Of a stretch of DNA of 64,000 nt, positions 1 through 64,000 are shown piece after piece. Location: contig JAZDJN010000087.1 of the NCBI GenBank assembly GCA_043803945.1, positions 1 through 64,000 on the forward strand, given 5' to 3'. Position 1 is the stretch's first letter, and each line of letters starts with the position of its first letter. Under the pieces are notes generated by a model. It was not told the DNA's origin. It ran no database searches and worked only from the letters and a program-made list of their open reading frames with translations. The DNA is from a bacterium. Lineage in GTDB: Bacteria; Bacteroidota; Ignavibacteria; UBA10030. Made by a program: the position numbers and the translations under genes.

Positions 1-226
1 AAAGAATATGAAGGAAAAATGAAAAATATTTTCCTTCCAATGTACAATGGAGTTGAAATCCCTAACAGCTTATTTTTCGCGTAACTCTTTTATTTCAAAG
101 AACATATAGCATCGCTACTCTCCGTTAACCGGACAGTAGTGTACCATATCATTGAATCATTTTAATTGTTCCATTTTGTGCACCAGAATGCTGTTGAATT
201 TCCCTCCCTGTTATAGTTACAAGATT

Positions 227-1240
227 CTATAAGCGTTTACGATACTTCAATATTGCCCCGCATCGCTCGCACTGTTCCGGATCAAGCGGAAATGATCTAT
301 GACCACCATACGAATGAACAATCACATTCTCACAAATGGGACATTTATATATTCGATTAGTATTGATGATGCCAGTGGCGAAGACGAGAAATCCAAGTAA
401 CACAATACCGACACCCACTTCATCGAGAGCTCCCCTGGAAATAAGTATCATCAATAAAGCGATTATAAATCCTCCCATACCAGGAAGGACAGCATGTGTC
501 AGAGTTTTCTGCCTTCGCTTCTGAAATTCATCCACTATTTTCCTGGCGGGTACGCTGGCTATTTTTTCCTTCCATCTCGCTTGCAACTGTTCCTCATGAA
601 GTGGAGCATTAATGAGGACAGACCTTTTCATCAGGAGAATAAGAATTCCAGCAAGCAAGAGCGATGAGGCCAGTATCAGATGGGTTCGAAACGGAGAGTC
701 GAGAGTTGGCGATCCAATAACTGCATTTAAACTTGCAAGAAGCATTGGAAGCCCCCCCAGGATGATGAGATAGATACTAATAAATGCCCACAGTCGCTCT
801 TCCTCTCTTGAGGGAGCCTTTTGCTCCTTCAAAGGGCCAATCGGTTCATTAAAGTCCTGTTGAAGAATTTCACTTTGTGTGTCAGACTCCAAGTTGATGG
901 CGCTTTCATGTTCTTGATGAAGAATAACATAGGCATCTTTCCATCGGCAAGAGAACCAAAGGAAGATTGAGATCAAGACCAAGGCACCAAGAGAAAAGAG
1001 ATACGATAGTAATCCAATCCACTTCGTCAGCTCTGTTTGAAGAACTAACATGACAACCAATCCGAGAAGCTCGACTCCAAGAAGAATCCATCCATTGCGA
1101 GACCAACCGGAGATTCTGAGGCGAACGTGGCAGTGTGAACAGAGAAAAGAAATTGATCGGTATTGGAAATAATGAATGATGAAATTCCAGAGAGAGACGG
1201 CGATTCGTTTGCATGCTGGGCAATTCATCGTACCCTCCAT
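227..1240 (-). CDS. Hypothetical multi-pass membrane protein with CxxC zinc-ribbon-like motifs at both ends
   Basis: 337-aa ORF with GGAGGG before the second Met; CPAC..CSHC at the N-terminus, CPIC..CERC at the C-terminus, about 6 hydrophobic segments between. Confidence 0.65.
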   Translation of the reverse strand: MEGTMNCPACKRIAVSLWNFIIHYFQYRSISFLCSHCHVRLRISGWSRNGWILLGVELLGLVVMLVLQTELTKWIGLLSYLFSLGALVLISIFLWFSCRWKDAYVILHQEHESAINLESDTQSEILQQDFNEPIGPLKEQKAPSREEERLWAFISIYLIILGGLPMLLASLNAVIGSPTLDSPFRTHLILASSLLLAGILILLMKRSVLINAPLHEEQLQARWKEKIASVPARKIVDEFQKRRQKTLTHAVLPGMGGFIIALLMILISRGALDEVGVGIVLLGFLVFATGIINTNRIYKCPICENVIVHSYGGHRSFPLDPEQCERCGAILKYRKRL

Positions 1241-1383
1241 TTTGGTGGGAATGTATGACTCGTTATGCTGTGAAGAGAACTGACTCTATCGATCGCTAAT
1301 ACTGCAAGCGGCTAATTACTTATTCAAATTGTTCCCTCTGCTTCGCACTGTGAATACAGCACTAACGCAGCCAGTCTTCTCAC

Positions 1384-4260
1384 TCATCGTAGTAGTAGAA
1401 TTTTGTTGGTTTGTGAATAAATGACCTGTGATTTATCCAAATCAGTAACCTCGAGATGACAGAAATAAATTCCGGATGCCTCAGATGTTCTCCAGATAAC
1501 TTTATGAGTTCCTGCTTCTACCTCTCTGTCGATAAAAGAAGCAACTCGTTGACCCGTCAGGTTATAGATTTCCAACCGAATACGGCTCCGTACTTGCAAT
1601 TGAAACGATATCGTCGTCGATGAGTTGAAAGGATTCGGATAATTCTGATACAACTGATACTCGCGTACAGAGAGATTCATCTCATCGGTGATGCCGGTCG
1701 CAGTACCAATTTTACATGTATTACTGCTAAATGCAACAATCAGCGTATCAATGATGCTTCTGATCCGAAACGAATAACCAGAATCAATTGGCAGCGAAGC
1801 TGGAATAGCCCATGGGTATGCACCAATATTCGTCACAGAATCCTTAATCAAGCTGTAACGAGTGCCGCTTTTATAAAGATCGATTCTTACTTTCTCTGAG
1901 ATGTTCGTGTGCCATACAATATTATAGGACTTCCCTCGTACCAGAGTCTCTTGAGCCTTTGGGGATAACACGGCGATATACGGTCCCACCGCAGTAAAAC
2001 TCCACATTGGAGACCAGGCACTTTTCATCAATCCAAAGCCTGATCGTACTCGCCAATAATATTTACTATTCGGGCTGAAGCTCTTCATCGTGTCAGCAGC
2101 AATCGTTAGAGTCGAGTCATTAAGAACTAACGACTTAAATGATGAATCAGTTGCAACCTGCAAATGATAATCTGCCTGATAGCCTTTTGGATTCCATTTA
2201 ACCACCAACGGTTGAAATCGATTGATGCTGTCCTTATCTACTGGAAAGAAGAGAATCGGCGGAACGACTGCGATATCATCATTGCCCCGTCCGAAAATGA
2301 ATTCCCCAAACTGAGAGGTCGTTGCGAGAATCTCTTTTGTCACGGGATTATAGGATGTCGGAAGTGGAAAGAATTTACCGTTATCCACAGTATCTCTTCG
2401 ATAGACTTTCACATTATCAGGATCAGGGATATCCTTCAGCATTGTCACATCGAACATCAGATCGGCGGTGAACGAAGTCATACCGGACCGGGTGATCGTG
2501 AATCGTGTTGCAGCCACCTGCGGCGCTCGTAGTGTAAATTGTGGCCTGGATGGAGCGGTGCTATACTTCTTTACAGTAGCAGTGTTATAAAAGATTGGCT
2601 GCAGTAGTTGAAATATGATTTTCAGTCCTGTGCGTTGATCATTGGTTAGCCCGTTAAATGAATAGGTATTGCCCTGCAAGATATCGATATGTGTGTAAGA
2701 AGCTGCTACCTGATTTTCTTTCCAGGGAAAACGGTACGCACGCCACGTGCGCTGCCCTTTCGGAAGAGTCAATTCAAATGCGATCGATTTATCGGGATGC
2801 ACTTCTGTAATCGATGTCAGACCATCAAGCCCTGCATTCCCCCAACCGATGAACGTATTTCCATTGGGCAGACGTTGTGCAGAACCATTTGCCGAGGCGA
2901 ATATCTCAGGAGTGCGTCTAAACTCCCAGATAAGCGCGGCAACTTTGTTCACCTCATCGACGGCATATTCCACGACTCTCGAATACTGTGGTGTATGTTG
3001 ATTCCCATTATCGAAGAGCATGATATTGCCATTTTCCAGACGTGAGACATCGTGCTGGTAGGAGAAATAATTCGGTTTGCTTGCTTCGTGTTCACCAACA
3101 AACGTGAACTGATTCTTCTTACCACCAAGGCGCCAGATAATTTCTCCTGTGCTGCCGTTGATTTTGGTAATTTCAGAGAGGTGTCTGCTTGAGAGAAGTA
3201 TGCCACCATCTTTATCAATCTCAAGCCCGTTCGCGTGGATATAGTCGATCGTCATAGCAAGAGAATCACTATAGGAATCTGTAATGGGGATGTAGTCGAA
3301 GCTTCGCCACTGGAAGACGACATTCTTGTTGATGTCAAGTTCCTGTATTACAGCCTGAGCGATAGTTGCAGCAGGATACCCACCGACAACAAATTTACTC
3401 ATATCGACAATTTGCCAATCATACATCAGTAATACGACGTGGCCGTTTGGGAGTATTCGGAAATCGGCGAGGTCACCCGTATAGCCGTTGCCGCCCTGGA
3501 AACTGTCAATCACTTTCATCGTTGTATCCATCACCCGAATAGTTGAAGCGGTGAGGGTCTTTTCAATATATGAGATCAATCCATTGGGCTGTGCCGTAAA
3601 ATTGTACGCAAACGTTGTGGCCACAGAGGATATCTTCTTATAGGCCGCCGGTCTCCCTGAGTTATCGAGAATCATCAGATAGTTCCCATAAGCGCCAGTT
3701 CCTGATACAGGTCCAAAGTTCGCAAGAAAGATATTTCCTGAAGCTGGATTATTGAGAGTGTCGATTCTAATCCAGGGGAAATCGGCAGGCAGAGAATCCT
3801 GCGCACTCTTCATCCCGAAATCACTATCAAGAATATCCGCTACCCCACGGTTGATGTCAGTGGCTGGCTGTGTCATAATCGTAAAGTGGAAGGTTGTTCC
3901 TGTAAGCTGTTTACTGTTCCATAATGGTAATCCATCTTGTACTTTTACAGTGACCTTTTCACCGAATTCAAATCGCTGAAGAGGAGTGAATACCAGAGTT
4001 CTTTCATCATCAGAAAGCATTATGCGGCCGCTGTGCGCTCCACTTTTTGAACCGATGACAGTGAAGAGATATAATTCTGAACATACATTGTGATTCACCT
4101 TCTCAAATGATCGGACAATGATTGCAGTCTCCCGATGTATATACTCAGAGTTCGGTTTTGGGGAGAGATATTCATAGGCTGAGATCCCCTGCGCCATCGT
4201 CCTATGGAAAAGCAGCGGACACAGAAAAATGAATCCTATGATAAACTCTCTCTTGTTCAT
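1384..4260 (-). CDS. Secreted arylsulfotransferase (ASST)-like beta-propeller protein with Ig-like/FN3-like accessory domains and T9SS type A CTD
   Basis: Signal peptide; ASST-like motifs IHANGL, LSSRH, WRLGGK, YQHD, LFDNG, GSAQRLPNGNT; CTD LYQNYPNPFN...ASGIYF...KILLLR. Confidence 0.85.
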   Translation of the reverse strand: MNKREFIIGFIFLCPLLFHRTMAQGISAYEYLSPKPNSEYIHRETAIIVRSFEKVNHNVCSELYLFTVIGSKSGAHSGRIMLSDDERTLVFTPLQRFEFGEKVTVKVQDGLPLWNSKQLTGTTFHFTIMTQPATDINRGVADILDSDFGMKSAQDSLPADFPWIRIDTLNNPASGNIFLANFGPVSGTGAYGNYLMILDNSGRPAAYKKISSVATTFAYNFTAQPNGLISYIEKTLTASTIRVMDTTMKVIDSFQGGNGYTGDLADFRILPNGHVVLLMYDWQIVDMSKFVVGGYPAATIAQAVIQELDINKNVVFQWRSFDYIPITDSYSDSLAMTIDYIHANGLEIDKDGGILLSSRHLSEITKINGSTGEIIWRLGGKKNQFTFVGEHEASKPNYFSYQHDVSRLENGNIMLFDNGNQHTPQYSRVVEYAVDEVNKVAALIWEFRRTPEIFASANGSAQRLPNGNTFIGWGNAGLDGLTSITEVHPDKSIAFELTLPKGQRTWRAYRFPWKENQVAASYTHIDILQGNTYSFNGLTNDQRTGLKIIFQLLQPIFYNTATVKKYSTAPSRPQFTLRAPQVAATRFTITRSGMTSFTADLMFDVTMLKDIPDPDNVKVYRRDTVDNGKFFPLPTSYNPVTKEILATTSQFGEFIFGRGNDDIAVVPPILFFPVDKDSINRFQPLVVKWNPKGYQADYHLQVATDSSFKSLVLNDSTLTIAADTMKSFSPNSKYYWRVRSGFGLMKSAWSPMWSFTAVGPYIAVLSPKAQETLVRGKSYNIVWHTNISEKVRIDLYKSGTRYSLIKDSVTNIGAYPWAIPASLPIDSGYSFRIRSIIDTLIVAFSSNTCKIGTATGITDEMNLSVREYQLYQNYPNPFNSSTTISFQLQVRSRIRLEIYNLTGQRVASFIDREVEAGTHKVIWRTSEASGIYFCHLEVTDLDKSQVIYSQTNKILLLR

Positions 4261-4291
4261 TTGATTATGCTGTAAGCTCCTTTGTCAATCG

Positions 4292-5704
4292 TTATTTGAG
4301 ATACATCAACCTTTTCACTCTTAGAAGATTTCCTGCCTGTAACTTGCTGAAGTATATGCCACTTGGTAAGCCTTTCAAATCAATTCTGACTTGATACTCT
4401 CCCCTCTCTTTTTCTTCATCCACCAAAGTTATGACCTCTCGTCCAAGCGCGTCATAAATTTTTAGCTTGACATGAGAAGAAGAGGGTAATCCATAGAACT
4501 GAGTCGTTGACTGATTGAAGGGGTTGGGATAATTCTGGTTTAAAACTATTTCAGAAAGCGAGGCGCTCACATTGGTAGAAGTTATACCGGTTATTTTGAA
4601 TGGAAAGCGAAACAGCCGATAGCTGAATACCTCCTTTGGGAATTTCATTTCGAAAACCTTTTTCCCCTCTGCATTCAACTCAGTTGCCGCCATCTCACTG
4701 GCACCCCAGGCAATAAGGGTGTTTCCACTATTCAACCGTTGAACGTTTCCCCAATAAATACTCGCAATATCTGGAGTATTCCGGTAAGACCAGACCAGGG
4801 TGGCCGTTTTCTTGAACGCATCGATTTTGTATTCTACTGCCCGAGAAAAATGAGGTGAGTGACCGTTGCCGTTATCATACATCAACAAGTTGCCATTCGG
4901 GAGCAGGAGAGCGGAATGCTGAGCGCTAAACCCGATGGAATCGTTGATGAATGTAAATTGATTGTTCTTACCGCCTAACCTCCAGATGATAGTTCCCGTC
5001 GTGCGATCGATCTTGGTAATTTCGCTCAGGTTCCGGCTGGAGATAATCAGGTTATTGTCCAGATCAACATCGATTGAATTCAGATGCGAATGAACAAAAG
5101 CCTGATCGAGCAGGTTAACTGTGGGCCCAACGTCGGTAATCTTATAATGCTCGAACGCTTTCCACTCAAAGACCACATTTTTATTTCTGTCGATTTCCTG
5201 CACGACATTGACGACAACGCTGGCATTCCGGTTTCCGCCTTGAACATACTGGCTCATATCATAAAATCGAATTGCATTCCCGATGAGTAATACATTTCCA
5301 TTCGGTAATAGTTTAATTTCGTGTTCATCAGTTTCGAACTCATTCTTCACCCAAAAGCTATCGACGATCGCGAGATGCGAATCCATTGCATAAAATTTTT
5401 TTGTTCCATAATCGTAGTATGTCAACAGCCCATTCTGATGCAGTTTAAAATCGGCACAGGTCCCCTGCGTTCTCTTGTACCATATTGGCTTGCCGGAGTT
5501 ATCATAGAGAACAAGATAAGGTGTCCCCTGGCCCCAGTAAGGAATCGCAGCAAAAATGAATCCTTCAGAGGCATTGTTCGAGATAGTGACGATCGGTCGC
5601 GCCAGGTCAGAGGGAATACTGTCCAGTGCACTGCTATGAAGGTGGAATTGAGCCCAGAGTGTTTGGAAACCAAGAAGCATGATATATATAAAGAGAACCC
5701 TCAC
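4292..5704 (-). CDS. Secreted arylsulfotransferase (ASST)-like protein with T9SS CTD
   Basis: Signal peptide; HLNSI, ISSRN, WRLGGK, AQHSA, YDNG, GNVQRL; CTD LNQNYPNPFN; paralog of 1384..4260. Confidence 0.85.
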   Translation of the reverse strand: MRVLFIYIMLLGFQTLWAQFHLHSSALDSIPSDLARPIVTISNNASEGFIFAAIPYWGQGTPYLVLYDNSGKPIWYKRTQGTCADFKLHQNGLLTYYDYGTKKFYAMDSHLAIVDSFWVKNEFETDEHEIKLLPNGNVLLIGNAIRFYDMSQYVQGGNRNASVVVNVVQEIDRNKNVVFEWKAFEHYKITDVGPTVNLLDQAFVHSHLNSIDVDLDNNLIISSRNLSEITKIDRTTGTIIWRLGGKNNQFTFINDSIGFSAQHSALLLPNGNLLMYDNGNGHSPHFSRAVEYKIDAFKKTATLVWSYRNTPDIASIYWGNVQRLNSGNTLIAWGASEMAATELNAEGKKVFEMKFPKEVFSYRLFRFPFKITGITSTNVSASLSEIVLNQNYPNPFNQSTTQFYGLPSSSHVKLKIYDALGREVITLVDEEKERGEYQVRIDLKGLPSGIYFSKLQAGNLLRVKRLMYLK

Positions 5705-5753
5705 TATCCTTTTCAGCGTAGATATTCCAATTCTATGATTCTCTGATGAATCT

Positions 5754-5788
5754 AAAGAAAAAGGGCTTGATACTCAGAAGCCCTTTCT
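5754..5788 (-). terminator. Probable intrinsic terminator after the 5819..7864 gene
   Basis: Stem AAAGGGCTT/AAGCCCTTT followed by a T-rich run on the minus strand. Confidence 0.6.
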
Positions 5789-5818
5789 CAGAAATGAACG
5801 ATCTGTTGTGATCCCGTG

Positions 5819-7864
5819 TTATTTCAGAATCACGAGCTTGCGTGTTTGGACAAAGTCACCTGAAGTCAAACGATAGAAATACATGCCCGACGAAAATCTC
5901 CCGGCATCCCATGTCACCGAATATTTCCCTGCTGTTTTTATCTCATCGACCAGATTCGCCAGCTCCCTTCCCAGCATATCATAGATCTTCAACGTTGCCC
6001 GAGTTTTCTGAGCGAGACTGAATTCGATTGTGGTCGTCGGATTGAATGGATTAGGAAAGTTTTGTTCAAGCTGATACGTTAAAGGAACGTCTGTAGTTCC
6101 TGCTACGCCAACCACTCCGGAGACTGTTGTTTGCACGAGCGCCGGTCGCACCATTTCCGAATTACCGACATTATCCGTTGCCAGCGCATAGAATTTATAT
6201 ATTCCGTTCGTGACACGGATGACAAGAGAATCGGTCAGAGATGTGCCGACCGCCTGGTATGGCCCATTATCCTTTGAACCGAATACTGTTACAGACTGAA
6301 CTCCTGCTCCCGTTGTTCCATCCGTCGATTGCCATTTGACCGTGAGATTTTCCCTGGTATGTGTCGATGCAAGGGCTCCCATGACGGTTGTCGGTGGAAG
6401 GAAATCGATCGTGTTGGTAAACGTATTTGTCGTAATCGGTTTATTCATATCAAAGGTGATTGTAGCACTATTCTTTAATGAGGTTCCTGAAAGTAGTCCA
6501 CTCTTTGTCATCACAGAGAAAGTGACATATCCTTCTCCTTCCGGTGGAGTAGCATTAGGAGGAAGCTCAATCCCTTCGATTTCCCAGCGCAGGATGTTAT
6601 TTGTGTTCGTCACCTTCCAGAGGTAATTAGGACCATCATGGCTCGTTTTACCGAATTCGACCGTACTTGCATCGAATTCAGGACGCAGTGTATCGACAAT
6701 TACGACCTTATAGGCCGAGGCAGTTGCTTCCTTTTTATTTTCAAAGAGTATCTGATAATTCATCTTCCCTGCCGATGAGATAAATCCTTGTGGGCCAATG
6801 CCAGCAGGTCCGATTTTTTCGTTTGGATCCCAGGAGACCACAGGTTGACCGGTCTTTGCGCTTGCATTTGAAACCTCTGGTTTATAGGATGCATCATCGA
6901 TTTTCTCTTCAACGCCGTACAAACCCGTTTCCTTATACAGCCAGTACCAAATCTGACGTCGAAGGTTTGGTACAATGTTATACACGTTTCGTCCGACTGC
7001 TCGTGCAACATCGACCGTTCCTCCTACCAGACCCATTGTTTTTTCAATGATGGTTCCCCCTACTTTCTTCATTGCCCACTCTTTTTTTGTATCCTTTTGC
7101 CGTATCTCCTCCGGTATTTTCCCTACCGTCGACTCCCAATTTCGTTTTTGCTCTGGTGTAAGGACTAAACCCTCTCTCGCTTTATCACCGAGGTAATCAA
7201 TCGTTTTTACCGTCACATACACAGCGGCAGCTTTCGCACCCCACCATAACACTGCTCCGACAGTAATGGTGAACGGTTCAAAGAGGGTTTTCCCTAACGC
7301 AGGATAAGCCGTTGCAATAATTTCAAATTTGCGTTCTTCGCGAGGATCCATTCCGGTGACATAGTAGACAAAGCTTGTATCTTCTCCTTCGAAGCTTAAG
7401 CTATCTTTTGGCAATATTTCCTTCGTTCCATTCGGCAAGAAATGCTCCGACCTGTTCATGTGCACGCGAGAACCAGTATTGACGCAAAGGAGAAAATCGT
7501 CAGTCGGAGCATCGCTGTTGTTGACATAGTGAATTGTAAAGCGATTGGGAGCGCCGATGCGAATTTGCGAACGACCAATAACTGTTGTCATAATCGAAGG
7601 ACGTACTGAAATCGGATCTGGTGCAGAGGACAACACATAATCGCCTTGCGCAGCGGCATCTGTGATTGTTATATAATTATCTGTAGTGTTTCGTGTCAGG
7701 TTGAGGGTCGTCGATACTTGCTGCCAGGTTGTTCCTGTATCGGCTGAATAATATACCTGAAGATTCGCCTCCACATTTTGAGCTACTTCGTCTTGGCTAT
7801 AATATAATGTAAGCGATGCTACATTGGGTGACGCGGTCCTGGGGATTCGTGTTAGTCTCCACCA
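5819..7864 (-). pseudogene. 5'-truncated T9SS-secreted protein (SWDPNEK/DUF7619-like domain, Ig-like domain, CTD)
   Basis: The frame stays open upstream of the called GTG (7774) as WWRLTRIPRTASPNVASLTLYYSQDE, reaching the STAS stop codon, with no signal peptide or RBS; SWDPNEKIGP, YQILFEN, EGYVTF, ATITFD motifs; CTD LEQNFPNPFN. Confidence 0.7.
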
Positions 7865-7866
7865 TG

Positions 7867-8211
7867 CTACAGCTTGGTCAGCGCGTCATTTTCTGTATCA
7901 TAGATCTCGAGATAATCGACCAGCCCGATGATGTCGAAGATCTTCTTGAAGTGATTCGAAAGTCCAGTAACACCGATCTTCTGTTTCTGCTTCTGTCCAT
8001 CCGATACCATGGCGATGATAATAGCAATACCGGCGCTGTTGATATAATCGGATTGATTGAACTTGAGCAGAATCTTCTTGGCGCTCTCTTTTGTCACCTT
8101 CTGGTATGCATCAAGGATTGGGCCTTCAGCAATGCTGGTGACGTCTCCTTTGATTTCCAGAATTGAGACTCCCTGTTTTTGGGAGATGGTTACGATTGGT
8201 TTTTGTTCCAT
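7867..8211 (-). CDS. STAS-domain anti-anti-sigma factor (RsbV/SpoIIAA-like)
   Basis: 114 aa; phospho-acceptor motif YINSAGI; KIFDIIGL; RBS AAGGAG. Confidence 0.9.
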   Translation of the reverse strand: MEQKPIVTISQKQGVSILEIKGDVTSIAEGPILDAYQKVTKESAKKILLKFNQSDYINSAGIAIIIAMVSDGQKQKQKIGVTGLSNHFKKIFDIIGLVDYLEIYDTENDALTKL

Positions 8212-8339
8212 AGTATGCTCCTTTTAAATATGAATCTCTCTTATCAACGATGAACCGCCATGACGCCAAGTTCATTGAAGGTTTAAATAAAGAATAATTG
8301 TGCTGTGATAATCATTGTATTTGAATTTGTGTATTATTT

Positions 8340-8759
8340 TTATGTACGATGTAAATAAATGACCATGCTGGTCGTATTTCCTTCCTTCGTCGAAGAAACT
8401 TCAAGCGAATCGACCAGGTTTTTGATGAGAAAAATTCCCCAGCCCCGCGATGGCACATTTCCTTCCATCCTGGATTTGATATCAGGCTTCTGATCGTGTA
8501 TTTCGAACTGCTCTCCTTTGTCATAAATATCCACCTGCAACCTATCAGCAGCTACAGTGAGTGTGACGAGGAGTTTCTCGGCTTTTCGTTTCTTGCTGGC
8601 GTGTTCGATTGCGTTGATGCACGCTTCTGCCAAGGCAGTCTTCAAATCCTCCACCCGATCTTCTGAGAATCCCATCATCCGAGCAACAGCGGCAGCAGAT
8701 TCCATCGCTATCCGTTCGTACCCGAGATCGTTAGGTATATGTAATTCTATTTTTTTCAT
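8340..8759 (-). CDS. RsbW/SpoIIAB-like anti-sigma factor Ser kinase (HATPase_c_2)
   Basis: ALAEACINAIEHA (N box), DKG (G1), RGWGIFLIKNLVD (G2); RBS AAGGAG. Confidence 0.9.
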   Translation of the reverse strand: MKKIELHIPNDLGYERIAMESAAAVARMMGFSEDRVEDLKTALAEACINAIEHASKKRKAEKLLVTLTVAADRLQVDIYDKGEQFEIHDQKPDIKSRMEGNVPSRGWGIFLIKNLVDSLEVSSTKEGNTTSMVIYLHRT

Positions 8760-8857
8760 GGAACATACTCCTTTGGAGAATATTCAAGCATTTTTTTCCT
8801 TTCATCTCTCTTCTCACATCTATCTTCTCTCTCCTCTTCCCATCTACCATCTACTCG

Positions 8858-11806
8858 TTATAAGACCTTCACAACCACAACTGTCATATCGTCATGTGGT
8901 TTGGTCGAACCGACAAACTTCTCTACATCTGACAGCATTGCTTCCAATATTTCTTTTGCTGAACCGTTCGCTAGGTTCTGTATCTTTTGCTCCAGCCGTT
9001 CAAATCCATACAACTCCTTCTTTTCATTCATTGCTTCTACTATTCCATCCGTATAGAAGACCAGCAGATCATCCGGCTGAAGTTGAATCTTCATCTCGCT
9101 GTATTCTACCTGCTCTTTTACTCCTAATGGATACCGATTTCCATCTACTTTTAAAAAAGATGTTGTATTACCACGCTTGAGTATTGGTTGCGTCTGTCCG
9201 GCATTGGAGAGCGTCAACATCTTCTTATCGAGGTCAAGAACAGCGATGGAGAGAGCGGTGAAGGTATTCTTTGTCGTCTTCAGATACATCGGTGTGTTGA
9301 TGTTAGTGAGAATCTCTTTGGGAGATTTATTATTTCCAATTTCCCGATAGATCATTCCGCTTGTCATTACGGCAGTGATTGCTGCTTTCATGGCGTGGCC
9401 CGAGACATCGGCGATGGCAATGCCGAATTTTGTTTTTTCTTCATTCATCCAGAGATAGTCGAAGTAGTCGCCGCCCACTTCACTTGCGGGTATGCAGCGG
9501 CCTGAAATGTCGAATCCTTCAATCACTGGATCAGAGACCGGCATTAAACCCATTTGCATGTCGTGAGCAGCACGAAGCTCTTCAAGAAGACGCAGCTTCT
9601 CGGCCTCCTCTATGGAACGCCGACGCTCTTCTGCGACGCGACGATCGTCAGATATTCTCAGCACAGGAAACACAAGCATTGATAACAAAGTTGCCACGAT
9701 TGGCTCAGTAAGACTGAGATCATATGCCCATTCGTATGCAAGGATGTATCCTGTAAGAAAGATGATGAAAAACAAGAGTGCAGAAATTGGAAATGCTACA
9801 CGATTTGGATATTTCATGAAGATAAGGGCACAGATGACAATTACCAGAAAGATACTGAACGGAATCCATCCATTCAGGGGTATTATAAACGCATTATTCA
9901 GAATTCCTTTCATTATAAAATAATACTGGTCAAGACTATAGCGTGCATAGTATTGGTAACCCCAGGAAGCTTCTCCCTTATTGATATCTTGAATGGGTTC
10001 CGGATTTTGCCATTCTATGAATACAATTTTGGGTTGATACATTAAGCTTGAATTACGATAATAATTAGCTTCCAACTTGTCATACAGCAATATTTCATGA
10101 TTTACATGATAATTAATTGGTGCTAAGCCCTCACCATTTACTGGAATCCGAATATTAGAGACTGTTACATGGTTATCTTCATATCGAGGATGATAAAATG
10201 TTGTATCGTTGTTAATCCTAGCAAGGGAAGCAAATGCAATGTCGACCTTCGGTTCACCTGTCACTGTATGCCTGTATCCATAAGGACGATAGTAGCTTAC
10301 GTGGGTATCTTCACTCACCTGCAATGTGTTGGCATACCATGGGATATTATAATAATCTAGAACGGGGTGATCGATCCAAGGATCATCCGATCGCTTTTTC
10401 GGTTCCACAGAGAAAAGGACCGATCGATATCTGTTAAGTTTTTTCAGAAGGTTTATACCTATAGTATCTTCGAAATGCGGTGATCGATGATCAAATGCTA
10501 TGACAACTGCCCTTACTCCCTGCGCTTCAAACCATGGCACAAGTGTATCGCACACCGTTAGATATTGTTTCAAAGAATAACCTTCCAGCCTAACATTGTG
10601 GGTGAGTATCATACCAAATGATTTGCTCCAGATACTTTCTCTATCCGTCGGAAACCAGAATTTGATACTGCGTTCGCGTGAAAATAACGGTTCAAGTATG
10701 GAAGACTCACGCAGTAACGTAACAGATATCCATAGAATGGCAGCAAAAACACTATATCGTGTGAACCGTGATCTTAACAGTCGCTGTGTTTTGTTCCACA
10801 ATGGATATCTTTGAGCATACTGGGTCGCCGCCTGTATTATTTTAAATTCAATTTGTAACACTGTATAGGTCATCACAAGCAGCAGCCAAAAAATGAAACT
10901 CCCAAATTGAAACTGCCATAGTTGAATGGAAGTAATTAACAATCCTGATCGATAGTAGTTTGTTCCAGCCAGAGTAAGGAAGTTTAAATTGCGGGCGAGA
11001 AAACAGAGGAAAGCGATCAGTGTGACATACCAGAGAGTATTAAAGATTTTTCTTGATAATGATCCTTTGAACCTTCCCAAAAAGAAATATATGAGGAACA
11101 AGCCCAGAGCAATCGAAGGAAATAAATATTGAACTATGACAATGCTATCACGGAGTTTGACCAGATCCAATAAATATTTTATCCATAACCCTGCGAAGAG
11201 AAAAAGCAGGAAAGACTTTCTTAAATTACTACGCCATCGTTTTGAACGGGCCATTCTCAGAATAATCTTTCTGAGGTCCGGCATCTGCCAAAAGCAAATA
11301 ACCCATAAGCATAAAATGAGAATAGCCGGTACTGAATACCATTCTACGATGTTGAAATATTGACGTCGTATTGGAAAATAATAAGAGGCAACAACAAGAA
11401 GGAGAGAATACTCCAATATTGAGGTTACCACCATTCTTGTTGATCTTCGATCTTTAAATAAAGGAATCTCTAAAGAAGGTATAAGAGAAACTAGTAGCGG
11501 TGACACCATGATTGCAAAATGCCATACATGCAGTTGCACTGCCAGGAAACAAAGTAATACGAGTGCAAATGCCATAACAGGGGGAGCTTTAAGCTTACCG
11601 TGTGAAATATAGATGATGAGAAATCCTATATGTGCGAGAAGTAGTGCAGCACCGAAGAGCAGATTCACCAAGCCTCGATAGCCAGTCGCAGCCCAGATAA
11701 GCCATATCAGAAAGAGTAATGCTGAAGCAAGGCTTATTCTACGATAGAGAAGTAATTCGGCATTCTGTTTTTCATCTAAATATTCGATTCGTTCTATTTT
11801 ATTCAT
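8858..11806 (-). CDS. Membrane sensor PP2C/SpoIIE phosphatase (about 10 N-terminal TMs, CHASE2-like extracytoplasmic domain, 3 TMs, PP2C); type C copy
   Basis: VGGDYFD, IADVSGH, YTDGIVEA, HDDMTVV catalytic motifs; RBS AGGAGG. Confidence 0.9.
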   Translation of the reverse strand: MNKIERIEYLDEKQNAELLLYRRISLASALLFLIWLIWAATGYRGLVNLLFGAALLLAHIGFLIIYISHGKLKAPPVMAFALVLLCFLAVQLHVWHFAIMVSPLLVSLIPSLEIPLFKDRRSTRMVVTSILEYSLLLVVASYYFPIRRQYFNIVEWYSVPAILILCLWVICFWQMPDLRKIILRMARSKRWRSNLRKSFLLFLFAGLWIKYLLDLVKLRDSIVIVQYLFPSIALGLFLIYFFLGRFKGSLSRKIFNTLWYVTLIAFLCFLARNLNFLTLAGTNYYRSGLLITSIQLWQFQFGSFIFWLLLVMTYTVLQIEFKIIQAATQYAQRYPLWNKTQRLLRSRFTRYSVFAAILWISVTLLRESSILEPLFSRERSIKFWFPTDRESIWSKSFGMILTHNVRLEGYSLKQYLTVCDTLVPWFEAQGVRAVVIAFDHRSPHFEDTIGINLLKKLNRYRSVLFSVEPKKRSDDPWIDHPVLDYYNIPWYANTLQVSEDTHVSYYRPYGYRHTVTGEPKVDIAFASLARINNDTTFYHPRYEDNHVTVSNIRIPVNGEGLAPINYHVNHEILLYDKLEANYYRNSSLMYQPKIVFIEWQNPEPIQDINKGEASWGYQYYARYSLDQYYFIMKGILNNAFIIPLNGWIPFSIFLVIVICALIFMKYPNRVAFPISALLFFIIFLTGYILAYEWAYDLSLTEPIVATLLSMLVFPVLRISDDRRVAEERRRSIEEAEKLRLLEELRAAHDMQMGLMPVSDPVIEGFDISGRCIPASEVGGDYFDYLWMNEEKTKFGIAIADVSGHAMKAAITAVMTSGMIYREIGNNKSPKEILTNINTPMYLKTTKNTFTALSIAVLDLDKKMLTLSNAGQTQPILKRGNTTSFLKVDGNRYPLGVKEQVEYSEMKIQLQPDDLLVFYTDGIVEAMNEKKELYGFERLEQKIQNLANGSAKEILEAMLSDVEKFVGSTKPHDDMTVVVVKVL

Positions 11807-11889
11807 GATGTACCTCCTATACGATCAACTTTTTATAGTCCGCTTTCACAGCTTGGTAATATTCGTACTTCTCCGAAACAGAACTTCAA

Positions 11890-12050
11890 CATCAGCGTTA
11901 CGAAACGGAGCTTCGTGACGATGGCAATTCCCATTCAATCTCTCTCACTCTATCGATATTTTGATCATTGGTCCCTCCCCCATTGATTGGAGAGGGATAT
12001 AGGGTGAGGGCAAAAGACAATTCCGAAACCATCTCCCTCTCCCGTCTACC
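11890..12050. repeat. Intergenic direct repeat copy 1 (~160 bp; REP-like hairpins)
   Basis: Near-identical to 16929..17091 (offset ~5040 bp); contains GCGTTACGAAACGGAGCTTCGTGACG and a CCCTCxCCC..GGGAGAGGG..GGGTGAGGG hairpin. Confidence 0.9.
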
Positions 12051-12107
12051 TTCTACCGCTAGAGAATCTTCACTACGATCCGCCTGCGGCGAGATCTTCG
12101 TTCGGGT

Positions 12108-14231
12108 TTACTGAACCCTCACGACGACTACCGTCATATCATCATGCTGCTTGGCAGTTCCTGCAAATCGATTCGCTTCCGCGATCATCGCTTCACTTAT
12201 CTCTTTCGCACTCATTGTTTGTGGGAGATTCTTCACGACCTCTTCCATCTTCTCAAATCCCCAAAACTCATCTTTGTTATTCTTCGCCTCAATAATGCCA
12301 TCCGTAAATAATACCAGCACATCGCCCGGATGCAACTGACATGATACTTCATTGTATGCCACCTCTTCCTGCACTCCCAAGGGCAATCTGGGACCTTCCA
12401 CCTTAATGTACTCTATCACCCCGTCCCGGCGAAGTAATGGTCTCATCTGTCCGGCATTCGAGAATGTGAGGTTCTTCGTCTTGAGATCAATAACTGCAAA
12501 TGACAATGCCGTGAACACATTACGGTCGGTTTTGAGATACATAGGTCGGTTGATTTTGCGAAGGATTGTTCGAGGACTTTCATTGGAGCTGATTTCATTA
12601 TAGACCAGGCCGCTGGTCATCACGGCTGTGATGGCAGCTTTCATTGCTTTGCCGGAAACATCAACAACAGCTATACCAAGCTTATTCTTTTCTTCATCGA
12701 GCCAGACATAGTCGTAGTAATCGCCGCCGACTTCATTAGCCGGATAGCAGACTCCGGAGATATCGTAACCAGGAATTACCGGATCTGCCTTTGGCATAAG
12801 TCCCATCTGCATATCGTGCGCGGCACGCAATTCAGCTTTGAGATAAGCACGATCTTCAATGAGCCGAAAACGTTCTAACACCAGTTCGTACGGTAAATAG
12901 AACAGGAGTGACGCAATAAATGAGGCGCCGATCGGATAAGAATTAACAAGGATACTTCCATAGACGAAGAGAGCAATACAACACAATCCTGATATTACCA
13001 GAATTAAGAAGGATCCACCGAATGCAGCCCAAGGTGAGAATCGCTTGAATAACTCGTATGCGATAATTATGAACACGAACGCGATAATTGGATAGAGGCG
13101 AGAGTGTGCTTCGCTCAGGAATTCCTGATCGAGAATATTCTGAATAATGGTGGCATAAGCAGTGGCATATTTATAATCTGTAGAATTGTTAAATAGGACA
13201 ATAACAAATTTACCATTGAGCATTTGAATGGATTTGATTGTATCAAGCGGTACATACCTTGGACCATTAGGATGAGTTGTTACAAATACATAATTGATGA
13301 TTTGTGATTTATCTTCATCATACTTAGCAATCGACCATCTTCGATGAGTCTTGTTACTTGAGGTTTGTTCATCGCTATTGCTTAACTCGTACTGTAGATT
13401 ATAAGATAGTTGTTCACTATACCATGGTTCACCTTGATTATACCAAATAGTTGAAAATGGACTCATCCAAGTCTTGGAAGAATAATAGTTGATATTCATC
13501 GATTGCCAATACTTTTTATCATTCACTGGAATATTTCCGATCAAGGAATCAGCATTATTCATACCAAGTTGAATCATCTTTAATCCGAAGTCTTCAGGCT
13601 GAATGGGTAACGCTGTCAATTCTGGATATTCACTTTTCGTTGAATGATAATACATTGGCAATAGTTCAGAATTGTATCCTTTCAAATACCTTGAGGTTAG
13701 TGTTGTCTGTGCTCGAAACCTTCTATTCCACAGAGAGTCAGTCTGATGTTCAGTCCGATTATCTATGCGATAGCGATCATGATAATATACGAGTGCAGAA
13801 TTTCTGACAACGCTTTGGATTTTAAGGTCTGAATTAATACCGTAATCATATAATGGGCTAAGTATTCCTATCACAAGTGGTTTCGAGCGATCAAGCATAT
13901 CAAGTATACTAATGATTTTATTTTCGACTGGTTTTCCTAGTATTTCGACAATAACCACTTGTGGATTTTTTGGTCGATGATCACCGCGCAGTGTTATTAG
14001 CCACTTGAACCAGTATTGTTGAATCGTGTTCTCGAGTCCTGCTGGGAATGCAAGGAAAAGAATGAATATCATTCCAGTCGTGAGTGCATAATAGCTGCTT
14101 CGGTTCAGTGATGGAGATCTCGTCCTACTTTTCAATTGAATGAGAAGCAGAACGATTCCTGTTGTTATCATTGCGATAATAAGAAGAACATAAATCCCCA
14201 TTTCTGTGTCGATTAAATATTTCCCTAACAT
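12108..14231 (-). CDS. Membrane sensor PP2C/SpoIIE phosphatase, CHASE2-like; type A copy
   Basis: 2 TMs, extracytoplasmic domain (PQVVIVEI...ATIIQNILD), 3 TMs, PP2C motifs VGGDYYD/VDVSGK/FTDG/DDMT. Confidence 0.9.
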   Translation of the reverse strand: MLGKYLIDTEMGIYVLLIIAMITTGIVLLLIQLKSRTRSPSLNRSSYYALTTGMIFILFLAFPAGLENTIQQYWFKWLITLRGDHRPKNPQVVIVEILGKPVENKIISILDMLDRSKPLVIGILSPLYDYGINSDLKIQSVVRNSALVYYHDRYRIDNRTEHQTDSLWNRRFRAQTTLTSRYLKGYNSELLPMYYHSTKSEYPELTALPIQPEDFGLKMIQLGMNNADSLIGNIPVNDKKYWQSMNINYYSSKTWMSPFSTIWYNQGEPWYSEQLSYNLQYELSNSDEQTSSNKTHRRWSIAKYDEDKSQIINYVFVTTHPNGPRYVPLDTIKSIQMLNGKFVIVLFNNSTDYKYATAYATIIQNILDQEFLSEAHSRLYPIIAFVFIIIAYELFKRFSPWAAFGGSFLILVISGLCCIALFVYGSILVNSYPIGASFIASLLFYLPYELVLERFRLIEDRAYLKAELRAAHDMQMGLMPKADPVIPGYDISGVCYPANEVGGDYYDYVWLDEEKNKLGIAVVDVSGKAMKAAITAVMTSGLVYNEISSNESPRTILRKINRPMYLKTDRNVFTALSFAVIDLKTKNLTFSNAGQMRPLLRRDGVIEYIKVEGPRLPLGVQEEVAYNEVSCQLHPGDVLVLFTDGIIEAKNNKDEFWGFEKMEEVVKNLPQTMSAKEISEAMIAEANRFAGTAKQHDDMTVVVVRVQ

Positions 14232-14314
14232 GACTTTGAATCCTCATCTTAAGTTAAATATAACAGTTACATTTCAAGTTCGACAAATTGATAAGCACTG
14301 TTCTCTCGCTCTTT

Positions 14315-14344
14315 AGCATTACGAAATAGAGTTTCGTAACGAGA
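14315..14344. repeat. REP-like hairpin (third copy of GCATTACGAAAxxGAGxxTCGTAACGAG)
   Basis: Same palindrome as at ~11893 and ~16932. Confidence 0.75.
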
Positions 14345-14364
14345 GCAAGTAATGAGTCAATTCT

Positions 14365-16725
14365 TCAATTTACTTTCACCACCACTACAGTCATATCATC
14401 ATGCTGGTGAGCCGAACCAGCAAACTGTGTCACTTCCGCTAAGATTGCATCAACTATCTGCTTAGCTGTCATGGATAAATCAAGTTTCCGAGCACTTGCC
14501 TCCATCCTCTCAAATCCCCAGAATTCTCGCTTCTCATTCTTCGCTTCCACAATACCGTCGGTAAGGAATACAATCACATCACCAGATACTAATTTCACCG
14601 TGGTCTCTCCGTATTCCACAATCTCCTGCACTCCGAGCGGCAATCGAGGACCTTCCACCTTAATCGATTGGATTTCTGAGCCTCGCCGCAGCAACGGACT
14701 TATTTGGCCGGCGTTTGAATACGATAGAGTGTTCTCATGAATATCAATCACACCAAAGGACATAGCGGTAAACATCCGGCGGTCGGTCTTGAGATAGAGC
14801 GGCCGGTTGATGTGCATAAGAATAGTACGCGGTGAATCCTGACCGCTGATTTCCCGATAGACCATGCCGCTCGTCATCACCGCAGTGATGGCAGCCTTCA
14901 TCGCTTTTCCCGATACATCGGCTATTGCAATGCCGATTTTTGTTTTTTCGTCGTTCAGCCAGAGGTAATCGAAGTAATCCCCTCCTACTTCGTAGGCAGG
15001 GCGGCATACGCCCGAAATATCATATCCGGGTACGACTGGATCGTGTGTAGGCATCAATCCCATTTGCATATCATGAGCGGTTTTAAGCTCTTCCTGTAAT
15101 CTTTGCTTTTCAATTCTTTCTTGCATCTTCCGATCATGGGCAAGAAGGACAAAGGAAAAAGCAAAGAGACCAAGCATTGTGGCTAATATCGGAGGTAAAG
15201 GCTCAACGATGATAAAATAACTCGCGACAAGCCAATAATAGAAATACCACTGCATGAATATGAAAAGGATGATTGCGACAACACGTCGAACCGTATTAAG
15301 AAAGAGAATACACAGGAGTGTCATAGTGATTGCTGCAATGGTAATGTAAGGCGTCCACCTATCCAGCGGCCACATCTGTTGATTCTCAAGTATATTGTGG
15401 ATAATGGTCGCATAAACTCCAGTAAAATTATTAATCTTTGTAAGATACATCGCGGGAGGCTGGATGATGACAATTTTTCCACTGTAGGTGGTCCACGGTG
15501 CCTGAGAGAATTTGTCCGACAACAACACGCCCTGCTTGGTATAGGTAATTGAATCAGAGACCTCGTTGATATGTGCAAACAGCTCATCAGCATATGAGAT
15601 AAAGATCCGGGGATTAATGAAAGTACTCTGATCCTTCATCAGTCCTGTTTTGTACCCAGGCATGATAAATGCATTGCCCTGGATTGAGAGTTCAGAGTTA
15701 TCAGAATATCCCCTATACAGACGAACCGCCTGGACAGACACATCAGGCACGAGCTCTTCTGATTCGTTTTCCCAATATGAGAGAGGATAATACCTGTCCG
15801 GATAATACCATATTCTTGCTGCAGCACTGATCACGCCATACGTTATTGGAGTAGTACGTTTAACCGGGCGGTCAATTGAAAAAGGAGTAGGCAGACTTCT
15901 ATCCTTTGCAGGTATTGCAAACACAACATTGCCATGTCGTGCAATCGCTGTGATTGCTTCATCACGAAGATAATCCGTCTCTCCAATACCTTCGGGCAGT
16001 GGAACGATGATAACCTTGACCCCGGCACTGGTGAGTGTCGTCGTTATCTTTGCCATGGCTTCGAGGTAACTGGAGTGACTCAATCCCAGCGTATTGATTG
16101 AGAGCACGCGTACAATGTCACTTTCATCCCAGGATACTCTGGCCATCCGGATTCGTACCTGCATTGAATAATTCCAATCGCTTCCTCTGAAAAGCAGAGT
16201 AATGAGGAAAATGATCATACCCGTGATACTGAGCTTAAGGATTAATCCTATTGACCTGATCCTTCTCCTGTCATATCCAGGCACGTTTTCCCTCGTTTGA
16301 CGCATTCTTTCAGCAATGGTGTACAATACATAGAGCACTCCTGCCATAAGGGTATAGGAGAGAAGAAATGGATAGAGATCGAATCCCATAAAACTTATTG
16401 CGGCATACACCATCTGATTTGCTTTTGCGCCGAGGAGCAGGGAAAAGAAATAGAGGGATAGAGCTATCAATTTGAAATTTCTATCACACCAGTGGCGCTG
16501 AGCGGTTGTCAGAATGGTTCGAACGAATATTGCAATCGCACCAGCAACAACAATGCCGATCATCCACGAAACACCGAAATGAGTTAGATATTCGTACCAA
16601 TTTCGGACCGGTGAATAGCGGCCAATGATACCAGACATTGGAATATAATTGCCGGTGCCGAACCAGAGCACTCCCAGTATCGTTATGATGATAAAGAAGG
16701 ATGCCGTGTATAGAATGCGTTTCAT
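14365..16725 (-). CDS. Membrane sensor PP2C/SpoIIE phosphatase; type B copy (start moved to MKRILY)
   Basis: RBS AGGAAAGGA before ATG at 16725; full-length paralog of 19778..22159; intact PP2C motifs. Confidence 0.9.
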   Translation of the reverse strand: MKRILYTASFFIIITILGVLWFGTGNYIPMSGIIGRYSPVRNWYEYLTHFGVSWMIGIVVAGAIAIFVRTILTTAQRHWCDRNFKLIALSLYFFSLLLGAKANQMVYAAISFMGFDLYPFLLSYTLMAGVLYVLYTIAERMRQTRENVPGYDRRRIRSIGLILKLSITGMIIFLITLLFRGSDWNYSMQVRIRMARVSWDESDIVRVLSINTLGLSHSSYLEAMAKITTTLTSAGVKVIIVPLPEGIGETDYLRDEAITAIARHGNVVFAIPAKDRSLPTPFSIDRPVKRTTPITYGVISAAARIWYYPDRYYPLSYWENESEELVPDVSVQAVRLYRGYSDNSELSIQGNAFIMPGYKTGLMKDQSTFINPRIFISYADELFAHINEVSDSITYTKQGVLLSDKFSQAPWTTYSGKIVIIQPPAMYLTKINNFTGVYATIIHNILENQQMWPLDRWTPYITIAAITMTLLCILFLNTVRRVVAIILFIFMQWYFYYWLVASYFIIVEPLPPILATMLGLFAFSFVLLAHDRKMQERIEKQRLQEELKTAHDMQMGLMPTHDPVVPGYDISGVCRPAYEVGGDYFDYLWLNDEKTKIGIAIADVSGKAMKAAITAVMTSGMVYREISGQDSPRTILMHINRPLYLKTDRRMFTAMSFGVIDIHENTLSYSNAGQISPLLRRGSEIQSIKVEGPRLPLGVQEIVEYGETTVKLVSGDVIVFLTDGIVEAKNEKREFWGFERMEASARKLDLSMTAKQIVDAILAEVTQFAGSAHQHDDMTVVVVKVN

Positions 16726-16766
16726 TGTGATTTCCTTTCCTATGTTAATATCTTTTGTCCTCTGCT

Positions 16767-16823
16767 GAATGATACACCAAATCTGCTCAGGAGTTGTCTC
16801 CATATTGTAAACGTTATGTCATT
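16767..16823 (-). promoter_or_regulatory. Putative promoter with three 11-bp-phased direct repeats (OmpR/PhoB-type site) and a TATCAT -10 box
   Basis: + strand TGTCTCC (16795), TGTAAAC (16806), TGTCATT (16817); GAATGATACA box at the same spacing as in 22199..22255. Confidence 0.65.
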
Positions 16824-16928
16824 CTTTCACTTTCGCTTCGTTTCACTTCTCTACAGTAGGGCGTTGTTCTGAAAGTTCTTCTTTTAGCAGCATGAATAGA
16901 CTCTCTACTCTTTGATGCAGAGCTTTTG

Positions 16929-17091
16929 CATCAGCATTACGAAACAGAGTATCGTAACGAGAATATTCTTATTGTTAATCTCCCTCACCCTATCTTTATT
17001 TTGATCATTAGTCCCTCTCCCATTGATGGGAGAGGGATATAGGGTGAGGGCAAAAGACAATTCCTAAACCATCTCTCCTCTACCGTCTACC
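16929..17091. repeat. Intergenic direct repeat copy 2
   Basis: Near-identical to 11890..12050; both copies lie downstream of a type A phosphatase. Confidence 0.9.
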
Positions 17092-17093
17092 AC

Positions 17094-19520
17094 TCATAAG
17101 ACTTTCACCACTACGACTGTCATATCATCATGCTGCCTGGCAGTTCCCGCAAAGCGATTCGCCTCAGCTATTAATGCTTCGCTCATTTCCTTCGCACTCA
17201 TTGTCGAAGGGAGATTCTTCACTACCTCTTCCATCTTCTCAAATCCCCAGAATTCATCTTTGCTATTCTTCGCCTCAATGATGCCATCTGTGAATAGCAC
17301 CAGTACATCATCCGATTGTAGCTGACAAGAAACTTCGTTGTATTCCACTTCTGCCTGCACTCCCAGTGGTAAGCGCGGACCTTCGACCTTGATATACTCG
17401 ATCATTCCGCCCCGACGCAGCAATGGAACCATCTGGCCCGCATTTGAAAATATGAGTCCCTTCGACTTGAGATCAATCACGGCAAATGACAATGCCGTAA
17501 AGACATTCCGGTCGGTTTTGAGATACATTGGACGGTTAATCTTGCGGAGAATTGTTCTCGGGCTCTCATACGAATTGATTTCATTATACACCATACCGCT
17601 GGTCATAACTGCGGTGATGGCGGCCTTCATCGCTTTGCCAGAGACATCGACGACAGCTATGCCGAGCATATTTTTATCTTCATCGAGCCAAACATAGTCG
17701 TAGTAATCGCCGCCGACTTCGTTGGCCGGATAGCAGACTCCGGAGATATTGTATCCAGGTATCTTCGGATCTTCTTCTGGCATAAGTCCCATTTGCATAT
17801 CGTGGGCGGCTTTTAATTCAGAAGCATAGCGCAAGCGTTCTTCCAACACCCTGCGATAATTTCTAAGAACTTCATATGGCAAATAGAACATCATCGAACA
17901 AAGAATAGCAATTGCAAGATGACCTGGATTATACAAAACGTTAAACGCATAGTAGAGAATGATGATAGCTATGGCAGTGCCAAAAAGTATTACGATAGAT
18001 GCAAGAAAAGCAGTCCAATGGTTACGCTTGAGATACAGTACAAGAATTAGAAGTACTATAATGAATGCCACTAGGTAATAGATAATGGTTGAAGGTTCAT
18101 AGAGGAAATTGTTATCAATGATACTTTGAATGATGGAGGTATAGGTATATGCCAGTTGATGGTCACCGACACTCACGAGTAGAATTTTTCCTTCAACACC
18201 AGGCAGATCATTCTGATTTTTTATCCATTTTCCTTGTTCATTTTTGGTAAGCAGGCACTCGCTATTGAAATCTACTTCTCTGATACTACTCCAATCTAAT
18301 TTGTGTACTATTTGAGGGGTCGTGATAGAAGTAGGCCAGCGGTATCCAGTAGAAGAATATCGATATGTTGTGAAGAAATGTTCTAGGTCGCTGTAGATTC
18401 TTGGATTTAACAAATGATTAATGACCATTCTCTCATTCGTGCTCTCTGAATATTTTTGGAGCCATCTGACCTTATTCTGAGCAATTGAATCGAACATGGT
18501 TATGCTTTGTCTATATCTTAAATGCAGAGCATAGACTTTGATCCCAAAATCAATATTTTCAATGATACTAGTTCTAACTATTTTTAGATAGAGTGGCAGG
18601 AAGCCGGAATGATGTAAATAACTTCGCTCAAGGTAATGGCTATAACCTTCAACCAACGAGACCGCCTGAGAAATATTGCTAGTCTTGTTATCCACTCTTT
18701 CTAAATCTTGAATTGCTCTAGTATCCAGAAAATTTATTTTTGTTTTGGGGATTTTATTTTGAAATTCAAGCATATACTTCACTAATTCCTCACTGTTATA
18801 TGGCAATTCAGAACAGATACCGATTACACTCGGATGGTATTTGCTAAATATTGAGAGTAAAGTCAGAAGTTCCTTTTTATCAGGCCAATCATCTAATTGA
18901 AGATATGTTATCTGAGGGTCCTTAATACGCTTCAGGGATTTGTTCTTAAGAAGTATTTTGTATGTATTCTCATAAATGTCATCATAGATATTTCTGTAAC
19001 CATTTCTCCACGTTCGATCAGTATTCAATAATATTAGTAACGCAATTAACAGGCAGGTCGAGAAGATATAAAAAAACGTACGACCAAGATAACTTGAATA
19101 ACCCATTTGAATTTTATTCAAGACATAATAAAGAAATCCGATAGAAGCTGATATGAATGTTAGGAATACATTATTACGCAAATCATAAAATATTCTGTAC
19201 CATGCACCGTGAAAGTGATATGTGTCGATGCTGAAAACAGAATACAATACTATTCCACTAAGAATAAAATAACCAAGCAGCGAGCTATCCTCGAATGTAT
19301 TTAATCTCTCTTTTGTCGATGGTTTCTGCGATAAACGCTTTTCTATTTCCTGTAATAATGAAATTATTGCGATCGCTAATAGGAAGTAGATCGCAGTGAA
19401 AAGTAGTCTGATATTGCTGTCGGCGCCCAATCCAAATTGCAGTGCAGATAGCACCATAGCTGCAAGGTACCCAAACAATGGGATGAGCATGAAAAGAGTA
19501 ATCCATTTTTTAGTGTTCAT
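17094..19520 (-). CDS. Membrane sensor PP2C/SpoIIE phosphatase; type A copy (start moved to MNTKKW)
   Basis: RBS GGAGGG before ATG 19520; PP2C domain nearly identical to 12108..14231, sensor region AT-rich and divergent. Confidence 0.9.
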   Translation of the reverse strand: MNTKKWITLFMLIPLFGYLAAMVLSALQFGLGADSNIRLLFTAIYFLLAIAIISLLQEIEKRLSQKPSTKERLNTFEDSSLLGYFILSGIVLYSVFSIDTYHFHGAWYRIFYDLRNNVFLTFISASIGFLYYVLNKIQMGYSSYLGRTFFYIFSTCLLIALLILLNTDRTWRNGYRNIYDDIYENTYKILLKNKSLKRIKDPQITYLQLDDWPDKKELLTLLSIFSKYHPSVIGICSELPYNSEELVKYMLEFQNKIPKTKINFLDTRAIQDLERVDNKTSNISQAVSLVEGYSHYLERSYLHHSGFLPLYLKIVRTSIIENIDFGIKVYALHLRYRQSITMFDSIAQNKVRWLQKYSESTNERMVINHLLNPRIYSDLEHFFTTYRYSSTGYRWPTSITTPQIVHKLDWSSIREVDFNSECLLTKNEQGKWIKNQNDLPGVEGKILLVSVGDHQLAYTYTSIIQSIIDNNFLYEPSTIIYYLVAFIIVLLILVLYLKRNHWTAFLASIVILFGTAIAIIILYYAFNVLYNPGHLAIAILCSMMFYLPYEVLRNYRRVLEERLRYASELKAAHDMQMGLMPEEDPKIPGYNISGVCYPANEVGGDYYDYVWLDEDKNMLGIAVVDVSGKAMKAAITAVMTSGMVYNEINSYESPRTILRKINRPMYLKTDRNVFTALSFAVIDLKSKGLIFSNAGQMVPLLRRGGMIEYIKVEGPRLPLGVQAEVEYNEVSCQLQSDDVLVLFTDGIIEAKNSKDEFWGFEKMEEVVKNLPSTMSAKEMSEALIAEANRFAGTARQHDDMTVVVVKVL

Positions 19521-19702
19521 GTTAGTACCCTCCGCAATAATTATTTGCTTCAACTAATCACAATTCTTCATGTGATTTTTATTTCCATTTATTCCTTTCC
19601 CCTCGGCGAGACGCCTTCGGGCTAGTGGTTTTCATCTCTTCTTTTCCGTCTCCCTTCTCCCTTCTAACTTCTACCGCTTAGAGAACTCTCGCTACCACCA
19701 CC

Positions 19703-19765
19703 GTCACCCTTCGACTCACCTTCGACTCGGGACTCCATGCCTCGTTCAGGTTCGCTCAGGGTGAC
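19703..19765. repeat. REP-like palindrome GTCACCCTTCGAC...GCTCAGGGTGAC
   Basis: Terminal inverted GTCACCCT/AGGGTGAC with internal CTTCGACTC duplicates. Confidence 0.7.
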
Positions 19766-19777
19766 CATTATACCGTG

Positions 19778-22159
19778 TCACAGTACGCGGACAACGAAAA
19801 TGGTCATATCATCATGCTGCAGCGCTGAACCAGTATAGTGTGTTACTTCAGCAAGAAGCGCATCGACGATCTGCTTTGCTGTCATGGTTATATCTAAGCT
19901 CTTGACACTTGCCTCCATCTTCTCAAATCCCCAGAACTCTCCCTTCTCATTCTTCGCTTCCACGATACCGTCGGTTAGGAACACAATCACATCGCCAGAT
20001 TGTAATTTCATTGTGGTTTCTCCATACTCCACAATCTCCTGAACCCCGAGCGGCAATCGGGGCCCTTTAACCACGATTGTCACGATTTCGGTACCACGAC
20101 GGAGCAATGGATTTAACTGGCCTGCATTGGAATATGAGAGTGATTTTTCCTTGGTATCAATCACGCCAAAGGACATAGCGGTAAACATCCTGCGGTCAGT
20201 CTTGAGGTATAATGGCCGATTGATATGCATGAGAATGGTGCGCGGCGAATCCTGTCCGTTTATTTCCCGATACACCATACCGCTCGTCATCACCGCAGTG
20301 ATTGCAGCCTTCATCGCTTTTCCTGATACATCGGCTATTGCGATGCCAAATTTCGTCTTTTCGTCATTCAGCCAGAGATAATCGAAGTAATCCCCTCCTA
20401 CTTCATAGGCAGGGTGGCACACACCGGAGATATCAAAGCCAGGTACAACCGGATCGCTGGTTGGCATCAGTCCCATTTGCATGTCGTGGGCAGTTTGCAG
20501 CTCTTCCAGAATTCTCTTCTTCTCATTACGCTCCATCCGTTTTCTTTCATGGGCTATTATAACAAACGTAAAAGCAATAAATCCGAGCAATGTGCCAATG
20601 ATCGGTGGAGCAGGTTCCAGGAACACATCATATCGAGAAGCAATCCAGGAATAAGCATATCCCTGTCCCACTATAAGAACAATGACACCGATCATACTGA
20701 GCCATGGCTTGAGGAAAATAATCAGGCAGAGCGTCACTATCAGCATCGCAGCCGTAATCAACGGCATCCAGGAATCAACCGGTGTCGAGGAATGGCCCTG
20801 AAGGATTCCATGAATGATATTGCTGTAGGCAAGACGAAAATCTTCCACTTTTGTTATGTGTGCACCGGGATCAATAATGATGATCTTGCCCACCACAATT
20901 TTCCACAGACTGTCAGGCGGGTTACTGATTGTAGCAATTCCCTCGCCGCTCATTCCATACTGTACCAATCCGGTCGAATCATCGACACTGGCAAAGATCT
21001 GAACATAATCTCTTGTGTAGTAGAGATTCATCCGATCTTGAATCATAGCAGATTGATCTTGCCATAATCCTGTATGGAATTTGCCGAGGGTAAATGTGCG
21101 CCCTTGGATATTCATGGTCGTCGTTGCTATGTCCCCCCAATATTGCCGAACAGCCTCCACCGCCACATCTGGAATCATGGCGCCCGTAGCAAATTCCTTG
21201 TAAGAAAGAGGATAATATTTATACGATCTCCACAACCATAATTGTCCCGGAATCGCTGTATTGACTCCCCACTTCAATGGTAGGATGTTTTTTGCAGGAT
21301 GATCGATGGAGAAGCTGGGATACAAGCGCTTATCCGATGCAGGAATTGAGAATACAACATTGTTCAGTCGTACAATTTTTTCAAGAATACGGCTGTTCAT
21401 TTGTGAAGAAGAAATTCCTGCCGGTAAGGGAGCCACAACAACTTTTACTCCTGCCCTGCTGAGCTTACTACAGACGTCATACAATGCATTAAGATACATA
21501 CGGTGGCTTACTCCGACATTCGTGAGTTCGAGGCACCGAATTACCGAGCTTTTTTCTGTATTAAATCTTCCTGACAGAAGCATCATTTGAATCGAACGAT
21601 TCCAATTAGTATCAGAGATTTGGATCGTTATGAGAATGATCAAGAGTCCCATCAGGAGAAGCTTTATGGAGAGCCAGATATTTTGCTTCCGGTCAGATCC
21701 AACACGGTCAACGCTTATTCCCTTATACCGTGCTACCTCGATAATGAGATAAAAGCAATAGAGCATCGCACCGAGATAATAGAGCACGATCAATGATCCA
21801 AAAGCATCGGCAACATGAATCCGCAGGACAGTTGAGGGATTCTTAAAAACCATTTCAGCTAAGGGTAAGCTAAGGTTGTAATGAACAAAATATCCTACGA
21901 TGAGGGAAACGAGGAACAGACAGTACAAACTGAAAGTGATGTTTTTTTTGATCCATTGAGTGGAGTAATGTTTAAGTATTTTTCGCAATAGGAGTACTGC
22001 CGCTATTGAGAGTACCATACCGATAGTCCAGGAAAAGCCAAACAATAACCAATAATGGCCGACCTCCTTTGTTGCGTAGGGATCGGTAAATTCATTCCGC
22101 CATACCAGAAGGAGTGATATGAACAGAATAATGACGAAGGTGATTGTGATCCGTTTCAT
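19778..22159 (-). CDS. Membrane sensor PP2C/SpoIIE phosphatase; type B copy
   Basis: 5 TMs, extracytoplasmic domain, 3 TMs, PP2C motifs; RBS AAGGA. Confidence 0.9.
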   Translation of the reverse strand: MKRITITFVIILFISLLLVWRNEFTDPYATKEVGHYWLLFGFSWTIGMVLSIAAVLLLRKILKHYSTQWIKKNITFSLYCLFLVSLIVGYFVHYNLSLPLAEMVFKNPSTVLRIHVADAFGSLIVLYYLGAMLYCFYLIIEVARYKGISVDRVGSDRKQNIWLSIKLLLMGLLIILITIQISDTNWNRSIQMMLLSGRFNTEKSSVIRCLELTNVGVSHRMYLNALYDVCSKLSRAGVKVVVAPLPAGISSSQMNSRILEKIVRLNNVVFSIPASDKRLYPSFSIDHPAKNILPLKWGVNTAIPGQLWLWRSYKYYPLSYKEFATGAMIPDVAVEAVRQYWGDIATTTMNIQGRTFTLGKFHTGLWQDQSAMIQDRMNLYYTRDYVQIFASVDDSTGLVQYGMSGEGIATISNPPDSLWKIVVGKIIIIDPGAHITKVEDFRLAYSNIIHGILQGHSSTPVDSWMPLITAAMLIVTLCLIIFLKPWLSMIGVIVLIVGQGYAYSWIASRYDVFLEPAPPIIGTLLGFIAFTFVIIAHERKRMERNEKKRILEELQTAHDMQMGLMPTSDPVVPGFDISGVCHPAYEVGGDYFDYLWLNDEKTKFGIAIADVSGKAMKAAITAVMTSGMVYREINGQDSPRTILMHINRPLYLKTDRRMFTAMSFGVIDTKEKSLSYSNAGQLNPLLRRGTEIVTIVVKGPRLPLGVQEIVEYGETTMKLQSGDVIVFLTDGIVEAKNEKGEFWGFEKMEASVKSLDITMTAKQIVDALLAEVTHYTGSALQHDDMTIFVVRVL

Positions 22160-22198
22160 GGCTATTTCCTTTTAAGGTGAGACGATCTGTGTCTTGTA

Positions 22199-22255
22199 GA
22201 ATGATACAGTATTTGCGAGAGGAAGTTGTCAACGAATTGTAAACGTCCTGTCAAT
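22199..22255 (-). promoter_or_regulatory. Putative promoter with three 11-bp-phased direct repeats and a TATCAT -10 box
   Basis: + strand TGTCAAC (22227), TGTAAAC (22238), TGTCAAT (22249); same architecture as 16767..16823. Confidence 0.7.
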
Positions 22256-22546
22256 CTATGGTATTCATTGACAAGCGAGGACGGGTGTTTCTGAAAAGGA
22301 TAAGACGCGCAGCCAACTATCGGATGATAGCTTGTCGTTTGCATCTGATCACTCCGAATGAGGTTGGGCGGAGAGAATTAGTAGATCAGTGCTTATGTAA
22401 CGTAATGAGTCCTCTTCATCTTAGAGGAATATGTTGACCATTGTTCAAGAGTCTACTAGGTTCGTCATTGTCTACTTTTATATTTGCATTGTCATTTTGC
22501 ACTTTGCATTTTAACTTTTCAATTATTAGTCGTCCCTCATCCTTAC

Positions 22547-22891
22547 TTACAATAGCTTGAGTGCTGCATCTTCTCCCTGGAATATTGTCAGGAAGTCCGT
22601 CAGACCGATCATCTCGAATATTTTCTGGTAGTGGGTTGAAAGACCGACGACGCCGACTTTTTGAGAAACATCGCGGGCCTTGCTGACAATCATGATTACC
22701 AGAGCAATTCCTGCGCTGTTGATAAAACATTTCTCATTGAATCGCAGAAGAATTTTGGTGGAGCCTGCACTGGTTACTTCGTTGTATGCTTTGAGGAATA
22801 CCTCTTCGATCGTTGAGGATACTTCACCCGATAAGGTGATCACTCCGACGGTTCCAAGAAGTTCTGTCCTTACTGTTCCTGATGATTGCAT
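22547..22891 (-). CDS. STAS-domain anti-anti-sigma factor (second paralog)
   Basis: FINSAGI motif; KIFEMIGL; paralog of 7867..8211. Confidence 0.9.
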   Translation of the reverse strand: MQSSGTVRTELLGTVGVITLSGEVSSTIEEVFLKAYNEVTSAGSTKILLRFNEKCFINSAGIALVIMIVSKARDVSQKVGVVGLSTHYQKIFEMIGLTDFLTIFQGEDAALKLL

Positions 22892-22983
22892 ACCATCTGA
22901 ACCTTTCTTGGTACACCGGCTATTGAGCCCTGAATACCTTTCCGGTACTTACAATTCTGATACTTTACTTCTGAACAATATAC

Positions 22984-23424
22984 TCATCTCACAAATTTAT
23001 ATCCTGAACTATGCATCGTCAGGATATGCTGCGGTGCCGATGGATCTCTCTCGATTTTCTTGCGAAGGCGCAAGACATAGTTGTCGACAGAACGAGTTGT
23101 GGGATTATGATCGTACCCCCAAACGTCGCGCAGCAATTGATCGCGGGAAAGCACTTTCCCTTCATTGATGAGAAAATATTTCAAGAGTTTAAACTCACGA
23201 GCCCTGGCGGGTATTTTCTTTCCCTCCTTGAACAACTCCTGACGAATAAAGTCTACCTTAATGTCTCCGAATGTCACTTCATCAGATGACTGTTCATTAT
23301 TCTGTTGCTTGCCTAGTGTTGTGCGAACGAAGTATCGCAGAAGATCAATCTCGCTTTCGACAATCGTGGACTGTTTCTTCTTGGAATGAGGACGGGAAAA
23401 AGTATTTTTCGTTTTCGGAGGCAT
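22984..23424 (-). CDS. Receiver-less OmpR/PhoB-type winged-helix DNA-binding protein
   Basis: REFKLLKYF...VLSRDQLLRDVWGY...TRSVDNYVLRLRKKIE...GYKF (Trans_reg_C); a short basic N-terminus replaces the REC domain. Confidence 0.85.
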   Translation of the reverse strand: MPPKTKNTFSRPHSKKKQSTIVESEIDLLRYFVRTTLGKQQNNEQSSDEVTFGDIKVDFIRQELFKEGKKIPARAREFKLLKYFLINEGKVLSRDQLLRDVWGYDHNPTTRSVDNYVLRLRKKIERDPSAPQHILTMHSSGYKFVR

Positions 23425-23454
23425 GAATAAGTATTCAGATTCCGTAATTACTCA

Positions 23455-23562
23455 GCCACAGAGGCTCAGAGCACACAGAGAAAAGAGAATTCCTTAGTGT
23501 CAAAATGCATGAGTCAAATTGAATTTTACATTAAACCTCAGTGTTCTCGGTGTCTCGGTGGC
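23455..23562. repeat. Inverted 9-mer-period intergenic element
   Basis: GCCACAGAGGCTCAGAGCACACAGAG ... CTCAGTGTTCTCGGTGTCTCGGTGGC. Confidence 0.65.
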
Positions 23563-23840
23563 AATTTCTTGAAAACGCTTAGCAGTTACCAGACTTCTTA
23601 TAATCTGCATTTGCGCTACACAAGAGTGGACAGACAATAATAGCATCTTTCCACCATTGGTTCAAATGGTATTATCAGCCTCTTTGTTTCTGATGATTTA
23701 TGCCGAAGATGCGGCAATGAGAAGGGATTTGTTGAAATGAAGGAGGCGAATGTACTCTTCGACAGTGAATAATTCACCTATTTGTAGTACTTTATACCAT
23801 ACTATTAACCCCCACCAAACAACACATTGACTCAACAATT

Positions 23841-24635
23841 ATGAAATCCTTCAATAGAAGCTTTATCGTCATCGTGATAACAATACTCCTAAGTGTATCG
23901 ATTGCAGTCTATGCAAATGGCGAACCACAGGAGCTTCCTTCTCTCAAAGGCAAAAATATTTTAATCGTTTATGGGGGCTGGAAAGGTCACGAACCCGACC
24001 AGTGTGTGTCGATATTATTACCATGGCTCAGAGCAGAGGGTGCACTTGTTGATACTTTCAGCACGCTCACTCCTTATGCCGATAAAAAATATATGGAAGG
24101 TATCGACCTTATTATTCAAATCTTTACGATGGCAAAAATTTCAAGCGAGCAAGAAAAAGGCTTGTTAGAGGCGGTTAAAATTGGAACCGGCATTGCTGGC
24201 TGGCATGGCGGTTTAGGCGATGCTTTCAGAGAAAATACCGAATACCAATTCATGGTCGGCGGACAGTGGGTAGCACATCCCGGGGGAATAATTGATTACG
24301 ATGTTACCATCACAGACAAGAAGGATCCTGTTACGAAAGGATTGTCGAATTTTAAAATGCATAGCGAACAGTACTATATGCATGTCGACCCGAACGTTAA
24401 GGTCTTGGCAACGACAACATTCTCAGGTCAACACGCTCCCTGGATCGAGGGCACGACGATACCGGTGGTATGGAAAAAGACCTACGGTAAGGGACGTGTA
24501 TTCTATTCATCTTTAGGACATGTCGCTGCTGATTTTAAAGTGTATGAAGCATTGGAGATACTCAAGCGAGGAATTAAGTGGAGTGCCGGCAGCAAATATG
24601 AGCCGGTAGAACAGTGGGTGGCGCCAGTGTATTAA
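23841..24635 (+). CDS. ThuA-domain (class I GATase-like) protein, exported
   Basis: Signal peptide; [44 protein letters not shown]. Confidence 0.85.
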
Positions 24636-24708
24636 TGTTGGTTAAATGATAATCTGCTCAATAACCCAACTCTAGAATAAGCCCATTAGTCCATCGGCAG
24701 ACTATCGT

Positions 24709-25383
24709 CTAATTGACAATGATGAGTGTATTTTCTGTTTCATTAACATCATCCACAGTTTTTGGAAGCACTTTACCCAGCTTCTCTCCAGCAGAGGCAA
24801 TGGTCTCACAGAAAGCATCGGTGATGGAGCTCTTCTTCAAACAAAGGATCATTTCTTTGCACAGTTGATCGATAGCGTTTTGCCCAAGCGCTTTCAATGC
24901 AGCTTCGTCTGCCCTGATACTGACCATACGCTCATAAAGTGAGATATAGATCAAGACACCAACATGCTCTTTGGTATGATGGACTCTCCCATCGAAAAAC
25001 AGTTGTTTTGATTTTGCCGTTACCTCGGCCTCCATTTCCCTCTTCGGAGTAAAGAGGAGTCCGAGCCCGCCTATGCGCGATCCAAGGAATATTCCGAATG
25101 TATATCCACCGACGAGACCGCAGACCATCAGGAAGTAATAGAATATGGGATTGGAGGACTCCCATTGAAAAGATTCTGTACGGAAATCAAGGAAGAAATA
25201 AATGATCGTCATGAATAATATTCCTAAGAGAAGACCGATGAGATCTTCTGCACGATCATAGCGCCCTGAACTTGATGCAATAGCTGGAACAATCTCTGCC
25301 GATGTCTTCTCCTCTGCTTTCGCAACTGCTGCCTCAATCTTCCGGCAATCCTCACGGGTGAGTTTTCTTGTTGTATGGATCAT
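24709..25383 (-). CDS. TPM-domain membrane protein (start moved to MIHTT)
   Basis: IEAAVAKAEEKTSAEIVP, GVLIYISLYER, DVNE motifs; RBS AAAGGA; the longer ORF call overlaps the upstream gene. Confidence 0.8.
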   Translation of the reverse strand: MIHTTRKLTREDCRKIEAAVAKAEEKTSAEIVPAIASSSGRYDRAEDLIGLLLGILFMTIIYFFLDFRTESFQWESSNPIFYYFLMVCGLVGGYTFGIFLGSRIGGLGLLFTPKREMEAEVTAKSKQLFFDGRVHHTKEHVGVLIYISLYERMVSIRADEAALKALGQNAIDQLCKEMILCLKKSSITDAFCETIASAGEKLGKVLPKTVDDVNETENTLIIVN

Positions 25384-25402
25384 ACGCCATTCCTTTCCAG
25401 TC

Positions 25403-26314
25403 TTACCAAGATCCTGTCGAACCGCCGCTGCTTGAAGATCCTCCACCGAATGAGCTCCCACCTGAAGAACTCCGACTGCCTGATGATCCAAATAATCGAT
25501 TACTTGCGTTTGGCTCATCATCATAGTACGAACCGAATCGGGTTCTTCGGTTGTACCTGTCATAACGATCATTGTAGCCATAGGAAGGTTGACTCATCAT
25601 TTCACCGAAGGCACCGAAGATAGTCGACCACATTCTCCAGGCCAATCCTTCTTTCTGCGATTGTGCATATGAGATCAATGTGAAAAAGATCAAGCCTACC
25701 ACGAGAGCAACTCCTCCTATGACGGCATAATCTTTTAAGGTCAGTGCTGTCGGATCCTGATCCTTCGCTAATCGGCTCAGTTGTTCAACACCTTCCAATA
25801 TCCCTTTTGAATAATTACCCTCTTTAAAATTCGGTATGATCGTTTCGCTCATGACTGTCCGGCTTGCAGTCTCATGGTCGGCGCCAAAACCCGCGCCTAA
25901 TTCAATACGCGCTTTTCGGTCGCCAAGAGAAACAAGGAGAAGGATTCCTTTATTGAAACTCTTCCCTCCAATCTTTGGATGGCCGATACCCCAGGAGTTA
26001 TAAAGAGTGGTGGCAAACGTTTCGATTGACATAGGGATGGTCGTGTACATTCTCATCGCTTCAATCGTGACGGTGACAAGCGGTATACTTTGCTCATTCA
26101 GAAGCTTCTGACTTACCTCCTTCACCTCTACTCGATCTCCGAATGTGATAAGGTTTGCCTTATCGATAACAAATTCCCAGTCGTTAGGCCGCTGGAGAGT
26201 GATGGTTTGACCGGGTGATTGTTGCCACGGTGATAGAAGGTTTATTGGAAGGATAAAAAGAAAGAGAATTATTTTAATTGCTCTTGAGAACAACGGAAGT
26301 AATCGATTTCCCAT
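25403..26314 (-). CDS. TPM-domain (YgcG-like) protein with Gly/Ser-rich tail
   Basis: VIDKANLI, WGIG, GILLLVSLGDRKARIELGAG, GGSSFGGGSSSSGGSTGSW; start moved to MGNRLL. Confidence 0.85.
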   Translation of the reverse strand: MGNRLLPLFSRAIKIILFLFILPINLLSPWQQSPGQTITLQRPNDWEFVIDKANLITFGDRVEVKEVSQKLLNEQSIPLVTVTIEAMRMYTTIPMSIETFATTLYNSWGIGHPKIGGKSFNKGILLLVSLGDRKARIELGAGFGADHETASRTVMSETIIPNFKEGNYSKGILEGVEQLSRLAKDQDPTALTLKDYAVIGGVALVVGLIFFTLISYAQSQKEGLAWRMWSTIFGAFGEMMSQPSYGYNDRYDRYNRRTRFGSYYDDEPNASNRLFGSSGSRSSSGGSSFGGGSSSSGGSTGSW

Positions 26315-26881
26315 GGCCTTCTCTTTTATTCGGGCATGAAGAACATGAGGCAGGAAGGGCCTCAGACTATTCATTGATAAGGATGAAACGGAATTGCAGG
26401 AATTGTTCCCGCATGTCCCTCCGTCTTCAAGGAGCATTGAAATAAGAGGATAGACTTCAAGGATTCGCTACCGTCATCCAGTGATCAGCGTTTCTCCGAG
26501 ACGGTGTATCGGTATGTAAAACTACTATAGTTTCCTCTGGAAGTCAACGTCGCCGCCCTTATCATCATAGGCAAATGGCTTGCTGATCACACCCACACCG
26601 ATGAGTTATTAATAGAATATTTTCTTCTTAATCATTTGTGGAAAGCGGCGAACTGATTTAATAGTACTCGCTATGCTTTTCTATTCCCTGAAATTCAAAA
26701 ACTGCAAGTTAAACTTGCTTATAATATGACTCATTTGTGTCATTGTGCAGTTGGTATTGACACAGTATTTTCAGCACTGATACCGGAATGTATTTCTACG
26801 CACTGAATTGAGCCCTTTATCGGTGTTGCTTTTCTCCAGACGTTCAGAAGTTCACGGGGATACATCCCCACATTTGGCCTC

Positions 26882-27130
26882 GTGATGGACTATCTCGCTG
26901 AGTGTGGTAATGAGTTGCTGTTCGAACAAATGAAGAATGGCGTTGTGAATAACCATGGCCACGATCTGGTTCATGCGTTTTGTCAGTACACACATTGCCT
27001 CATGTCTAATTCATCTCCCGAGAGAGAGATTGAACAACTATTTGCCACAAGGCTCTGTCCGACTTGCTGCATCGACACGACCGGTGAATTTACGAACCTC
27101 ATCAAGATGATGCAACTCTATAAAGTCTGA
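26882..27130 (+). CDS. Small hypothetical Cys/His-containing protein (may be spurious or a fragment)
   Basis: Only ORF in a ~1-kb gap; no recognisable motif. Confidence 0.3.
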   Translation: MMDYLAECGNELLFEQMKNGVVNNHGHDLVHAFCQYTHCLMSNSSPEREIEQLFATRLCPTCCIDTTGEFTNLIKMMQLYKV

Positions 27131-27283
27131 CCATTATTGCAATACAGTTCCGCATAGCAGATCCCAAACAGAAACATTTTGGGATCACTATGTTTCCCCC
27201 TTCACTATTTACGATTTACTAACTCACCTTACGCAAAAAAGAAAAACTATCAATCTGGGTTCTTCATAGCAAACCCCAAACCA

Positions 27284-27484
27284 CCCCATAAGGCCGTCTA
27301 AAAACTAAAAAAGGACGCTGTCATTCCCGCATGTGCCGTTTTTCGGCATCCCGTACAACGGGACTTTAAGCGGGAATCCAGATATTTGAAAGATAAAGGC
27401 ACTGGACACCCGACCTGTCTGCCGACAGGCAGGTAAAAGCATTCGGGTGAGACATTTTTTTTCTTTTTAGACGGCCTCATGGGG
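27284..27484. mobile_element. MITE-like element with 21-bp terminal inverted repeats and nested palindromes
   Basis: CCCCATAAGGCCGTCTAAAAA / TTTTTAGACGGCCTCATGGGG (20/21 match); internal GTCATTCCCGC..GCGGGAATCCAG and CCTGTCTGCCGACAGGCAGG. Confidence 0.75.
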
Positions 27485-27639
27485 GAGGTTAAAAACAAGA
27501 TTAATCGCTCCAATCATACAGATTCTTCTTCCTGCGTAACGTGAATTACTAATTTATTCCTCTGTGTCCTGTGGTATAGTTCAAATCTTTGTAACCTGCA
27601 AAATCAATGGACTGGATAAGATTTAGAGTGGTGAGCAGG

Positions 27640-28692
27640 CTAAAAATCTGTTGAGAGTTTGAAGCGGAATATTCGATTCGCTCGAGAGTCGAGGACATAG
27701 AGTGTTTTATCAAAGAAGGCAAGTCCTGAAGGGCGCAGCATTCTGCCGGACGACCGGATAAATCCGAAGGACTCTGATCGAAATCTGCCCTTGTTGTCAA
27801 ACTTGAAGATGCTATCCTGTGCCGCATCGGCAATAAATATGTCTCCCCTCTTTCCATCGATGACAACTCCTTCAGGGCGCACATACCGATTGGGCCGAAC
27901 AAAATCAATAAAGCGCTGTTCCTGTTTTGCCGGATCATACTTGGGGAGCCATCCCTCAAATTCTGAACTCGATTGATAAATCATGTGAATGGCACCATAG
28001 GCCACACCTTCCGAACTCTGAAGGATGATGAAGTCCTTTGAATTCGGAAACCGTCCGATTCCCGTCGGCTGATTGATGTCGGTGATACCAGTGCCCGCAC
28101 GCGTAACAAGATCACCCACAGGAGTGATGAAACTATTGTCTGCTCCGAAGCGCAGCAATCGGCTGTCCGGATCGACAAAGCTGCTATTATCCGGCCCCTG
28201 CCGTAAGGCGAGAAATTGATTATCTGTGAGTGCGATAATACCGACAAATCTTCTTCTTGGACGTGCAGTCTCTTTCCAGATTGTATCCACCGGTGCTGTC
28301 GCAATTGAGTGCTGAGATTTGATCAGTTTGTAGCGAAAGATCGCAGCCACAGAATCTCCGCTCGGCTCCACACAGATCCCTGTCACTAACAGATCGAGAC
28401 GTAAATCCTGCGACAGCGAATACGGCCTCGTAACGGATCGAATCCCGAGAATCTGCCCGGCAATATCCATCTGAACAATACGATTATGCTTCGTATCAGC
28501 AACATAGAGTATCTGATCATTGCCGACGATAATGCCATGAGGCTCATTGAATCCTTCGAACGGTGGAACAATCTCAACGTAGCTCGTATCTCCTATGGTG
28601 TATGTTGTCCTTGCCTCCTCTAATGACTCCAGTGAAAACTGATCGGTGCATCCGAAAAACGCTAAGAGAAGTAGCAGTACGATCAGATGCAT
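27640..28692 (-). CDS. NHL-repeat beta-propeller lipoprotein (start moved to MHLIV)
   Basis: Lipobox-like AFFGC; NHL repeats FNEPHGI..LYVADTKHNRI, RPEGV..IFIAD, RPSGLA..LYVLDSRANRI. Confidence 0.8.
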   Translation of the reverse strand: MHLIVLLLLLAFFGCTDQFSLESLEEARTTYTIGDTSYVEIVPPFEGFNEPHGIIVGNDQILYVADTKHNRIVQMDIAGQILGIRSVTRPYSLSQDLRLDLLVTGICVEPSGDSVAAIFRYKLIKSQHSIATAPVDTIWKETARPRRRFVGIIALTDNQFLALRQGPDNSSFVDPDSRLLRFGADNSFITPVGDLVTRAGTGITDINQPTGIGRFPNSKDFIILQSSEGVAYGAIHMIYQSSSEFEGWLPKYDPAKQEQRFIDFVRPNRYVRPEGVVIDGKRGDIFIADAAQDSIFKFDNKGRFRSESFGFIRSSGRMLRPSGLAFFDKTLYVLDSRANRIFRFKLSTDF

Positions 28693-28729
28693 TCTCAGTG
28701 TGATCCCTCTCAGAATTGTGAAAATGAAT

Positions 28730-28972
28730 ACCACAGAGACACACCTGCCTGCCGGAGTGCCAATATCCTTTCTCTGAGCGGCAGCGTATGCCGGCACGCA
28801 GGCAGGGAGATCACTGAGTTTATAAGTGATAATGCGTGTCAAATTTAGGTTTCTTCGATTACCAGTTAGCATCTTGGTTTGTATTTACTTCGCATGTTCA
28901 ATAGCCAATGAGTACCTATTTTTCTATTTCAAATATAATATCATTTCTTTGTGTACTCTGAGCTCTCCGTGG
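28730..28972. repeat. 9-mer-period inverted element with a nested CCTGCCTGCC..GCAGGCAGG palindrome
   Basis: ACCACAGAGACACA[CCTGCCTGCCGG...GCAGGCAGG]GAGATCACTGAG ... CTTTGTGTACTCTGAGCTCTCCGTGG. Confidence 0.65.
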
Positions 28973-29000
28973 CAATTCATTATTGAGTAGACGCCTCATT

Positions 29001-30011
29001 TCAGTACGTAAATCCCACTGTTATCCGGTGGACCGCGCCTAGCTGCGTATAATGGGTATAGCCATAATCAAATGTGATGGAGGTAAATCCGAGAGACGTG
29101 GTAAATCCTGTTCCAAAAGAATAATCATCTGAGGATTTCCGATCGATGCCGAGCAATGGTTCACCGATTGTCCGTTTAATTCCCGCCCGCAGAAAGAGCC
29201 ATTCATTCCAACCATATTCTATTCCGAGCCGCAAATTCTCTGCATTGTCATTGGGGTGATTCAATTGTATGGACGTGGTAAACCGATGGCTTTCATCCTG
29301 ATACGGTTCCAGTGCAATCCCGATTTTAAAGACAGTCGGTGGAGAGAATGATTGATAGGTATGAACAGTGCTTCCATCGAGGAGAGTGACGTCGCCCTGC
29401 GGTGCGACATCTGAACCAAAGTTAGAGACAACGACACCGAATCGCAGCGAGCCAATTCCAAGAGTGTAATAGGTTCCGAGGTCAAAAAGGACTGCTTTAA
29501 TTTTCACCAGGTCGAGGTTTTCTTCAACATAGCGAAGTGTCGTTCCAAAACTAAATTGATTTGTCATCTTACGGCCATACGAAATGCCGACTGCAAGATC
29601 TCCATATTGGAAGTATGTGCCTGTCCCTGCGGGATTCGTTTCTGTTGTAATTTCCATATCGTCACTGCGCAGGGAGATGATTGAGACTCCAATAACATCC
29701 GATTGAGAGAGACGATACACAGCCCCTGCAAAATCGTGCTTCATACCTACCAACCATTCCGAGTGAGACAGTTGGATTGAATTCGATGCTGACAGTGTCA
29801 ATCCCGCAGGATTCCAATAGAGCGCTGAGGCATCGTTTGCAAGTGCGACCATCGCCTCTCCCATCGCTCCACCTCGTCCTCCTACCCCAATTTTCATAAA
29901 TTGCAGGTTTGAGATTCCGGCGCGTTGGCCTCCGAGATTGGGCAGTAACTGGCCGCTACCATGTTCGGAGATCAACAACAGAATGAGCACTATGTTCAAC
30001 AAGTATCGCAT
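29001..30011 (-). CDS. PorV/PorQ-family outer-membrane beta-barrel
   Basis: FMKIGVGGRGGAMGEA, DASALYWNPAGL, GIEY..FLRAG, FDYGY, C-terminal HRITVGFTY. Confidence 0.85.
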   Translation of the reverse strand: MRYLLNIVLILLLISEHGSGQLLPNLGGQRAGISNLQFMKIGVGGRGGAMGEAMVALANDASALYWNPAGLTLSASNSIQLSHSEWLVGMKHDFAGAVYRLSQSDVIGVSIISLRSDDMEITTETNPAGTGTYFQYGDLAVGISYGRKMTNQFSFGTTLRYVEENLDLVKIKAVLFDLGTYYTLGIGSLRFGVVVSNFGSDVAPQGDVTLLDGSTVHTYQSFSPPTVFKIGIALEPYQDESHRFTTSIQLNHPNDNAENLRLGIEYGWNEWLFLRAGIKRTIGEPLLGIDRKSSDDYSFGTGFTTSLGFTSITFDYGYTHYTQLGAVHRITVGFTY

Positions 30012-30013
30012 GG

Positions 30014-32887
30014 TCAGAACCGGAATGAGAGGCTGAGGCGCATTGAGCGCGGTTCCATATAGCGCGCGGGATTATACGGGTATGCATCAACCGGCGCCTG
30101 GAGATCGGGATAATGCGGATCGTTCCAACTGCTCGGTGTCGGTGTTGGTGTTCCATCAGGGCGCACATATTCGTATGCGTCGCCCGTAATGGGATTCAGA
30201 ATCTGGACATTCTTTCGATTCAGCAAGTTTGAAATCTCGATTGAAAGAAAAAGTTTTGCAAAAGAAAGGTCGATGCTCTTTTCAATATTCAGGTCGACTG
30301 TGCAGACATCCTTCCCCACCTTCGTCAGCGGATTGTTCAGGTCTGCATAGTAGATCGGCCTGCCGGTGGCAGATTCATTCCCGACATATTGGTACGAAGT
30401 ATAACGCTTTCCTGATTGGAAAAAGACTCTTGTATAAATATTAATATCATCGAGCACGCCATTGCCAAAATCAAAAAGCGCTCGTCCTTTGTTAATCTTA
30501 AAGTTCAAGACCAACGAACCCTGGAGCGGCCGATCCCAGGCAAGATATTTTTCCTTAACATTTTCCTCGATCCCCTGTTGAATGTTGAAGGCGACCTCCG
30601 TTGCCGCTGAACTCTTCCCCGTTGTAATCGAGTAGGCGCCAGAGACGGCTCCACGGAACCAGTCGGAATACCGCTTCTTATATTCAATTTCAAATCCGCG
30701 GGAACGGGCATAATCGAGATTGATATACGTCGTATAGGTTCCGGATGAGAAGCGTGTTTGTTGAGCGCGAACAGACCGTGCGGTGATGTAATCAAAAATG
30801 TCCTTGTAGTACGCAGTGACGTTCAAGACATCATTCTCCGTCAACTGATTACGCAATCCAAGCTCATAGGCTACTGTTGTTTCGGGATTGAGATTTGGAT
30901 TGCCAATTACCTGGAACGTCGAACGGGAGTTGCCCCGAAGAAGTTTTGAATAGACAAATTGCGGTCGTGGAAATTTTGAAAAATGCCCATACGAGAAAAA
31001 GAGTGTCTGGTTGTCGCTCACGGGATGGGCGATGGCCAGGCGGGGGCTTATCCTTCCCTTCCAGCGAAGTCCGAAGGCCTTGTAGGTATCCCGCAGGTAT
31101 TGTTCCCTGATCGTTGGACTGACAAGCGATTGTTCGTCGTTTTGGACAGCATCATCGACATATTTTCCGGGGAACCAGTAATCGAACCGCAATCCGAAAT
31201 TCAGAATCATTCCGCCAAAGGTGAGATTATCCTGCGCATAAAGTGCTCCCAGCGCCGGTTTGACAGAATAGATATCGTTATTGAAACCGAGAGGCCTCAC
31301 CCAGGGACTGATGATATCCACCATCTGCATCTCCTGAAGCCGTAATTCTATTCCAGCCTTAAATTTATTCTTCTCGTCGAAATGGCTTGTGAGATCGAAC
31401 TTGCAGGTGTATTCATCGATGTAGTGATCGCGCCAGGTTGTGGGCGAACCCGTCTCATAAAATCCATCGCCGGGCATTACCCCGATGGTGTCATGGCCAA
31501 GGTTGTAATAGATAATCGGGAAGGTGACGATGTCTTTTGGCTCACGATAATTCTCCCAATACGTGCCATTGGCGTCACCTCGCACATGCGCCGTGAACTT
31601 GCTCAGCCGAACTTCATAAAACGTTTTCGAATTGAGCGTGTGAGTCAAAATGAGAGAGTGTTGCTGATTGAGTTGCGTAAATGTATTGGCACTATCGGGT
31701 ATGTTCTGAAAAAGATATTGATATCCCGGCTGAGGCTCCTGATGCTCCAGTGTCGTTTGAATGGTCTGCGTGTTTTGATTAATGGCGACAGAGCCATTGA
31801 AAGAGTACGATAACTTCATCGTCGGTGTAATCTTCCATGTCACTTTGGAGAGGATCGTCCAATTATTGCTTCGACGCGGGGCGAAGTTATTTCGATGGAA
31901 AATTGAAGAGTATAATCCTCCCGGTGCTTTTACCATGAAGCCGGCGGGTTGGCCCTGTTCGTTGATCCGTTCCACCCATCGAGTGTAGCCGTCACTGAGA
32001 TTGACGTTGAAGTTCAAGAAAAAGCTGAGTTTCCCGGGAAGTGTCGCACCAAAATGCGGTAGGAGGTAATTCGTCAATGGCTCCGGTCCGCCAAGGGAGA
32101 ACTCATAAATATCGGTATTGAAATTGGAACGGTCATTCGTGTTGAACCCCAGGTGATCGCGTTTATGCTGAAGTGATCCGGTGTATTTATCGCTCCCCTC
32201 GCGTGTCGTGAAACTTACGACACCAGAAGTCGCCTGGCCATACTCTGCATTGTATCCGCCCGTAATGACTTCGACTTCCTGCACTGCTCCAAGCGGGAGC
32301 TGCAGCCCAAATCCGGTCCCAGCGAGCGGATCCTGGACCGAGATACCATCGACAAGAAAAGCAGTCTCATAAGCGCGACCTCCGCGTATGTGAAGCTGGT
32401 CATCACTCTTCACAACACCTACCTGTAAGGCCACTGCATCTTCCACCGTCTGGATAGCAGCCGCCTGGAGATCCTCGTTCTTCACAGATCGTTTGCTGGA
32501 GGTCTCCTCGATATTGAACATTGGTTTTTCACCGATGATGACCACTTCCTGTCCCAGTGAGAGAACCGTCTCTTCCAGCGGTGCATCGAGAATCGTTTCC
32601 TGATCAGCGATGACCTTTACCACACCAAACTGCATGGTTTTATAGCCAAGCAATCGAACTTCAACTACATAGGTCCCCGCATTGACCTTCGGTACCAGAA
32701 ATGATCCATCAAGTTTCGTTGCAGCACCATAGTAGGTACCTTTAACGATCACATTAGCACCGGCCAGGCCTTCCTTTGTAGCTTTATCATATACTTTGCC
32801 ACGGATACTCCCCGCTTGCTGTGCATAGAGGGCCGGAAGCAGCAGCATCAAACTCAAAGAGATGATATGTGTGTAAGGGTTTCTCAT
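30014..32887 (-). CDS. TonB-dependent receptor with N-terminal carboxypeptidase-regulatory-like domain
   Basis: Signal peptide; GANVIVKGT; plug LHIRGGR..VITGGYNAEYG; GNPNLNPE; C-terminal Phe. Confidence 0.9.
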   Translation of the reverse strand: MRNPYTHIISLSLMLLLPALYAQQAGSIRGKVYDKATKEGLAGANVIVKGTYYGAATKLDGSFLVPKVNAGTYVVEVRLLGYKTMQFGVVKVIADQETILDAPLEETVLSLGQEVVIIGEKPMFNIEETSSKRSVKNEDLQAAAIQTVEDAVALQVGVVKSDDQLHIRGGRAYETAFLVDGISVQDPLAGTGFGLQLPLGAVQEVEVITGGYNAEYGQATSGVVSFTTREGSDKYTGSLQHKRDHLGFNTNDRSNFNTDIYEFSLGGPEPLTNYLLPHFGATLPGKLSFFLNFNVNLSDGYTRWVERINEQGQPAGFMVKAPGGLYSSIFHRNNFAPRRSNNWTILSKVTWKITPTMKLSYSFNGSVAINQNTQTIQTTLEHQEPQPGYQYLFQNIPDSANTFTQLNQQHSLILTHTLNSKTFYEVRLSKFTAHVRGDANGTYWENYREPKDIVTFPIIYYNLGHDTIGVMPGDGFYETGSPTTWRDHYIDEYTCKFDLTSHFDEKNKFKAGIELRLQEMQMVDIISPWVRPLGFNNDIYSVKPALGALYAQDNLTFGGMILNFGLRFDYWFPGKYVDDAVQNDEQSLVSPTIREQYLRDTYKAFGLRWKGRISPRLAIAHPVSDNQTLFFSYGHFSKFPRPQFVYSKLLRGNSRSTFQVIGNPNLNPETTVAYELGLRNQLTENDVLNVTAYYKDIFDYITARSVRAQQTRFSSGTYTTYINLDYARSRGFEIEYKKRYSDWFRGAVSGAYSITTGKSSAATEVAFNIQQGIEENVKEKYLAWDRPLQGSLVLNFKINKGRALFDFGNGVLDDINIYTRVFFQSGKRYTSYQYVGNESATGRPIYYADLNNPLTKVGKDVCTVDLNIEKSIDLSFAKLFLSIEISNLLNRKNVQILNPITGDAYEYVRPDGTPTPTPSSWNDPHYPDLQAPVDAYPYNPARYMEPRSMRLSLSFRF

Positions 32888-32890
32888 GAA

Positions 32891-34633
32891 TCAGAGTCCA
32901 AATTCCTGCACGAAGACCTTCTGAAGAAATGCAGCAAGACCTTGTCCACCATTCGCTTTTCCATCGAGATAGTGCAACGGAAATCCAATAAAAATAAATC
33001 GTTTGTCATTGCGGACAACACCAACATTTGGTGTGCCGAGATAGGGACCAAGTGTGGTCGCCCGGGTATCCGGTTGCATGCGATAAATGTATTTTGAGTC
33101 GGCACGTTTGTAGACCGGCCGCACAAAGACCGAGAGAAGATTTCGCGGCTGCCCGGCAACTGTCAGTGAATCGACATTTAACACCGGGTAGAGATCAGCC
33201 GTCACACTTGAATCGGGATAAATCTTATAATTTTTTGGAACCCGTGTCGTTCCAGGCCACGGAATGGAGGAGGGGCCTGGCAGAGTAATTGCGCTGATAC
33301 TATCGAGAGGAGCAAAGTCTCTGAGTGCGCCTCCTGGATCGTTCGCCGACGCAAATTCTGTTGCGTAAAGCACTTTCCCGCCTAACGTTGAATAGTGAAA
33401 GAGAGAATATTGAGCGATCGTCAAACTCGGATATTGGTCGGTATACCAAAAAACGAAGTCGTACAATTTCAGTGTGTAGACAAACATTGGATTGAGCAAG
33501 GAAAGTGCAGGAACGAGAATTCCCGGTTTCCCAACCGGGCTGCCAGTCCGTATGTCAAGTTCATCAAAATTGCCTAGCTGGCCGCCAGCAAATTCAGAAA
33601 ATTTCTTTCTGTAAAACACCTTAACATCGGTTGAGTCATCTTTTTGATAATCACTGATCACCAGCAGCCGGCTCTTTGGCTTTTTCACATACCAACTCTT
33701 TACTGCTGATGGTTGAACCATTATCAGACTATTATCTCCGGCTACATCGCGTGCCTGCACGAAGAGTTTGTTTCCAGCATTAAGCTTTAATCCAGGTACT
33801 TGTCCTAAGTAATGAAGCGTGGGATAACTTCCGCTGTAAACATCTGCCGCAACTGCTACCGCAGCCCCATCACTACGAACACGCGGCACCATCAAGGTTA
33901 CGGTTGTCGCATTCTGAGGCAACGCTATCCAGCTCGCGGCCGAAGTTGTGTCGTTCAATGCAAGACGATAGGAGGCAATTGTTTCATCGCCATCGGGGTC
34001 GCTTCCCTGCCACGTTGCGGAGATTACGGTATATGTTGTATCAGGAGGGAGAATATATTGTGTAGGATTTGCTGGATCCCGTACCAAACTGATTGTTGGC
34101 GGACTATTCTTTATCGGGAATTTTTGTTTCGCCCCTTGCGGATCGAGTGCATTGCCTAAACCTGGCAAAGCTTGATCGCCGATATCGAAAATTCCGTTGC
34201 TATTCTTATCCCAATATGGCTGAGGGGAGATCCTCACAACTGCTCCACTCGGCAGATTCTCCAGGAAGGTGTTGTCGATTGCCCGGACTACAAAGAGGAA
34301 CGTTCCACTCGATTGACGCAATGGAAATTGCACCACAGAATCCATGACCGTTGTAAAACCATAGGTCAATGTATCCGGATTGGGAATCGATTGCAGGCCC
34401 GCACCAAAAGCCACCAGATAACCGATAACGTATCCATCCTTATCCTCTCCCCACCAACGCAACTGCTGTTTGCTGATACCTATGGATATCTCTCCATCCG
34501 GAAAGAGCCACAGGTAAGTCTTTGGCCGCTCGTTGATGATCGGAGCATCGGTTGACTCGTTCACGCAACCGGATTGAACGAGCAATATAGCCAGGAGAAA
34601 GATTAGGGCGATATGATGATTATTGATTTTCAC
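32891..34633 (-). CDS. Outer-membrane lipoprotein with Ig-like (WxGxDxDG) repeats and a C-terminal alpha/beta domain
   Basis: Lipobox VQSGC; WWGEDKDG, WQGSDPDG, VRAIDN, VQARD, GFPLHYL. Confidence 0.75.
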   Translation of the reverse strand: MKINNHHIALIFLLAILLVQSGCVNESTDAPIINERPKTYLWLFPDGEISIGISKQQLRWWGEDKDGYVIGYLVAFGAGLQSIPNPDTLTYGFTTVMDSVVQFPLRQSSGTFLFVVRAIDNTFLENLPSGAVVRISPQPYWDKNSNGIFDIGDQALPGLGNALDPQGAKQKFPIKNSPPTISLVRDPANPTQYILPPDTTYTVISATWQGSDPDGDETIASYRLALNDTTSAASWIALPQNATTVTLMVPRVRSDGAAVAVAADVYSGSYPTLHYLGQVPGLKLNAGNKLFVQARDVAGDNSLIMVQPSAVKSWYVKKPKSRLLVISDYQKDDSTDVKVFYRKKFSEFAGGQLGNFDELDIRTGSPVGKPGILVPALSLLNPMFVYTLKLYDFVFWYTDQYPSLTIAQYSLFHYSTLGGKVLYATEFASANDPGGALRDFAPLDSISAITLPGPSSIPWPGTTRVPKNYKIYPDSSVTADLYPVLNVDSLTVAGQPRNLLSVFVRPVYKRADSKYIYRMQPDTRATTLGPYLGTPNVGVVRNDKRFIFIGFPLHYLDGKANGGQGLAAFLQKVFVQEFGL

Positions 34634-34701
34634 AAACTAATTTCTGGATTGCATCCTCTATAGCCAATGATCATGCCTACTCAACTCTTAAGTCAGAGCT
34701 A

Positions 34702-34795
34702 TCGTCCTTCCCGCGTAAGCGGGAATCCAGTGCCTTATAAAAGCTCAATGACCCATTAAAAAGGCTCTGGACACTCGCTTTCGCGAGTGAGACAT
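34702..34795. repeat. REP-like double hairpin (TTCCCGCGTAAGCGGGAATCCAG...CTGGACACTCGCTTTCGCGAGTG)
   Basis: Same core as inside the 27284..27484 element. Confidence 0.7.
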
Positions 34796-34936
34796 TTTCC
34801 TTTATGCGGAAAACAGCCAGATTTCATGTGTCACGGTATGCCCGCCCCGTGTTTTTTGCGGGGGACCGTGACACCCCTGGTGTTCTTTTTTGTCACTCTC
34901 GAAGTATGCTACAACATTTTTTTTGTATACTACCTG

Positions 34937-37159
34937 TTATTTCAGCAGGATCATTCGTTTTGACAGCATCATCACATCGGAATGCAATTGATAAATGTAG
35001 ACACCACTTGGCAAACCTTGCGCCGCAAATCGGATGGAGAAGTGTCCGGCATTTTGAAATTGATTGACGAGAGTCTTTACTTCCTGGCCAAGCATGTTGA
35101 AGACCTTCAAAGCCACCTGGCTGCTCTTTGGCAGATTATACTCGATTGTCGTCGACGGATTAAACGGATTTGGATAATTCTGTTCCAGTGCAAAGACCTT
35201 AGGCCGGTACAGCTCGGGATTTTCCATTACATCCGTGGTCCGTGTGCCAAAATCGCTGTTCCCGCGAGGGACAATCTTATAGCGGCTGAAAGCAAACCAA
35301 ACCACACCCTGGACGTAACTAAATTTATCGCCGACCTTGATTATTGTTTTTCCAAGACTTTCATCACCGGCAATATTCGAATACATATTCTTCCCGTCGA
35401 TTCGAATGAGAACATCACCCGATCCATCGGATACAGCGTATTCCTTCTGATCTGCAAAGGTGGGATAGATATCGGTGACAGTCACATTATTGAACCTGAC
35501 GAGCATCCCCTCCCACTTTTCTGCTACGGGATTTCCGTTCCCGATTCCCACTGAGAAATTTCCCGTCTGTACCACGACTGGTGATGGTACAGTTTTGCTC
35601 GATCCCAAAATAACGGCAGCGGTAACACCACCGATGTTCGTTACATCATTCGTCTCGAGCACAGTTCCTGTTACACTGATGCTATCACCCTTCTTGAATC
35701 CCCGCAGAAGTGCATCTATCCCTGTAATCCACATACCGCTCCATGGCTGGTTGGAATTCTGGATATACCAGGGTGTCGCACCTGCGGCATTCAAATCGAT
35801 ATCGCTTGTATCTGCAGAAACAATGCCGGTAACGGTTGTTACGGCACCGAGATAACCTGTTCTGCCATTAGTGAACGGAGTTGTCTGGATGTCTGTCACA
35901 CTCAACGGTCGGTTCAGCACGGTATAGAAAAACATACCTTTACCCGTATCTGACGAGGCCGAACCAAATGCCGAACTTGCATAGGTTGAATAGCTGCCCG
36001 CTGTGTCGTAGGCTTGTATGAAGTATTTAATAAACGTATTGGCTGGCTGCGGAGGAATTGCACCAACGTATGTTGAATCTACCGGATTGTATTTCATGCT
36101 GTCTGCAGTAAATGAACCATTGTTGAAACTCTTCTTCAGCAGAACAGCGGCAATCTTTCCTGACGCTCCGGTTTGGATGAATGCACGCACCGAGACTTTT
36201 GCCGTATCAGTTGGATCGACCACCACATTCGTTCTCCGGTGTGTTGAAATACCAGGGAGGAATTTGCCGTAAACAAGATCACCACGAAAGAGAGGAGCGA
36301 TGCGATACCCACGAACAGTTTCAGAACCCGAATTGGTCATGATGTAACCGCGAATGGTGTCTATTTTCTGAAAGACGGCAGGAGCTGCGTACATTGAGGT
36401 TGGATCTTTGTATGTCCGGAGTGTGAACCATTTTGACGCATCCATCATTGCCACCTCGTTCCCATAGGCATCGACCATGCTGAATGTCCCATTTAATGAA
36501 TTAACAATGGAGGTGACAGTAAGATTTGTGAATTCAACGCACGCCCCTTCGTATTGCTCACCCGTTGACCACATGATCGAACCTCCGGGATAGATACCCT
36601 TATAGAATGTCCCCAAATCGAGTGGAACAGGTTTGGCGATGGGACGGCCTTCATCGAGAAGCTGCAGTCCACCAATTGGGACAAATTGTGTATAGCTTAC
36701 TATTTGTGAGGCAGGATATTCATCAACGTATCCACGAATTCGGATAATGTCTCCGACTTTCAATCCCAGGAATCCAGTGTTATACAGTCCAACCGTATCT
36801 GCCAAATTCCCCACTCGACACATAATATTTGTCCAGATGCTGTTGCCGGCGTTCGCCGAAGTATCACGGAGTATGAGGGTATTGCCGCTGCCTGTAAAAG
36901 CAATGACTTTTGGCGGCACAATTACTTGACCAACCACCTCAACAGTCTCCCGCACAGCGGCATGGGTTGGATTATGAAATTTGGATGTTTGAAGCGACCA
37001 TTTCAACTGATTAGAGTTCTGCAGTTGATCGCAGAGCAAAAGAGAGTCGAGGGATACTGCTTGCATATCTTTAATGGTAACAAGCCGGTATTTTGTTTGT
37101 GCAAGTCCAATACTGATACCAATTGAAAGTAGTATGAGAAATAGTCCGAATCGCTTCAT
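34937..37159 (-). CDS. T9SS-secreted protein with two tandem OB-fold (YhcR/ExeM-like) modules and no evident catalytic domain
   Basis: Signal peptide; repeated motifs GDIIRIRGYVDE/GDSISVTGTVLE, EQYEGACVEFTNLTV/EKWEGMLVRFNNVTV, YRIAP/YKIVPR; CTD LEQNYPNPFN. Confidence 0.75.
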   Translation of the reverse strand: MKRFGLFLILLSIGISIGLAQTKYRLVTIKDMQAVSLDSLLLCDQLQNSNQLKWSLQTSKFHNPTHAAVRETVEVVGQVIVPPKVIAFTGSGNTLILRDTSANAGNSIWTNIMCRVGNLADTVGLYNTGFLGLKVGDIIRIRGYVDEYPASQIVSYTQFVPIGGLQLLDEGRPIAKPVPLDLGTFYKGIYPGGSIMWSTGEQYEGACVEFTNLTVTSIVNSLNGTFSMVDAYGNEVAMMDASKWFTLRTYKDPTSMYAAPAVFQKIDTIRGYIMTNSGSETVRGYRIAPLFRGDLVYGKFLPGISTHRRTNVVVDPTDTAKVSVRAFIQTGASGKIAAVLLKKSFNNGSFTADSMKYNPVDSTYVGAIPPQPANTFIKYFIQAYDTAGSYSTYASSAFGSASSDTGKGMFFYTVLNRPLSVTDIQTTPFTNGRTGYLGAVTTVTGIVSADTSDIDLNAAGATPWYIQNSNQPWSGMWITGIDALLRGFKKGDSISVTGTVLETNDVTNIGGVTAAVILGSSKTVPSPVVVQTGNFSVGIGNGNPVAEKWEGMLVRFNNVTVTDIYPTFADQKEYAVSDGSGDVLIRIDGKNMYSNIAGDESLGKTIIKVGDKFSYVQGVVWFAFSRYKIVPRGNSDFGTRTTDVMENPELYRPKVFALEQNYPNPFNPSTTIEYNLPKSSQVALKVFNMLGQEVKTLVNQFQNAGHFSIRFAAQGLPSGVYIYQLHSDVMMLSKRMILLK

Positions 37160-37338
37160 GATATCCTCCAGATTGTATATTGGTTGTGGTTACAAAACTT
37201 TGTCAGCACGAAATCAAAGAAAACCACTGCTGGCACACTGATTATCACGGATGAAAATACCTTATGTGATCTCAGATTCAAAAATAAATATAATCACGTC
37301 GGTGTGCCATCCGTGGTAGACTTAGTACTTAATAGTCT

Positions 37339-39468
37339 TTATTTGATAACAGCAAATTTTCCTGTTTTGATCGTTCCTGTATCTTTATCTTTGACGACAA
37401 AGAGATAGAGTCCGGTAGAAATTGCCTGATCATACTTGGAAATCAAATCCCAGGCATGCTCTCCTCCCGAGAATTTCGCTGTCGTAGTACGATCGCCATA
37501 TTTCTGGAACCACTCGATGTCATCTCCCCGATAGGTCGACGCTTCGTGGTCTATTTCAGCAACAATATCTCCCGCGAGCGTAAAGATTGTGATGGTAGCG
37601 CGGGCAGGCAGATTGGCAAAATAGATTTTCCGGGTTCGCTCCCCTCCGCCATCCCACACTGCGCGAACATAGTAAGGATTTGGGTAGACCTTGATTTCCA
37701 CACCAGCATCGGAAGTTGGTGTTGTACCGGGAATCACCCGCTCTGTGGTCTTTGCGCTTTCCAAGCTTGTAAGGTTATTCGCGGGATCTCCCCGATCGAA
37801 CGCCGATATTCCATAGACATACTGCCAGCCATTCAGATGAGTAACGCCGCTGTTGGCAGGTGGAAACCGATACCAATACTTATTGGTGTCTCCGGGAAAT
37901 GTCTTTGGCGTCGGTAAAACAATTTGCGAAAAGCCGGTGTTATAGCCTACATCATCATCGCTGCGGTCAAACTCTCCTACGAGTGAAAGATTCAGTAAAA
38001 GATTCTCGTTGGAAATAAAATCCGCACCCGGAGTGGAGCGATAAATGCGATATCCTTCAAAATCCTTCCTCTTACTGATCGGGTCAATCGATTCTTCTGC
38101 AGAATTTTTATCCCAAAAGAGTACGACGTTTTGGTTATCGACAACAGTACGCACTTTGGGTTGACGAGGGGGTGCTGGCAGTACGTAACGGTTTAAAATT
38201 CCATCGCCATTGAGATCTTCACCAGCATCAAGGTTATTGTTCCCATTCAGGTCTTCACCGTTGTATGTTTGCTTTGCCCAGTTCCAATACTCAAGAAGGT
38301 TACCCCGTTGTTCCGGTTTATCAAACTGCTCCAGATCTGTACCTTTTTTCTTTGCACAGACAACAGCAAAGACAATTGAAACTGAATCACCCGGGTTTAA
38401 TGTCGAAAAGGGTCCCGTGGAAAGCATGGTTGTGTAATTTCCCGGAGCCGCCCGTAATGGAGCGATCAAATTGGGAGGAAGCGATTGTGCAAGCCGGCCA
38501 TAGCGACTCGTGAAGGGATCACTCGATTTATAATCGGCATCCGGAGAAAAATATGCCTGGACACCCGAGCTTCCGCGGAAACGCCATGCGTTATAGTAAC
38601 TTCGCCGATAGAGATCAGCCAACGAATCGACACCGCTGGGGAATGGTGTTGTACCGAGCAATGATATCCCGATATAGCTGTCCGCAGGAAAGCTCCCCGG
38701 TGTTGCCTGGTACTCGAAGGTATACATCATACGGGAAAGGGAATCATATCCATTTCCGCCATAGTCAAAGTATCCAGTTGTGCCAGGGCGTACGTAATTG
38801 GTATTGCGGACAACGCCGTTGGCCCAGAGACCAAGGTAGAGCGAGTCGAGTGTATCGGCGGTAGCATTCTTTATCGTGTAACTGACAATGACAAAATACT
38901 CAGCGAAAGGGAAATTCCAGGCGTAAGATTCCTGATGAATATCGATTCCCAGAGGATGATGATTGAAGAGGGAATCCCCGGTTGAAGGATTTCGGGTGAA
39001 CCGGTCTGTAAAGTCAGAAATAAAATCGAGATGGCTGATAGCCTGCTCGCTGAAATAACGTGAATCGGAGAGGCTCGAACGAATCAACACTTTGGATCCA
39101 AGTTCTGTTGTAAACTCATATGGGTCAGTAAGCACACCCCCAGAGGTGCTGCCAAATCGATCGGTCACTGCGCTTGTGACAAATATTTCATTTGATTTTC
39201 TCGAACGGGCACCCACCCACAATCCACCCTGATAGAGGTGTTCAATGCGCGAGCCTTTCGGGTATTCACATGAGGGTTGATTTGGCCAATAGCGATTGCG
39301 TGTACCGATGGTGCCAAAATTGGAAATGGTAAGTGCAATATTACCGATATCAGTGAACCGGGTATCGTCGTCGTCGAAAGTTTTTTTAAGCTGCTGTGCC
39401 CTGGTAGTAGTGAATCCAACCAGGAGGACGAGAACTATCCTATGCCATTTTCTGCTAATGACAGCCAT
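37339..39468 (-). CDS. Secreted protein with Ca-binding-like repeats, an FN3-like region and a PNPY-type CTD
   Basis: Signal peptide; ISNFGTIG, CEYPKGS, EDLNGN..EDLNGDG, DFEGYRIYRS, IKVYPNPY..IYFANLP..WDL..TGLYLF. Confidence 0.75.
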   Translation of the reverse strand: MAVISRKWHRIVLVLLVGFTTTRAQQLKKTFDDDDTRFTDIGNIALTISNFGTIGTRNRYWPNQPSCEYPKGSRIEHLYQGGLWVGARSRKSNEIFVTSAVTDRFGSTSGGVLTDPYEFTTELGSKVLIRSSLSDSRYFSEQAISHLDFISDFTDRFTRNPSTGDSLFNHHPLGIDIHQESYAWNFPFAEYFVIVSYTIKNATADTLDSLYLGLWANGVVRNTNYVRPGTTGYFDYGGNGYDSLSRMMYTFEYQATPGSFPADSYIGISLLGTTPFPSGVDSLADLYRRSYYNAWRFRGSSGVQAYFSPDADYKSSDPFTSRYGRLAQSLPPNLIAPLRAAPGNYTTMLSTGPFSTLNPGDSVSIVFAVVCAKKKGTDLEQFDKPEQRGNLLEYWNWAKQTYNGEDLNGNNNLDAGEDLNGDGILNRYVLPAPPRQPKVRTVVDNQNVVLFWDKNSAEESIDPISKRKDFEGYRIYRSTPGADFISNENLLLNLSLVGEFDRSDDDVGYNTGFSQIVLPTPKTFPGDTNKYWYRFPPANSGVTHLNGWQYVYGISAFDRGDPANNLTSLESAKTTERVIPGTTPTSDAGVEIKVYPNPYYVRAVWDGGGERTRKIYFANLPARATITIFTLAGDIVAEIDHEASTYRGDDIEWFQKYGDRTTTAKFSGGEHAWDLISKYDQAISTGLYLFVVKDKDTGTIKTGKFAVIK

Positions 39469-39772
39469 GAAGAATCAAAATTTGTGGAATATCGCCTTTG
39501 TGTAAATGGTTGGAAAATCTGGTCATTTTTCCAGAGAGATGCAAACGAGGAAGTAAATATTTTAAGCGCCTCAATGGAAAATGAACCGCCAAGTTCGCCA
39601 AGCACGCTAAAGTTATTTCAGAGTGTTTGTGCAGGTAATCTCTCTCCAAATACAAAAAACATCTTTGCGTCTCTCGCAACCTCTGTGTTGGATTCACTCT
39701 CTATTCACTCAGTGTGCTTTTTGGCGCAATGGCGTTTTGGCGTTTATCTTTGATTACACGAGGAGGGTGAAC

Positions 39773-40186
39773 TTATCCTTTTTCTTTTCGCTCGTCGAAT
39801 TTCTTAAGGATGGCATTAACGTGAAGGTTCACTTTTTCTTTGGCTTCGTCTGAGATGCCGCCGTATCCTTTCATTTTCTCTGCTTTGCTATCAACAAGAA
39901 TCATCCAGAGGTGCGCAAGCTTCGATTCGATGATATGCCGCTCATCCATTACGGACTGCTCAAGATGCAATTCCTTGAACATGATCGCATTGAGATGCAG
40001 TAGCTCACGGACAAATTTCAGCAGAGATTCACGCTCAGCCGATGTATAACTTTGATGAACTATCTTTGTGATGTTTTTTGTCGCCGGTTGTTCCAGCAGA
40101 AGCTCGATTTCATGAAGTGACTGCTCTGCCCGCTGAGCTGTCTTTGAAAGACTCCTGCGATAGTTATCAGGAATTTTGTGTTCCAT
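39773..40186 (-). CDS. Hypothetical small helical protein
   Basis: 137-aa ORF downstream of the hybrid kinase, same strand. Confidence 0.6.
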   Translation of the reverse strand: MEHKIPDNYRRSLSKTAQRAEQSLHEIELLLEQPATKNITKIVHQSYTSAERESLLKFVRELLHLNAIMFKELHLEQSVMDERHIIESKLAHLWMILVDSKAEKMKGYGGISDEAKEKVNLHVNAILKKFDERKEKG

Positions 40187-40255
40187 GAGACTTCAGAAAA
40201 ATGAATGAATAAATCAGTGATTTTTGGACCATCCGACCGGAGTTCTCCGCACAAA

Positions 40256-42166
40256 TCAAGAGAGAATTCCCGCCATGCATTTGTTGATTACGTCCAGCAA
40301 TGTTTCTGGCCGGTAAGGCTTTTGGATAAAACCTACGAGGCCGAGTTTTTTAATCTTCTCGCTGATTGATATTTCAGAATATCCGGAGGAAAGAATGACT
40401 TTAACATCTGGTTTGATATTCTTTAGCTTCCTGAATGTCTCCTCGCCGCTCATACCCGGCATAGAGAGATCGAGAACTACCAAACTAATTTGGTCTTTAT
40501 TGGTTTCAAAAATTTTTATCGCGGTATCACCATCGCCGGTTGAAATCGTTTGAACACCCTCATTGGCAAGAATATCACAGGCGACTTCCCGAACGTACTC
40601 TTCATCATCGATCACCATGATACATCCGGGAAGATTTTTAAGATTGATCAAATCATTTGCTGTATGTGTGATGGTTGCACCTCCCGAAGGCAAGGCAACC
40701 CTGAACATGGTGCCTTTCTCCAGTTCACTTTCTACCTGCAATCCCCCCCGATGGCCTTTGATGATCCCAACGACTGCTGAAAGCCCCAATCCTCGCCCAG
40801 TCAATTTGGTGGTAAAGAAAGGATCGAAGATTTTATCCAAAGTGGCTGGTGACATTCCACAGCCATCGTCACGCACTTCGAGAAGGACATAATCACCTGC
40901 ATCGACTTCCAGACCAGTACGCTGCCAGACGAGAGCATCACTTCGGGAGATGGAAATCTGGTCAGTCGCGACAGTAATTGATCCGTTGCGAGAACTTATA
41001 GCCTCTCCGGCATTGATGATCAGGTTCATTATCAATTGCTGCATCTGACTTGCATCTGCTTTAATAACAGGGAGATCTTCCTTAAAGCGAGTAACAATGC
41101 TTACATTTTTTGGAATTGATACTTCGAGGAGATGCAGGTTTTCCTGAATCAACATATTTATTTGCAGAGGTTTAATTTCAAACCTCCCTTTGCCTGAATA
41201 TGCCAGAAGCTGCTGTGTGAGTGAGGAGGCTTTTAATGCAGCATTTTCCGCCTTTTTTATGTAGGAATATGCAGGATGCAGGCAGCCAATTTTTCCCGAT
41301 GTGAGAGAGATCTGACCAAGGATTGCTTGCAGTAAGTTATTGAAGTCGTGAGCAATACCTCCAGCCAATACACCCAGGCTTTCCATCTTTTGCGCCTGCC
41401 GTACAGCTTCCTCAACTCGTTTCCGATCGCTGATGTCACGGACGACACAAATTAATCCGCCGGTCTGAACCTTCGTGAGCGACACTTCCTGAAAGAAAGT
41501 TGATCCATCCTTCTTTCTCCCTGTCGCTTCGCCATGCCACTTTCCATTCTCCCACAGCTTCGGCATGATATCGTGTTGAAAACGCTCCCGTTCCTTTTCC
41601 TCATAAAGGATTTCCCATGACTTGCCGAGAAGTTCTTCCGGTTCGTCGTAGCCATAGATTTTGGCGTGAGCGTCATTGAGATAGCAGTATTGCTCATGGC
41701 TGTCGAGAATTGCCATCCCATCCATTGAAGAGTTCATTGCCGCCGATTGGAGGCGTAACTGTTCCTCTGCGAAGCGCTGGTTCCGGCGAGTCTCCGCATC
41801 GGCAAGTTCTCTGCTGACCGCTCTCCCCAGCCGTTCAGGCTTATTCTTCAGAACATAATTATCCGCTCCTGAGGTGAGCATTTCTACAGCGATGTCTTCT
41901 CCAACACTCCCTGTGACCAGAATAAACGGAATATCCCGTTTATGTTCCTTGAATATCCGTAATGCTTCAGGCCCGGTAAATCGGGGAAGCTGATAGTCCG
42001 AGATGACGAGATCCCATTGCTCTGACAGGAGAGCGTTGCGGAATTGATCGGCCGTTTCGACTCGACGGTACGAAGGAGACCAGCCCTCCTTTCGAAGGGC
42101 TTCGAGGAGGAGGATAGTATCTTCCTCACTATCCTCCACGAAAAGTAACCGGAGTGGTTTTTCCAA
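40256..42166 (-). CDS. Cytoplasmic hybrid histidine kinase (REC-PAS-HisKA-HATPase-REC)
   Basis: LFVEDS/ISDY; PAS; AGGIAHDFNNLL; NLIINA, DDGCGM, FDPFFTTK, GRGLGL; VIDDE/VLDLSMP; TTG start with RBS AGGAAGGA. Confidence 0.92.
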   Translation of the reverse strand: MEKPLRLLFVEDSEEDTILLLEALRKEGWSPSYRRVETADQFRNALLSEQWDLVISDYQLPRFTGPEALRIFKEHKRDIPFILVTGSVGEDIAVEMLTSGADNYVLKNKPERLGRAVSRELADAETRRNQRFAEEQLRLQSAAMNSSMDGMAILDSHEQYCYLNDAHAKIYGYDEPEELLGKSWEILYEEKERERFQHDIMPKLWENGKWHGEATGRKKDGSTFFQEVSLTKVQTGGLICVVRDISDRKRVEEAVRQAQKMESLGVLAGGIAHDFNNLLQAILGQISLTSGKIGCLHPAYSYIKKAENAALKASSLTQQLLAYSGKGRFEIKPLQINMLIQENLHLLEVSIPKNVSIVTRFKEDLPVIKADASQMQQLIMNLIINAGEAISSRNGSITVATDQISISRSDALVWQRTGLEVDAGDYVLLEVRDDGCGMSPATLDKIFDPFFTTKLTGRGLGLSAVVGIIKGHRGGLQVESELEKGTMFRVALPSGGATITHTANDLINLKNLPGCIMVIDDEEYVREVACDILANEGVQTISTGDGDTAIKIFETNKDQISLVVLDLSMPGMSGEETFRKLKNIKPDVKVILSSGYSEISISEKIKKLGLVGFIQKPYRPETLLDVINKCMAGILS

Positions 42167-42185
42167 GTGTTCCTTCCTGAGATTA

Positions 42186-42204
42186 TGTCATAACCGCTAT
42201 GACA
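42186..42204. promoter_or_regulatory. Perfect 7-5-7 palindrome TGTCATA-N5-TATGACA upstream of the hybrid kinase (putative operator)
   Basis: Seen directly, ~20 bp upstream of the TTG start. Confidence 0.45.
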
Positions 42205-42256
42205 ATCTTTTTATAATACATTAAAAATCAGAGGCAAGTTAAAAACATGAATAATC

Positions 42257-42293
42257 AGAAGGCGACCAGGTACCCTATTCCTGGCCGCCTTCT
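42257..42293 (-). terminator. Hairpin terminator after the VPS10 gene
   Basis: AGAAGGCGACCAGG / CCTGGCCGCCTTCT stem. Confidence 0.6.
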
Positions 42294-42329
42294 TTGATCA
42301 CTTCAGCCACCGGTTAAAACGGCTATTCT

Positions 42330-45056
42330 TTAGCGCAGAGACCACTCGTCTTGAAGGATTGCACCCTCGCACATCAAAGTAATTTTTCCAGCACTAAGTG
42401 TAATCGTCACTACGCCTTCTGGCATCGACTCAGAAATGAAGTTTGGATCCACTGAGGACCTTCCCCCAAATTCTCTTCCCCTTCTCGCATTGTCCTGGGC
42501 GGTAGTTTTCTCTTCTTCCGTCCGCGCTCGTACTCTTCGCATATCCCAGGTTACTTTTTGTATGCCAGCTTCTCCCGATCCTTTGATTTCTCTTAAGACG
42601 GTTGAACCTCTCAGGATTGAAATTTTTACTGAGTCTGTGGACTTAGTTTTGAGAAAGTAATAAATCTCCATCGCTTGAGCTTCACTCTTGCCGGGATAAT
42701 TCTGGCTGCTTGATGCCTGATTCAATCCAGTTGCCCATCGAACAAATGGTTTTGGTTCGAAAAGATGAGCATCTTTGGCCATCACGTCAACTGAGAACTC
42801 TTCCAGTATTTTAATATTGGCAATAAAGAAGCCGCGTCCATGGGTTCCGACAATCAGGTCTCCTTCCCTTGGATGAATCTGCAAATCATGAACAGCCTGG
42901 GTCGGCATATTGCCTTTGAAGGACTGCCACTGCTTGCCGCCATCAAGAGAAACGTAAACACCTGCATCAGTTCCAACAAAAAGAAGATTCGGATTCTTCA
43001 CATCTTCCCGAATCACATTGACGGCATAATCCGGAAGATTCGATGCAATCGATGTCCAGGTTTTTCCATAGTCTGTTGTCTTATAAATATATGCTTTAAA
43101 ATCATCATTGCGGAGTCCAGTGAATGAGGCATAAGCGGTCGAGGGAGATGAGTGTGATGCAGCAACACGGCTCACCCAATATCCCTGATTTCCCGGAATG
43201 GCTGTACTCACGTTATTCCATTTCTTGCCGCCATCCGTGGTCACTTGCACATTGCCATCATCCGTGCCGACCCAGAGGATTCTTGCATCAATCGGCGACT
43301 CATCAAATGTCGAGATCGTACAGAATTGAATATTCCCATCCCCACCCTTTCCATTGGTCAGTTTAGTCGTATCATTCGTCGTCAAGTCAGGGCTTGCTTC
43401 CGTCCATGACTCTCCACGATTTGTAGATCTCAGTACAACATTTGCAGCATGATAGACGACATCAGAATTATGCTTTGAGACGAAAATTGGTGCACACCAA
43501 TTATACCGGAGTTTATTATTTCCGCGATACCCGATGTTCTTCGGTTCGCCCGATACCAAATCGACTCTCTGGATTGAACCAAACTGCGATTCATTGTATA
43601 GGTAACGATTGTTCTTTGTATCGAAGGCATTGTACATACCATCACCACCGCCCACAGACGACCAATCTTCGAGACGAATTGGTCCGCCGCCGCGCTTTGT
43701 ACTCGGTCCAAGCAGCGATCCGTTATCCTGTAAACCGGCAGCAACGCGATAAGGGCGCGACATATCATAGCCGATAGAATAAATTTGCGCGAGAGGAAGG
43801 TTATCAGGATGATACCAATTTTTGCCGCAATCGTAGCTCACTCCCATTCCATGGTCAAAGCCGAGGAGGATGTGATTGGAATTTTGCGGATCGATCCAGA
43901 GGCCATGATCGTCACCGCCAAAATTAAATGCACGGGTATTCCAGTTCTTGCCGCCGTCTCTCGTTACCATCGTCGATACACTCAATATGTAGACCACATT
44001 CTCATCATTCGGATCGATTCTGATCTGTCCATAAAAATATGCCGGTGCACCGCCGATACTTCGTCCATCAGGACTTATTTTCTTCCAGGTCTCTCCTTCA
44101 TCATCCGAGTGATAAATCTCTCCGCCGATCATTCCGCTGCTCGATTTTCCCGCCTCTACTTCCTTCTCCCGTTGTTCGAGCGAGACATCTTTCTTATTAC
44201 AATTCTCTACGGTTGTATAGAGTATTTTCGGATTCTTCTGGGACACATCGATGCCTATTCTTCCCAGAACACCAGCAGGTAATCCTCCCGCCAATTTCTT
44301 CCAGGTCTTTCCCGCATCAATCGATTTATAAATACCACTGCCGATTCCTCCAATATTATAGGTCCACGTTTTGCGGAGACGATCGTAGGATGCCGCATAG
44401 AGGATATCGGGATTGCGTGGATCCATGACAACATCCGTTACACCAATTGCTTTGCCTTTCGACTCTACCTTAAGAACAAGGGTCCAGGTTTTTCCCCCGT
44501 CTATCGTTTTAAACAATCCACGTTCGGGATTCTCCGAAAAGAGATGTCCCATCGCCGCGACATAGACAATATCCGGATTTGTAGGATGAATAATAATTCG
44601 CGGGATATGATGTGATTCCTTGAGACCCATGTTGGTCCAGGTTTTACCAGCATCCGTCGATTTGTAGACTCCGTTCCCATAGTACGAGCTGCGTAAATTA
44701 TTTGATTCTCCCGTACCAACCCACAGAATGTTTTGATCTGAAGGAGCTATGGCAACATCACCAATTGAGGGCACACTTTCATAGGCAAAGAGTGGTTCAA
44801 AGGAAATTCCATTATTGGTCGTTTTCCATAATCCACCAGTTGCAGTAGCTGCGTAGAATGTGGTCGATTGCTGATGCGAGACGGCAAAGTCCACAAATCG
44901 CCCGCTCTGGCGTGTCGGACCAATGTCTCGATAGGTGACATTCTTTAAAAATTGTGGATCGAGAGTCTGGGCCACACTCTGCATTGCCCCCGTTAGAATG
45001 ACAATTAGTATGAGTGAGATGAAAATTACACGAACGCTTGCATGACTCGTATTCAT
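42330..45056 (-). CDS. Secreted VPS10/BNR (Asp-box) repeat protein, glycosyl-hydrolase-like
   Basis: Signal peptide; RDIGP..SGR; many S/TxDxGxTW repeats; GGDDH; GTHGRG; RBS AAGGAGG. Confidence 0.85.
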   Translation of the reverse strand: MNTSHASVRVIFISLILIVILTGAMQSVAQTLDPQFLKNVTYRDIGPTRQSGRFVDFAVSHQQSTTFYAATATGGLWKTTNNGISFEPLFAYESVPSIGDVAIAPSDQNILWVGTGESNNLRSSYYGNGVYKSTDAGKTWTNMGLKESHHIPRIIIHPTNPDIVYVAAMGHLFSENPERGLFKTIDGGKTWTLVLKVESKGKAIGVTDVVMDPRNPDILYAASYDRLRKTWTYNIGGIGSGIYKSIDAGKTWKKLAGGLPAGVLGRIGIDVSQKNPKILYTTVENCNKKDVSLEQREKEVEAGKSSSGMIGGEIYHSDDEGETWKKISPDGRSIGGAPAYFYGQIRIDPNDENVVYILSVSTMVTRDGGKNWNTRAFNFGGDDHGLWIDPQNSNHILLGFDHGMGVSYDCGKNWYHPDNLPLAQIYSIGYDMSRPYRVAAGLQDNGSLLGPSTKRGGGPIRLEDWSSVGGGDGMYNAFDTKNNRYLYNESQFGSIQRVDLVSGEPKNIGYRGNNKLRYNWCAPIFVSKHNSDVVYHAANVVLRSTNRGESWTEASPDLTTNDTTKLTNGKGGDGNIQFCTISTFDESPIDARILWVGTDDGNVQVTTDGGKKWNNVSTAIPGNQGYWVSRVAASHSSPSTAYASFTGLRNDDFKAYIYKTTDYGKTWTSIASNLPDYAVNVIREDVKNPNLLFVGTDAGVYVSLDGGKQWQSFKGNMPTQAVHDLQIHPREGDLIVGTHGRGFFIANIKILEEFSVDVMAKDAHLFEPKPFVRWATGLNQASSSQNYPGKSEAQAMEIYYFLKTKSTDSVKISILRGSTVLREIKGSGEAGIQKVTWDMRRVRARTEEEKTTAQDNARRGREFGGRSSVDPNFISESMPEGVVTITLSAGKITLMCEGAILQDEWSLR

Positions 45057-45544
45057 CGTTCCTCCTTCATGAGTTGATGGATTGAGTAAGAAGTTGGTGC
45101 TTTGTTGTAAGTAAGAACCAATAAGCTGGATGGAATAAAAACGGATAAAGATAAAAAAGGTTCTGTCTCATTCAAGTTCAATCGCTCCCCAGAGGAGAGA
45201 GCGAAGGCCTTTCAGGAATATAGGGACCCGGTTGAAAAGTATAGGAAATAATTTAACCACTAAGGACACGAAGGAAGAGCTGTAAAAATGATAAAATTTC
45301 AAATCAATTTAATTTCATTTTATACTTTGTGTTCTTTCCCGCCTGCCGGCAGGCAGGGTGTCCTTCTCAGCCAGAAGCTGATCCGCCAAACAGACGGCGG
45401 ACAGGTGCACCGTTGGCGCAGCGGTTGGACTTTTCGTCCGCGCCTCTAGTAGAGAGGGAACATTCCTATTTTTGAATTTGTTGAAGTTCTTAGTATATTC
45501 AATCAAATTTTTTTGAGGATCTCTCCTCATAATAACTGAACTTT

Positions 45545-46576
45545 ATGACAAAAGTAAAATCGCAAAGCAAGGAAAAAGCAGATTCTCTTCTTGTCGATTT
45601 ACCAAAAGAGACATTACTTGATTGGTATGAAGATATGCTGCTGGGTCGTCGTTTTGAAGAGAAATGTGCGCAATTCTATGGCATGGGTAGAATTATGGGA
45701 TTTTGCCATCTCTACATCGGCCAGGAGGCAGTATCGACGGGAGCCATTCGCGGGACGCTGACAAAGGACGATTATGTCATCACAGCCTATCGTGATCATG
45801 TTCAGGCTATCTCAAAGGGAGTTGATCCAAAGGCGATCCTTGCGGAGCTGCTGGGGAAATATACCGGTACAACAAAAGGTAAGGGCGGGTCGATGCATAT
45901 CTTCGACCGTGAGAAGAATTTCCTTGGTGGTCATGCCATTGTCGGGGGACACTTACCCATCGCTGCCGGTGCAGCATTTGCCAGCAAATACCGCGGTGAG
46001 AAACGGGTTTGTCTTTGTTTCCTCGGTGACGGCGCAACAAACATTGGAACTTTTCATGAGAGCCTGAACCTCGCCAGCCTGTGGAAGATACCCGTCATCT
46101 ATATTATCGAAAATAATCGTTACGGAATGGGAACCTCCGTAACCCGCTCTTCAGCCATCGAAGAATTGCACCAGAAAGCTGTTGCCTACAATATGCGAAA
46201 TGACGTTTGCGATGGCAAAAACGTTCTCGATGTGTATCGTGTTGTGAAAGCGGCCGTCGATCATGCGCGGGAAACCTGCGAACCAAGTTTAATCGAAGCA
46301 CAGACATATCGCTTCCGTGGACATTCGATGTCTGATCCGATCCATGGTCACTACCGGTCCAAAGAAGAAGTTGAAGATTATAAGAAATCCGATCCAATAG
46401 AATCATTTGCAGAACTGCTGAAGAGCAAGGATTTGATCGACGCCCAATACCTGGAAGATGCTGAAAAGCGAGTAAAAATAATCGTTCAAGAGTGCGTGGA
46501 GTTCGCAGAGAATAGCCCGGAGCCTCCACTCGAAGAGCTCTGGCGAGATGTTACCATTGAACCATCCGGAGAATAA
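45545..46576 (+). CDS. pdhA: Pyruvate dehydrogenase E1 alpha subunit
   Basis: GFCHLYIGQEA, GKGGSMH, TPP motif GDGA..ENNRY, YRFRGHSMSDP. Confidence 0.95.
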   Translation: MTKVKSQSKEKADSLLVDLPKETLLDWYEDMLLGRRFEEKCAQFYGMGRIMGFCHLYIGQEAVSTGAIRGTLTKDDYVITAYRDHVQAISKGVDPKAILAELLGKYTGTTKGKGGSMHIFDREKNFLGGHAIVGGHLPIAAGAAFASKYRGEKRVCLCFLGDGATNIGTFHESLNLASLWKIPVIYIIENNRYGMGTSVTRSSAIEELHQKAVAYNMRNDVCDGKNVLDVYRVVKAAVDHARETCEPSLIEAQTYRFRGHSMSDPIHGHYRSKEEVEDYKKSDPIESFAELLKSKDLIDAQYLEDAEKRVKIIVQECVEFAENSPEPPLEELWRDVTIEPSGE

Positions 46577-46579
46577 TGG

Positions 46580-47563
46580 ATGCCAACAGTAAGTTTGCGT
46601 GAAGCCATTAACCAGGCAATCGATGAAGAGATGGCCCGTGATGAGCGAGTGTTTCTCATGGGAGAAGAAGTTGCACAGTACAATGGTGCTTACAAGGTCA
46701 GTCAAGGCCTTCTTGCCAAGTGGGGACCAAAGCGCGTACTTGATACGCCGATTGCTGAGGCAGGATTTGCCGGATTAGGCATCGGTGCAGCGATGGCAGG
46801 CCTGCGGCCCATTGTTGAGTTTATGACCTGGAATTTTTCCCTCGTCGCCTATGATCAAATTGTGAACCATGCCGCCAAGATGCTCTCCATGTCCGGCGGT
46901 CATTTTAATGTACCGATGGTGTTCCGGGGACCCGGCGGTGCCGCCCATGGTCTTGCCGCAACACACTCTCAATCGCTTGAAGCATTGTATGCACATATTC
47001 CCGGTTTAAAAGTTGTGATGCCATCGACATGCAAAGACGCCAAAGGATTATTGAAATCTGCAATCCGGGACGACAATCCGATTGTCTTCATTGAGAGCGA
47101 AGTAATGTATGGAGATAAAGGAGAAATTCCTGAAGGTGAATACACAATTCCAATAGGTGTCGGTGAGGTTAAGCGGGAAGGAACGGATGTGACGATTGTT
47201 TCATGGTCAAAAATTCTTGCCCATGTAGTTTGGAAAGCGGTCGAGCAGTTGGAACAGGATGGAATTAGTGTTGAAGTCATCGATCCTCGCACTATTAAAC
47301 CGATGGATTACGATCTTATTGTCAATTCCGTCAGGAAAACAAACCGCCTGGTGATTGTTGAAGAGGGCTGGCCGTTTGGAGGCGTCGGTGCACAGATTTC
47401 GCACGAAGTTGCTTCCCGTGCATTCGATGATCTTGATTCACCTGTTGTTCGTGTCACACAGCAGGATGTCCCTCTGCCCTATAACCATACACTCGAAAAA
47501 GCATCTCTCCCAAGCATCGAAAATGTGAAACGTGCAGTGAAGAGCGTTTTATACCTCGATTGA
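46580..47563 (+). CDS. pdhB: Pyruvate dehydrogenase E1 beta subunit
   Basis: MGEEVAQYNGAYKVSQGL, DTPIAE, EFMTWNF, HSQ. Confidence 0.95.
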   Translation: MPTVSLREAINQAIDEEMARDERVFLMGEEVAQYNGAYKVSQGLLAKWGPKRVLDTPIAEAGFAGLGIGAAMAGLRPIVEFMTWNFSLVAYDQIVNHAAKMLSMSGGHFNVPMVFRGPGGAAHGLAATHSQSLEALYAHIPGLKVVMPSTCKDAKGLLKSAIRDDNPIVFIESEVMYGDKGEIPEGEYTIPIGVGEVKREGTDVTIVSWSKILAHVVWKAVEQLEQDGISVEVIDPRTIKPMDYDLIVNSVRKTNRLVIVEEGWPFGGVGAQISHEVASRAFDDLDSPVVRVTQQDVPLPYNHTLEKASLPSIENVKRAVKSVLYLD

Positions 47564-47578
47564 GGAAGGACTAGACGC

Positions 47579-48802
47579 ATGGCGACAAAGATTCTAATGC
47601 CCAAGCTGAGCGATACCATGGAGGAAGGTGTAATTCTGAAGTGGCTGAAACAAGAGGGCGAAAAAGTAAAGCAGGGCGAAATTCTCGTTGAAATAGAATC
47701 CGACAAAGCCGACATGGAGCTTGAGGCATATGACTCAGGTGTTCTCAAGAAAATCGTCGTCCAAAATGGCGGCAAAGCTCCTATCGGTGCACTTATCGGC
47801 GTAATTGCTGAAGCTGATGAAGATATTTACTCTCTTCTCAATCAGCAGCCTTCCGCTGGAACCGTAATACATTCCACACCTCCGGCATCCGAAACTGCTG
47901 CACAGACTGTGAGCGGTGTGTTTATACCCGAAGCTGCTTCTGAATCCAGTCGTGTGAAGGCCTCCCCGCTTGCGAAACGGCTGGCTCGTGAAAAGAACAT
48001 CCCCTTGAGTGCATTGCAAGGATCTGGTCCGCATGGAAGAGTTATCAAGCGGGACATTGAACAGTATACTCCCATACCACAGACGAAACCTTCAACTCCT
48101 ATGGCGCCAATACTCTCCGGAGCCACAAAAGAGGTTGAGCTCTCTTCAATTCGGAAAACCATTGCAAAGCGGATGGCCGAGAGCAAAGCAACGGCACCAC
48201 ACTTCTATGTGACCATTGAAGTTGATATGGAACCAGCCATCGCTTTTCGCGAACAGATTAACTCCATCAGCACATCCAAGATCAGCTTCACGGATATCAT
48301 CATTAAGGCATCCGCATTCGCATTGATGCTTCATCCCAACATCAATGCGACTTACGCGGGGAACTCGATGCGGCAGTACGGTTACGCTCATATTGGTGTT
48401 GCCGTCGCTTTGGAAGAGGGTCTTGTCACCCCGATCCTTCGAAATTGTGAACAGAAAAGTATCAGCCAGATTAATGGAGAGTTCAAAGATCTTGTCGGCC
48501 GTGCTCGTTCACGCAAATTAAAACCCGAAGAATACCTTGGTGCAACTTTCACCATCAGTAATCTTGGAATGTTCGGTGTGGAAGATTTTGTTGCGATTAT
48601 CAATCCGCCTGAAGGTGCGATACTCGCTATTGGTGCAATTCTTGAAAAACCCGTTGTGAAGAAGGGACAGTTCGCAATCGGCCACACGATGAAGATTACG
48701 CTCTCTTCTGATCACCGGATTATCGACGGTGTTGTTGCTGCAAAATTCTTGCAAGATCTCAAAAAGCTTTTGGAAAATCCGAACGCTTTGGTTTCATTCT
48801 GA
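47579..48802 (+). CDS. pdhC: Dihydrolipoamide acetyltransferase (E2) with a single lipoyl domain
   Basis: ESDKA lipoyl Lys; ASPLAKRLA E3-binding domain; DHRIIDG catalytic motif. Confidence 0.95.
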   Translation: MATKILMPKLSDTMEEGVILKWLKQEGEKVKQGEILVEIESDKADMELEAYDSGVLKKIVVQNGGKAPIGALIGVIAEADEDIYSLLNQQPSAGTVIHSTPPASETAAQTVSGVFIPEAASESSRVKASPLAKRLAREKNIPLSALQGSGPHGRVIKRDIEQYTPIPQTKPSTPMAPILSGATKEVELSSIRKTIAKRMAESKATAPHFYVTIEVDMEPAIAFREQINSISTSKISFTDIIIKASAFALMLHPNINATYAGNSMRQYGYAHIGVAVALEEGLVTPILRNCEQKSISQINGEFKDLVGRARSRKLKPEEYLGATFTISNLGMFGVEDFVAIINPPEGAILAIGAILEKPVVKKGQFAIGHTMKITLSSDHRIIDGVVAAKFLQDLKKLLENPNALVSF

Positions 48803-48830
48803 GGCGGTCTTTTGTAACGCTCTCAATCCC

Positions 48831-48863
48831 GAACCCGACGCTTGTTGTCGGGTTCTTATTTTA
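48831..48863 (+). terminator. Intrinsic terminator after pdhC
   Basis: GAACCCGAC / GTCGGGTTC stem followed by TTATTTT. Confidence 0.7.
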
Positions 48864-48874
48864 TTCAATCCATA

Positions 48875-49501
48875 ATGTTTGCAAACCTACGAAAACTGTC
48901 CAAAGAGGAATTTACCGGCACGTCGCTTTCATTCACCGCATTTTGCATTGCCCTGAACCTCACCGCCGGACAATTAACAACTGCGTTGAAAATTCCTATG
49001 TATCTGGACTCCATCGGGACAGTGCTTGCGGCGGTCCTCATAGGGCCGCTCTCCGCTATTCTCGCCGGCAGCCTTGCCAATCTCCTCGCTGCAGCCTTCG
49101 GCAATCCATCAAACGTCCTGTTTATTCCAGTGGTTGTCATCATCGGTGCTTTTAGCGGATTTGTTGCACGCCTGGGCTGGTTTAAACATTGGTACCTTGT
49201 GGTGCTTGGCGGCATCCTCCAGGGTATTTTGGCTGCCCTCGCATCGGCACCGATATCGGCATATCTCTTTAGCGGCGTGATGATGTCAGGCATGGATTTT
49301 CTTGTCCTCTATTTTCGAGCGATGGGAAATTCCCTGCTCCAGAGTGTCTTCCTCCAGGGACTCGCATCAGATCCGGTCGATAAACTTGTAACCTACACGA
49401 TTGTGTTTCTCCTCGTACGTAATTTACCGTTTCGGTTAATTTCTCGTTTTCGCGGCGCACGAAATATTCAACCCACACCCCCACTCACCAATGAAACCTG
49501 A
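48875..49501 (+). CDS. ECF transporter S component (QrtT/STY3230-like)
   Basis: IALN..GQL..LKIPMYLDSIGT..GP, GxxxSGMD, DPVDK; start moved to MFANL. Confidence 0.8.
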   Translation: MFANLRKLSKEEFTGTSLSFTAFCIALNLTAGQLTTALKIPMYLDSIGTVLAAVLIGPLSAILAGSLANLLAAAFGNPSNVLFIPVVVIIGAFSGFVARLGWFKHWYLVVLGGILQGILAALASAPISAYLFSGVMMSGMDFLVLYFRAMGNSLLQSVFLQGLASDPVDKLVTYTIVFLLVRNLPFRLISRFRGARNIQPTPPLTNET

Positions 49502-50243
49502 TACTTCAGCAAAATTCTTTTTTACTCTTCTCATCGCCACGTGCGGTTTTCTGTTTCCCTGGTTTGTTAACGGCATTCTTCTTCTCATTCTTATCCTCAT
49601 TCGTTTCACAACAAAGAGTTTTCAACCAGATTCATCTCATCATCACCTCTCCTTTGGAAAACTCCTGCTGACTGCCGCCGGACTCACGGTGTTGATGACC
49701 GTCATCAACGGATTACTTATGAGAAACGGAAGTCCGCTTTTGACAATCGCTGGCATCTCACTCTATGTCGATGGCATCGAGTTCGGGTTGACTACCAGTT
49801 TTCGCCTTATTCTCCTGATGATAGCGCTCTATCTCTTTTTTTCTTCAACATCGATGCCTTCCTTGATCGAGTTTCTCTCGAATCTCGGCGTTCCACGTTC
49901 CATTCTGTTGCTGAGCCTTCTAACATTGCACTGGATAGAAACGCTGCAAGCTCGGATAAAACAGATATTTATTGCACAGGAAGCCCGAGGGGCTGCTGTT
50001 AGGGGATCATTCGTCCGGCGGATATATTGCGTGATTACCTTACTTTCTCCTCTCGTCCTTTCGTCTATTGTTGAAAGCCTCGATCGTGGTGTGGCGCTCG
50101 AGCTGCGAGGCTTTTCACTTGAGAATCAAGGTCCTCGTCAACGAATATCGTTCTTTCAATTACTTTCTCTTGAAGCGCGTGTTTTTTTATCACTGAACCT
50201 CTTCATTCTTTTGCTGTGGATATTCCTATGGCTGCTGCTGTAG
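49491..50243 (+). CDS. ECF transporter T component
   Basis: Multi-TM; two XRG motifs, AQEARG and ALELRGF. Confidence 0.85.
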   Translation: MKPDTSAKFFFTLLIATCGFLFPWFVNGILLLILILIRFTTKSFQPDSSHHHLSFGKLLLTAAGLTVLMTVINGLLMRNGSPLLTIAGISLYVDGIEFGLTTSFRLILLMIALYLFFSSTSMPSLIEFLSNLGVPRSILLLSLLTLHWIETLQARIKQIFIAQEARGAAVRGSFVRRIYCVITLLSPLVLSSIVESLDRGVALELRGFSLENQGPRQRISFFQLLSLEARVFLSLNLFILLLWIFLWLLL

Positions 50244-51052
50244 CAATTGATAATTTTTCGTTTCGCTATTTCACCGGGGCAGCTCCTGCTCTTAAAAATA
50301 TTTCATTAACGCTCCATGAGAATAGTCTTTGTGTAATCCTTGGTCCTACAAATGCAGGAAAGACAACACTCATTCAAGCGATTTCAGGAGTTCTTGGTAA
50401 ACATCACAGTACGGGATCAGCTACCGGGTTAATGATCATTAACGGTTCTTCGTATGTTCCACTTCCGAAAGAACTCCAATTCCCCTCAGTCGGATTAGTG
50501 CTTCAAGATCCATTTGTTCAAATTTCGGGGATGGCATCGACGGTCTTTGAAGAAATCTGTTTTACTCTGCAGAATCTTGGAACACCAAAAGAGCAGATCG
50601 ACATTCGGGTCAGGGAGACAATGAATCTCTTAGGGATAGCACACCTTGCTCATCGCAGGCCTACGGAACTTTCCGGCGGCGAAACGCAGCGGGTCGCTCT
50701 TGCCTCAGTGCTCGTGGCAGAACCCTCAATCATTCTGCTCGATGAACCGGTCACTGCTATTGACTCAGGCGGTCAGGCTCACCTTCGGGCAGTGCTCAAA
50801 GCACTCCACAACTCATCGACCATTATTGTCACAGATACCGCTCTTGAGTTTTCATTTGGAATAGCGGATCGATATGTGGTGCTGGCCGGAGGTGAAATGG
50901 TGTTTGAGGGGACTAAGGATCAATTCTTCACGCGACTTGGAGAGTTCTCAGAATTTCTTCCAGTGGAGAAATGGCAGTATCTTGCCACTCGGATTAATGC
51001 TACTGGTTCGCATTCCTCCAAGAGTGAGAGGATTAGGAGATTCTTTCAATGA
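50228..51052 (+). CDS. ECF ATPase (EcfA-type)
   Basis: GPTNAGKT, LQDP, LSGGETQR, LLDEP. Confidence 0.88.
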   Translation: MAAAVAIDNFSFRYFTGAAPALKNISLTLHENSLCVILGPTNAGKTTLIQAISGVLGKHHSTGSATGLMIINGSSYVPLPKELQFPSVGLVLQDPFVQISGMASTVFEEICFTLQNLGTPKEQIDIRVRETMNLLGIAHLAHRRPTELSGGETQRVALASVLVAEPSIILLDEPVTAIDSGGQAHLRAVLKALHNSSTIIVTDTALEFSFGIADRYVVLAGGEMVFEGTKDQFFTRLGEFSEFLPVEKWQYLATRINATGSHSSKSERIRRFFQ

Positions 51053-51801
51053 ACCGCATTGCGTTGAATGATGTTCATTTTGGATACCCAGGAGGTGAGG
51101 CAGTACTCAATGGGCTTACTCTCGATTTCCTGGAGGAGGAAATAATCCTCCTGCTCGGGCAGAATGGAGCGGGGAAAAGTACACTCCTGAAATTGCTGAA
51201 TGGTATCCTTAAACCTCAATCAGGAAAGGTCATCGTCAACGGTCATGATACTGCAATGATACCGACTGCAGAACTCGCGAGGGATATCTCCATAACCTTT
51301 CAAAATCCAGGCGATCAACTGTTTGCTTCTACGGTCCGGGAAGAAGTGTCATTTGCGCCGAAGAATCTTCGACGGAGCAATATCGCGGAACTTGTTGAGA
51401 AATCGCTCAATCTGTTTGCCCTCACTCCATACGCACACAACCATCCCTACGACCTGCATCTTGCTCAACGGAAGCTCATCACACTGGCAAGCGCATTTGC
51501 TGCTGACACACCGTTTCTCGCCTTCGATGAGCCCAGCGCCTCACTTTCCCAAGTAGAGCGCTCACTCATCCACGCAGTCATTGCCGCTAGTCTTTCAGAG
51601 AGAAAAACTTTGCTTATCATCTCTCATGACCTGGAATGCTTTCTGCCGCTTGCCACACGCCTTCTCATTCTTCACGAAGGAAGAATCTCATTCGATGGTA
51701 CACCGGACGAGATCCTTCAACGTCAACACTTACTTCGACATACCGGAATACGAATCCCTCTTACCCTGCGTTTGAATAAGATACTGGAAGATTCTTTATA
51801 A
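51049..51801 (+). CDS. ECF ATPase (EcfA'-type)
   Basis: GQNGAGKS, FQNP, HPYDL, FDEP, ISHD; ATGA overlap with the previous gene. Confidence 0.88.
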   Translation: MNRIALNDVHFGYPGGEAVLNGLTLDFLEEEIILLLGQNGAGKSTLLKLLNGILKPQSGKVIVNGHDTAMIPTAELARDISITFQNPGDQLFASTVREEVSFAPKNLRRSNIAELVEKSLNLFALTPYAHNHPYDLHLAQRKLITLASAFAADTPFLAFDEPSASLSQVERSLIHAVIAASLSERKTLLIISHDLECFLPLATRLLILHEGRISFDGTPDEILQRQHLLRHTGIRIPLTLRLNKILEDSL

Positions 51802-51872
51802 CTCAGAGACGTGAGTGGAGGATGTCAAGGGAATATTGTTAGCAATGTTTGAAGTAATTATTTACACTTAAC

Positions 51873-53809
51873 CCAAGTTCGACAGTCGTATGGTCTAAAA
51901 AAATATTTTTTGGTCATTGAGCTCTGCTTTCACTTATTATGACAGAAAAGCTCATGTAGTGAAAACCTACCCCCTTGCGGAGCCCCATGATGATGTTGTA
52001 TATTGCACTATGTTTCTCCGAAAATTTTCGATCGACAAAGACGGCAAGCGACACGACTATTGGGCACTCGTTGAATCTGTGCGAACAGAGCGTGGACCCC
52101 GGCAACGTGTTGTCTCCTATCTTGGTGACATGGATGAAGCAGGGCGACTTGGCATTCATCATGCAGTCGAAAAAAATCTACGGACTCAGGAGTCACTCTT
52201 CGATGAGACCTCACCTGAATGGGTTGAGGTCAACGTCCGTAAAGTCCGCACAGAGAGAAGCCGACGCTTCGGTGACGTATGGCTTGCTCTGGAACTCATC
52301 AAGAAGCTTGGAGTTGATGAGCTCTTTAATCGTGTCATACCCGAGACTCATCCAAAAATCTCCTGGGCTTTGCTTGCAAACGTTCTGATTGTCTCACGCT
52401 TTTGCGAACCATCGAGTGAACTCCACATCGCTGAACAGTTCTATCGCAAGAGCGCACTCTCAGACCTTCTGGGTATTCCGGAAGAAGATATCTATGACAA
52501 CAGGCTTTACCGCGCACTGGATAAACTCTTAGAACATAAAGACGATATCCAGAAGCATCTCAAAGAACGATTGGGTGACCTCTTTCATATCACCTATGAC
52601 ATTCTCTTGTATGATGTCACCTCCAGCTACTTTGAAGGACAGGCATCTCGGAATCCTCAAGCTCAGCACGGATACTCGCGCGACAGTCGCCCCGATTGCA
52701 AGCAAGTCTGTATTGGTCTGGTCGTTACCAAGGAGGGCATTCCTCTGGGGTACGAAGTGTTCGAGGGTAACCGGCATGACTCCAAAACCGTTGAAACCAT
52801 TATCGAAACGATGGAATCCCTCTATGGCAAGTCAGATCGTATATGGATCATGGATCGCGGTATGGCCAGTGTCGACAATCTCGAACTGCTGCAAGCGGAA
52901 GGCCGTCGCTACATTATTGGAACACCCAAGAACCAGTTGAAAAAATTTGAGCAACATCTTCTGACACAAGACTGGAAACACGTCCATGAAGGTCTTGAGG
53001 TCAAGCTCTGTCCTGCCCCTGATGGAAGCGAAGAACTCTTCATCCTCTGTCGGAGCGTAGCTCGGAAACAGAAAGAGCAAGCTATTCACAACCGTTTCGT
53101 CGAGCGTCTCAAGAAAGGTCTCGAGCGAGTCAAGAAGAGTTGTGCCTCCGGGCGCGTTAAGAACGTGAGACTTGTCGAGCGCCGTATCGGACGATTACTT
53201 GAACGCTTTAACCGGGCATCTCCACTGTTCGATGTCGATGTCAAAGAACTCAATGGCAAACTTGATCTCACATGGACAATCCACGATACGTACAGCGACT
53301 GGGCCCGTCTCAGTGAGGGGTATTATCTCCTGCGCACAAACATCAAAGACTGGACGCCAGAGGATCTCTGGAAAGCCTACATTCAACTCACCCAAGCTGA
53401 AGCAGCGTTCCGTATTCAGAAACAGGACTTACACCTTCGTCCTATCTGGCATCAACGTGAGGATCGTGTTCAGGCTCACATCCTCGTCTGCTTCCTTGCC
53501 TACGTGCTCTGGAAGTGCTTGGCGCAACTCTGCAAGCAAGCTGGTCTTGGAAACGAACCCAGAGTGATTCTTGAAGAGATCAAAAACCTCACTCTCGTTG
53601 ATGTCGTACTCCTGACGCGAACAGGTACAGAGATCAGACTCCGTTGCGTTTCGAAACCTGAACAACACTTAGCCATTCTATTGCACAAACTAAATCTCAA
53701 ACCCCCTTCCAGGCTTGAAATGAAACTCAAATTGTAGTGTAAACTTTTGACACCTTTTGCCTCTTATAGCTCAGAATCATCGTTTTTTCTTCACAACTGT
53801 CGAACTTGG
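51873..53809 (+). mobile_element. IS1634-family insertion sequence
   Basis: Perfect 14-bp terminal inverted repeats CCAAGTTCGACAGT / ACTGTCGAACTTGG around one transposase; no target-site duplication visible. Confidence 0.9.
52010..53737 (+). CDS. IS1634-family DDE transposase (start moved to MFLRK)
   Basis: YWALVESVR, YDVTSSYFEG, GYSRDSRPDCKQ, MDRG, EAAFR..K..L.LRPIWH. Confidence 0.92.
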   Translation: MFLRKFSIDKDGKRHDYWALVESVRTERGPRQRVVSYLGDMDEAGRLGIHHAVEKNLRTQESLFDETSPEWVEVNVRKVRTERSRRFGDVWLALELIKKLGVDELFNRVIPETHPKISWALLANVLIVSRFCEPSSELHIAEQFYRKSALSDLLGIPEEDIYDNRLYRALDKLLEHKDDIQKHLKERLGDLFHITYDILLYDVTSSYFEGQASRNPQAQHGYSRDSRPDCKQVCIGLVVTKEGIPLGYEVFEGNRHDSKTVETIIETMESLYGKSDRIWIMDRGMASVDNLELLQAEGRRYIIGTPKNQLKKFEQHLLTQDWKHVHEGLEVKLCPAPDGSEELFILCRSVARKQKEQAIHNRFVERLKKGLERVKKSCASGRVKNVRLVERRIGRLLERFNRASPLFDVDVKELNGKLDLTWTIHDTYSDWARLSEGYYLLRTNIKDWTPEDLWKAYIQLTQAEAAFRIQKQDLHLRPIWHQREDRVQAHILVCFLAYVLWKCLAQLCKQAGLGNEPRVILEEIKNLTLVDVVLLTRTGTEIRLRCVSKPEQHLAILLHKLNLKPPSRLEMKLKL

Positions 53810-54007
53810 TCTAGAGCGCATGGAAACAGGTATGAAGTGTTACACTTTGCCTCAAAATCAGATCTGAATTTGCAAGTTGTGGACTATCTCAATTGGGCAG
53901 TGTTTAAAAAATGGGAAAGAAATGATGTTCGAAGTTACGATCTTGTAAAGGATTGCGTTAAGAGTGAATTTGAAGTTTTTAAAAGTGGTGCCAATTTGTA
54001 TTACTGA
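53810..54007 (+). pseudogene. 3' remnant of a DUF3800-like gene truncated by the IS
   Basis: SKSDLNLQVVDYLNWAVFKKWE matches the S...LQxxD..xWA C-terminal motif of DUF3800 proteins; the 5' part is absent on both sides of the IS. Confidence 0.65.
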
Positions 54008-54011
54008 AGGA

Positions 54012-54092
54012 TAAAAAAACGACCGCCCTGACTATCCTTTCGGAAGTCGCCCTTGGCGACTTGTTATCAGGGCGGAACCTTTTAAAACAACC
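54012..54092 (-). ncRNA. Putative ~80-nt structured sRNA convergent with the DUF3800 remnant (DUF3800-RNA-motif-like)
   Basis: Minus strand: outer stem CCGCCCUGA/UCAGGGCGG enclosing AGUCGCC-AAG-GGCGACU and UCC-GAAA-GGA hairpins, then a U7 tract; near-consensus promoter upstream. Confidence 0.7.
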
Positions 54093-54098
54093 TATACG

Positions 54099-54127
54099 AA
54101 TATAGACACTTGAATTTCAATTGTCAA
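54099..54127 (-). promoter_or_regulatory. Sigma70-type promoter TTGACA-N17-TATATT driving the sRNA
   Basis: + strand TGTCAA at 54122-54127 and AATATA at 54099-54104, exactly 17 nt apart. Confidence 0.75.
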
Positions 54128-54215
54128 TAAATTGACACACATATTTTAAGGTAATGTCTGCTTTAGATCGGTATGTCTGGTAGGGTTTCGTAAATTAAGC
54201 GGGAATAAAGAGAAC

Positions 54216-54713
54216 ATGGCTTCGAAGGATAAACTTATCATAAATTCTCTCTACGAAGAGTCCCTCTATCACTGAAACTATGTCCGGGAAGAAAAACGCT
54301 TTGAGCTGAAAGATGGCCAGCGTCCCGCAGGATATGTTGTGGCAACTCCAAACGCTCAAACACACGATGACCCTGGAATATTCATTCCTATCGACCTCCC
54401 CAATCTAATACGTCCCCGTGTGAAACAATGGAGAGAGCAATGCTATCCGGGCACGCTTCCCAAAGGATTAACCATAGCCGACTTGAAAGGCGAACACCGT
54501 TCCCAGCCGCATAACTCACTTCTTGCAGAATGTTTCTATTTGATAAAATATGTAGAACAATGGGGCACCGGTACCAACAGAATGCTGCGCCTTTGTAAGG
54601 ATGCAGGATTGCCTGAACCGATATTTGACCAGAAAGCAGGAAGCTTTGTGGTGGTGTTCAAGAGAGCGAAGAAAAGAATTGAAGAAGGAAAGTTCGCAGT
54701 AGGTTCCCAGTAA
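54216..54713 (+). pseudogene. Chimeric pseudogene: N-terminus of a type III-like restriction helicase/endonuclease fused to a RecG-C/HATPase_c_4 fragment
   Basis: MASKDKLIINSLYEE..H*NY..RPAGYVVA..DDPG..IRPRVKQWRE.CYPG (in-frame TGA at 54273) joins PGTLPKGLT..PHNSLLA..VEQWGTGTNRM. Confidence 0.65.
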
Positions 54714-54783
54714 GTTCGCAGTAGGTTCGCAGTAATGTCGCAGTAAGTTCGGAGTAAGTTCCCAGTAATCTCGGAGTAAGTTC
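54690..54783 (+). repeat. Tandem repeat, 8 copies of an 11-mer (AAGTTCGCAGT consensus)
   Basis: Units start at 54690, 54701, 54712, 54723, 54734, 54745, 54756, 54767. Confidence 0.9.
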
Positions 54784-54922
54784 ACTTCAATCATTTCTTC
54801 TGTTACTCAATCATCGCCTTATCTAATTGTATTTTCATATTTTCATATTTTCACATTCCCTCATTCTCACATTCCCACACTCTCATACTCTCTCACTCTC
54901 TTACCTTCTCCCCCTCACTCTC

Positions 54923-55852
54923 TCACTTCTTCTCCTTCTTCGGCCAGATCAACGAGGCAATCACCGATAGCACCAGCACAACACCAACAACTCCTAGAGC
55001 GATACTGATCGGCATATGAACGAAGTCTGCAATGAGCATCTTCACACCGATAAAGGTGAGCACAACGGAAAGCCCGACTTTGAGATAGTGGAAGAGGTTC
55101 ATCATACCCGCAAGAGCAAAGTAGAGAGCGCGCAGGCCCAGGATGGCAAAAATGTTTGAGGTGTAGACAATCATCGGGTCGGTGGTGATGGCAAAAATAG
55201 CAGGAATCGAATCAACCGCAAAAACGAGATCGGTAGTCTCCACGACAAGAACAACGATGAAGAGTAGTGTAGCAGAATATCGCTTCCCTTGTTTAATAAA
55301 GAATTTCGAACCGTGATATTCTGGCGTTACGGGAAAGAATTTTTTAAAAAGACGCACCAGGATGTTCCGTTCCGGCTTGATCTTCACAGTTTCTTTCTGG
55401 AGCCCCATCTTGATGCCCGTAAATATCAGAAACGCTCCGAAGATGTAGAGAATCCAACTGAACTGATTAATGAGAACAACCCCCATCCCAATGAGCAGTC
55501 CCCGCAATACCAGGGCTCCGAGAATTCCCCAGAACAGGACCTTATGCTGATACCGGGAGGGAACGTTGAAATAAGAGAAGATGAGTAAGAAGACAAAGAG
55601 GTTATCGACACTGAGCGATTTCTCAATCAGGTACCCCGTGAAGAACATGAGGGCATAATCGTATCCCAGCCATAGATAAATACCAAGATTAAAAAGAAGG
55701 GCAAGAGAGATCCAAAAGGCGCTCCATTTAAGCGCTTCCGAAACGGTAATTTCTTTCTCCCTCCGTTTATGGATGCCAAGGTCGAGCAGAAGAAGCGCAA
55801 TCACTCCAAGAGTAAAGAAAATCAGCACCCATAGTTCATTTTCAATTTTCAT
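54923..55852 (-). CDS. TerC/Alx-family membrane protein
   Basis: GYLIEKSLSVDNLFVF, ETTDLVFAVDSIPA, SNIFAILGLRALYF. Confidence 0.92.
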   Translation of the reverse strand: MKIENELWVLIFFTLGVIALLLLDLGIHKRREKEITVSEALKWSAFWISLALLFNLGIYLWLGYDYALMFFTGYLIEKSLSVDNLFVFLLIFSYFNVPSRYQHKVLFWGILGALVLRGLLIGMGVVLINQFSWILYIFGAFLIFTGIKMGLQKETVKIKPERNILVRLFKKFFPVTPEYHGSKFFIKQGKRYSATLLFIVVLVVETTDLVFAVDSIPAIFAITTDPMIVYTSNIFAILGLRALYFALAGMMNLFHYLKVGLSVVLTFIGVKMLIADFVHMPISIALGVVGVVLVLSVIASLIWPKKEKK

Positions 55853-55898
55853 TTTACTTTGAGATTCTCATTGTACAGAAGATCTTCTCAGACCGTTT

Positions 55899-57362
55899 TT
55901 ATCCGGCAATTCTTGACGCTTTTTTCCAAAGGAAATAGACCGGGATGCCGAGAAGAACAATACTCAGTCCGGTTCCTGCATAATCTGTTTTAAAGATCAA
56001 CAGATCAATGGCAATGGCCGATGCCGCAAGAATATACAAACCCGGCAACACTGGATAGCCAAACGCCTTGTACGGCCTTTCAGCATCCGGACGCTTCTTC
56101 CGGAGGATGAAGAGCCCTATAACCGTTAGAACATAGAAGATCAACACGGCAAAGATCACGTAATCGAGCAGGTCTCCATAGGTACCGGAAAGACAGAGCA
56201 GGCTTGCCCATAGTGCCTGCACCCAGAGCGCGGCTGCAGGAACGGCATGCTCGTTCAACACTCCTGCTTGCTTGAAAAAGAGATTGTCTTTTGCCATCGC
56301 ATAGTAGAGGCGTGCCCCGGCAAGGATCAATCCATTATTGCATCCGAACGTAGAGATCATGATCAGCACCGCCATGATGAGAACTGCACTGTCGCCAAAA
56401 ATAAAATACGCTGCGGCCGTGCCGACACGATCTGCTGTGGCGAATTGAATACCGCGCGCGGCAACATCCGCCCCCTCCGGCAATCCGTTGACGGGCAGCA
56501 TCATGAGGTAGGCAGCATTGGCGAGGATATAGAGCACTGTGACCGTTCCCGTTCCGATTGCCAGGCTCAGCGGAATATTTCTCTTCGGATTGATCACTTC
56601 AGCGGCAGTGAAGGTGATATTATTCCACGCGTCGCTGGAGAAGAGCGAACCGACCATGGCCGTTCCAATCGCAGCAAGGAGCATCAAACCCGTGAGTTCA
56701 ACTGTCACAGCTTTTCCATTCTCCACAACCGTTTTTGTTGCAGCCCAGAAATTCACCGCGTTGGCGTCCATCGCCAGTACATTCTTCCCCACAAAAATCC
56801 CCAGAATGATCAACCCGAACAGTGCAACGATCTTTGCCATTGTGAAGACGTTTTGAACGATCTTTCCCTGTTTTAATCCGCGGGTATTGATAGTGGTAAG
56901 AACAAGGATACTGACGATGGCAAGAATCTGTGCTGCGGAGATTTTGAGCTTCCCAATCTGAAGAAGAACATTGTTTTCTCCAACCGAGGGAAGGAGCACC
57001 GCTGCGAATTTCGCAAACGCCACTGCCACTGCAGCAATGGTCCCTGCCTGAATCACAAGGAAGAAGGTCCAGCCATAGAGAAATCCCACCAGCGGGTTGT
57101 ATGCCTCGCGGAGGTATACGTACTGGCCTCCGGCATGCGGCATCATAGCCGCTAGTTCTCCATAGCTGAGAGCCCCGATAATAGTGATGACTCCCGTGAT
57201 GAGCCATACAAGCAGCAGCATTCCGGGCGAGCCGACTGTGCGTGCAATATCGGCGCTAACGATAAAAATACCCGACCCGATCATCACACCGGTGACAATC
57301 ATGGTCGAGTCGAGAAGGCCTAAGCCGTGTTTGAATTCACGGGCAGTTTCTGTGTTTGACAT
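55899..57362 (-). CDS. APC-family amino-acid permease
   Basis: MIGSGIF, ELAAMMPHAGGQYVYL, RPYKAFGYP. Confidence 0.92.
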   Translation of the reverse strand: MSNTETAREFKHGLGLLDSTMIVTGVMIGSGIFIVSADIARTVGSPGMLLLVWLITGVITIIGALSYGELAAMMPHAGGQYVYLREAYNPLVGFLYGWTFFLVIQAGTIAAVAVAFAKFAAVLLPSVGENNVLLQIGKLKISAAQILAIVSILVLTTINTRGLKQGKIVQNVFTMAKIVALFGLIILGIFVGKNVLAMDANAVNFWAATKTVVENGKAVTVELTGLMLLAAIGTAMVGSLFSSDAWNNITFTAAEVINPKRNIPLSLAIGTGTVTVLYILANAAYLMMLPVNGLPEGADVAARGIQFATADRVGTAAAYFIFGDSAVLIMAVLIMISTFGCNNGLILAGARLYYAMAKDNLFFKQAGVLNEHAVPAAALWVQALWASLLCLSGTYGDLLDYVIFAVLIFYVLTVIGLFILRKKRPDAERPYKAFGYPVLPGLYILAASAIAIDLLIFKTDYAGTGLSIVLLGIPVYFLWKKASRIAG

Positions 57363-57426
57363 GGATGCACTCCCCTATGGTCAGGCAGACCGCCTGACCA
57401 TGAATGACAAACTCAGTGTTGTGGAA

Positions 57427-58977
57427 TTATTGATCATTCTTGACAGCCAAGATACTATGTTTTTGACCGTAGGCAAAATAGATCGCCAAACCGAGAACCA
57501 GCCAGACAACGAGGCGCAGCCACGTATCGAGCGGGAGGCTGAGCATCAGCAGACCGGAGATAAGAATTCCCATGATTGGAACGAACGGCACCCATGGTGT
57601 TTTGAACGGTCTGTGCATATCCGGCCTGCGCACGCGCAAAATCCATACCCCGGCACAAACGATCACGAACGCCAGGAGCGTACCGATGCTGACGAGTTCG
57701 CCGAGGATATTAATCGGCAGCAAGGCACCACAAAACGCTACAAAGGTGCCAACAATGATCGTGGAGATCCATGGTGTTCGGAATTTCGGGTGTACTTTTC
57801 CCGCCCATTTCGGAAGAAGCCCATCGTGAGCCATCGAGTAAAATACACGCGACTGGCCGAGCATCATGACCAACATCACGGTGCCGAGTCCGAAAATGGC
57901 TCCGAATTTCACCAGATACCCGCCCCATTTTATTCCTGTTGCATCGATGCCAACGGCAACCGGATCGGAAACGTTGAGGCTTGTGTAAGGGACAACCGCA
58001 GTCAAGAGACCTGCAACGAGAATGTAGAGGATGGTGCAAATAAGCAACGAACCCATGATACCGATCGGCATATCCTTCTGGGGGTTTTTGGCTTCCTGTG
58101 CCGCAGTCGAAACCGCATCAAAACCGATGTAGGCGAAGAAGATAACGCTTGCCGCCCGTGCGATACCGGACCATCCGAACTTGCCAAATTCACCGGTATT
58201 CTCCGGAATGAAGTTTTTCCAGTTCACATCAATTGTTGTGCTGGGGTTTTGAATCACATACCATCCGACAATCCCGATGAAGATCATGACAATGGTGAGT
58301 TTCACGATGACAATCGCCGAATTGAAGTTTGCTGATTCCTTGATCCCGATGACCAGGATCGTTGCGATTGCAATAATTGCGAGAAATGCGACCAGGTTGA
58401 ACGAGGCCGTCATATGGGGAAGTGCTGCTACATCAATCCCCTGCGCGAGCAAGGTGTCTTTGATCCGGGAAAGGTGCTGCCAGTTATCGTTGTAGAGCAC
58501 CAGCTCTGTCCCCGGTGCACCGGTTAAACCCGGAGGAATGTGTATACCAAAGTCATTCAAGAGGCTTAGTAAATATCCGCTCCACCCGGAAGCAACCGTA
58601 GCGGCACCGAATGCATATTCGAGAATTAAATCCCAGCCGATGATCCAGGCAAACAATTCCCCGAGCGTTGCGTAGCCGTACGTATACGCCGATCCGGCAA
58701 TAGGAATGAGTGAAGCAAATTCTGCATAACATAAGCCGGCGAAGACACACGCAATACCCGAGACGACAAACGAAAGGACGATTGCTGGACCGGCATAGTT
58801 TGCCGCAGCTGCACCGGTAAGCACAAAAATGCCGGCGCCGATGATCGCTCCGATTCCAAGCGTTATCAGGTTAAGAGGACCAAGCACACGTTTTAAACTA
58901 TGCTCACCGCTTTCCTGCGCTTCGTTCATCAGCAGGTCGAGAGGTTTCGTTACGAACAGTCGAGAGGGTTTACTCAT
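57427..58977 (-). CDS. APC (CAT-like) amino-acid permease (start moved to MSKPS)
   Basis: RBS AGGAGG; GAIIGAGIF, AGSAYTY, FAYIGFDAVST, GTLLAF. Confidence 0.92.
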   Translation of the reverse strand: MSKPSRLFVTKPLDLLMNEAQESGEHSLKRVLGPLNLITLGIGAIIGAGIFVLTGAAAANYAGPAIVLSFVVSGIACVFAGLCYAEFASLIPIAGSAYTYGYATLGELFAWIIGWDLILEYAFGAATVASGWSGYLLSLLNDFGIHIPPGLTGAPGTELVLYNDNWQHLSRIKDTLLAQGIDVAALPHMTASFNLVAFLAIIAIATILVIGIKESANFNSAIVIVKLTIVMIFIGIVGWYVIQNPSTTIDVNWKNFIPENTGEFGKFGWSGIARAASVIFFAYIGFDAVSTAAQEAKNPQKDMPIGIMGSLLICTILYILVAGLLTAVVPYTSLNVSDPVAVGIDATGIKWGGYLVKFGAIFGLGTVMLVMMLGQSRVFYSMAHDGLLPKWAGKVHPKFRTPWISTIIVGTFVAFCGALLPINILGELVSIGTLLAFVIVCAGVWILRVRRPDMHRPFKTPWVPFVPIMGILISGLLMLSLPLDTWLRLVVWLVLGLAIYFAYGQKHSILAVKNDQ

Positions 58978-59077
58978 GCAGATACCTCCTATAAATGTAT
59001 GGAAGAAAGAATGAGTGTTCATTCTATTGATTGTATTGTCACACTTCTGAAAACAATTCTCCTCACATCACGACACA

Positions 59078-59719
59078 TTACGATTGATTTTTGGTTCCCT
59101 TGTTCTTTATCCTGTGCTGAAGATATTTTATGATACCTGGTAATATGGAAATAAAGATTACAACCGCAATGACGTATTCAATTTTATTTTGTATCCCGGG
59201 AACTGTTTGCCCTAAGAAATACCCAAGAAGGATCATACTTGAAATCCAACAGACAGCGCCGACAACATTGAATGTAATAAATCGACGGTACCCCATCTCT
59301 GCTATTCCGGCTACGACCGGAGCGAATGTCCGTGCAAAAGGCATAAACTGTGCAAGAATAATCGTCATACCGCCGTACTGATCGTAGAACTCTTTTGTCT
59401 TGAGCAGGTGATCCCGGCGAAAGAATTTCGATTGCGGCCTGTTGAAGAGCGGGAGGCCTGCACGCTTGCCGATGTTGTATCCGGTTGTGTTGCCTGCAAT
59501 AGCGGATACAATTAACAGTGGAATCAGGAGCACAACATCCAAATCTCCGCGTGAAGCAAAAAGGCCTGCCGTTACAAGAAGGGAATCACCGGGAAGGAAA
59601 AATCCGATCAGAAGGCCGGTTTCAGAAAAAATAATTGCACAAAGTCCGATATAGCCGCCCCAGATAATAATCTCTTCGAGTGTGGGAAGCTGCGGTAAGA
59701 ATCCAAGAAATTCCATCAC
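59078..59719 (-). CDS. DedA/VTT-family membrane protein
   Basis: FSETGLLIGFFLPGDSLL, FMPFARTFAPVVAG. Confidence 0.92.
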   Translation of the reverse strand: MMEFLGFLPQLPTLEEIIIWGGYIGLCAIIFSETGLLIGFFLPGDSLLVTAGLFASRGDLDVVLLIPLLIVSAIAGNTTGYNIGKRAGLPLFNRPQSKFFRRDHLLKTKEFYDQYGGMTIILAQFMPFARTFAPVVAGIAEMGYRRFITFNVVGAVCWISSMILLGYFLGQTVPGIQNKIEYVIAVVIFISILPGIIKYLQHRIKNKGTKNQS

Positions 59720-59780
59720 ACGATTTCACCTCTCCTCTCATGTTGTAGTAAATAACGATTGACCATAGTATAAGTTTTTC

Positions 59781-61004
59781 TCAACTCTGAAGAGCTTCTT
59801 CAGGGGGTGTATATTCACCTTCCCATCGTGCGATCACAACCGTTGCGAGACAATTACCAACAACATTGACCATCGTTCTCCCCATGTCCATCAATTCATC
59901 GACACCAAGAATAACAGCTACGCCTTCAATGGGAAGTCCGAACGAAGCGAGCGTTCCGGCAAGAATGACCAGTGATGCACGAGGAACACCTGCCACTCCT
60001 TTACTGGTGAGCATGAGTGTCAACACCATCATCGCCTGCTGCCCCCATGATAGTTCCACTCCTGCTGCCTGAGCGACAAACACTGCCGCGAGCGAGAGAT
60101 ACAGTGTCGTGCCATCCAGATTGAAACTGTATCCTGTCGGTATGACAAAGGAAACAATCCGCCGAGGTACACCGATTGACTCCATCGCTTCCATTGCTTT
60201 CGGCAGCGCCGCCTCTGAACTTGTCGTTGAGAAGGCAATCAATGCAGGCTCCTTCACAGCGCGAAAGAAGAGCCTCAGCGGAACCCTGGCGATAAGCGCC
60301 ACTGGAGCAAACACAAGAAGGATTAATAATGTCAGAGCAACATATAATGAAATGATCAGCAAGCCAAGGTTAATAAGTACGGACAATCCCTTGCTCCCGA
60401 CGGTGACAGCGATTGCGGCACCGACACCGATTGGTGCATATTTCATGACGATCGCGGTAAATTTAAACATGGTCTCGGCAAGTGAATCGCAGAAACCCAG
60501 CATGACAGCTCGCTTCTCCTTAGCGACCATCGCCAGTGCAAAACTGAAGATGAGTGTGAAGACAACGATCTGCAAGACTTCTCCTTCTGCAGCCGCTTGA
60601 AAAAAACTTTGTGGAACGATGTGGATCAATACTTCCGCAAAGGTCTGCTTCTTTCCTATTATCTCTCCGACATGTTCTACAGCTTTCAAGTTGACCCCAT
60701 CACCCGGCCTGATGACATTAACCACAAGAAGTCCGATTAACAGTGCAATGGTCGTAACGACTTCAAAATAGATTAACGCCTTTACCCCCATCCTGCCAAC
60801 CTGTTTCAGATTGCCATGGCCTGCAATGCCGACAACAAGCGTGGCAAAAATGAGCGGTGCAATAATCGATTTAATCAGACGAAGGAACGTCATGCTTAAT
60901 GGACGGAGCTCAACGGCGAACTCGGGCCAGAAATATCCCACAATGAGGCCTATCCCCATGCCGATAAATATCCATTGGGTGAGTGTCGGTTTATAAATCT
61001 TCAT
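59781..61004 (-). CDS. Dicarboxylate/amino acid:cation symporter (GltP/DctA family)
   Basis: AFSTTSSEAALP, GYSFNLDG, SKGVAGVP, DMGRTMVNVVGN. Confidence 0.93.
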   Translation of the reverse strand: MKIYKPTLTQWIFIGMGIGLIVGYFWPEFAVELRPLSMTFLRLIKSIIAPLIFATLVVGIAGHGNLKQVGRMGVKALIYFEVVTTIALLIGLLVVNVIRPGDGVNLKAVEHVGEIIGKKQTFAEVLIHIVPQSFFQAAAEGEVLQIVVFTLIFSFALAMVAKEKRAVMLGFCDSLAETMFKFTAIVMKYAPIGVGAAIAVTVGSKGLSVLINLGLLIISLYVALTLLILLVFAPVALIARVPLRLFFRAVKEPALIAFSTTSSEAALPKAMEAMESIGVPRRIVSFVIPTGYSFNLDGTTLYLSLAAVFVAQAAGVELSWGQQAMMVLTLMLTSKGVAGVPRASLVILAGTLASFGLPIEGVAVILGVDELMDMGRTMVNVVGNCLATVVIARWEGEYTPPEEALQS

Positions 61005-61018
61005 GCTTCAGCTCTCAC

Positions 61019-62419
61019 TCAGTTTGTTGTTGATGATTGTTTTCGGGTCCAATAGTAATAGAACGGAAGTGAAATAAGCAGCAGGACAATTCCTATCACT
61101 GCATTGCGGGTATCTTCCATCAGCGTATTATAGATAAACCATCCGGCAATCGCGACAAAGAGCAGCGTGGCATAGGGATACCCCCATGCTTTGTAGGGGC
61201 GCTCGGCATCCGGCATCTTGTACCGCAGCACGATGACACTGACTGCCGTCATAGCATAGAAGAACCAGGAGCCGAAGACAACGAAGGCCGCGATTTGATC
61301 GTAGGTTCCGCTGAGGGTGAGCAGCGCACTCCAGATTCCTAGCGTGATAATAGCAACATACGGACTTTTATAAGTCGGATGAACCTTCCCCAACGATTTC
61401 GTAACACAACCATCGGCTCCTGCGGCGTAAATCGACCGCGGGCCCCCAAGCAGCATGCCGTTGGTGGTGCCAAACGTAGAGCACATGATACCAATCACAA
61501 TGAGCGCTGCTCCGACTGGACCGACAACGCGAGCAGCAACATCCGCTGCAATACGTGTGGATCCGGCCATTTCGTTAACAGGAATAACGTAAGCATAGGC
61601 AAGATTTGCCGAGATGTAGAGAATAATGACCGCGACAGTCCCGATCAGCAGCGAGAGCGGAACATTGCGTTTTGGATTCTTGAATTCACCGGCTGTTAGT
61701 GTGACATCAATCCACCCGTCGTACGACCAGAGTGCAGAGATCATGGCGAGCCCGAATGCCGAGAGCATACCGCTCTCCCAGTGATCGGGCCACCAGGGAA
61801 GGTAATTTGAGGTGCTTCCCTTTCCCGAAAAAACAACGGCGAGGATGAGTCCCACAAGTGCTACAACTTTTGCCGTCGTGAAAATGTTCATAACCCATCC
61901 GCCGAAAATGACACCGCGCACATTGATCAGTGTGACAACCATGATGACCAGCATCGCGAAGAGCTGCACCCATCCGAAGCCGAATTCCATCGGAACACCG
62001 GCGAGTGAGAGGTGCATCGTAAAGAATTTATTTGCAGGGTCAAGCAGTGGAACGAAGTATCCCAGATACGTAATAAATGCTACCGCTATTGCCGCTGCCG
62101 ATCCCGCTTTGTTGATGAAGTAATCGTTCCAACTGAAGAGGAATCCCCAGATTCTGCCATACCCATTTTTCAGGTAGACATACGGGCCGCCTGCCTGGGG
62201 GAGCACAACACTGAGTTCCGCAAGCGTCAGCGCACCGAAGAGTGTCAGCATTCCTGCAACAATCCAGACAAGCATAATCGGACCCATTGCGTGGAGATGG
62301 CCTGCTATCGTTGCCGGTACGAGGAAAATTCCGGAACCGATGATCACACCCATATGGATGGCAATTCCTTCGCGCAATCCAAGTACGCGGAGAAGCTGAG
62401 GTTTGTTGTTGTCTGTCAT
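61019..62419 (-). CDS. APC (LAT-like) amino-acid permease
   Basis: IIGSGIF, AGGPYVYL, WSYDGW, RPYKAWGYP. Confidence 0.92.
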   Translation of the reverse strand: MTDNNKPQLLRVLGLREGIAIHMGVIIGSGIFLVPATIAGHLHAMGPIMLVWIVAGMLTLFGALTLAELSVVLPQAGGPYVYLKNGYGRIWGFLFSWNDYFINKAGSAAAIAVAFITYLGYFVPLLDPANKFFTMHLSLAGVPMEFGFGWVQLFAMLVIMVVTLINVRGVIFGGWVMNIFTTAKVVALVGLILAVVFSGKGSTSNYLPWWPDHWESGMLSAFGLAMISALWSYDGWIDVTLTAGEFKNPKRNVPLSLLIGTVAVIILYISANLAYAYVIPVNEMAGSTRIAADVAARVVGPVGAALIVIGIMCSTFGTTNGMLLGGPRSIYAAGADGCVTKSLGKVHPTYKSPYVAIITLGIWSALLTLSGTYDQIAAFVVFGSWFFYAMTAVSVIVLRYKMPDAERPYKAWGYPYATLLFVAIAGWFIYNTLMEDTRNAVIGIVLLLISLPFYYYWTRKQSSTTN

Positions 62420-62488
62420 AGAGCGGTTATCAATGAGTGTATGATGGTAAGAGGGTAAGAGTGTATGAAAAAAACAAGGCGAATAAAT

Positions 62489-62877
62489 TCATCTCACTTT
62501 CCAATATTCTGGGTGATTCATCATCGTGATCAATTTACCAATGATAAAGCTATACTCTGAAAGCAGAGTCTCTGATCGTTCGTTGTTCAGATAACAACAT
62601 TTTACTGCAAACTCAAGCCATACCTGTGTCTCAGCAGCTTCGGCATTGGCATCCGATAATTTTGATACAAATGCTGCAGGGTATATCCTTTTTGAAAAGC
62701 CTCTGCAATATTTGCACAAACAGATCGTGAGAATCGTCTGATCTGATCGACTAACGAGTAGCGTTCTTCCTTTGGAAAAGTTTTTGTTAACTCAAATATG
62801 GACATTGCGGCATCCATCGCCATTCGATATACTTCCAGTTCCCGATATCCTGAAAGGCGTTTCTTTTCTCCCACCAT
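62489..62877 (-). pseudogene. Four-helix-bundle (23S rRNA IVP-like) gene split by a 1-nt frameshift
   Basis: RELEVY..FPKEERYSLVDQIRR.SRSVCANIAEA in one frame continues as KRIYPAAFVSKLSDA.AEAAETQVWL in another; shift in the A5 run at ~62689-62693; RBS GGAGGTG. Confidence 0.85.
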
Positions 62878-63079
62878 GATTCACCTCCCTTGATGACTCA
62901 TAATTCTAGTGAGATACTACGTCTTACCCTCTTACACTCTTATCTTCCTTCTTCTCTCCCTCTCTCCCAGTCACCCATTCTCCTCGTCTCCCTTTCTCCG
63001 ACTCACCTCCCCAGATGAATTCACAACTCCGGTTGTATCACTACTTCTCACTCTTACCACTCCTACTCTCTTCCAATTC

Positions 63080-64000
63080 TCATGCTTTCTTCTTCAACAA
63101 ACTATGCCAGTATCCGTAGGAAAAATAGAAGACTAAACCGATTGCGAGCCAGATGCCAAACCGTATCCAGGTGACCCAGGGAAGCCCAAGCATCAGGTAG
63201 AGGCACATACCGATACCAAGAAGAGGAACAAGCGGAACAAGTGGAGTCTTGAAAACGCGTGGCCTGTCCGGATCTGTTCGGCGAAGAATAATAACACCGG
63301 CACAGACAAGCACAAAAGCGAAGAGTGTACCGATGTTGGTGAGTTCAACGATCTCGTTGATGTTCGCCATAGCAGCGACAACGGCAACTGCCACACCTGT
63401 CCAGATGGTGGTCAGATGAGGTGTCTGATAACGGGGATGAACTTTAGCGAAGTATTTCGGCAGCAATCCATCGCGGGACATGGAGAAGAAAATTCTTGGC
63501 TGGCCCAGTTGAAACACCAACAGGACAGCGGTCATAGAAATTACCGCACCGAGCGACACAATGCCGGCAGCCCAATCCAATCCGAGGCGTGCGAAGGCCG
63601 CTGCGAGTGGATCGGCAACACCGAGTTGATTCCATGGCTCGATCCCGGTGAGCACAAAGGCTGTCGCGACATAGATGACCGTACAAATAACAAGTGAGGT
63701 AATGATTGCAATGGGCATATCATGGCCCGGATTTTTACATTCTTCCGCAGCCGTCGAGATAGCATCGAACCCGATAAACGCAAAGAAAATTAAGCTTGCA
63801 CCGGTCCAGACACCCGCAAAACCGTTCGGCATAAATGGAGTCCAGTTCTCCGGTTTGACATACATCGCACCCACACCGATAAAAAAGAGAAGGATGACCA
63901 ATTTCAATGCCACCATCACATTATTAGCGCGTGCAGATTCTTTGATTCCGATCACCAGAATCCAGGTGACAAAGGCAACGATAGCGACTGCTAGAAAATT
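63080..64000 (-). CDS. APC (CAT-like) amino-acid permease, 5' end outside the window
   Basis: Frame is open to the window edge; GIKESA, FFAFIGFDAIST, IGTLFAF; paralog of 57427..58977. Confidence 0.9.
   Translation of the reverse strand, partial: NFLAVAIVAFVTWILVIGIKESARANNVMVALKLVILLFFIGVGAMYVKPENWTPFMPNGFAGVWTGASLIFFAFIGFDAISTAAEECKNPGHDMPIAIITSLVICTVIYVATAFVLTGIEPWNQLGVADPLAAAFARLGLDWAAGIVSLGAVISMTAVLLVFQLGQPRIFFSMSRDGLLPKYFAKVHPRYQTPHLTTIWTGVAVAVVAAMANINEIVELTNIGTLFAFVLVCAGVIILRRTDPDRPRVFKTPLVPLVPLLGIGMCLYLMLGLPWVTWIRFGIWLAIGLVFYFSYGYWHSLLKKKA

Follow-up and report, generated by a model that had tools for sequence, protein, structure and literature searches.

Which protein reads the repeated hexamers found upstream of two phosphatase genes in this partner-switching cluster, and what would it do there? 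The window, that is the whole 64-kb stretch of DNA analyzed, contains a partner-switching gene set made of five SpoIIE genes, two STAS genes and one HATPase_c_2 gene, all on one strand within positions 7867-22891. No sigma-70-family gene adjoins any of the genome's three small RsbW-like genes. Sigma-less partner-switching modules are widespread, and for most of them the output has yet to be identified. The genes of the cluster, including that of a small winged helix-turn-helix (wHTH) protein, P0001, are the following.

7867..8211, minus strand: second STAS protein (Pfam STAS, E 6.2e-11; 43% identical to the STAS protein encoded by 22547..22891)
8340..8759, minus strand: RsbW/SpoIIAB-type serine kinase, 139 aa (Pfam HATPase_c_2, E 5.6e-28)
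8858..11806, minus strand: fifth SpoIIE/PP2C phosphatase, 982 aa (Pfam)
12108..14231, minus strand: SpoIIE/PP2C phosphatase A1, 707 aa (Pfam SpoIIE, E 2.2e-45)
14365..16725, minus strand: SpoIIE/PP2C phosphatase B1, 786 aa from the ATG at 16725 (Pfam SpoIIE, E 3.5e-45)
17094..19520, minus strand: SpoIIE/PP2C phosphatase A2, 808 aa (Pfam SpoIIE, E 8.9e-42)
19778..22159, minus strand: SpoIIE/PP2C phosphatase B2, 793 aa, with a membrane sensor N-terminus (Pfam SpoIIE, E 2.4e-43)
22547..22891, minus strand: STAS protein of the anti-sigma antagonist type (Pfam STAS, E 3.7e-07), 92 bp 3' of the regulator gene; its alignment displays the conserved serine column NSAG
22984..23424, minus strand: receiver-less OmpR/PhoB-type wHTH regulator P0001, 146 aa (Pfam Trans_reg_C, E 7.2e-26)

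Phased repeats upstream of the type B phosphatase genes

The original prediction placed three TGT(C/A) repeats with an exact 11-bp spacing before both type B genes, and their coordinates are confirmed. Within the window, 16795 and 22227 are the only matches to TGTM-N7-TGTM-N7-TGTM. Two occurrences compare with a mean of 0.06 expected, none of 100 shuffles contained two or more, and a chance origin of the box pattern is excluded. As numbered in the window, the hexamers are TGTCTC (16795), TGTAAA (16806) and TGTCAT (16817) for B1, and TGTCAA (22227), TGTAAA (22238) and TGTCAA (22249) for B2. The 10-mer GAATGATACA is identical at the two sites, and it is separated from the first hexamer by exactly 18 nt in each case. 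The equal distance and the diverged spacer that had been described were thus both recovered, the spacers sharing 7 of their 18 bases. Read on the coding strand, the elements are as follows.

16767..16776, minus strand: B1 promoter TGTATCATTC, a TGTATC box with a -10-like TATCAT
16795..16822, minus strand: B1 operator, three boxes with an 11-bp period, ATGACA (16822-16817), TTTACA (16811-16806) and GAGACA (16800-16795)
22199..22208, minus strand: B2 promoter TGTATCATTC, a TGTATC box 18 nt past the proximal box, containing a -10-like TATCAT
22227..22254, minus strand: B2 operator, three boxes with an 11-bp period, TTGACA (22254-22249), TTTACA (22243-22238) and TTGACA (22232-22227)
16971..17061, minus strand: nested hairpin (inverted repeat) between the A2 stop codon and the B1 operator, predicted RNA fold of -45.3 kcal/mol, z -5.35

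Because the duplication is old (the B proteins are 50% identical and the A proteins 47%), the conserved blocks reflect selection, not recent copying. Genome-wide (5.54 Mb), there are seven matches to the loose triple pattern, and the full architecture, i.e. three phased boxes followed at 17-18 nt by TGYAWC, is confined to the two window sites. Pho-box-type sites consist of at least two similar hexamers in direct repeat with an 11-bp period; three are found at each window promoter and two to four in eight other loci. By their sequence, the window repeats resemble a PhoP-box array of direct repeats.

The proposal that each B-A pair forms an operon fits the layout of the locus. The duplicated unit spans from the boxes to the strong hairpin after A2, where the B2-A2 unit likely ends. 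This hairpin has a decayed counterpart 3' of A1, at about 11930-12020 (z -0.45). No further box set is found before A1, A2 or the fifth SpoIIE gene, nor in 22892-22983. At a related locus, L043, the B-like gene and the second phosphatase gene share 4 bp; the product of the latter strongly matches A2 over the C-terminal 316 residues only, and neither regulator nor boxes are present there. With the query used, no full-length orthologue of the B-type sensor domain was found in 40 related genomes, the best match being 27% identical over part of the protein.

P0001 belongs to a family of receiver-less regulators

P0001 is composed of a disordered basic tail (residues 1-19), a helix (23-37), a linker and a wHTH domain (49-144). 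As the original prediction had it, the protein has no receiver: Pfam finds Trans_reg_C alone (PF00486, 90.5 bits for a curated cut-off of 26.2, residues 68-144), with no Response_reg match. BTAD is also absent from the Pfam results, and the protein stops two residues past the wHTH domain, so that it is not a SARP. Helix 23-37 corresponds to receiver helix alpha-5. The start of P0001 falls inside the equivalent of this helix and the open frame is only nine codons longer upstream. The AF2 model has the OmpR/PhoB fold, in which an N-terminal beta-sheet is followed by three helices, the recognition helix among them, and by a beta-hairpin wing at the C-terminus, with pLDDT above 90 for residues 51-146 and low confidence for the N-terminal helix (block-mean pLDDT of 61 and 50, residues 21-40). 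Search for structural similarities using Foldseek gave as top matches the DNA-binding domains of KdpE, YycF, VicR, OmpR and PhoP. For most of the stand-alone domains listed, the rmsd is 1.3-2.5 Å across some 98 columns; two OmpR entries and SaeR have 3.2-3.7 Å. From Pfam and the predicted fold, P0001 is a true OmpR/PhoB wHTH protein.

About 40 protein clusters of 144-160 aa align end to end with P0001 at 47-67% identity. In the phylogeny, a single clade (SH-aLRT 99, stem 0.79) unites 44 of the 45 short forms with one long form. Its neighbors are 226-aa PhoP-like response regulators, and one source assigns the nearest full-length relatives to the PhoP type. On this phylogenetic evidence, P0001 is a member of a monophyletic family of receiver-less OmpR/PhoB wHTH proteins of about 145 aa, and not a stray truncation. 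Of 277 genomes of the order, only 5 yielded a short form. The long form, L042, has a weak Response_reg match (E 0.039). The one protein that a search for longer forms returned at E <= 1e-25 is a regulator of ordinary type, 257 aa long, and by this weak test long forms such as L042 look rare.

A predicted regulator-operator-target unit in related genomes

Eight other distinct loci of the family were compared: L042 (sequence identical to G249), L085 (G228), L087, L088, L089, L093, L173 (G810) and L174 (G809). L095 is a near copy of L093, and all eight come from outside the window protein's own subclade (P0002-P0016). All eight, from genomes of 49-57% G+C, carry two to four TTGAC(A/G) boxes with an 11-bp period directly after the stop codon of the regulator gene and, 17-18 nt beyond the repeats, a (T/C)G(T/C)A(A/T)C box. 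The regular expression for repeats plus box matched once per locus. The first gene after the unit encodes a SpoIIE protein in four loci, an RsbW-like protein in two and an unknown 222-aa protein in one, and is cut off in the last. Thus a SpoIIE phosphatase or RsbW-like kinase gene comes next in six of the seven loci where it is visible. A STAS gene is co-operonic with the regulator in three loci. The motif conservation anticipated for orthologous loci is therefore seen in all eight, upstream of SpoIIE or RsbW-STAS genes. With the window's two promoters included, the TGYAWC box is found in all ten short-form promoters, its first T being replaced by C in two; this comparison uses an anchored alignment, a MAFFT version having shifted the window rows by one repeat.

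In a reverse test, a strict pattern scanned over 401 genomes of the phylum matched four, and a reversed control pattern one. Two of the four are G228 and G249, the family members in the sample with boxes of the strict form; the other two have no regulator within 1.5 kb. The window's own genome is in the sample and cannot be matched, because its middle box is TTTACA. These comparisons establish, at the sequence level, a predicted gene-operator-target unit conserved in related genomes. With the repeat unit in eight of eight loci and SpoIIE or RsbW-like targets, the regulator-operator-target assignment is well supported.

Candidate binders of the boxes

We propose, with a probability of about 0.7, that both box sets are operators of an OmpR/PhoB-type wHTH protein, that P0001, encoded nearby, is the most likely binder, and that the B-A operons undergo class II activation. 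Points against this proposal are the core box shared with a canonical regulator, the locus L043 with its phosphatase pair but neither regulator nor boxes, the low number of genomes in the order with a short form, the weak -10 and the low model confidence of the N-terminal helix. Of the original claim of wHTH-controlled operons, the direct-repeat operator of OmpR/PhoB type and P0001 as best candidate are retained, but P0001 need not be the only binder, given the near-identical boxes of a canonical regulator encoded elsewhere in the genome, on contig C111. This 226-aa protein, encoded together with a histidine kinase, is the closest paralogue of P0001 (46% identity over residues 33-146) and has a near-identical recognition-helix region. 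Its neighborhood carries seven phased TGAC-N7-TGAC pairs in gene orientation. The closest canonical regulators have the same core box, with an 11-bp period, beside their own genes; the box is therefore in keeping with DNA-binding domains from this branch. All 113 boxes counted have A at position 4 (A4), partly owing to the selection criteria.

Cross-regulation by the canonical paralogue is possible in view of these box similarities. It might go as far as the phosphorylatable C111 regulator reading the boxes mainly or also, P0001 being a competitor or co-activator at shared sites, which we consider unlikely. An A follows TTGAC[AG] in four of the six boxes of the window and in 59 of 96 boxes at canonical loci, against none of the 17 boxes from other short-form loci; by this criterion alone, the window boxes look canonical. 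At the wing, the window protein's subclade shares a His with the canonical regulators, other short forms having Arg. A parallel may exist in Streptomyces, where PhoP and the receiver-less AfsR reportedly act as competitive activators at overlapping sites. However, the TGYAWC box common to the short-form promoters is found 15-20 nt downstream of none of the listed phased chains of canonical and background loci (61 chains, 153 loci plus L001), and the conserved adjacency involves the short-form gene rather than the kinase-regulator pair.

Promoter architecture and proposed activation

As the most likely binder, P0001 would be arrayed head-to-tail on three TTGACA/TTTACA boxes, one helical turn apart. 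The proximal box is located 20 nt upstream of TATCAT, centered near -35 of this putative weak -10. The hexamer at the 17-nt position is ACAACT, a 2/6 match to -35. With TTGACA too far and ACAACT too poor, the promoter looks activator-dependent, and the proximal box may stand in where a usable -35 hexamer is absent. The regulator likely activates the B-A phosphatase operons as a class II factor, in the manner of PhoP and PhoB, the sense of regulation being presumed. The transcription start would be positioned from TATCAT, a weakly assigned -10, with hexamers only mildly enriched in this genome's upstream regions. Because P0001 has no receiver, its activity may be governed by its own level or by partner-switching proteins encoded nearby.

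Alternatively, the regulator could repress, its array over the -35 region blocking RNA polymerase. The B2 proximal box is indeed a perfect TTGACA and the array overlaps the predicted -35 region. Moreover, the reverse complement of TGYAWC is box-like in three loci (GTTACA or GTTACG) and might form an inverted half-site over the -10. We find repression improbable, since TTGACA is too distant from TATCAT, and ACAACT too poor a match, to serve as a -35 element, and the boxes lie on the coding strand, as at PhoP-activated promoters of B. subtilis. There is weak evidence against the half-site: 5 of 10 promoters have G where the boxes have the invariant A4. That no dedicated factor is involved, the boxes being stacked sigma-70 -35-like hexamers or leftovers of tandem duplication, is very hard to sustain: TTGACA is indeed the sigma-70 consensus at -35, and the B1 and B2 promoters are paralogues, but the distance to the -10 does not fall within 16-18 nt, a consensus scan called neither site, TTGACA is only 1.5-fold enriched upstream of this genome's genes, the blocks are intact where coding regions are down to 50% amino-acid identity, and the repeat unit also follows orthologous regulator genes in the genomes of 49-57% G+C.

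Other readings of the promoter were considered. For sigma-54, inspection by eye of the opposite strand revealed no TGGCAC at the right distance from the box. A Bacteroidetes-type -33/-7 promoter was not adopted, the spacing being 22-23 nt and the match to TAnnTTTG poor. Among hexamers enriched upstream of 1802 long ORFs, no sharply defined promoter consensus emerged.

A doubtful extension of the activation model is that sigma-less partner-switching modules act on transcription through the receiver-less family. A STAS protein or RsbW-type kinase would then bind the conserved N-terminal helix or basic tail of P0001, replacing receiver control. Sensor PP2C phosphatases would gate an OmpR-type activator of phosphatase, kinase and STAS genes, in a feedback loop analogous to sigma-B autoregulation. 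More generally, a small conserved OmpR-type regulator with a predicted operator before the module's own genes is a candidate output for such modules, and a gene-plus-site unit beside phosphatase switch genes points to an undescribed wiring of these switches to transcription. The operator, with its two to four boxes and fixed downstream box, is specific enough for target prediction in metagenomes. A response-regulator lineage seems to have shed its receiver while a short length, a helix and a predicted regulon stayed conserved; what replaced phosphorylation as the switch?

Comparison with known systems

The B. subtilis PhoP box is made of TT(A/T/C)ACA repeats, and E. coli PhoB has its own pho box. 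In Streptomyces, PhoP operators are described as built from 11-nt direct repeat units, with two or more in each site (PMC3479208). The present system resembles PhoP/PhoB in its OmpR/PhoB wHTH domain, in having at least two direct repeats phased by helical turn and in an array that would reach the -35 region of a predicted promoter without a good -35. In contrast, P0001 lacks the receiver, hence the Asp phosphorylation switch and receiver-mediated dimerization, and its candidate targets are PP2C phosphatase and partner-switch genes rather than phosphate-starvation genes.

SARPs (AfsR, ActII-ORF4, DnrI), ToxR, CadC, HilA and NnaR also have an OmpR-type DNA-binding domain and no receiver. SARPs bind direct repeats near -35. 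Unlike all these proteins, P0001 has no BTAD, transmembrane or enzyme domain but only a basic tail and an alpha-5-like helix, and its family is a separate clade beside PhoP-like regulators. NnaR itself is described as lacking a receiver (PMC12632262). ChxR, HP1043 and GlnR share an activity independent of Asp phosphorylation. They retain a full degenerate receiver for constitutive dimerization, whereas the short-form family has lost it, L042 excepted. ChxR is said to bind direct repeats.

The literature that we searched did not connect partner switching with any wHTH or OmpR-type protein, and the words "winged" and "DNA-binding" are absent from the searched text of a review of STAS-only proteins (PMC8256260). 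The PP2C, conserved-serine STAS and RsbW-type kinase genes of the cluster recall RsbU-RsbV-RsbW/sigma-B, SpoIIE-SpoIIAA-SpoIIAB/sigma-F and HsbR-HsbA-FlgM. As in the sigma-B operon, putative sites for the factor precede the genes of its own presumed control module. The difference from these systems is that no sigma gene adjoins the module here and that the linked transcription factor is a wHTH protein.

Gene cluster and box arrays

Every gene between 7867 and 23424 is carried by the minus strand. In transcription order the cluster comprises:

23424..22984, minus strand: 146-aa protein with Trans_reg_C as sole domain (the receiver-less regulator)
22891..22547, minus strand: STAS protein
22159..19778, minus strand: SpoIIE-type phosphatase B2
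19520..17094, minus strand: SpoIIE-type phosphatase A2
16725..14365, minus strand: SpoIIE-type phosphatase B1
14231..12108, minus strand: SpoIIE-type phosphatase A1
11806..8858, minus strand: fifth SpoIIE-type phosphatase
8759..8340, minus strand: RsbW-type kinase
8211..7867, minus strand: second STAS protein

The original prediction described three phased repeats upstream of each B gene. This pattern proved exact. TGTM-N7-TGTM-N7-TGTM occurs in the window only at 16795 and 22227 (0.06 matches expected from shuffles; two matches reached in 0 of 100 shuffles). The 10-mer TGTATCATTC is found on the coding strand 18 nt from both the B1 and the B2 array, and 7 of the 18 spacer bases are shared by the two copies. 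Across the 5.54 Mb and 118 contigs of the genome, the loose triple pattern has 7 occurrences and the full architecture is present at B1 and B2 only. Because identity is only 50% between B1 and B2 and 47% between A1 and A2, the duplication of the B-A pair must be old. Given this age, and since the box and 10-mer blocks are intact while the surrounding upstream DNA has diverged, the blocks are under selection.

On the coding strand, the B2 array reads TTGACA-N5-TTTACA-N5-TTGACA and the B1 array ATGACA-N5-TTTACA-N5-GAGACA. These boxes resemble the consensus sequences of B. subtilis PhoP and WalR. In both promoters, the end of the proximal box is 18 nt upstream of TGTATC and 20 nt upstream of the overlapping -10-like TATCAT, a distance too great for this box to serve as a -35 element. 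The proper -35 position, at 17 nt, is occupied by ACAACT, which agrees with the consensus at 2 of 6 bases, and neither the B1 nor the B2 promoter site was picked up when the DNA was scanned for the sigma-70 consensus. As far as sequence can tell, the layout is that of the direct-repeat operators of the OmpR/PhoB family, which replace the -35 element. A passage of PMC3479208 describes Streptomyces PhoP sites as composed of 11-nt repeat units, at least two per site. Within the window cluster, the box set is absent upstream of A1, A2, the fifth phosphatase, RsbW and either STAS gene.

A strong nested hairpin is located 3' of A2 (-45.3 kcal/mol, z -5.35) and a decayed copy 3' of A1. The B-A transcription unit is predicted to be bounded by the boxes and the post-A2 hairpin. 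The hairpin element, GCCCTCACCCTAT...CCCTCTCCC/GGGAGAGGG..., spans 16971-17061 after A2, and its decayed copy ~11930-12020 after A1. A 12-mer of this element has only 5 occurrences in the genome, 3 in the window region and 2 on contig C101.

The 416-bp region 5' of the regulator gene (23425-23840) contains an imperfect inverted repeat (~23457-23561) surrounding a pair of TTGAC words at a distance of 14 bp. One member of the pair, TTTTGACAC, equals the consensus box found where other loci encode a short regulator; as a lone box it is not significant. The inverted repeat could correspond to autoregulation or to a repeat element. Elsewhere in the window, two TPM-domain ORFs of one strand (24709-25581 and 25403-26437, within 24709-26437) share 179 bp, which may mean either a frameshift or a start called too far upstream. 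Several genes with type IX secretion C-terminal sorting domains (1384-7774 and 29001-37159) and a PorV-like gene fit an Ignavibacteria-like Bacteroidota placement.

The regulator belongs to a family of short forms

The regulator was modelled with AlphaFold2 from 32 aligned sequences, giving a mean pLDDT of 77. From the N-terminus, the model comprises a disordered basic tail (residues 1-19), a single helix of low confidence (23-37), a disordered linker and a confident wHTH (pLDDT >90 from residue 51). Structurally, it best matches the DNA-binding domains of KdpE, YycF/VicR, OmpR and PhoP. Alignment with full-length regulators makes helix 23-37 the equivalent of receiver helix alpha-5.

Relatives were sought among 5.8 billion proteins. 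Some 40 clusters, made up of proteins 144-160 aa long whose sole domain is Trans_reg_C, span the whole regulator at 47-67% identity; 226-aa regulators rank behind them (49-66% identity over residues 33-146). The regulator is therefore a family member and no stray truncation. A tree was built from the C-terminal 125 residues (77 rows, one in three of the listed 220-232-aa proteins retained), with five other regulators of the window's genome as outgroup. One clade groups 44 of the 45 short forms with a long form from locus L042 (SH-aLRT 99, stem 0.79); the short row P0065 groups among full regulators. The N-terminal domain of the 267-aa L042 protein matches Response_reg over its full length, weakly (E 0.039, 14.6 bits vs a cut-off of 30.2), and is a degenerate receiver. 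Because this receiver is retained within the short-form clade, the lineage looks like a branch of PhoP-like regulators in which the receiver decayed and was then lost.

Conservation in other loci

Four scans supplied family members together with their flanking DNA. A scan of a genome collection with B2 as query yielded L042. Scanning 401 genomes of the class gave G228 and G249, the latter identical in sequence to L042, and scanning all 277 genomes of the order additionally gave G809 and G810. In the order, the short form occurs in 5/277 genomes, all of one family. From a metagenome scan, 80 of 589 loci were kept; five of them have the short form, two being near copies.

In all eight other distinct loci, 2-4 TTGAC(A/G) boxes with an 11-bp period start at most ~100 nt past the regulator stop codon, and (T/C)G(T/C)A(A/T)C follows 17-18 nt after the boxes. 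Motif conservation in orthologous promoters, a test named by the original prediction, is thereby borne out. A single regular expression finds exactly one site in each of these loci and two in the window.

Gene order at the other short-form loci
L085: regulator, boxes, SpoIIE
L093: regulator, boxes, SpoIIE
L173: regulator, boxes, SpoIIE, 304-aa protein of unknown kind, RsbW, STAS
L089: STAS, regulator, boxes, SpoIIE, SpoIIE
L042: regulator, boxes, RsbW, STAS, SpoIIE (B-like)
L088: STAS, regulator, boxes, RsbW-like
L174: regulator, boxes, 222-aa protein of unknown kind
L087: regulator, boxes; sequence ends after the boxes

The boxes are thus tied to the short-form family and to partner-switching genes. 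In a reverse test, the strict pattern TTGACR-N5-TTGACR-N17/18-TGYAWC matched 4 of 401 genomes of the phylum, and a reversed control pattern matched 1. The matches in G228 and G249 fall exactly at the short-form locus sites; in G116 and G520, the regulator is absent within 1.5 kb. The window's genome, part of this sample, is unable to match because its middle box is TTTACA.

Against a simple reading, neither regulator nor boxes are found at the B-like locus of L043. There (4655-11721), the B-like gene overlaps by 4 bp a second SpoIIE phosphatase, whose strong match to A2 is confined to its C-terminal 316 residues; RsbW, STAS and adenylate/guanylate cyclase genes follow. This could be a sigma-less partner switch with the cyclase as output.

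Other neighbors were observed. In L085 (13948-14862) and L173 (4923-5837), a 304-aa protein without Pfam match follows a Reg_prop/Y_Y_Y SpoIIE phosphatase, the likeness between the two being one of length; the L173 protein has the phosphatase on one side and RsbW-STAS on the other. A 606-aa PAS-HisKA-HATPase-receiver hybrid histidine kinase is encoded 108 bp 5' of the L173 regulator gene (9878-11698), and the window encodes a similar 636-aa hybrid kinase (40256-42166). A gene for a 741-aa reverse transcriptase-Cas1 fusion (L085 16312-18537) lies near the G228 regulator locus.

Proposed regulation of the B-A operons

We propose, with a probability of roughly 0.7, that the adjacent receiver-less wHTH protein binds head-to-tail on the arrays and, once bound, switches on the B-A operons, whose promoter would depend on an activator. 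Activation is preferred because the -35 is poor and the boxes are in coding-strand orientation; repression by the regulator at the same promoters is a live variant.

The original prediction suggested control of the wHTH by the partner switch. This may be the case and is compatible with two facts: no sigma-70-family gene adjoins any of the genome's three small RsbW-like genes, and in 3/9 loci STAS and the regulator share an operon. The output domain of PhoB is constitutively active in isolation, and the default alternative is therefore a level-controlled, signal-independent activator.

A canonical regulator could also read B1 and B2. The closest own-genome paralogue, a 226-aa protein encoded with a histidine kinase on contig C111, has 7 TGAC-N7-TGAC pairs before neighboring genes. 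More generally, the same core box with its 11-bp period also lies beside canonical 226-aa regulator genes: other loci, totalling 720 kb, contain 72 such pairs, a large share of them immediately 3' of the regulator gene. In addition, the recognition-helix region is near-identical between short and canonical proteins. The base following TTGAC[AG] is A in 59/96 canonical-locus boxes and 4/6 window boxes; among 17 boxes of the remaining short-form loci, 13 have C at this position and 0 have A. At a wing position, the window protein's subclade and canonical regulators have His, other short forms Arg. This pattern could reflect protein-DNA covariation or reading of B1 and B2 by the C111 regulator. 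Against reading by the C111 regulator, the TGYAWC box is found at 15-20 nt in none of the 61 phased box chains listed (canonical or background, 153 loci plus the own-genome C111 locus). It is present in 10/10 short-form promoters, with the first T replaced by C in two.

At the C111 locus (56000-75810), the genes for the histidine kinase (860 aa) and the 226-aa regulator are followed by the phased pairs in gene orientation. These precede YegS/DAG-kinase-like, DUF3419+PEMT, Orn/Arg decarboxylase, GNAT, metallophosphoesterase and secreted 5'-nucleotidase genes. They look like marks of a candidate regulon, possibly for phosphate-sparing lipid remodelling.

Comparison with known systems

A full-text literature search returned no conserved family of 145-aa receiver-less proteins whose own operator precedes partner-switch genes. 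A term search of a review on STAS proteins (PMC8256260) matched neither "winged" nor "DNA-binding". Taken one by one, the elements are already known: OmpR-type direct-repeat operators, receiver-less OmpR-type proteins (SARPs, ToxR-like proteins, NnaR) and sigma-less partner switches.
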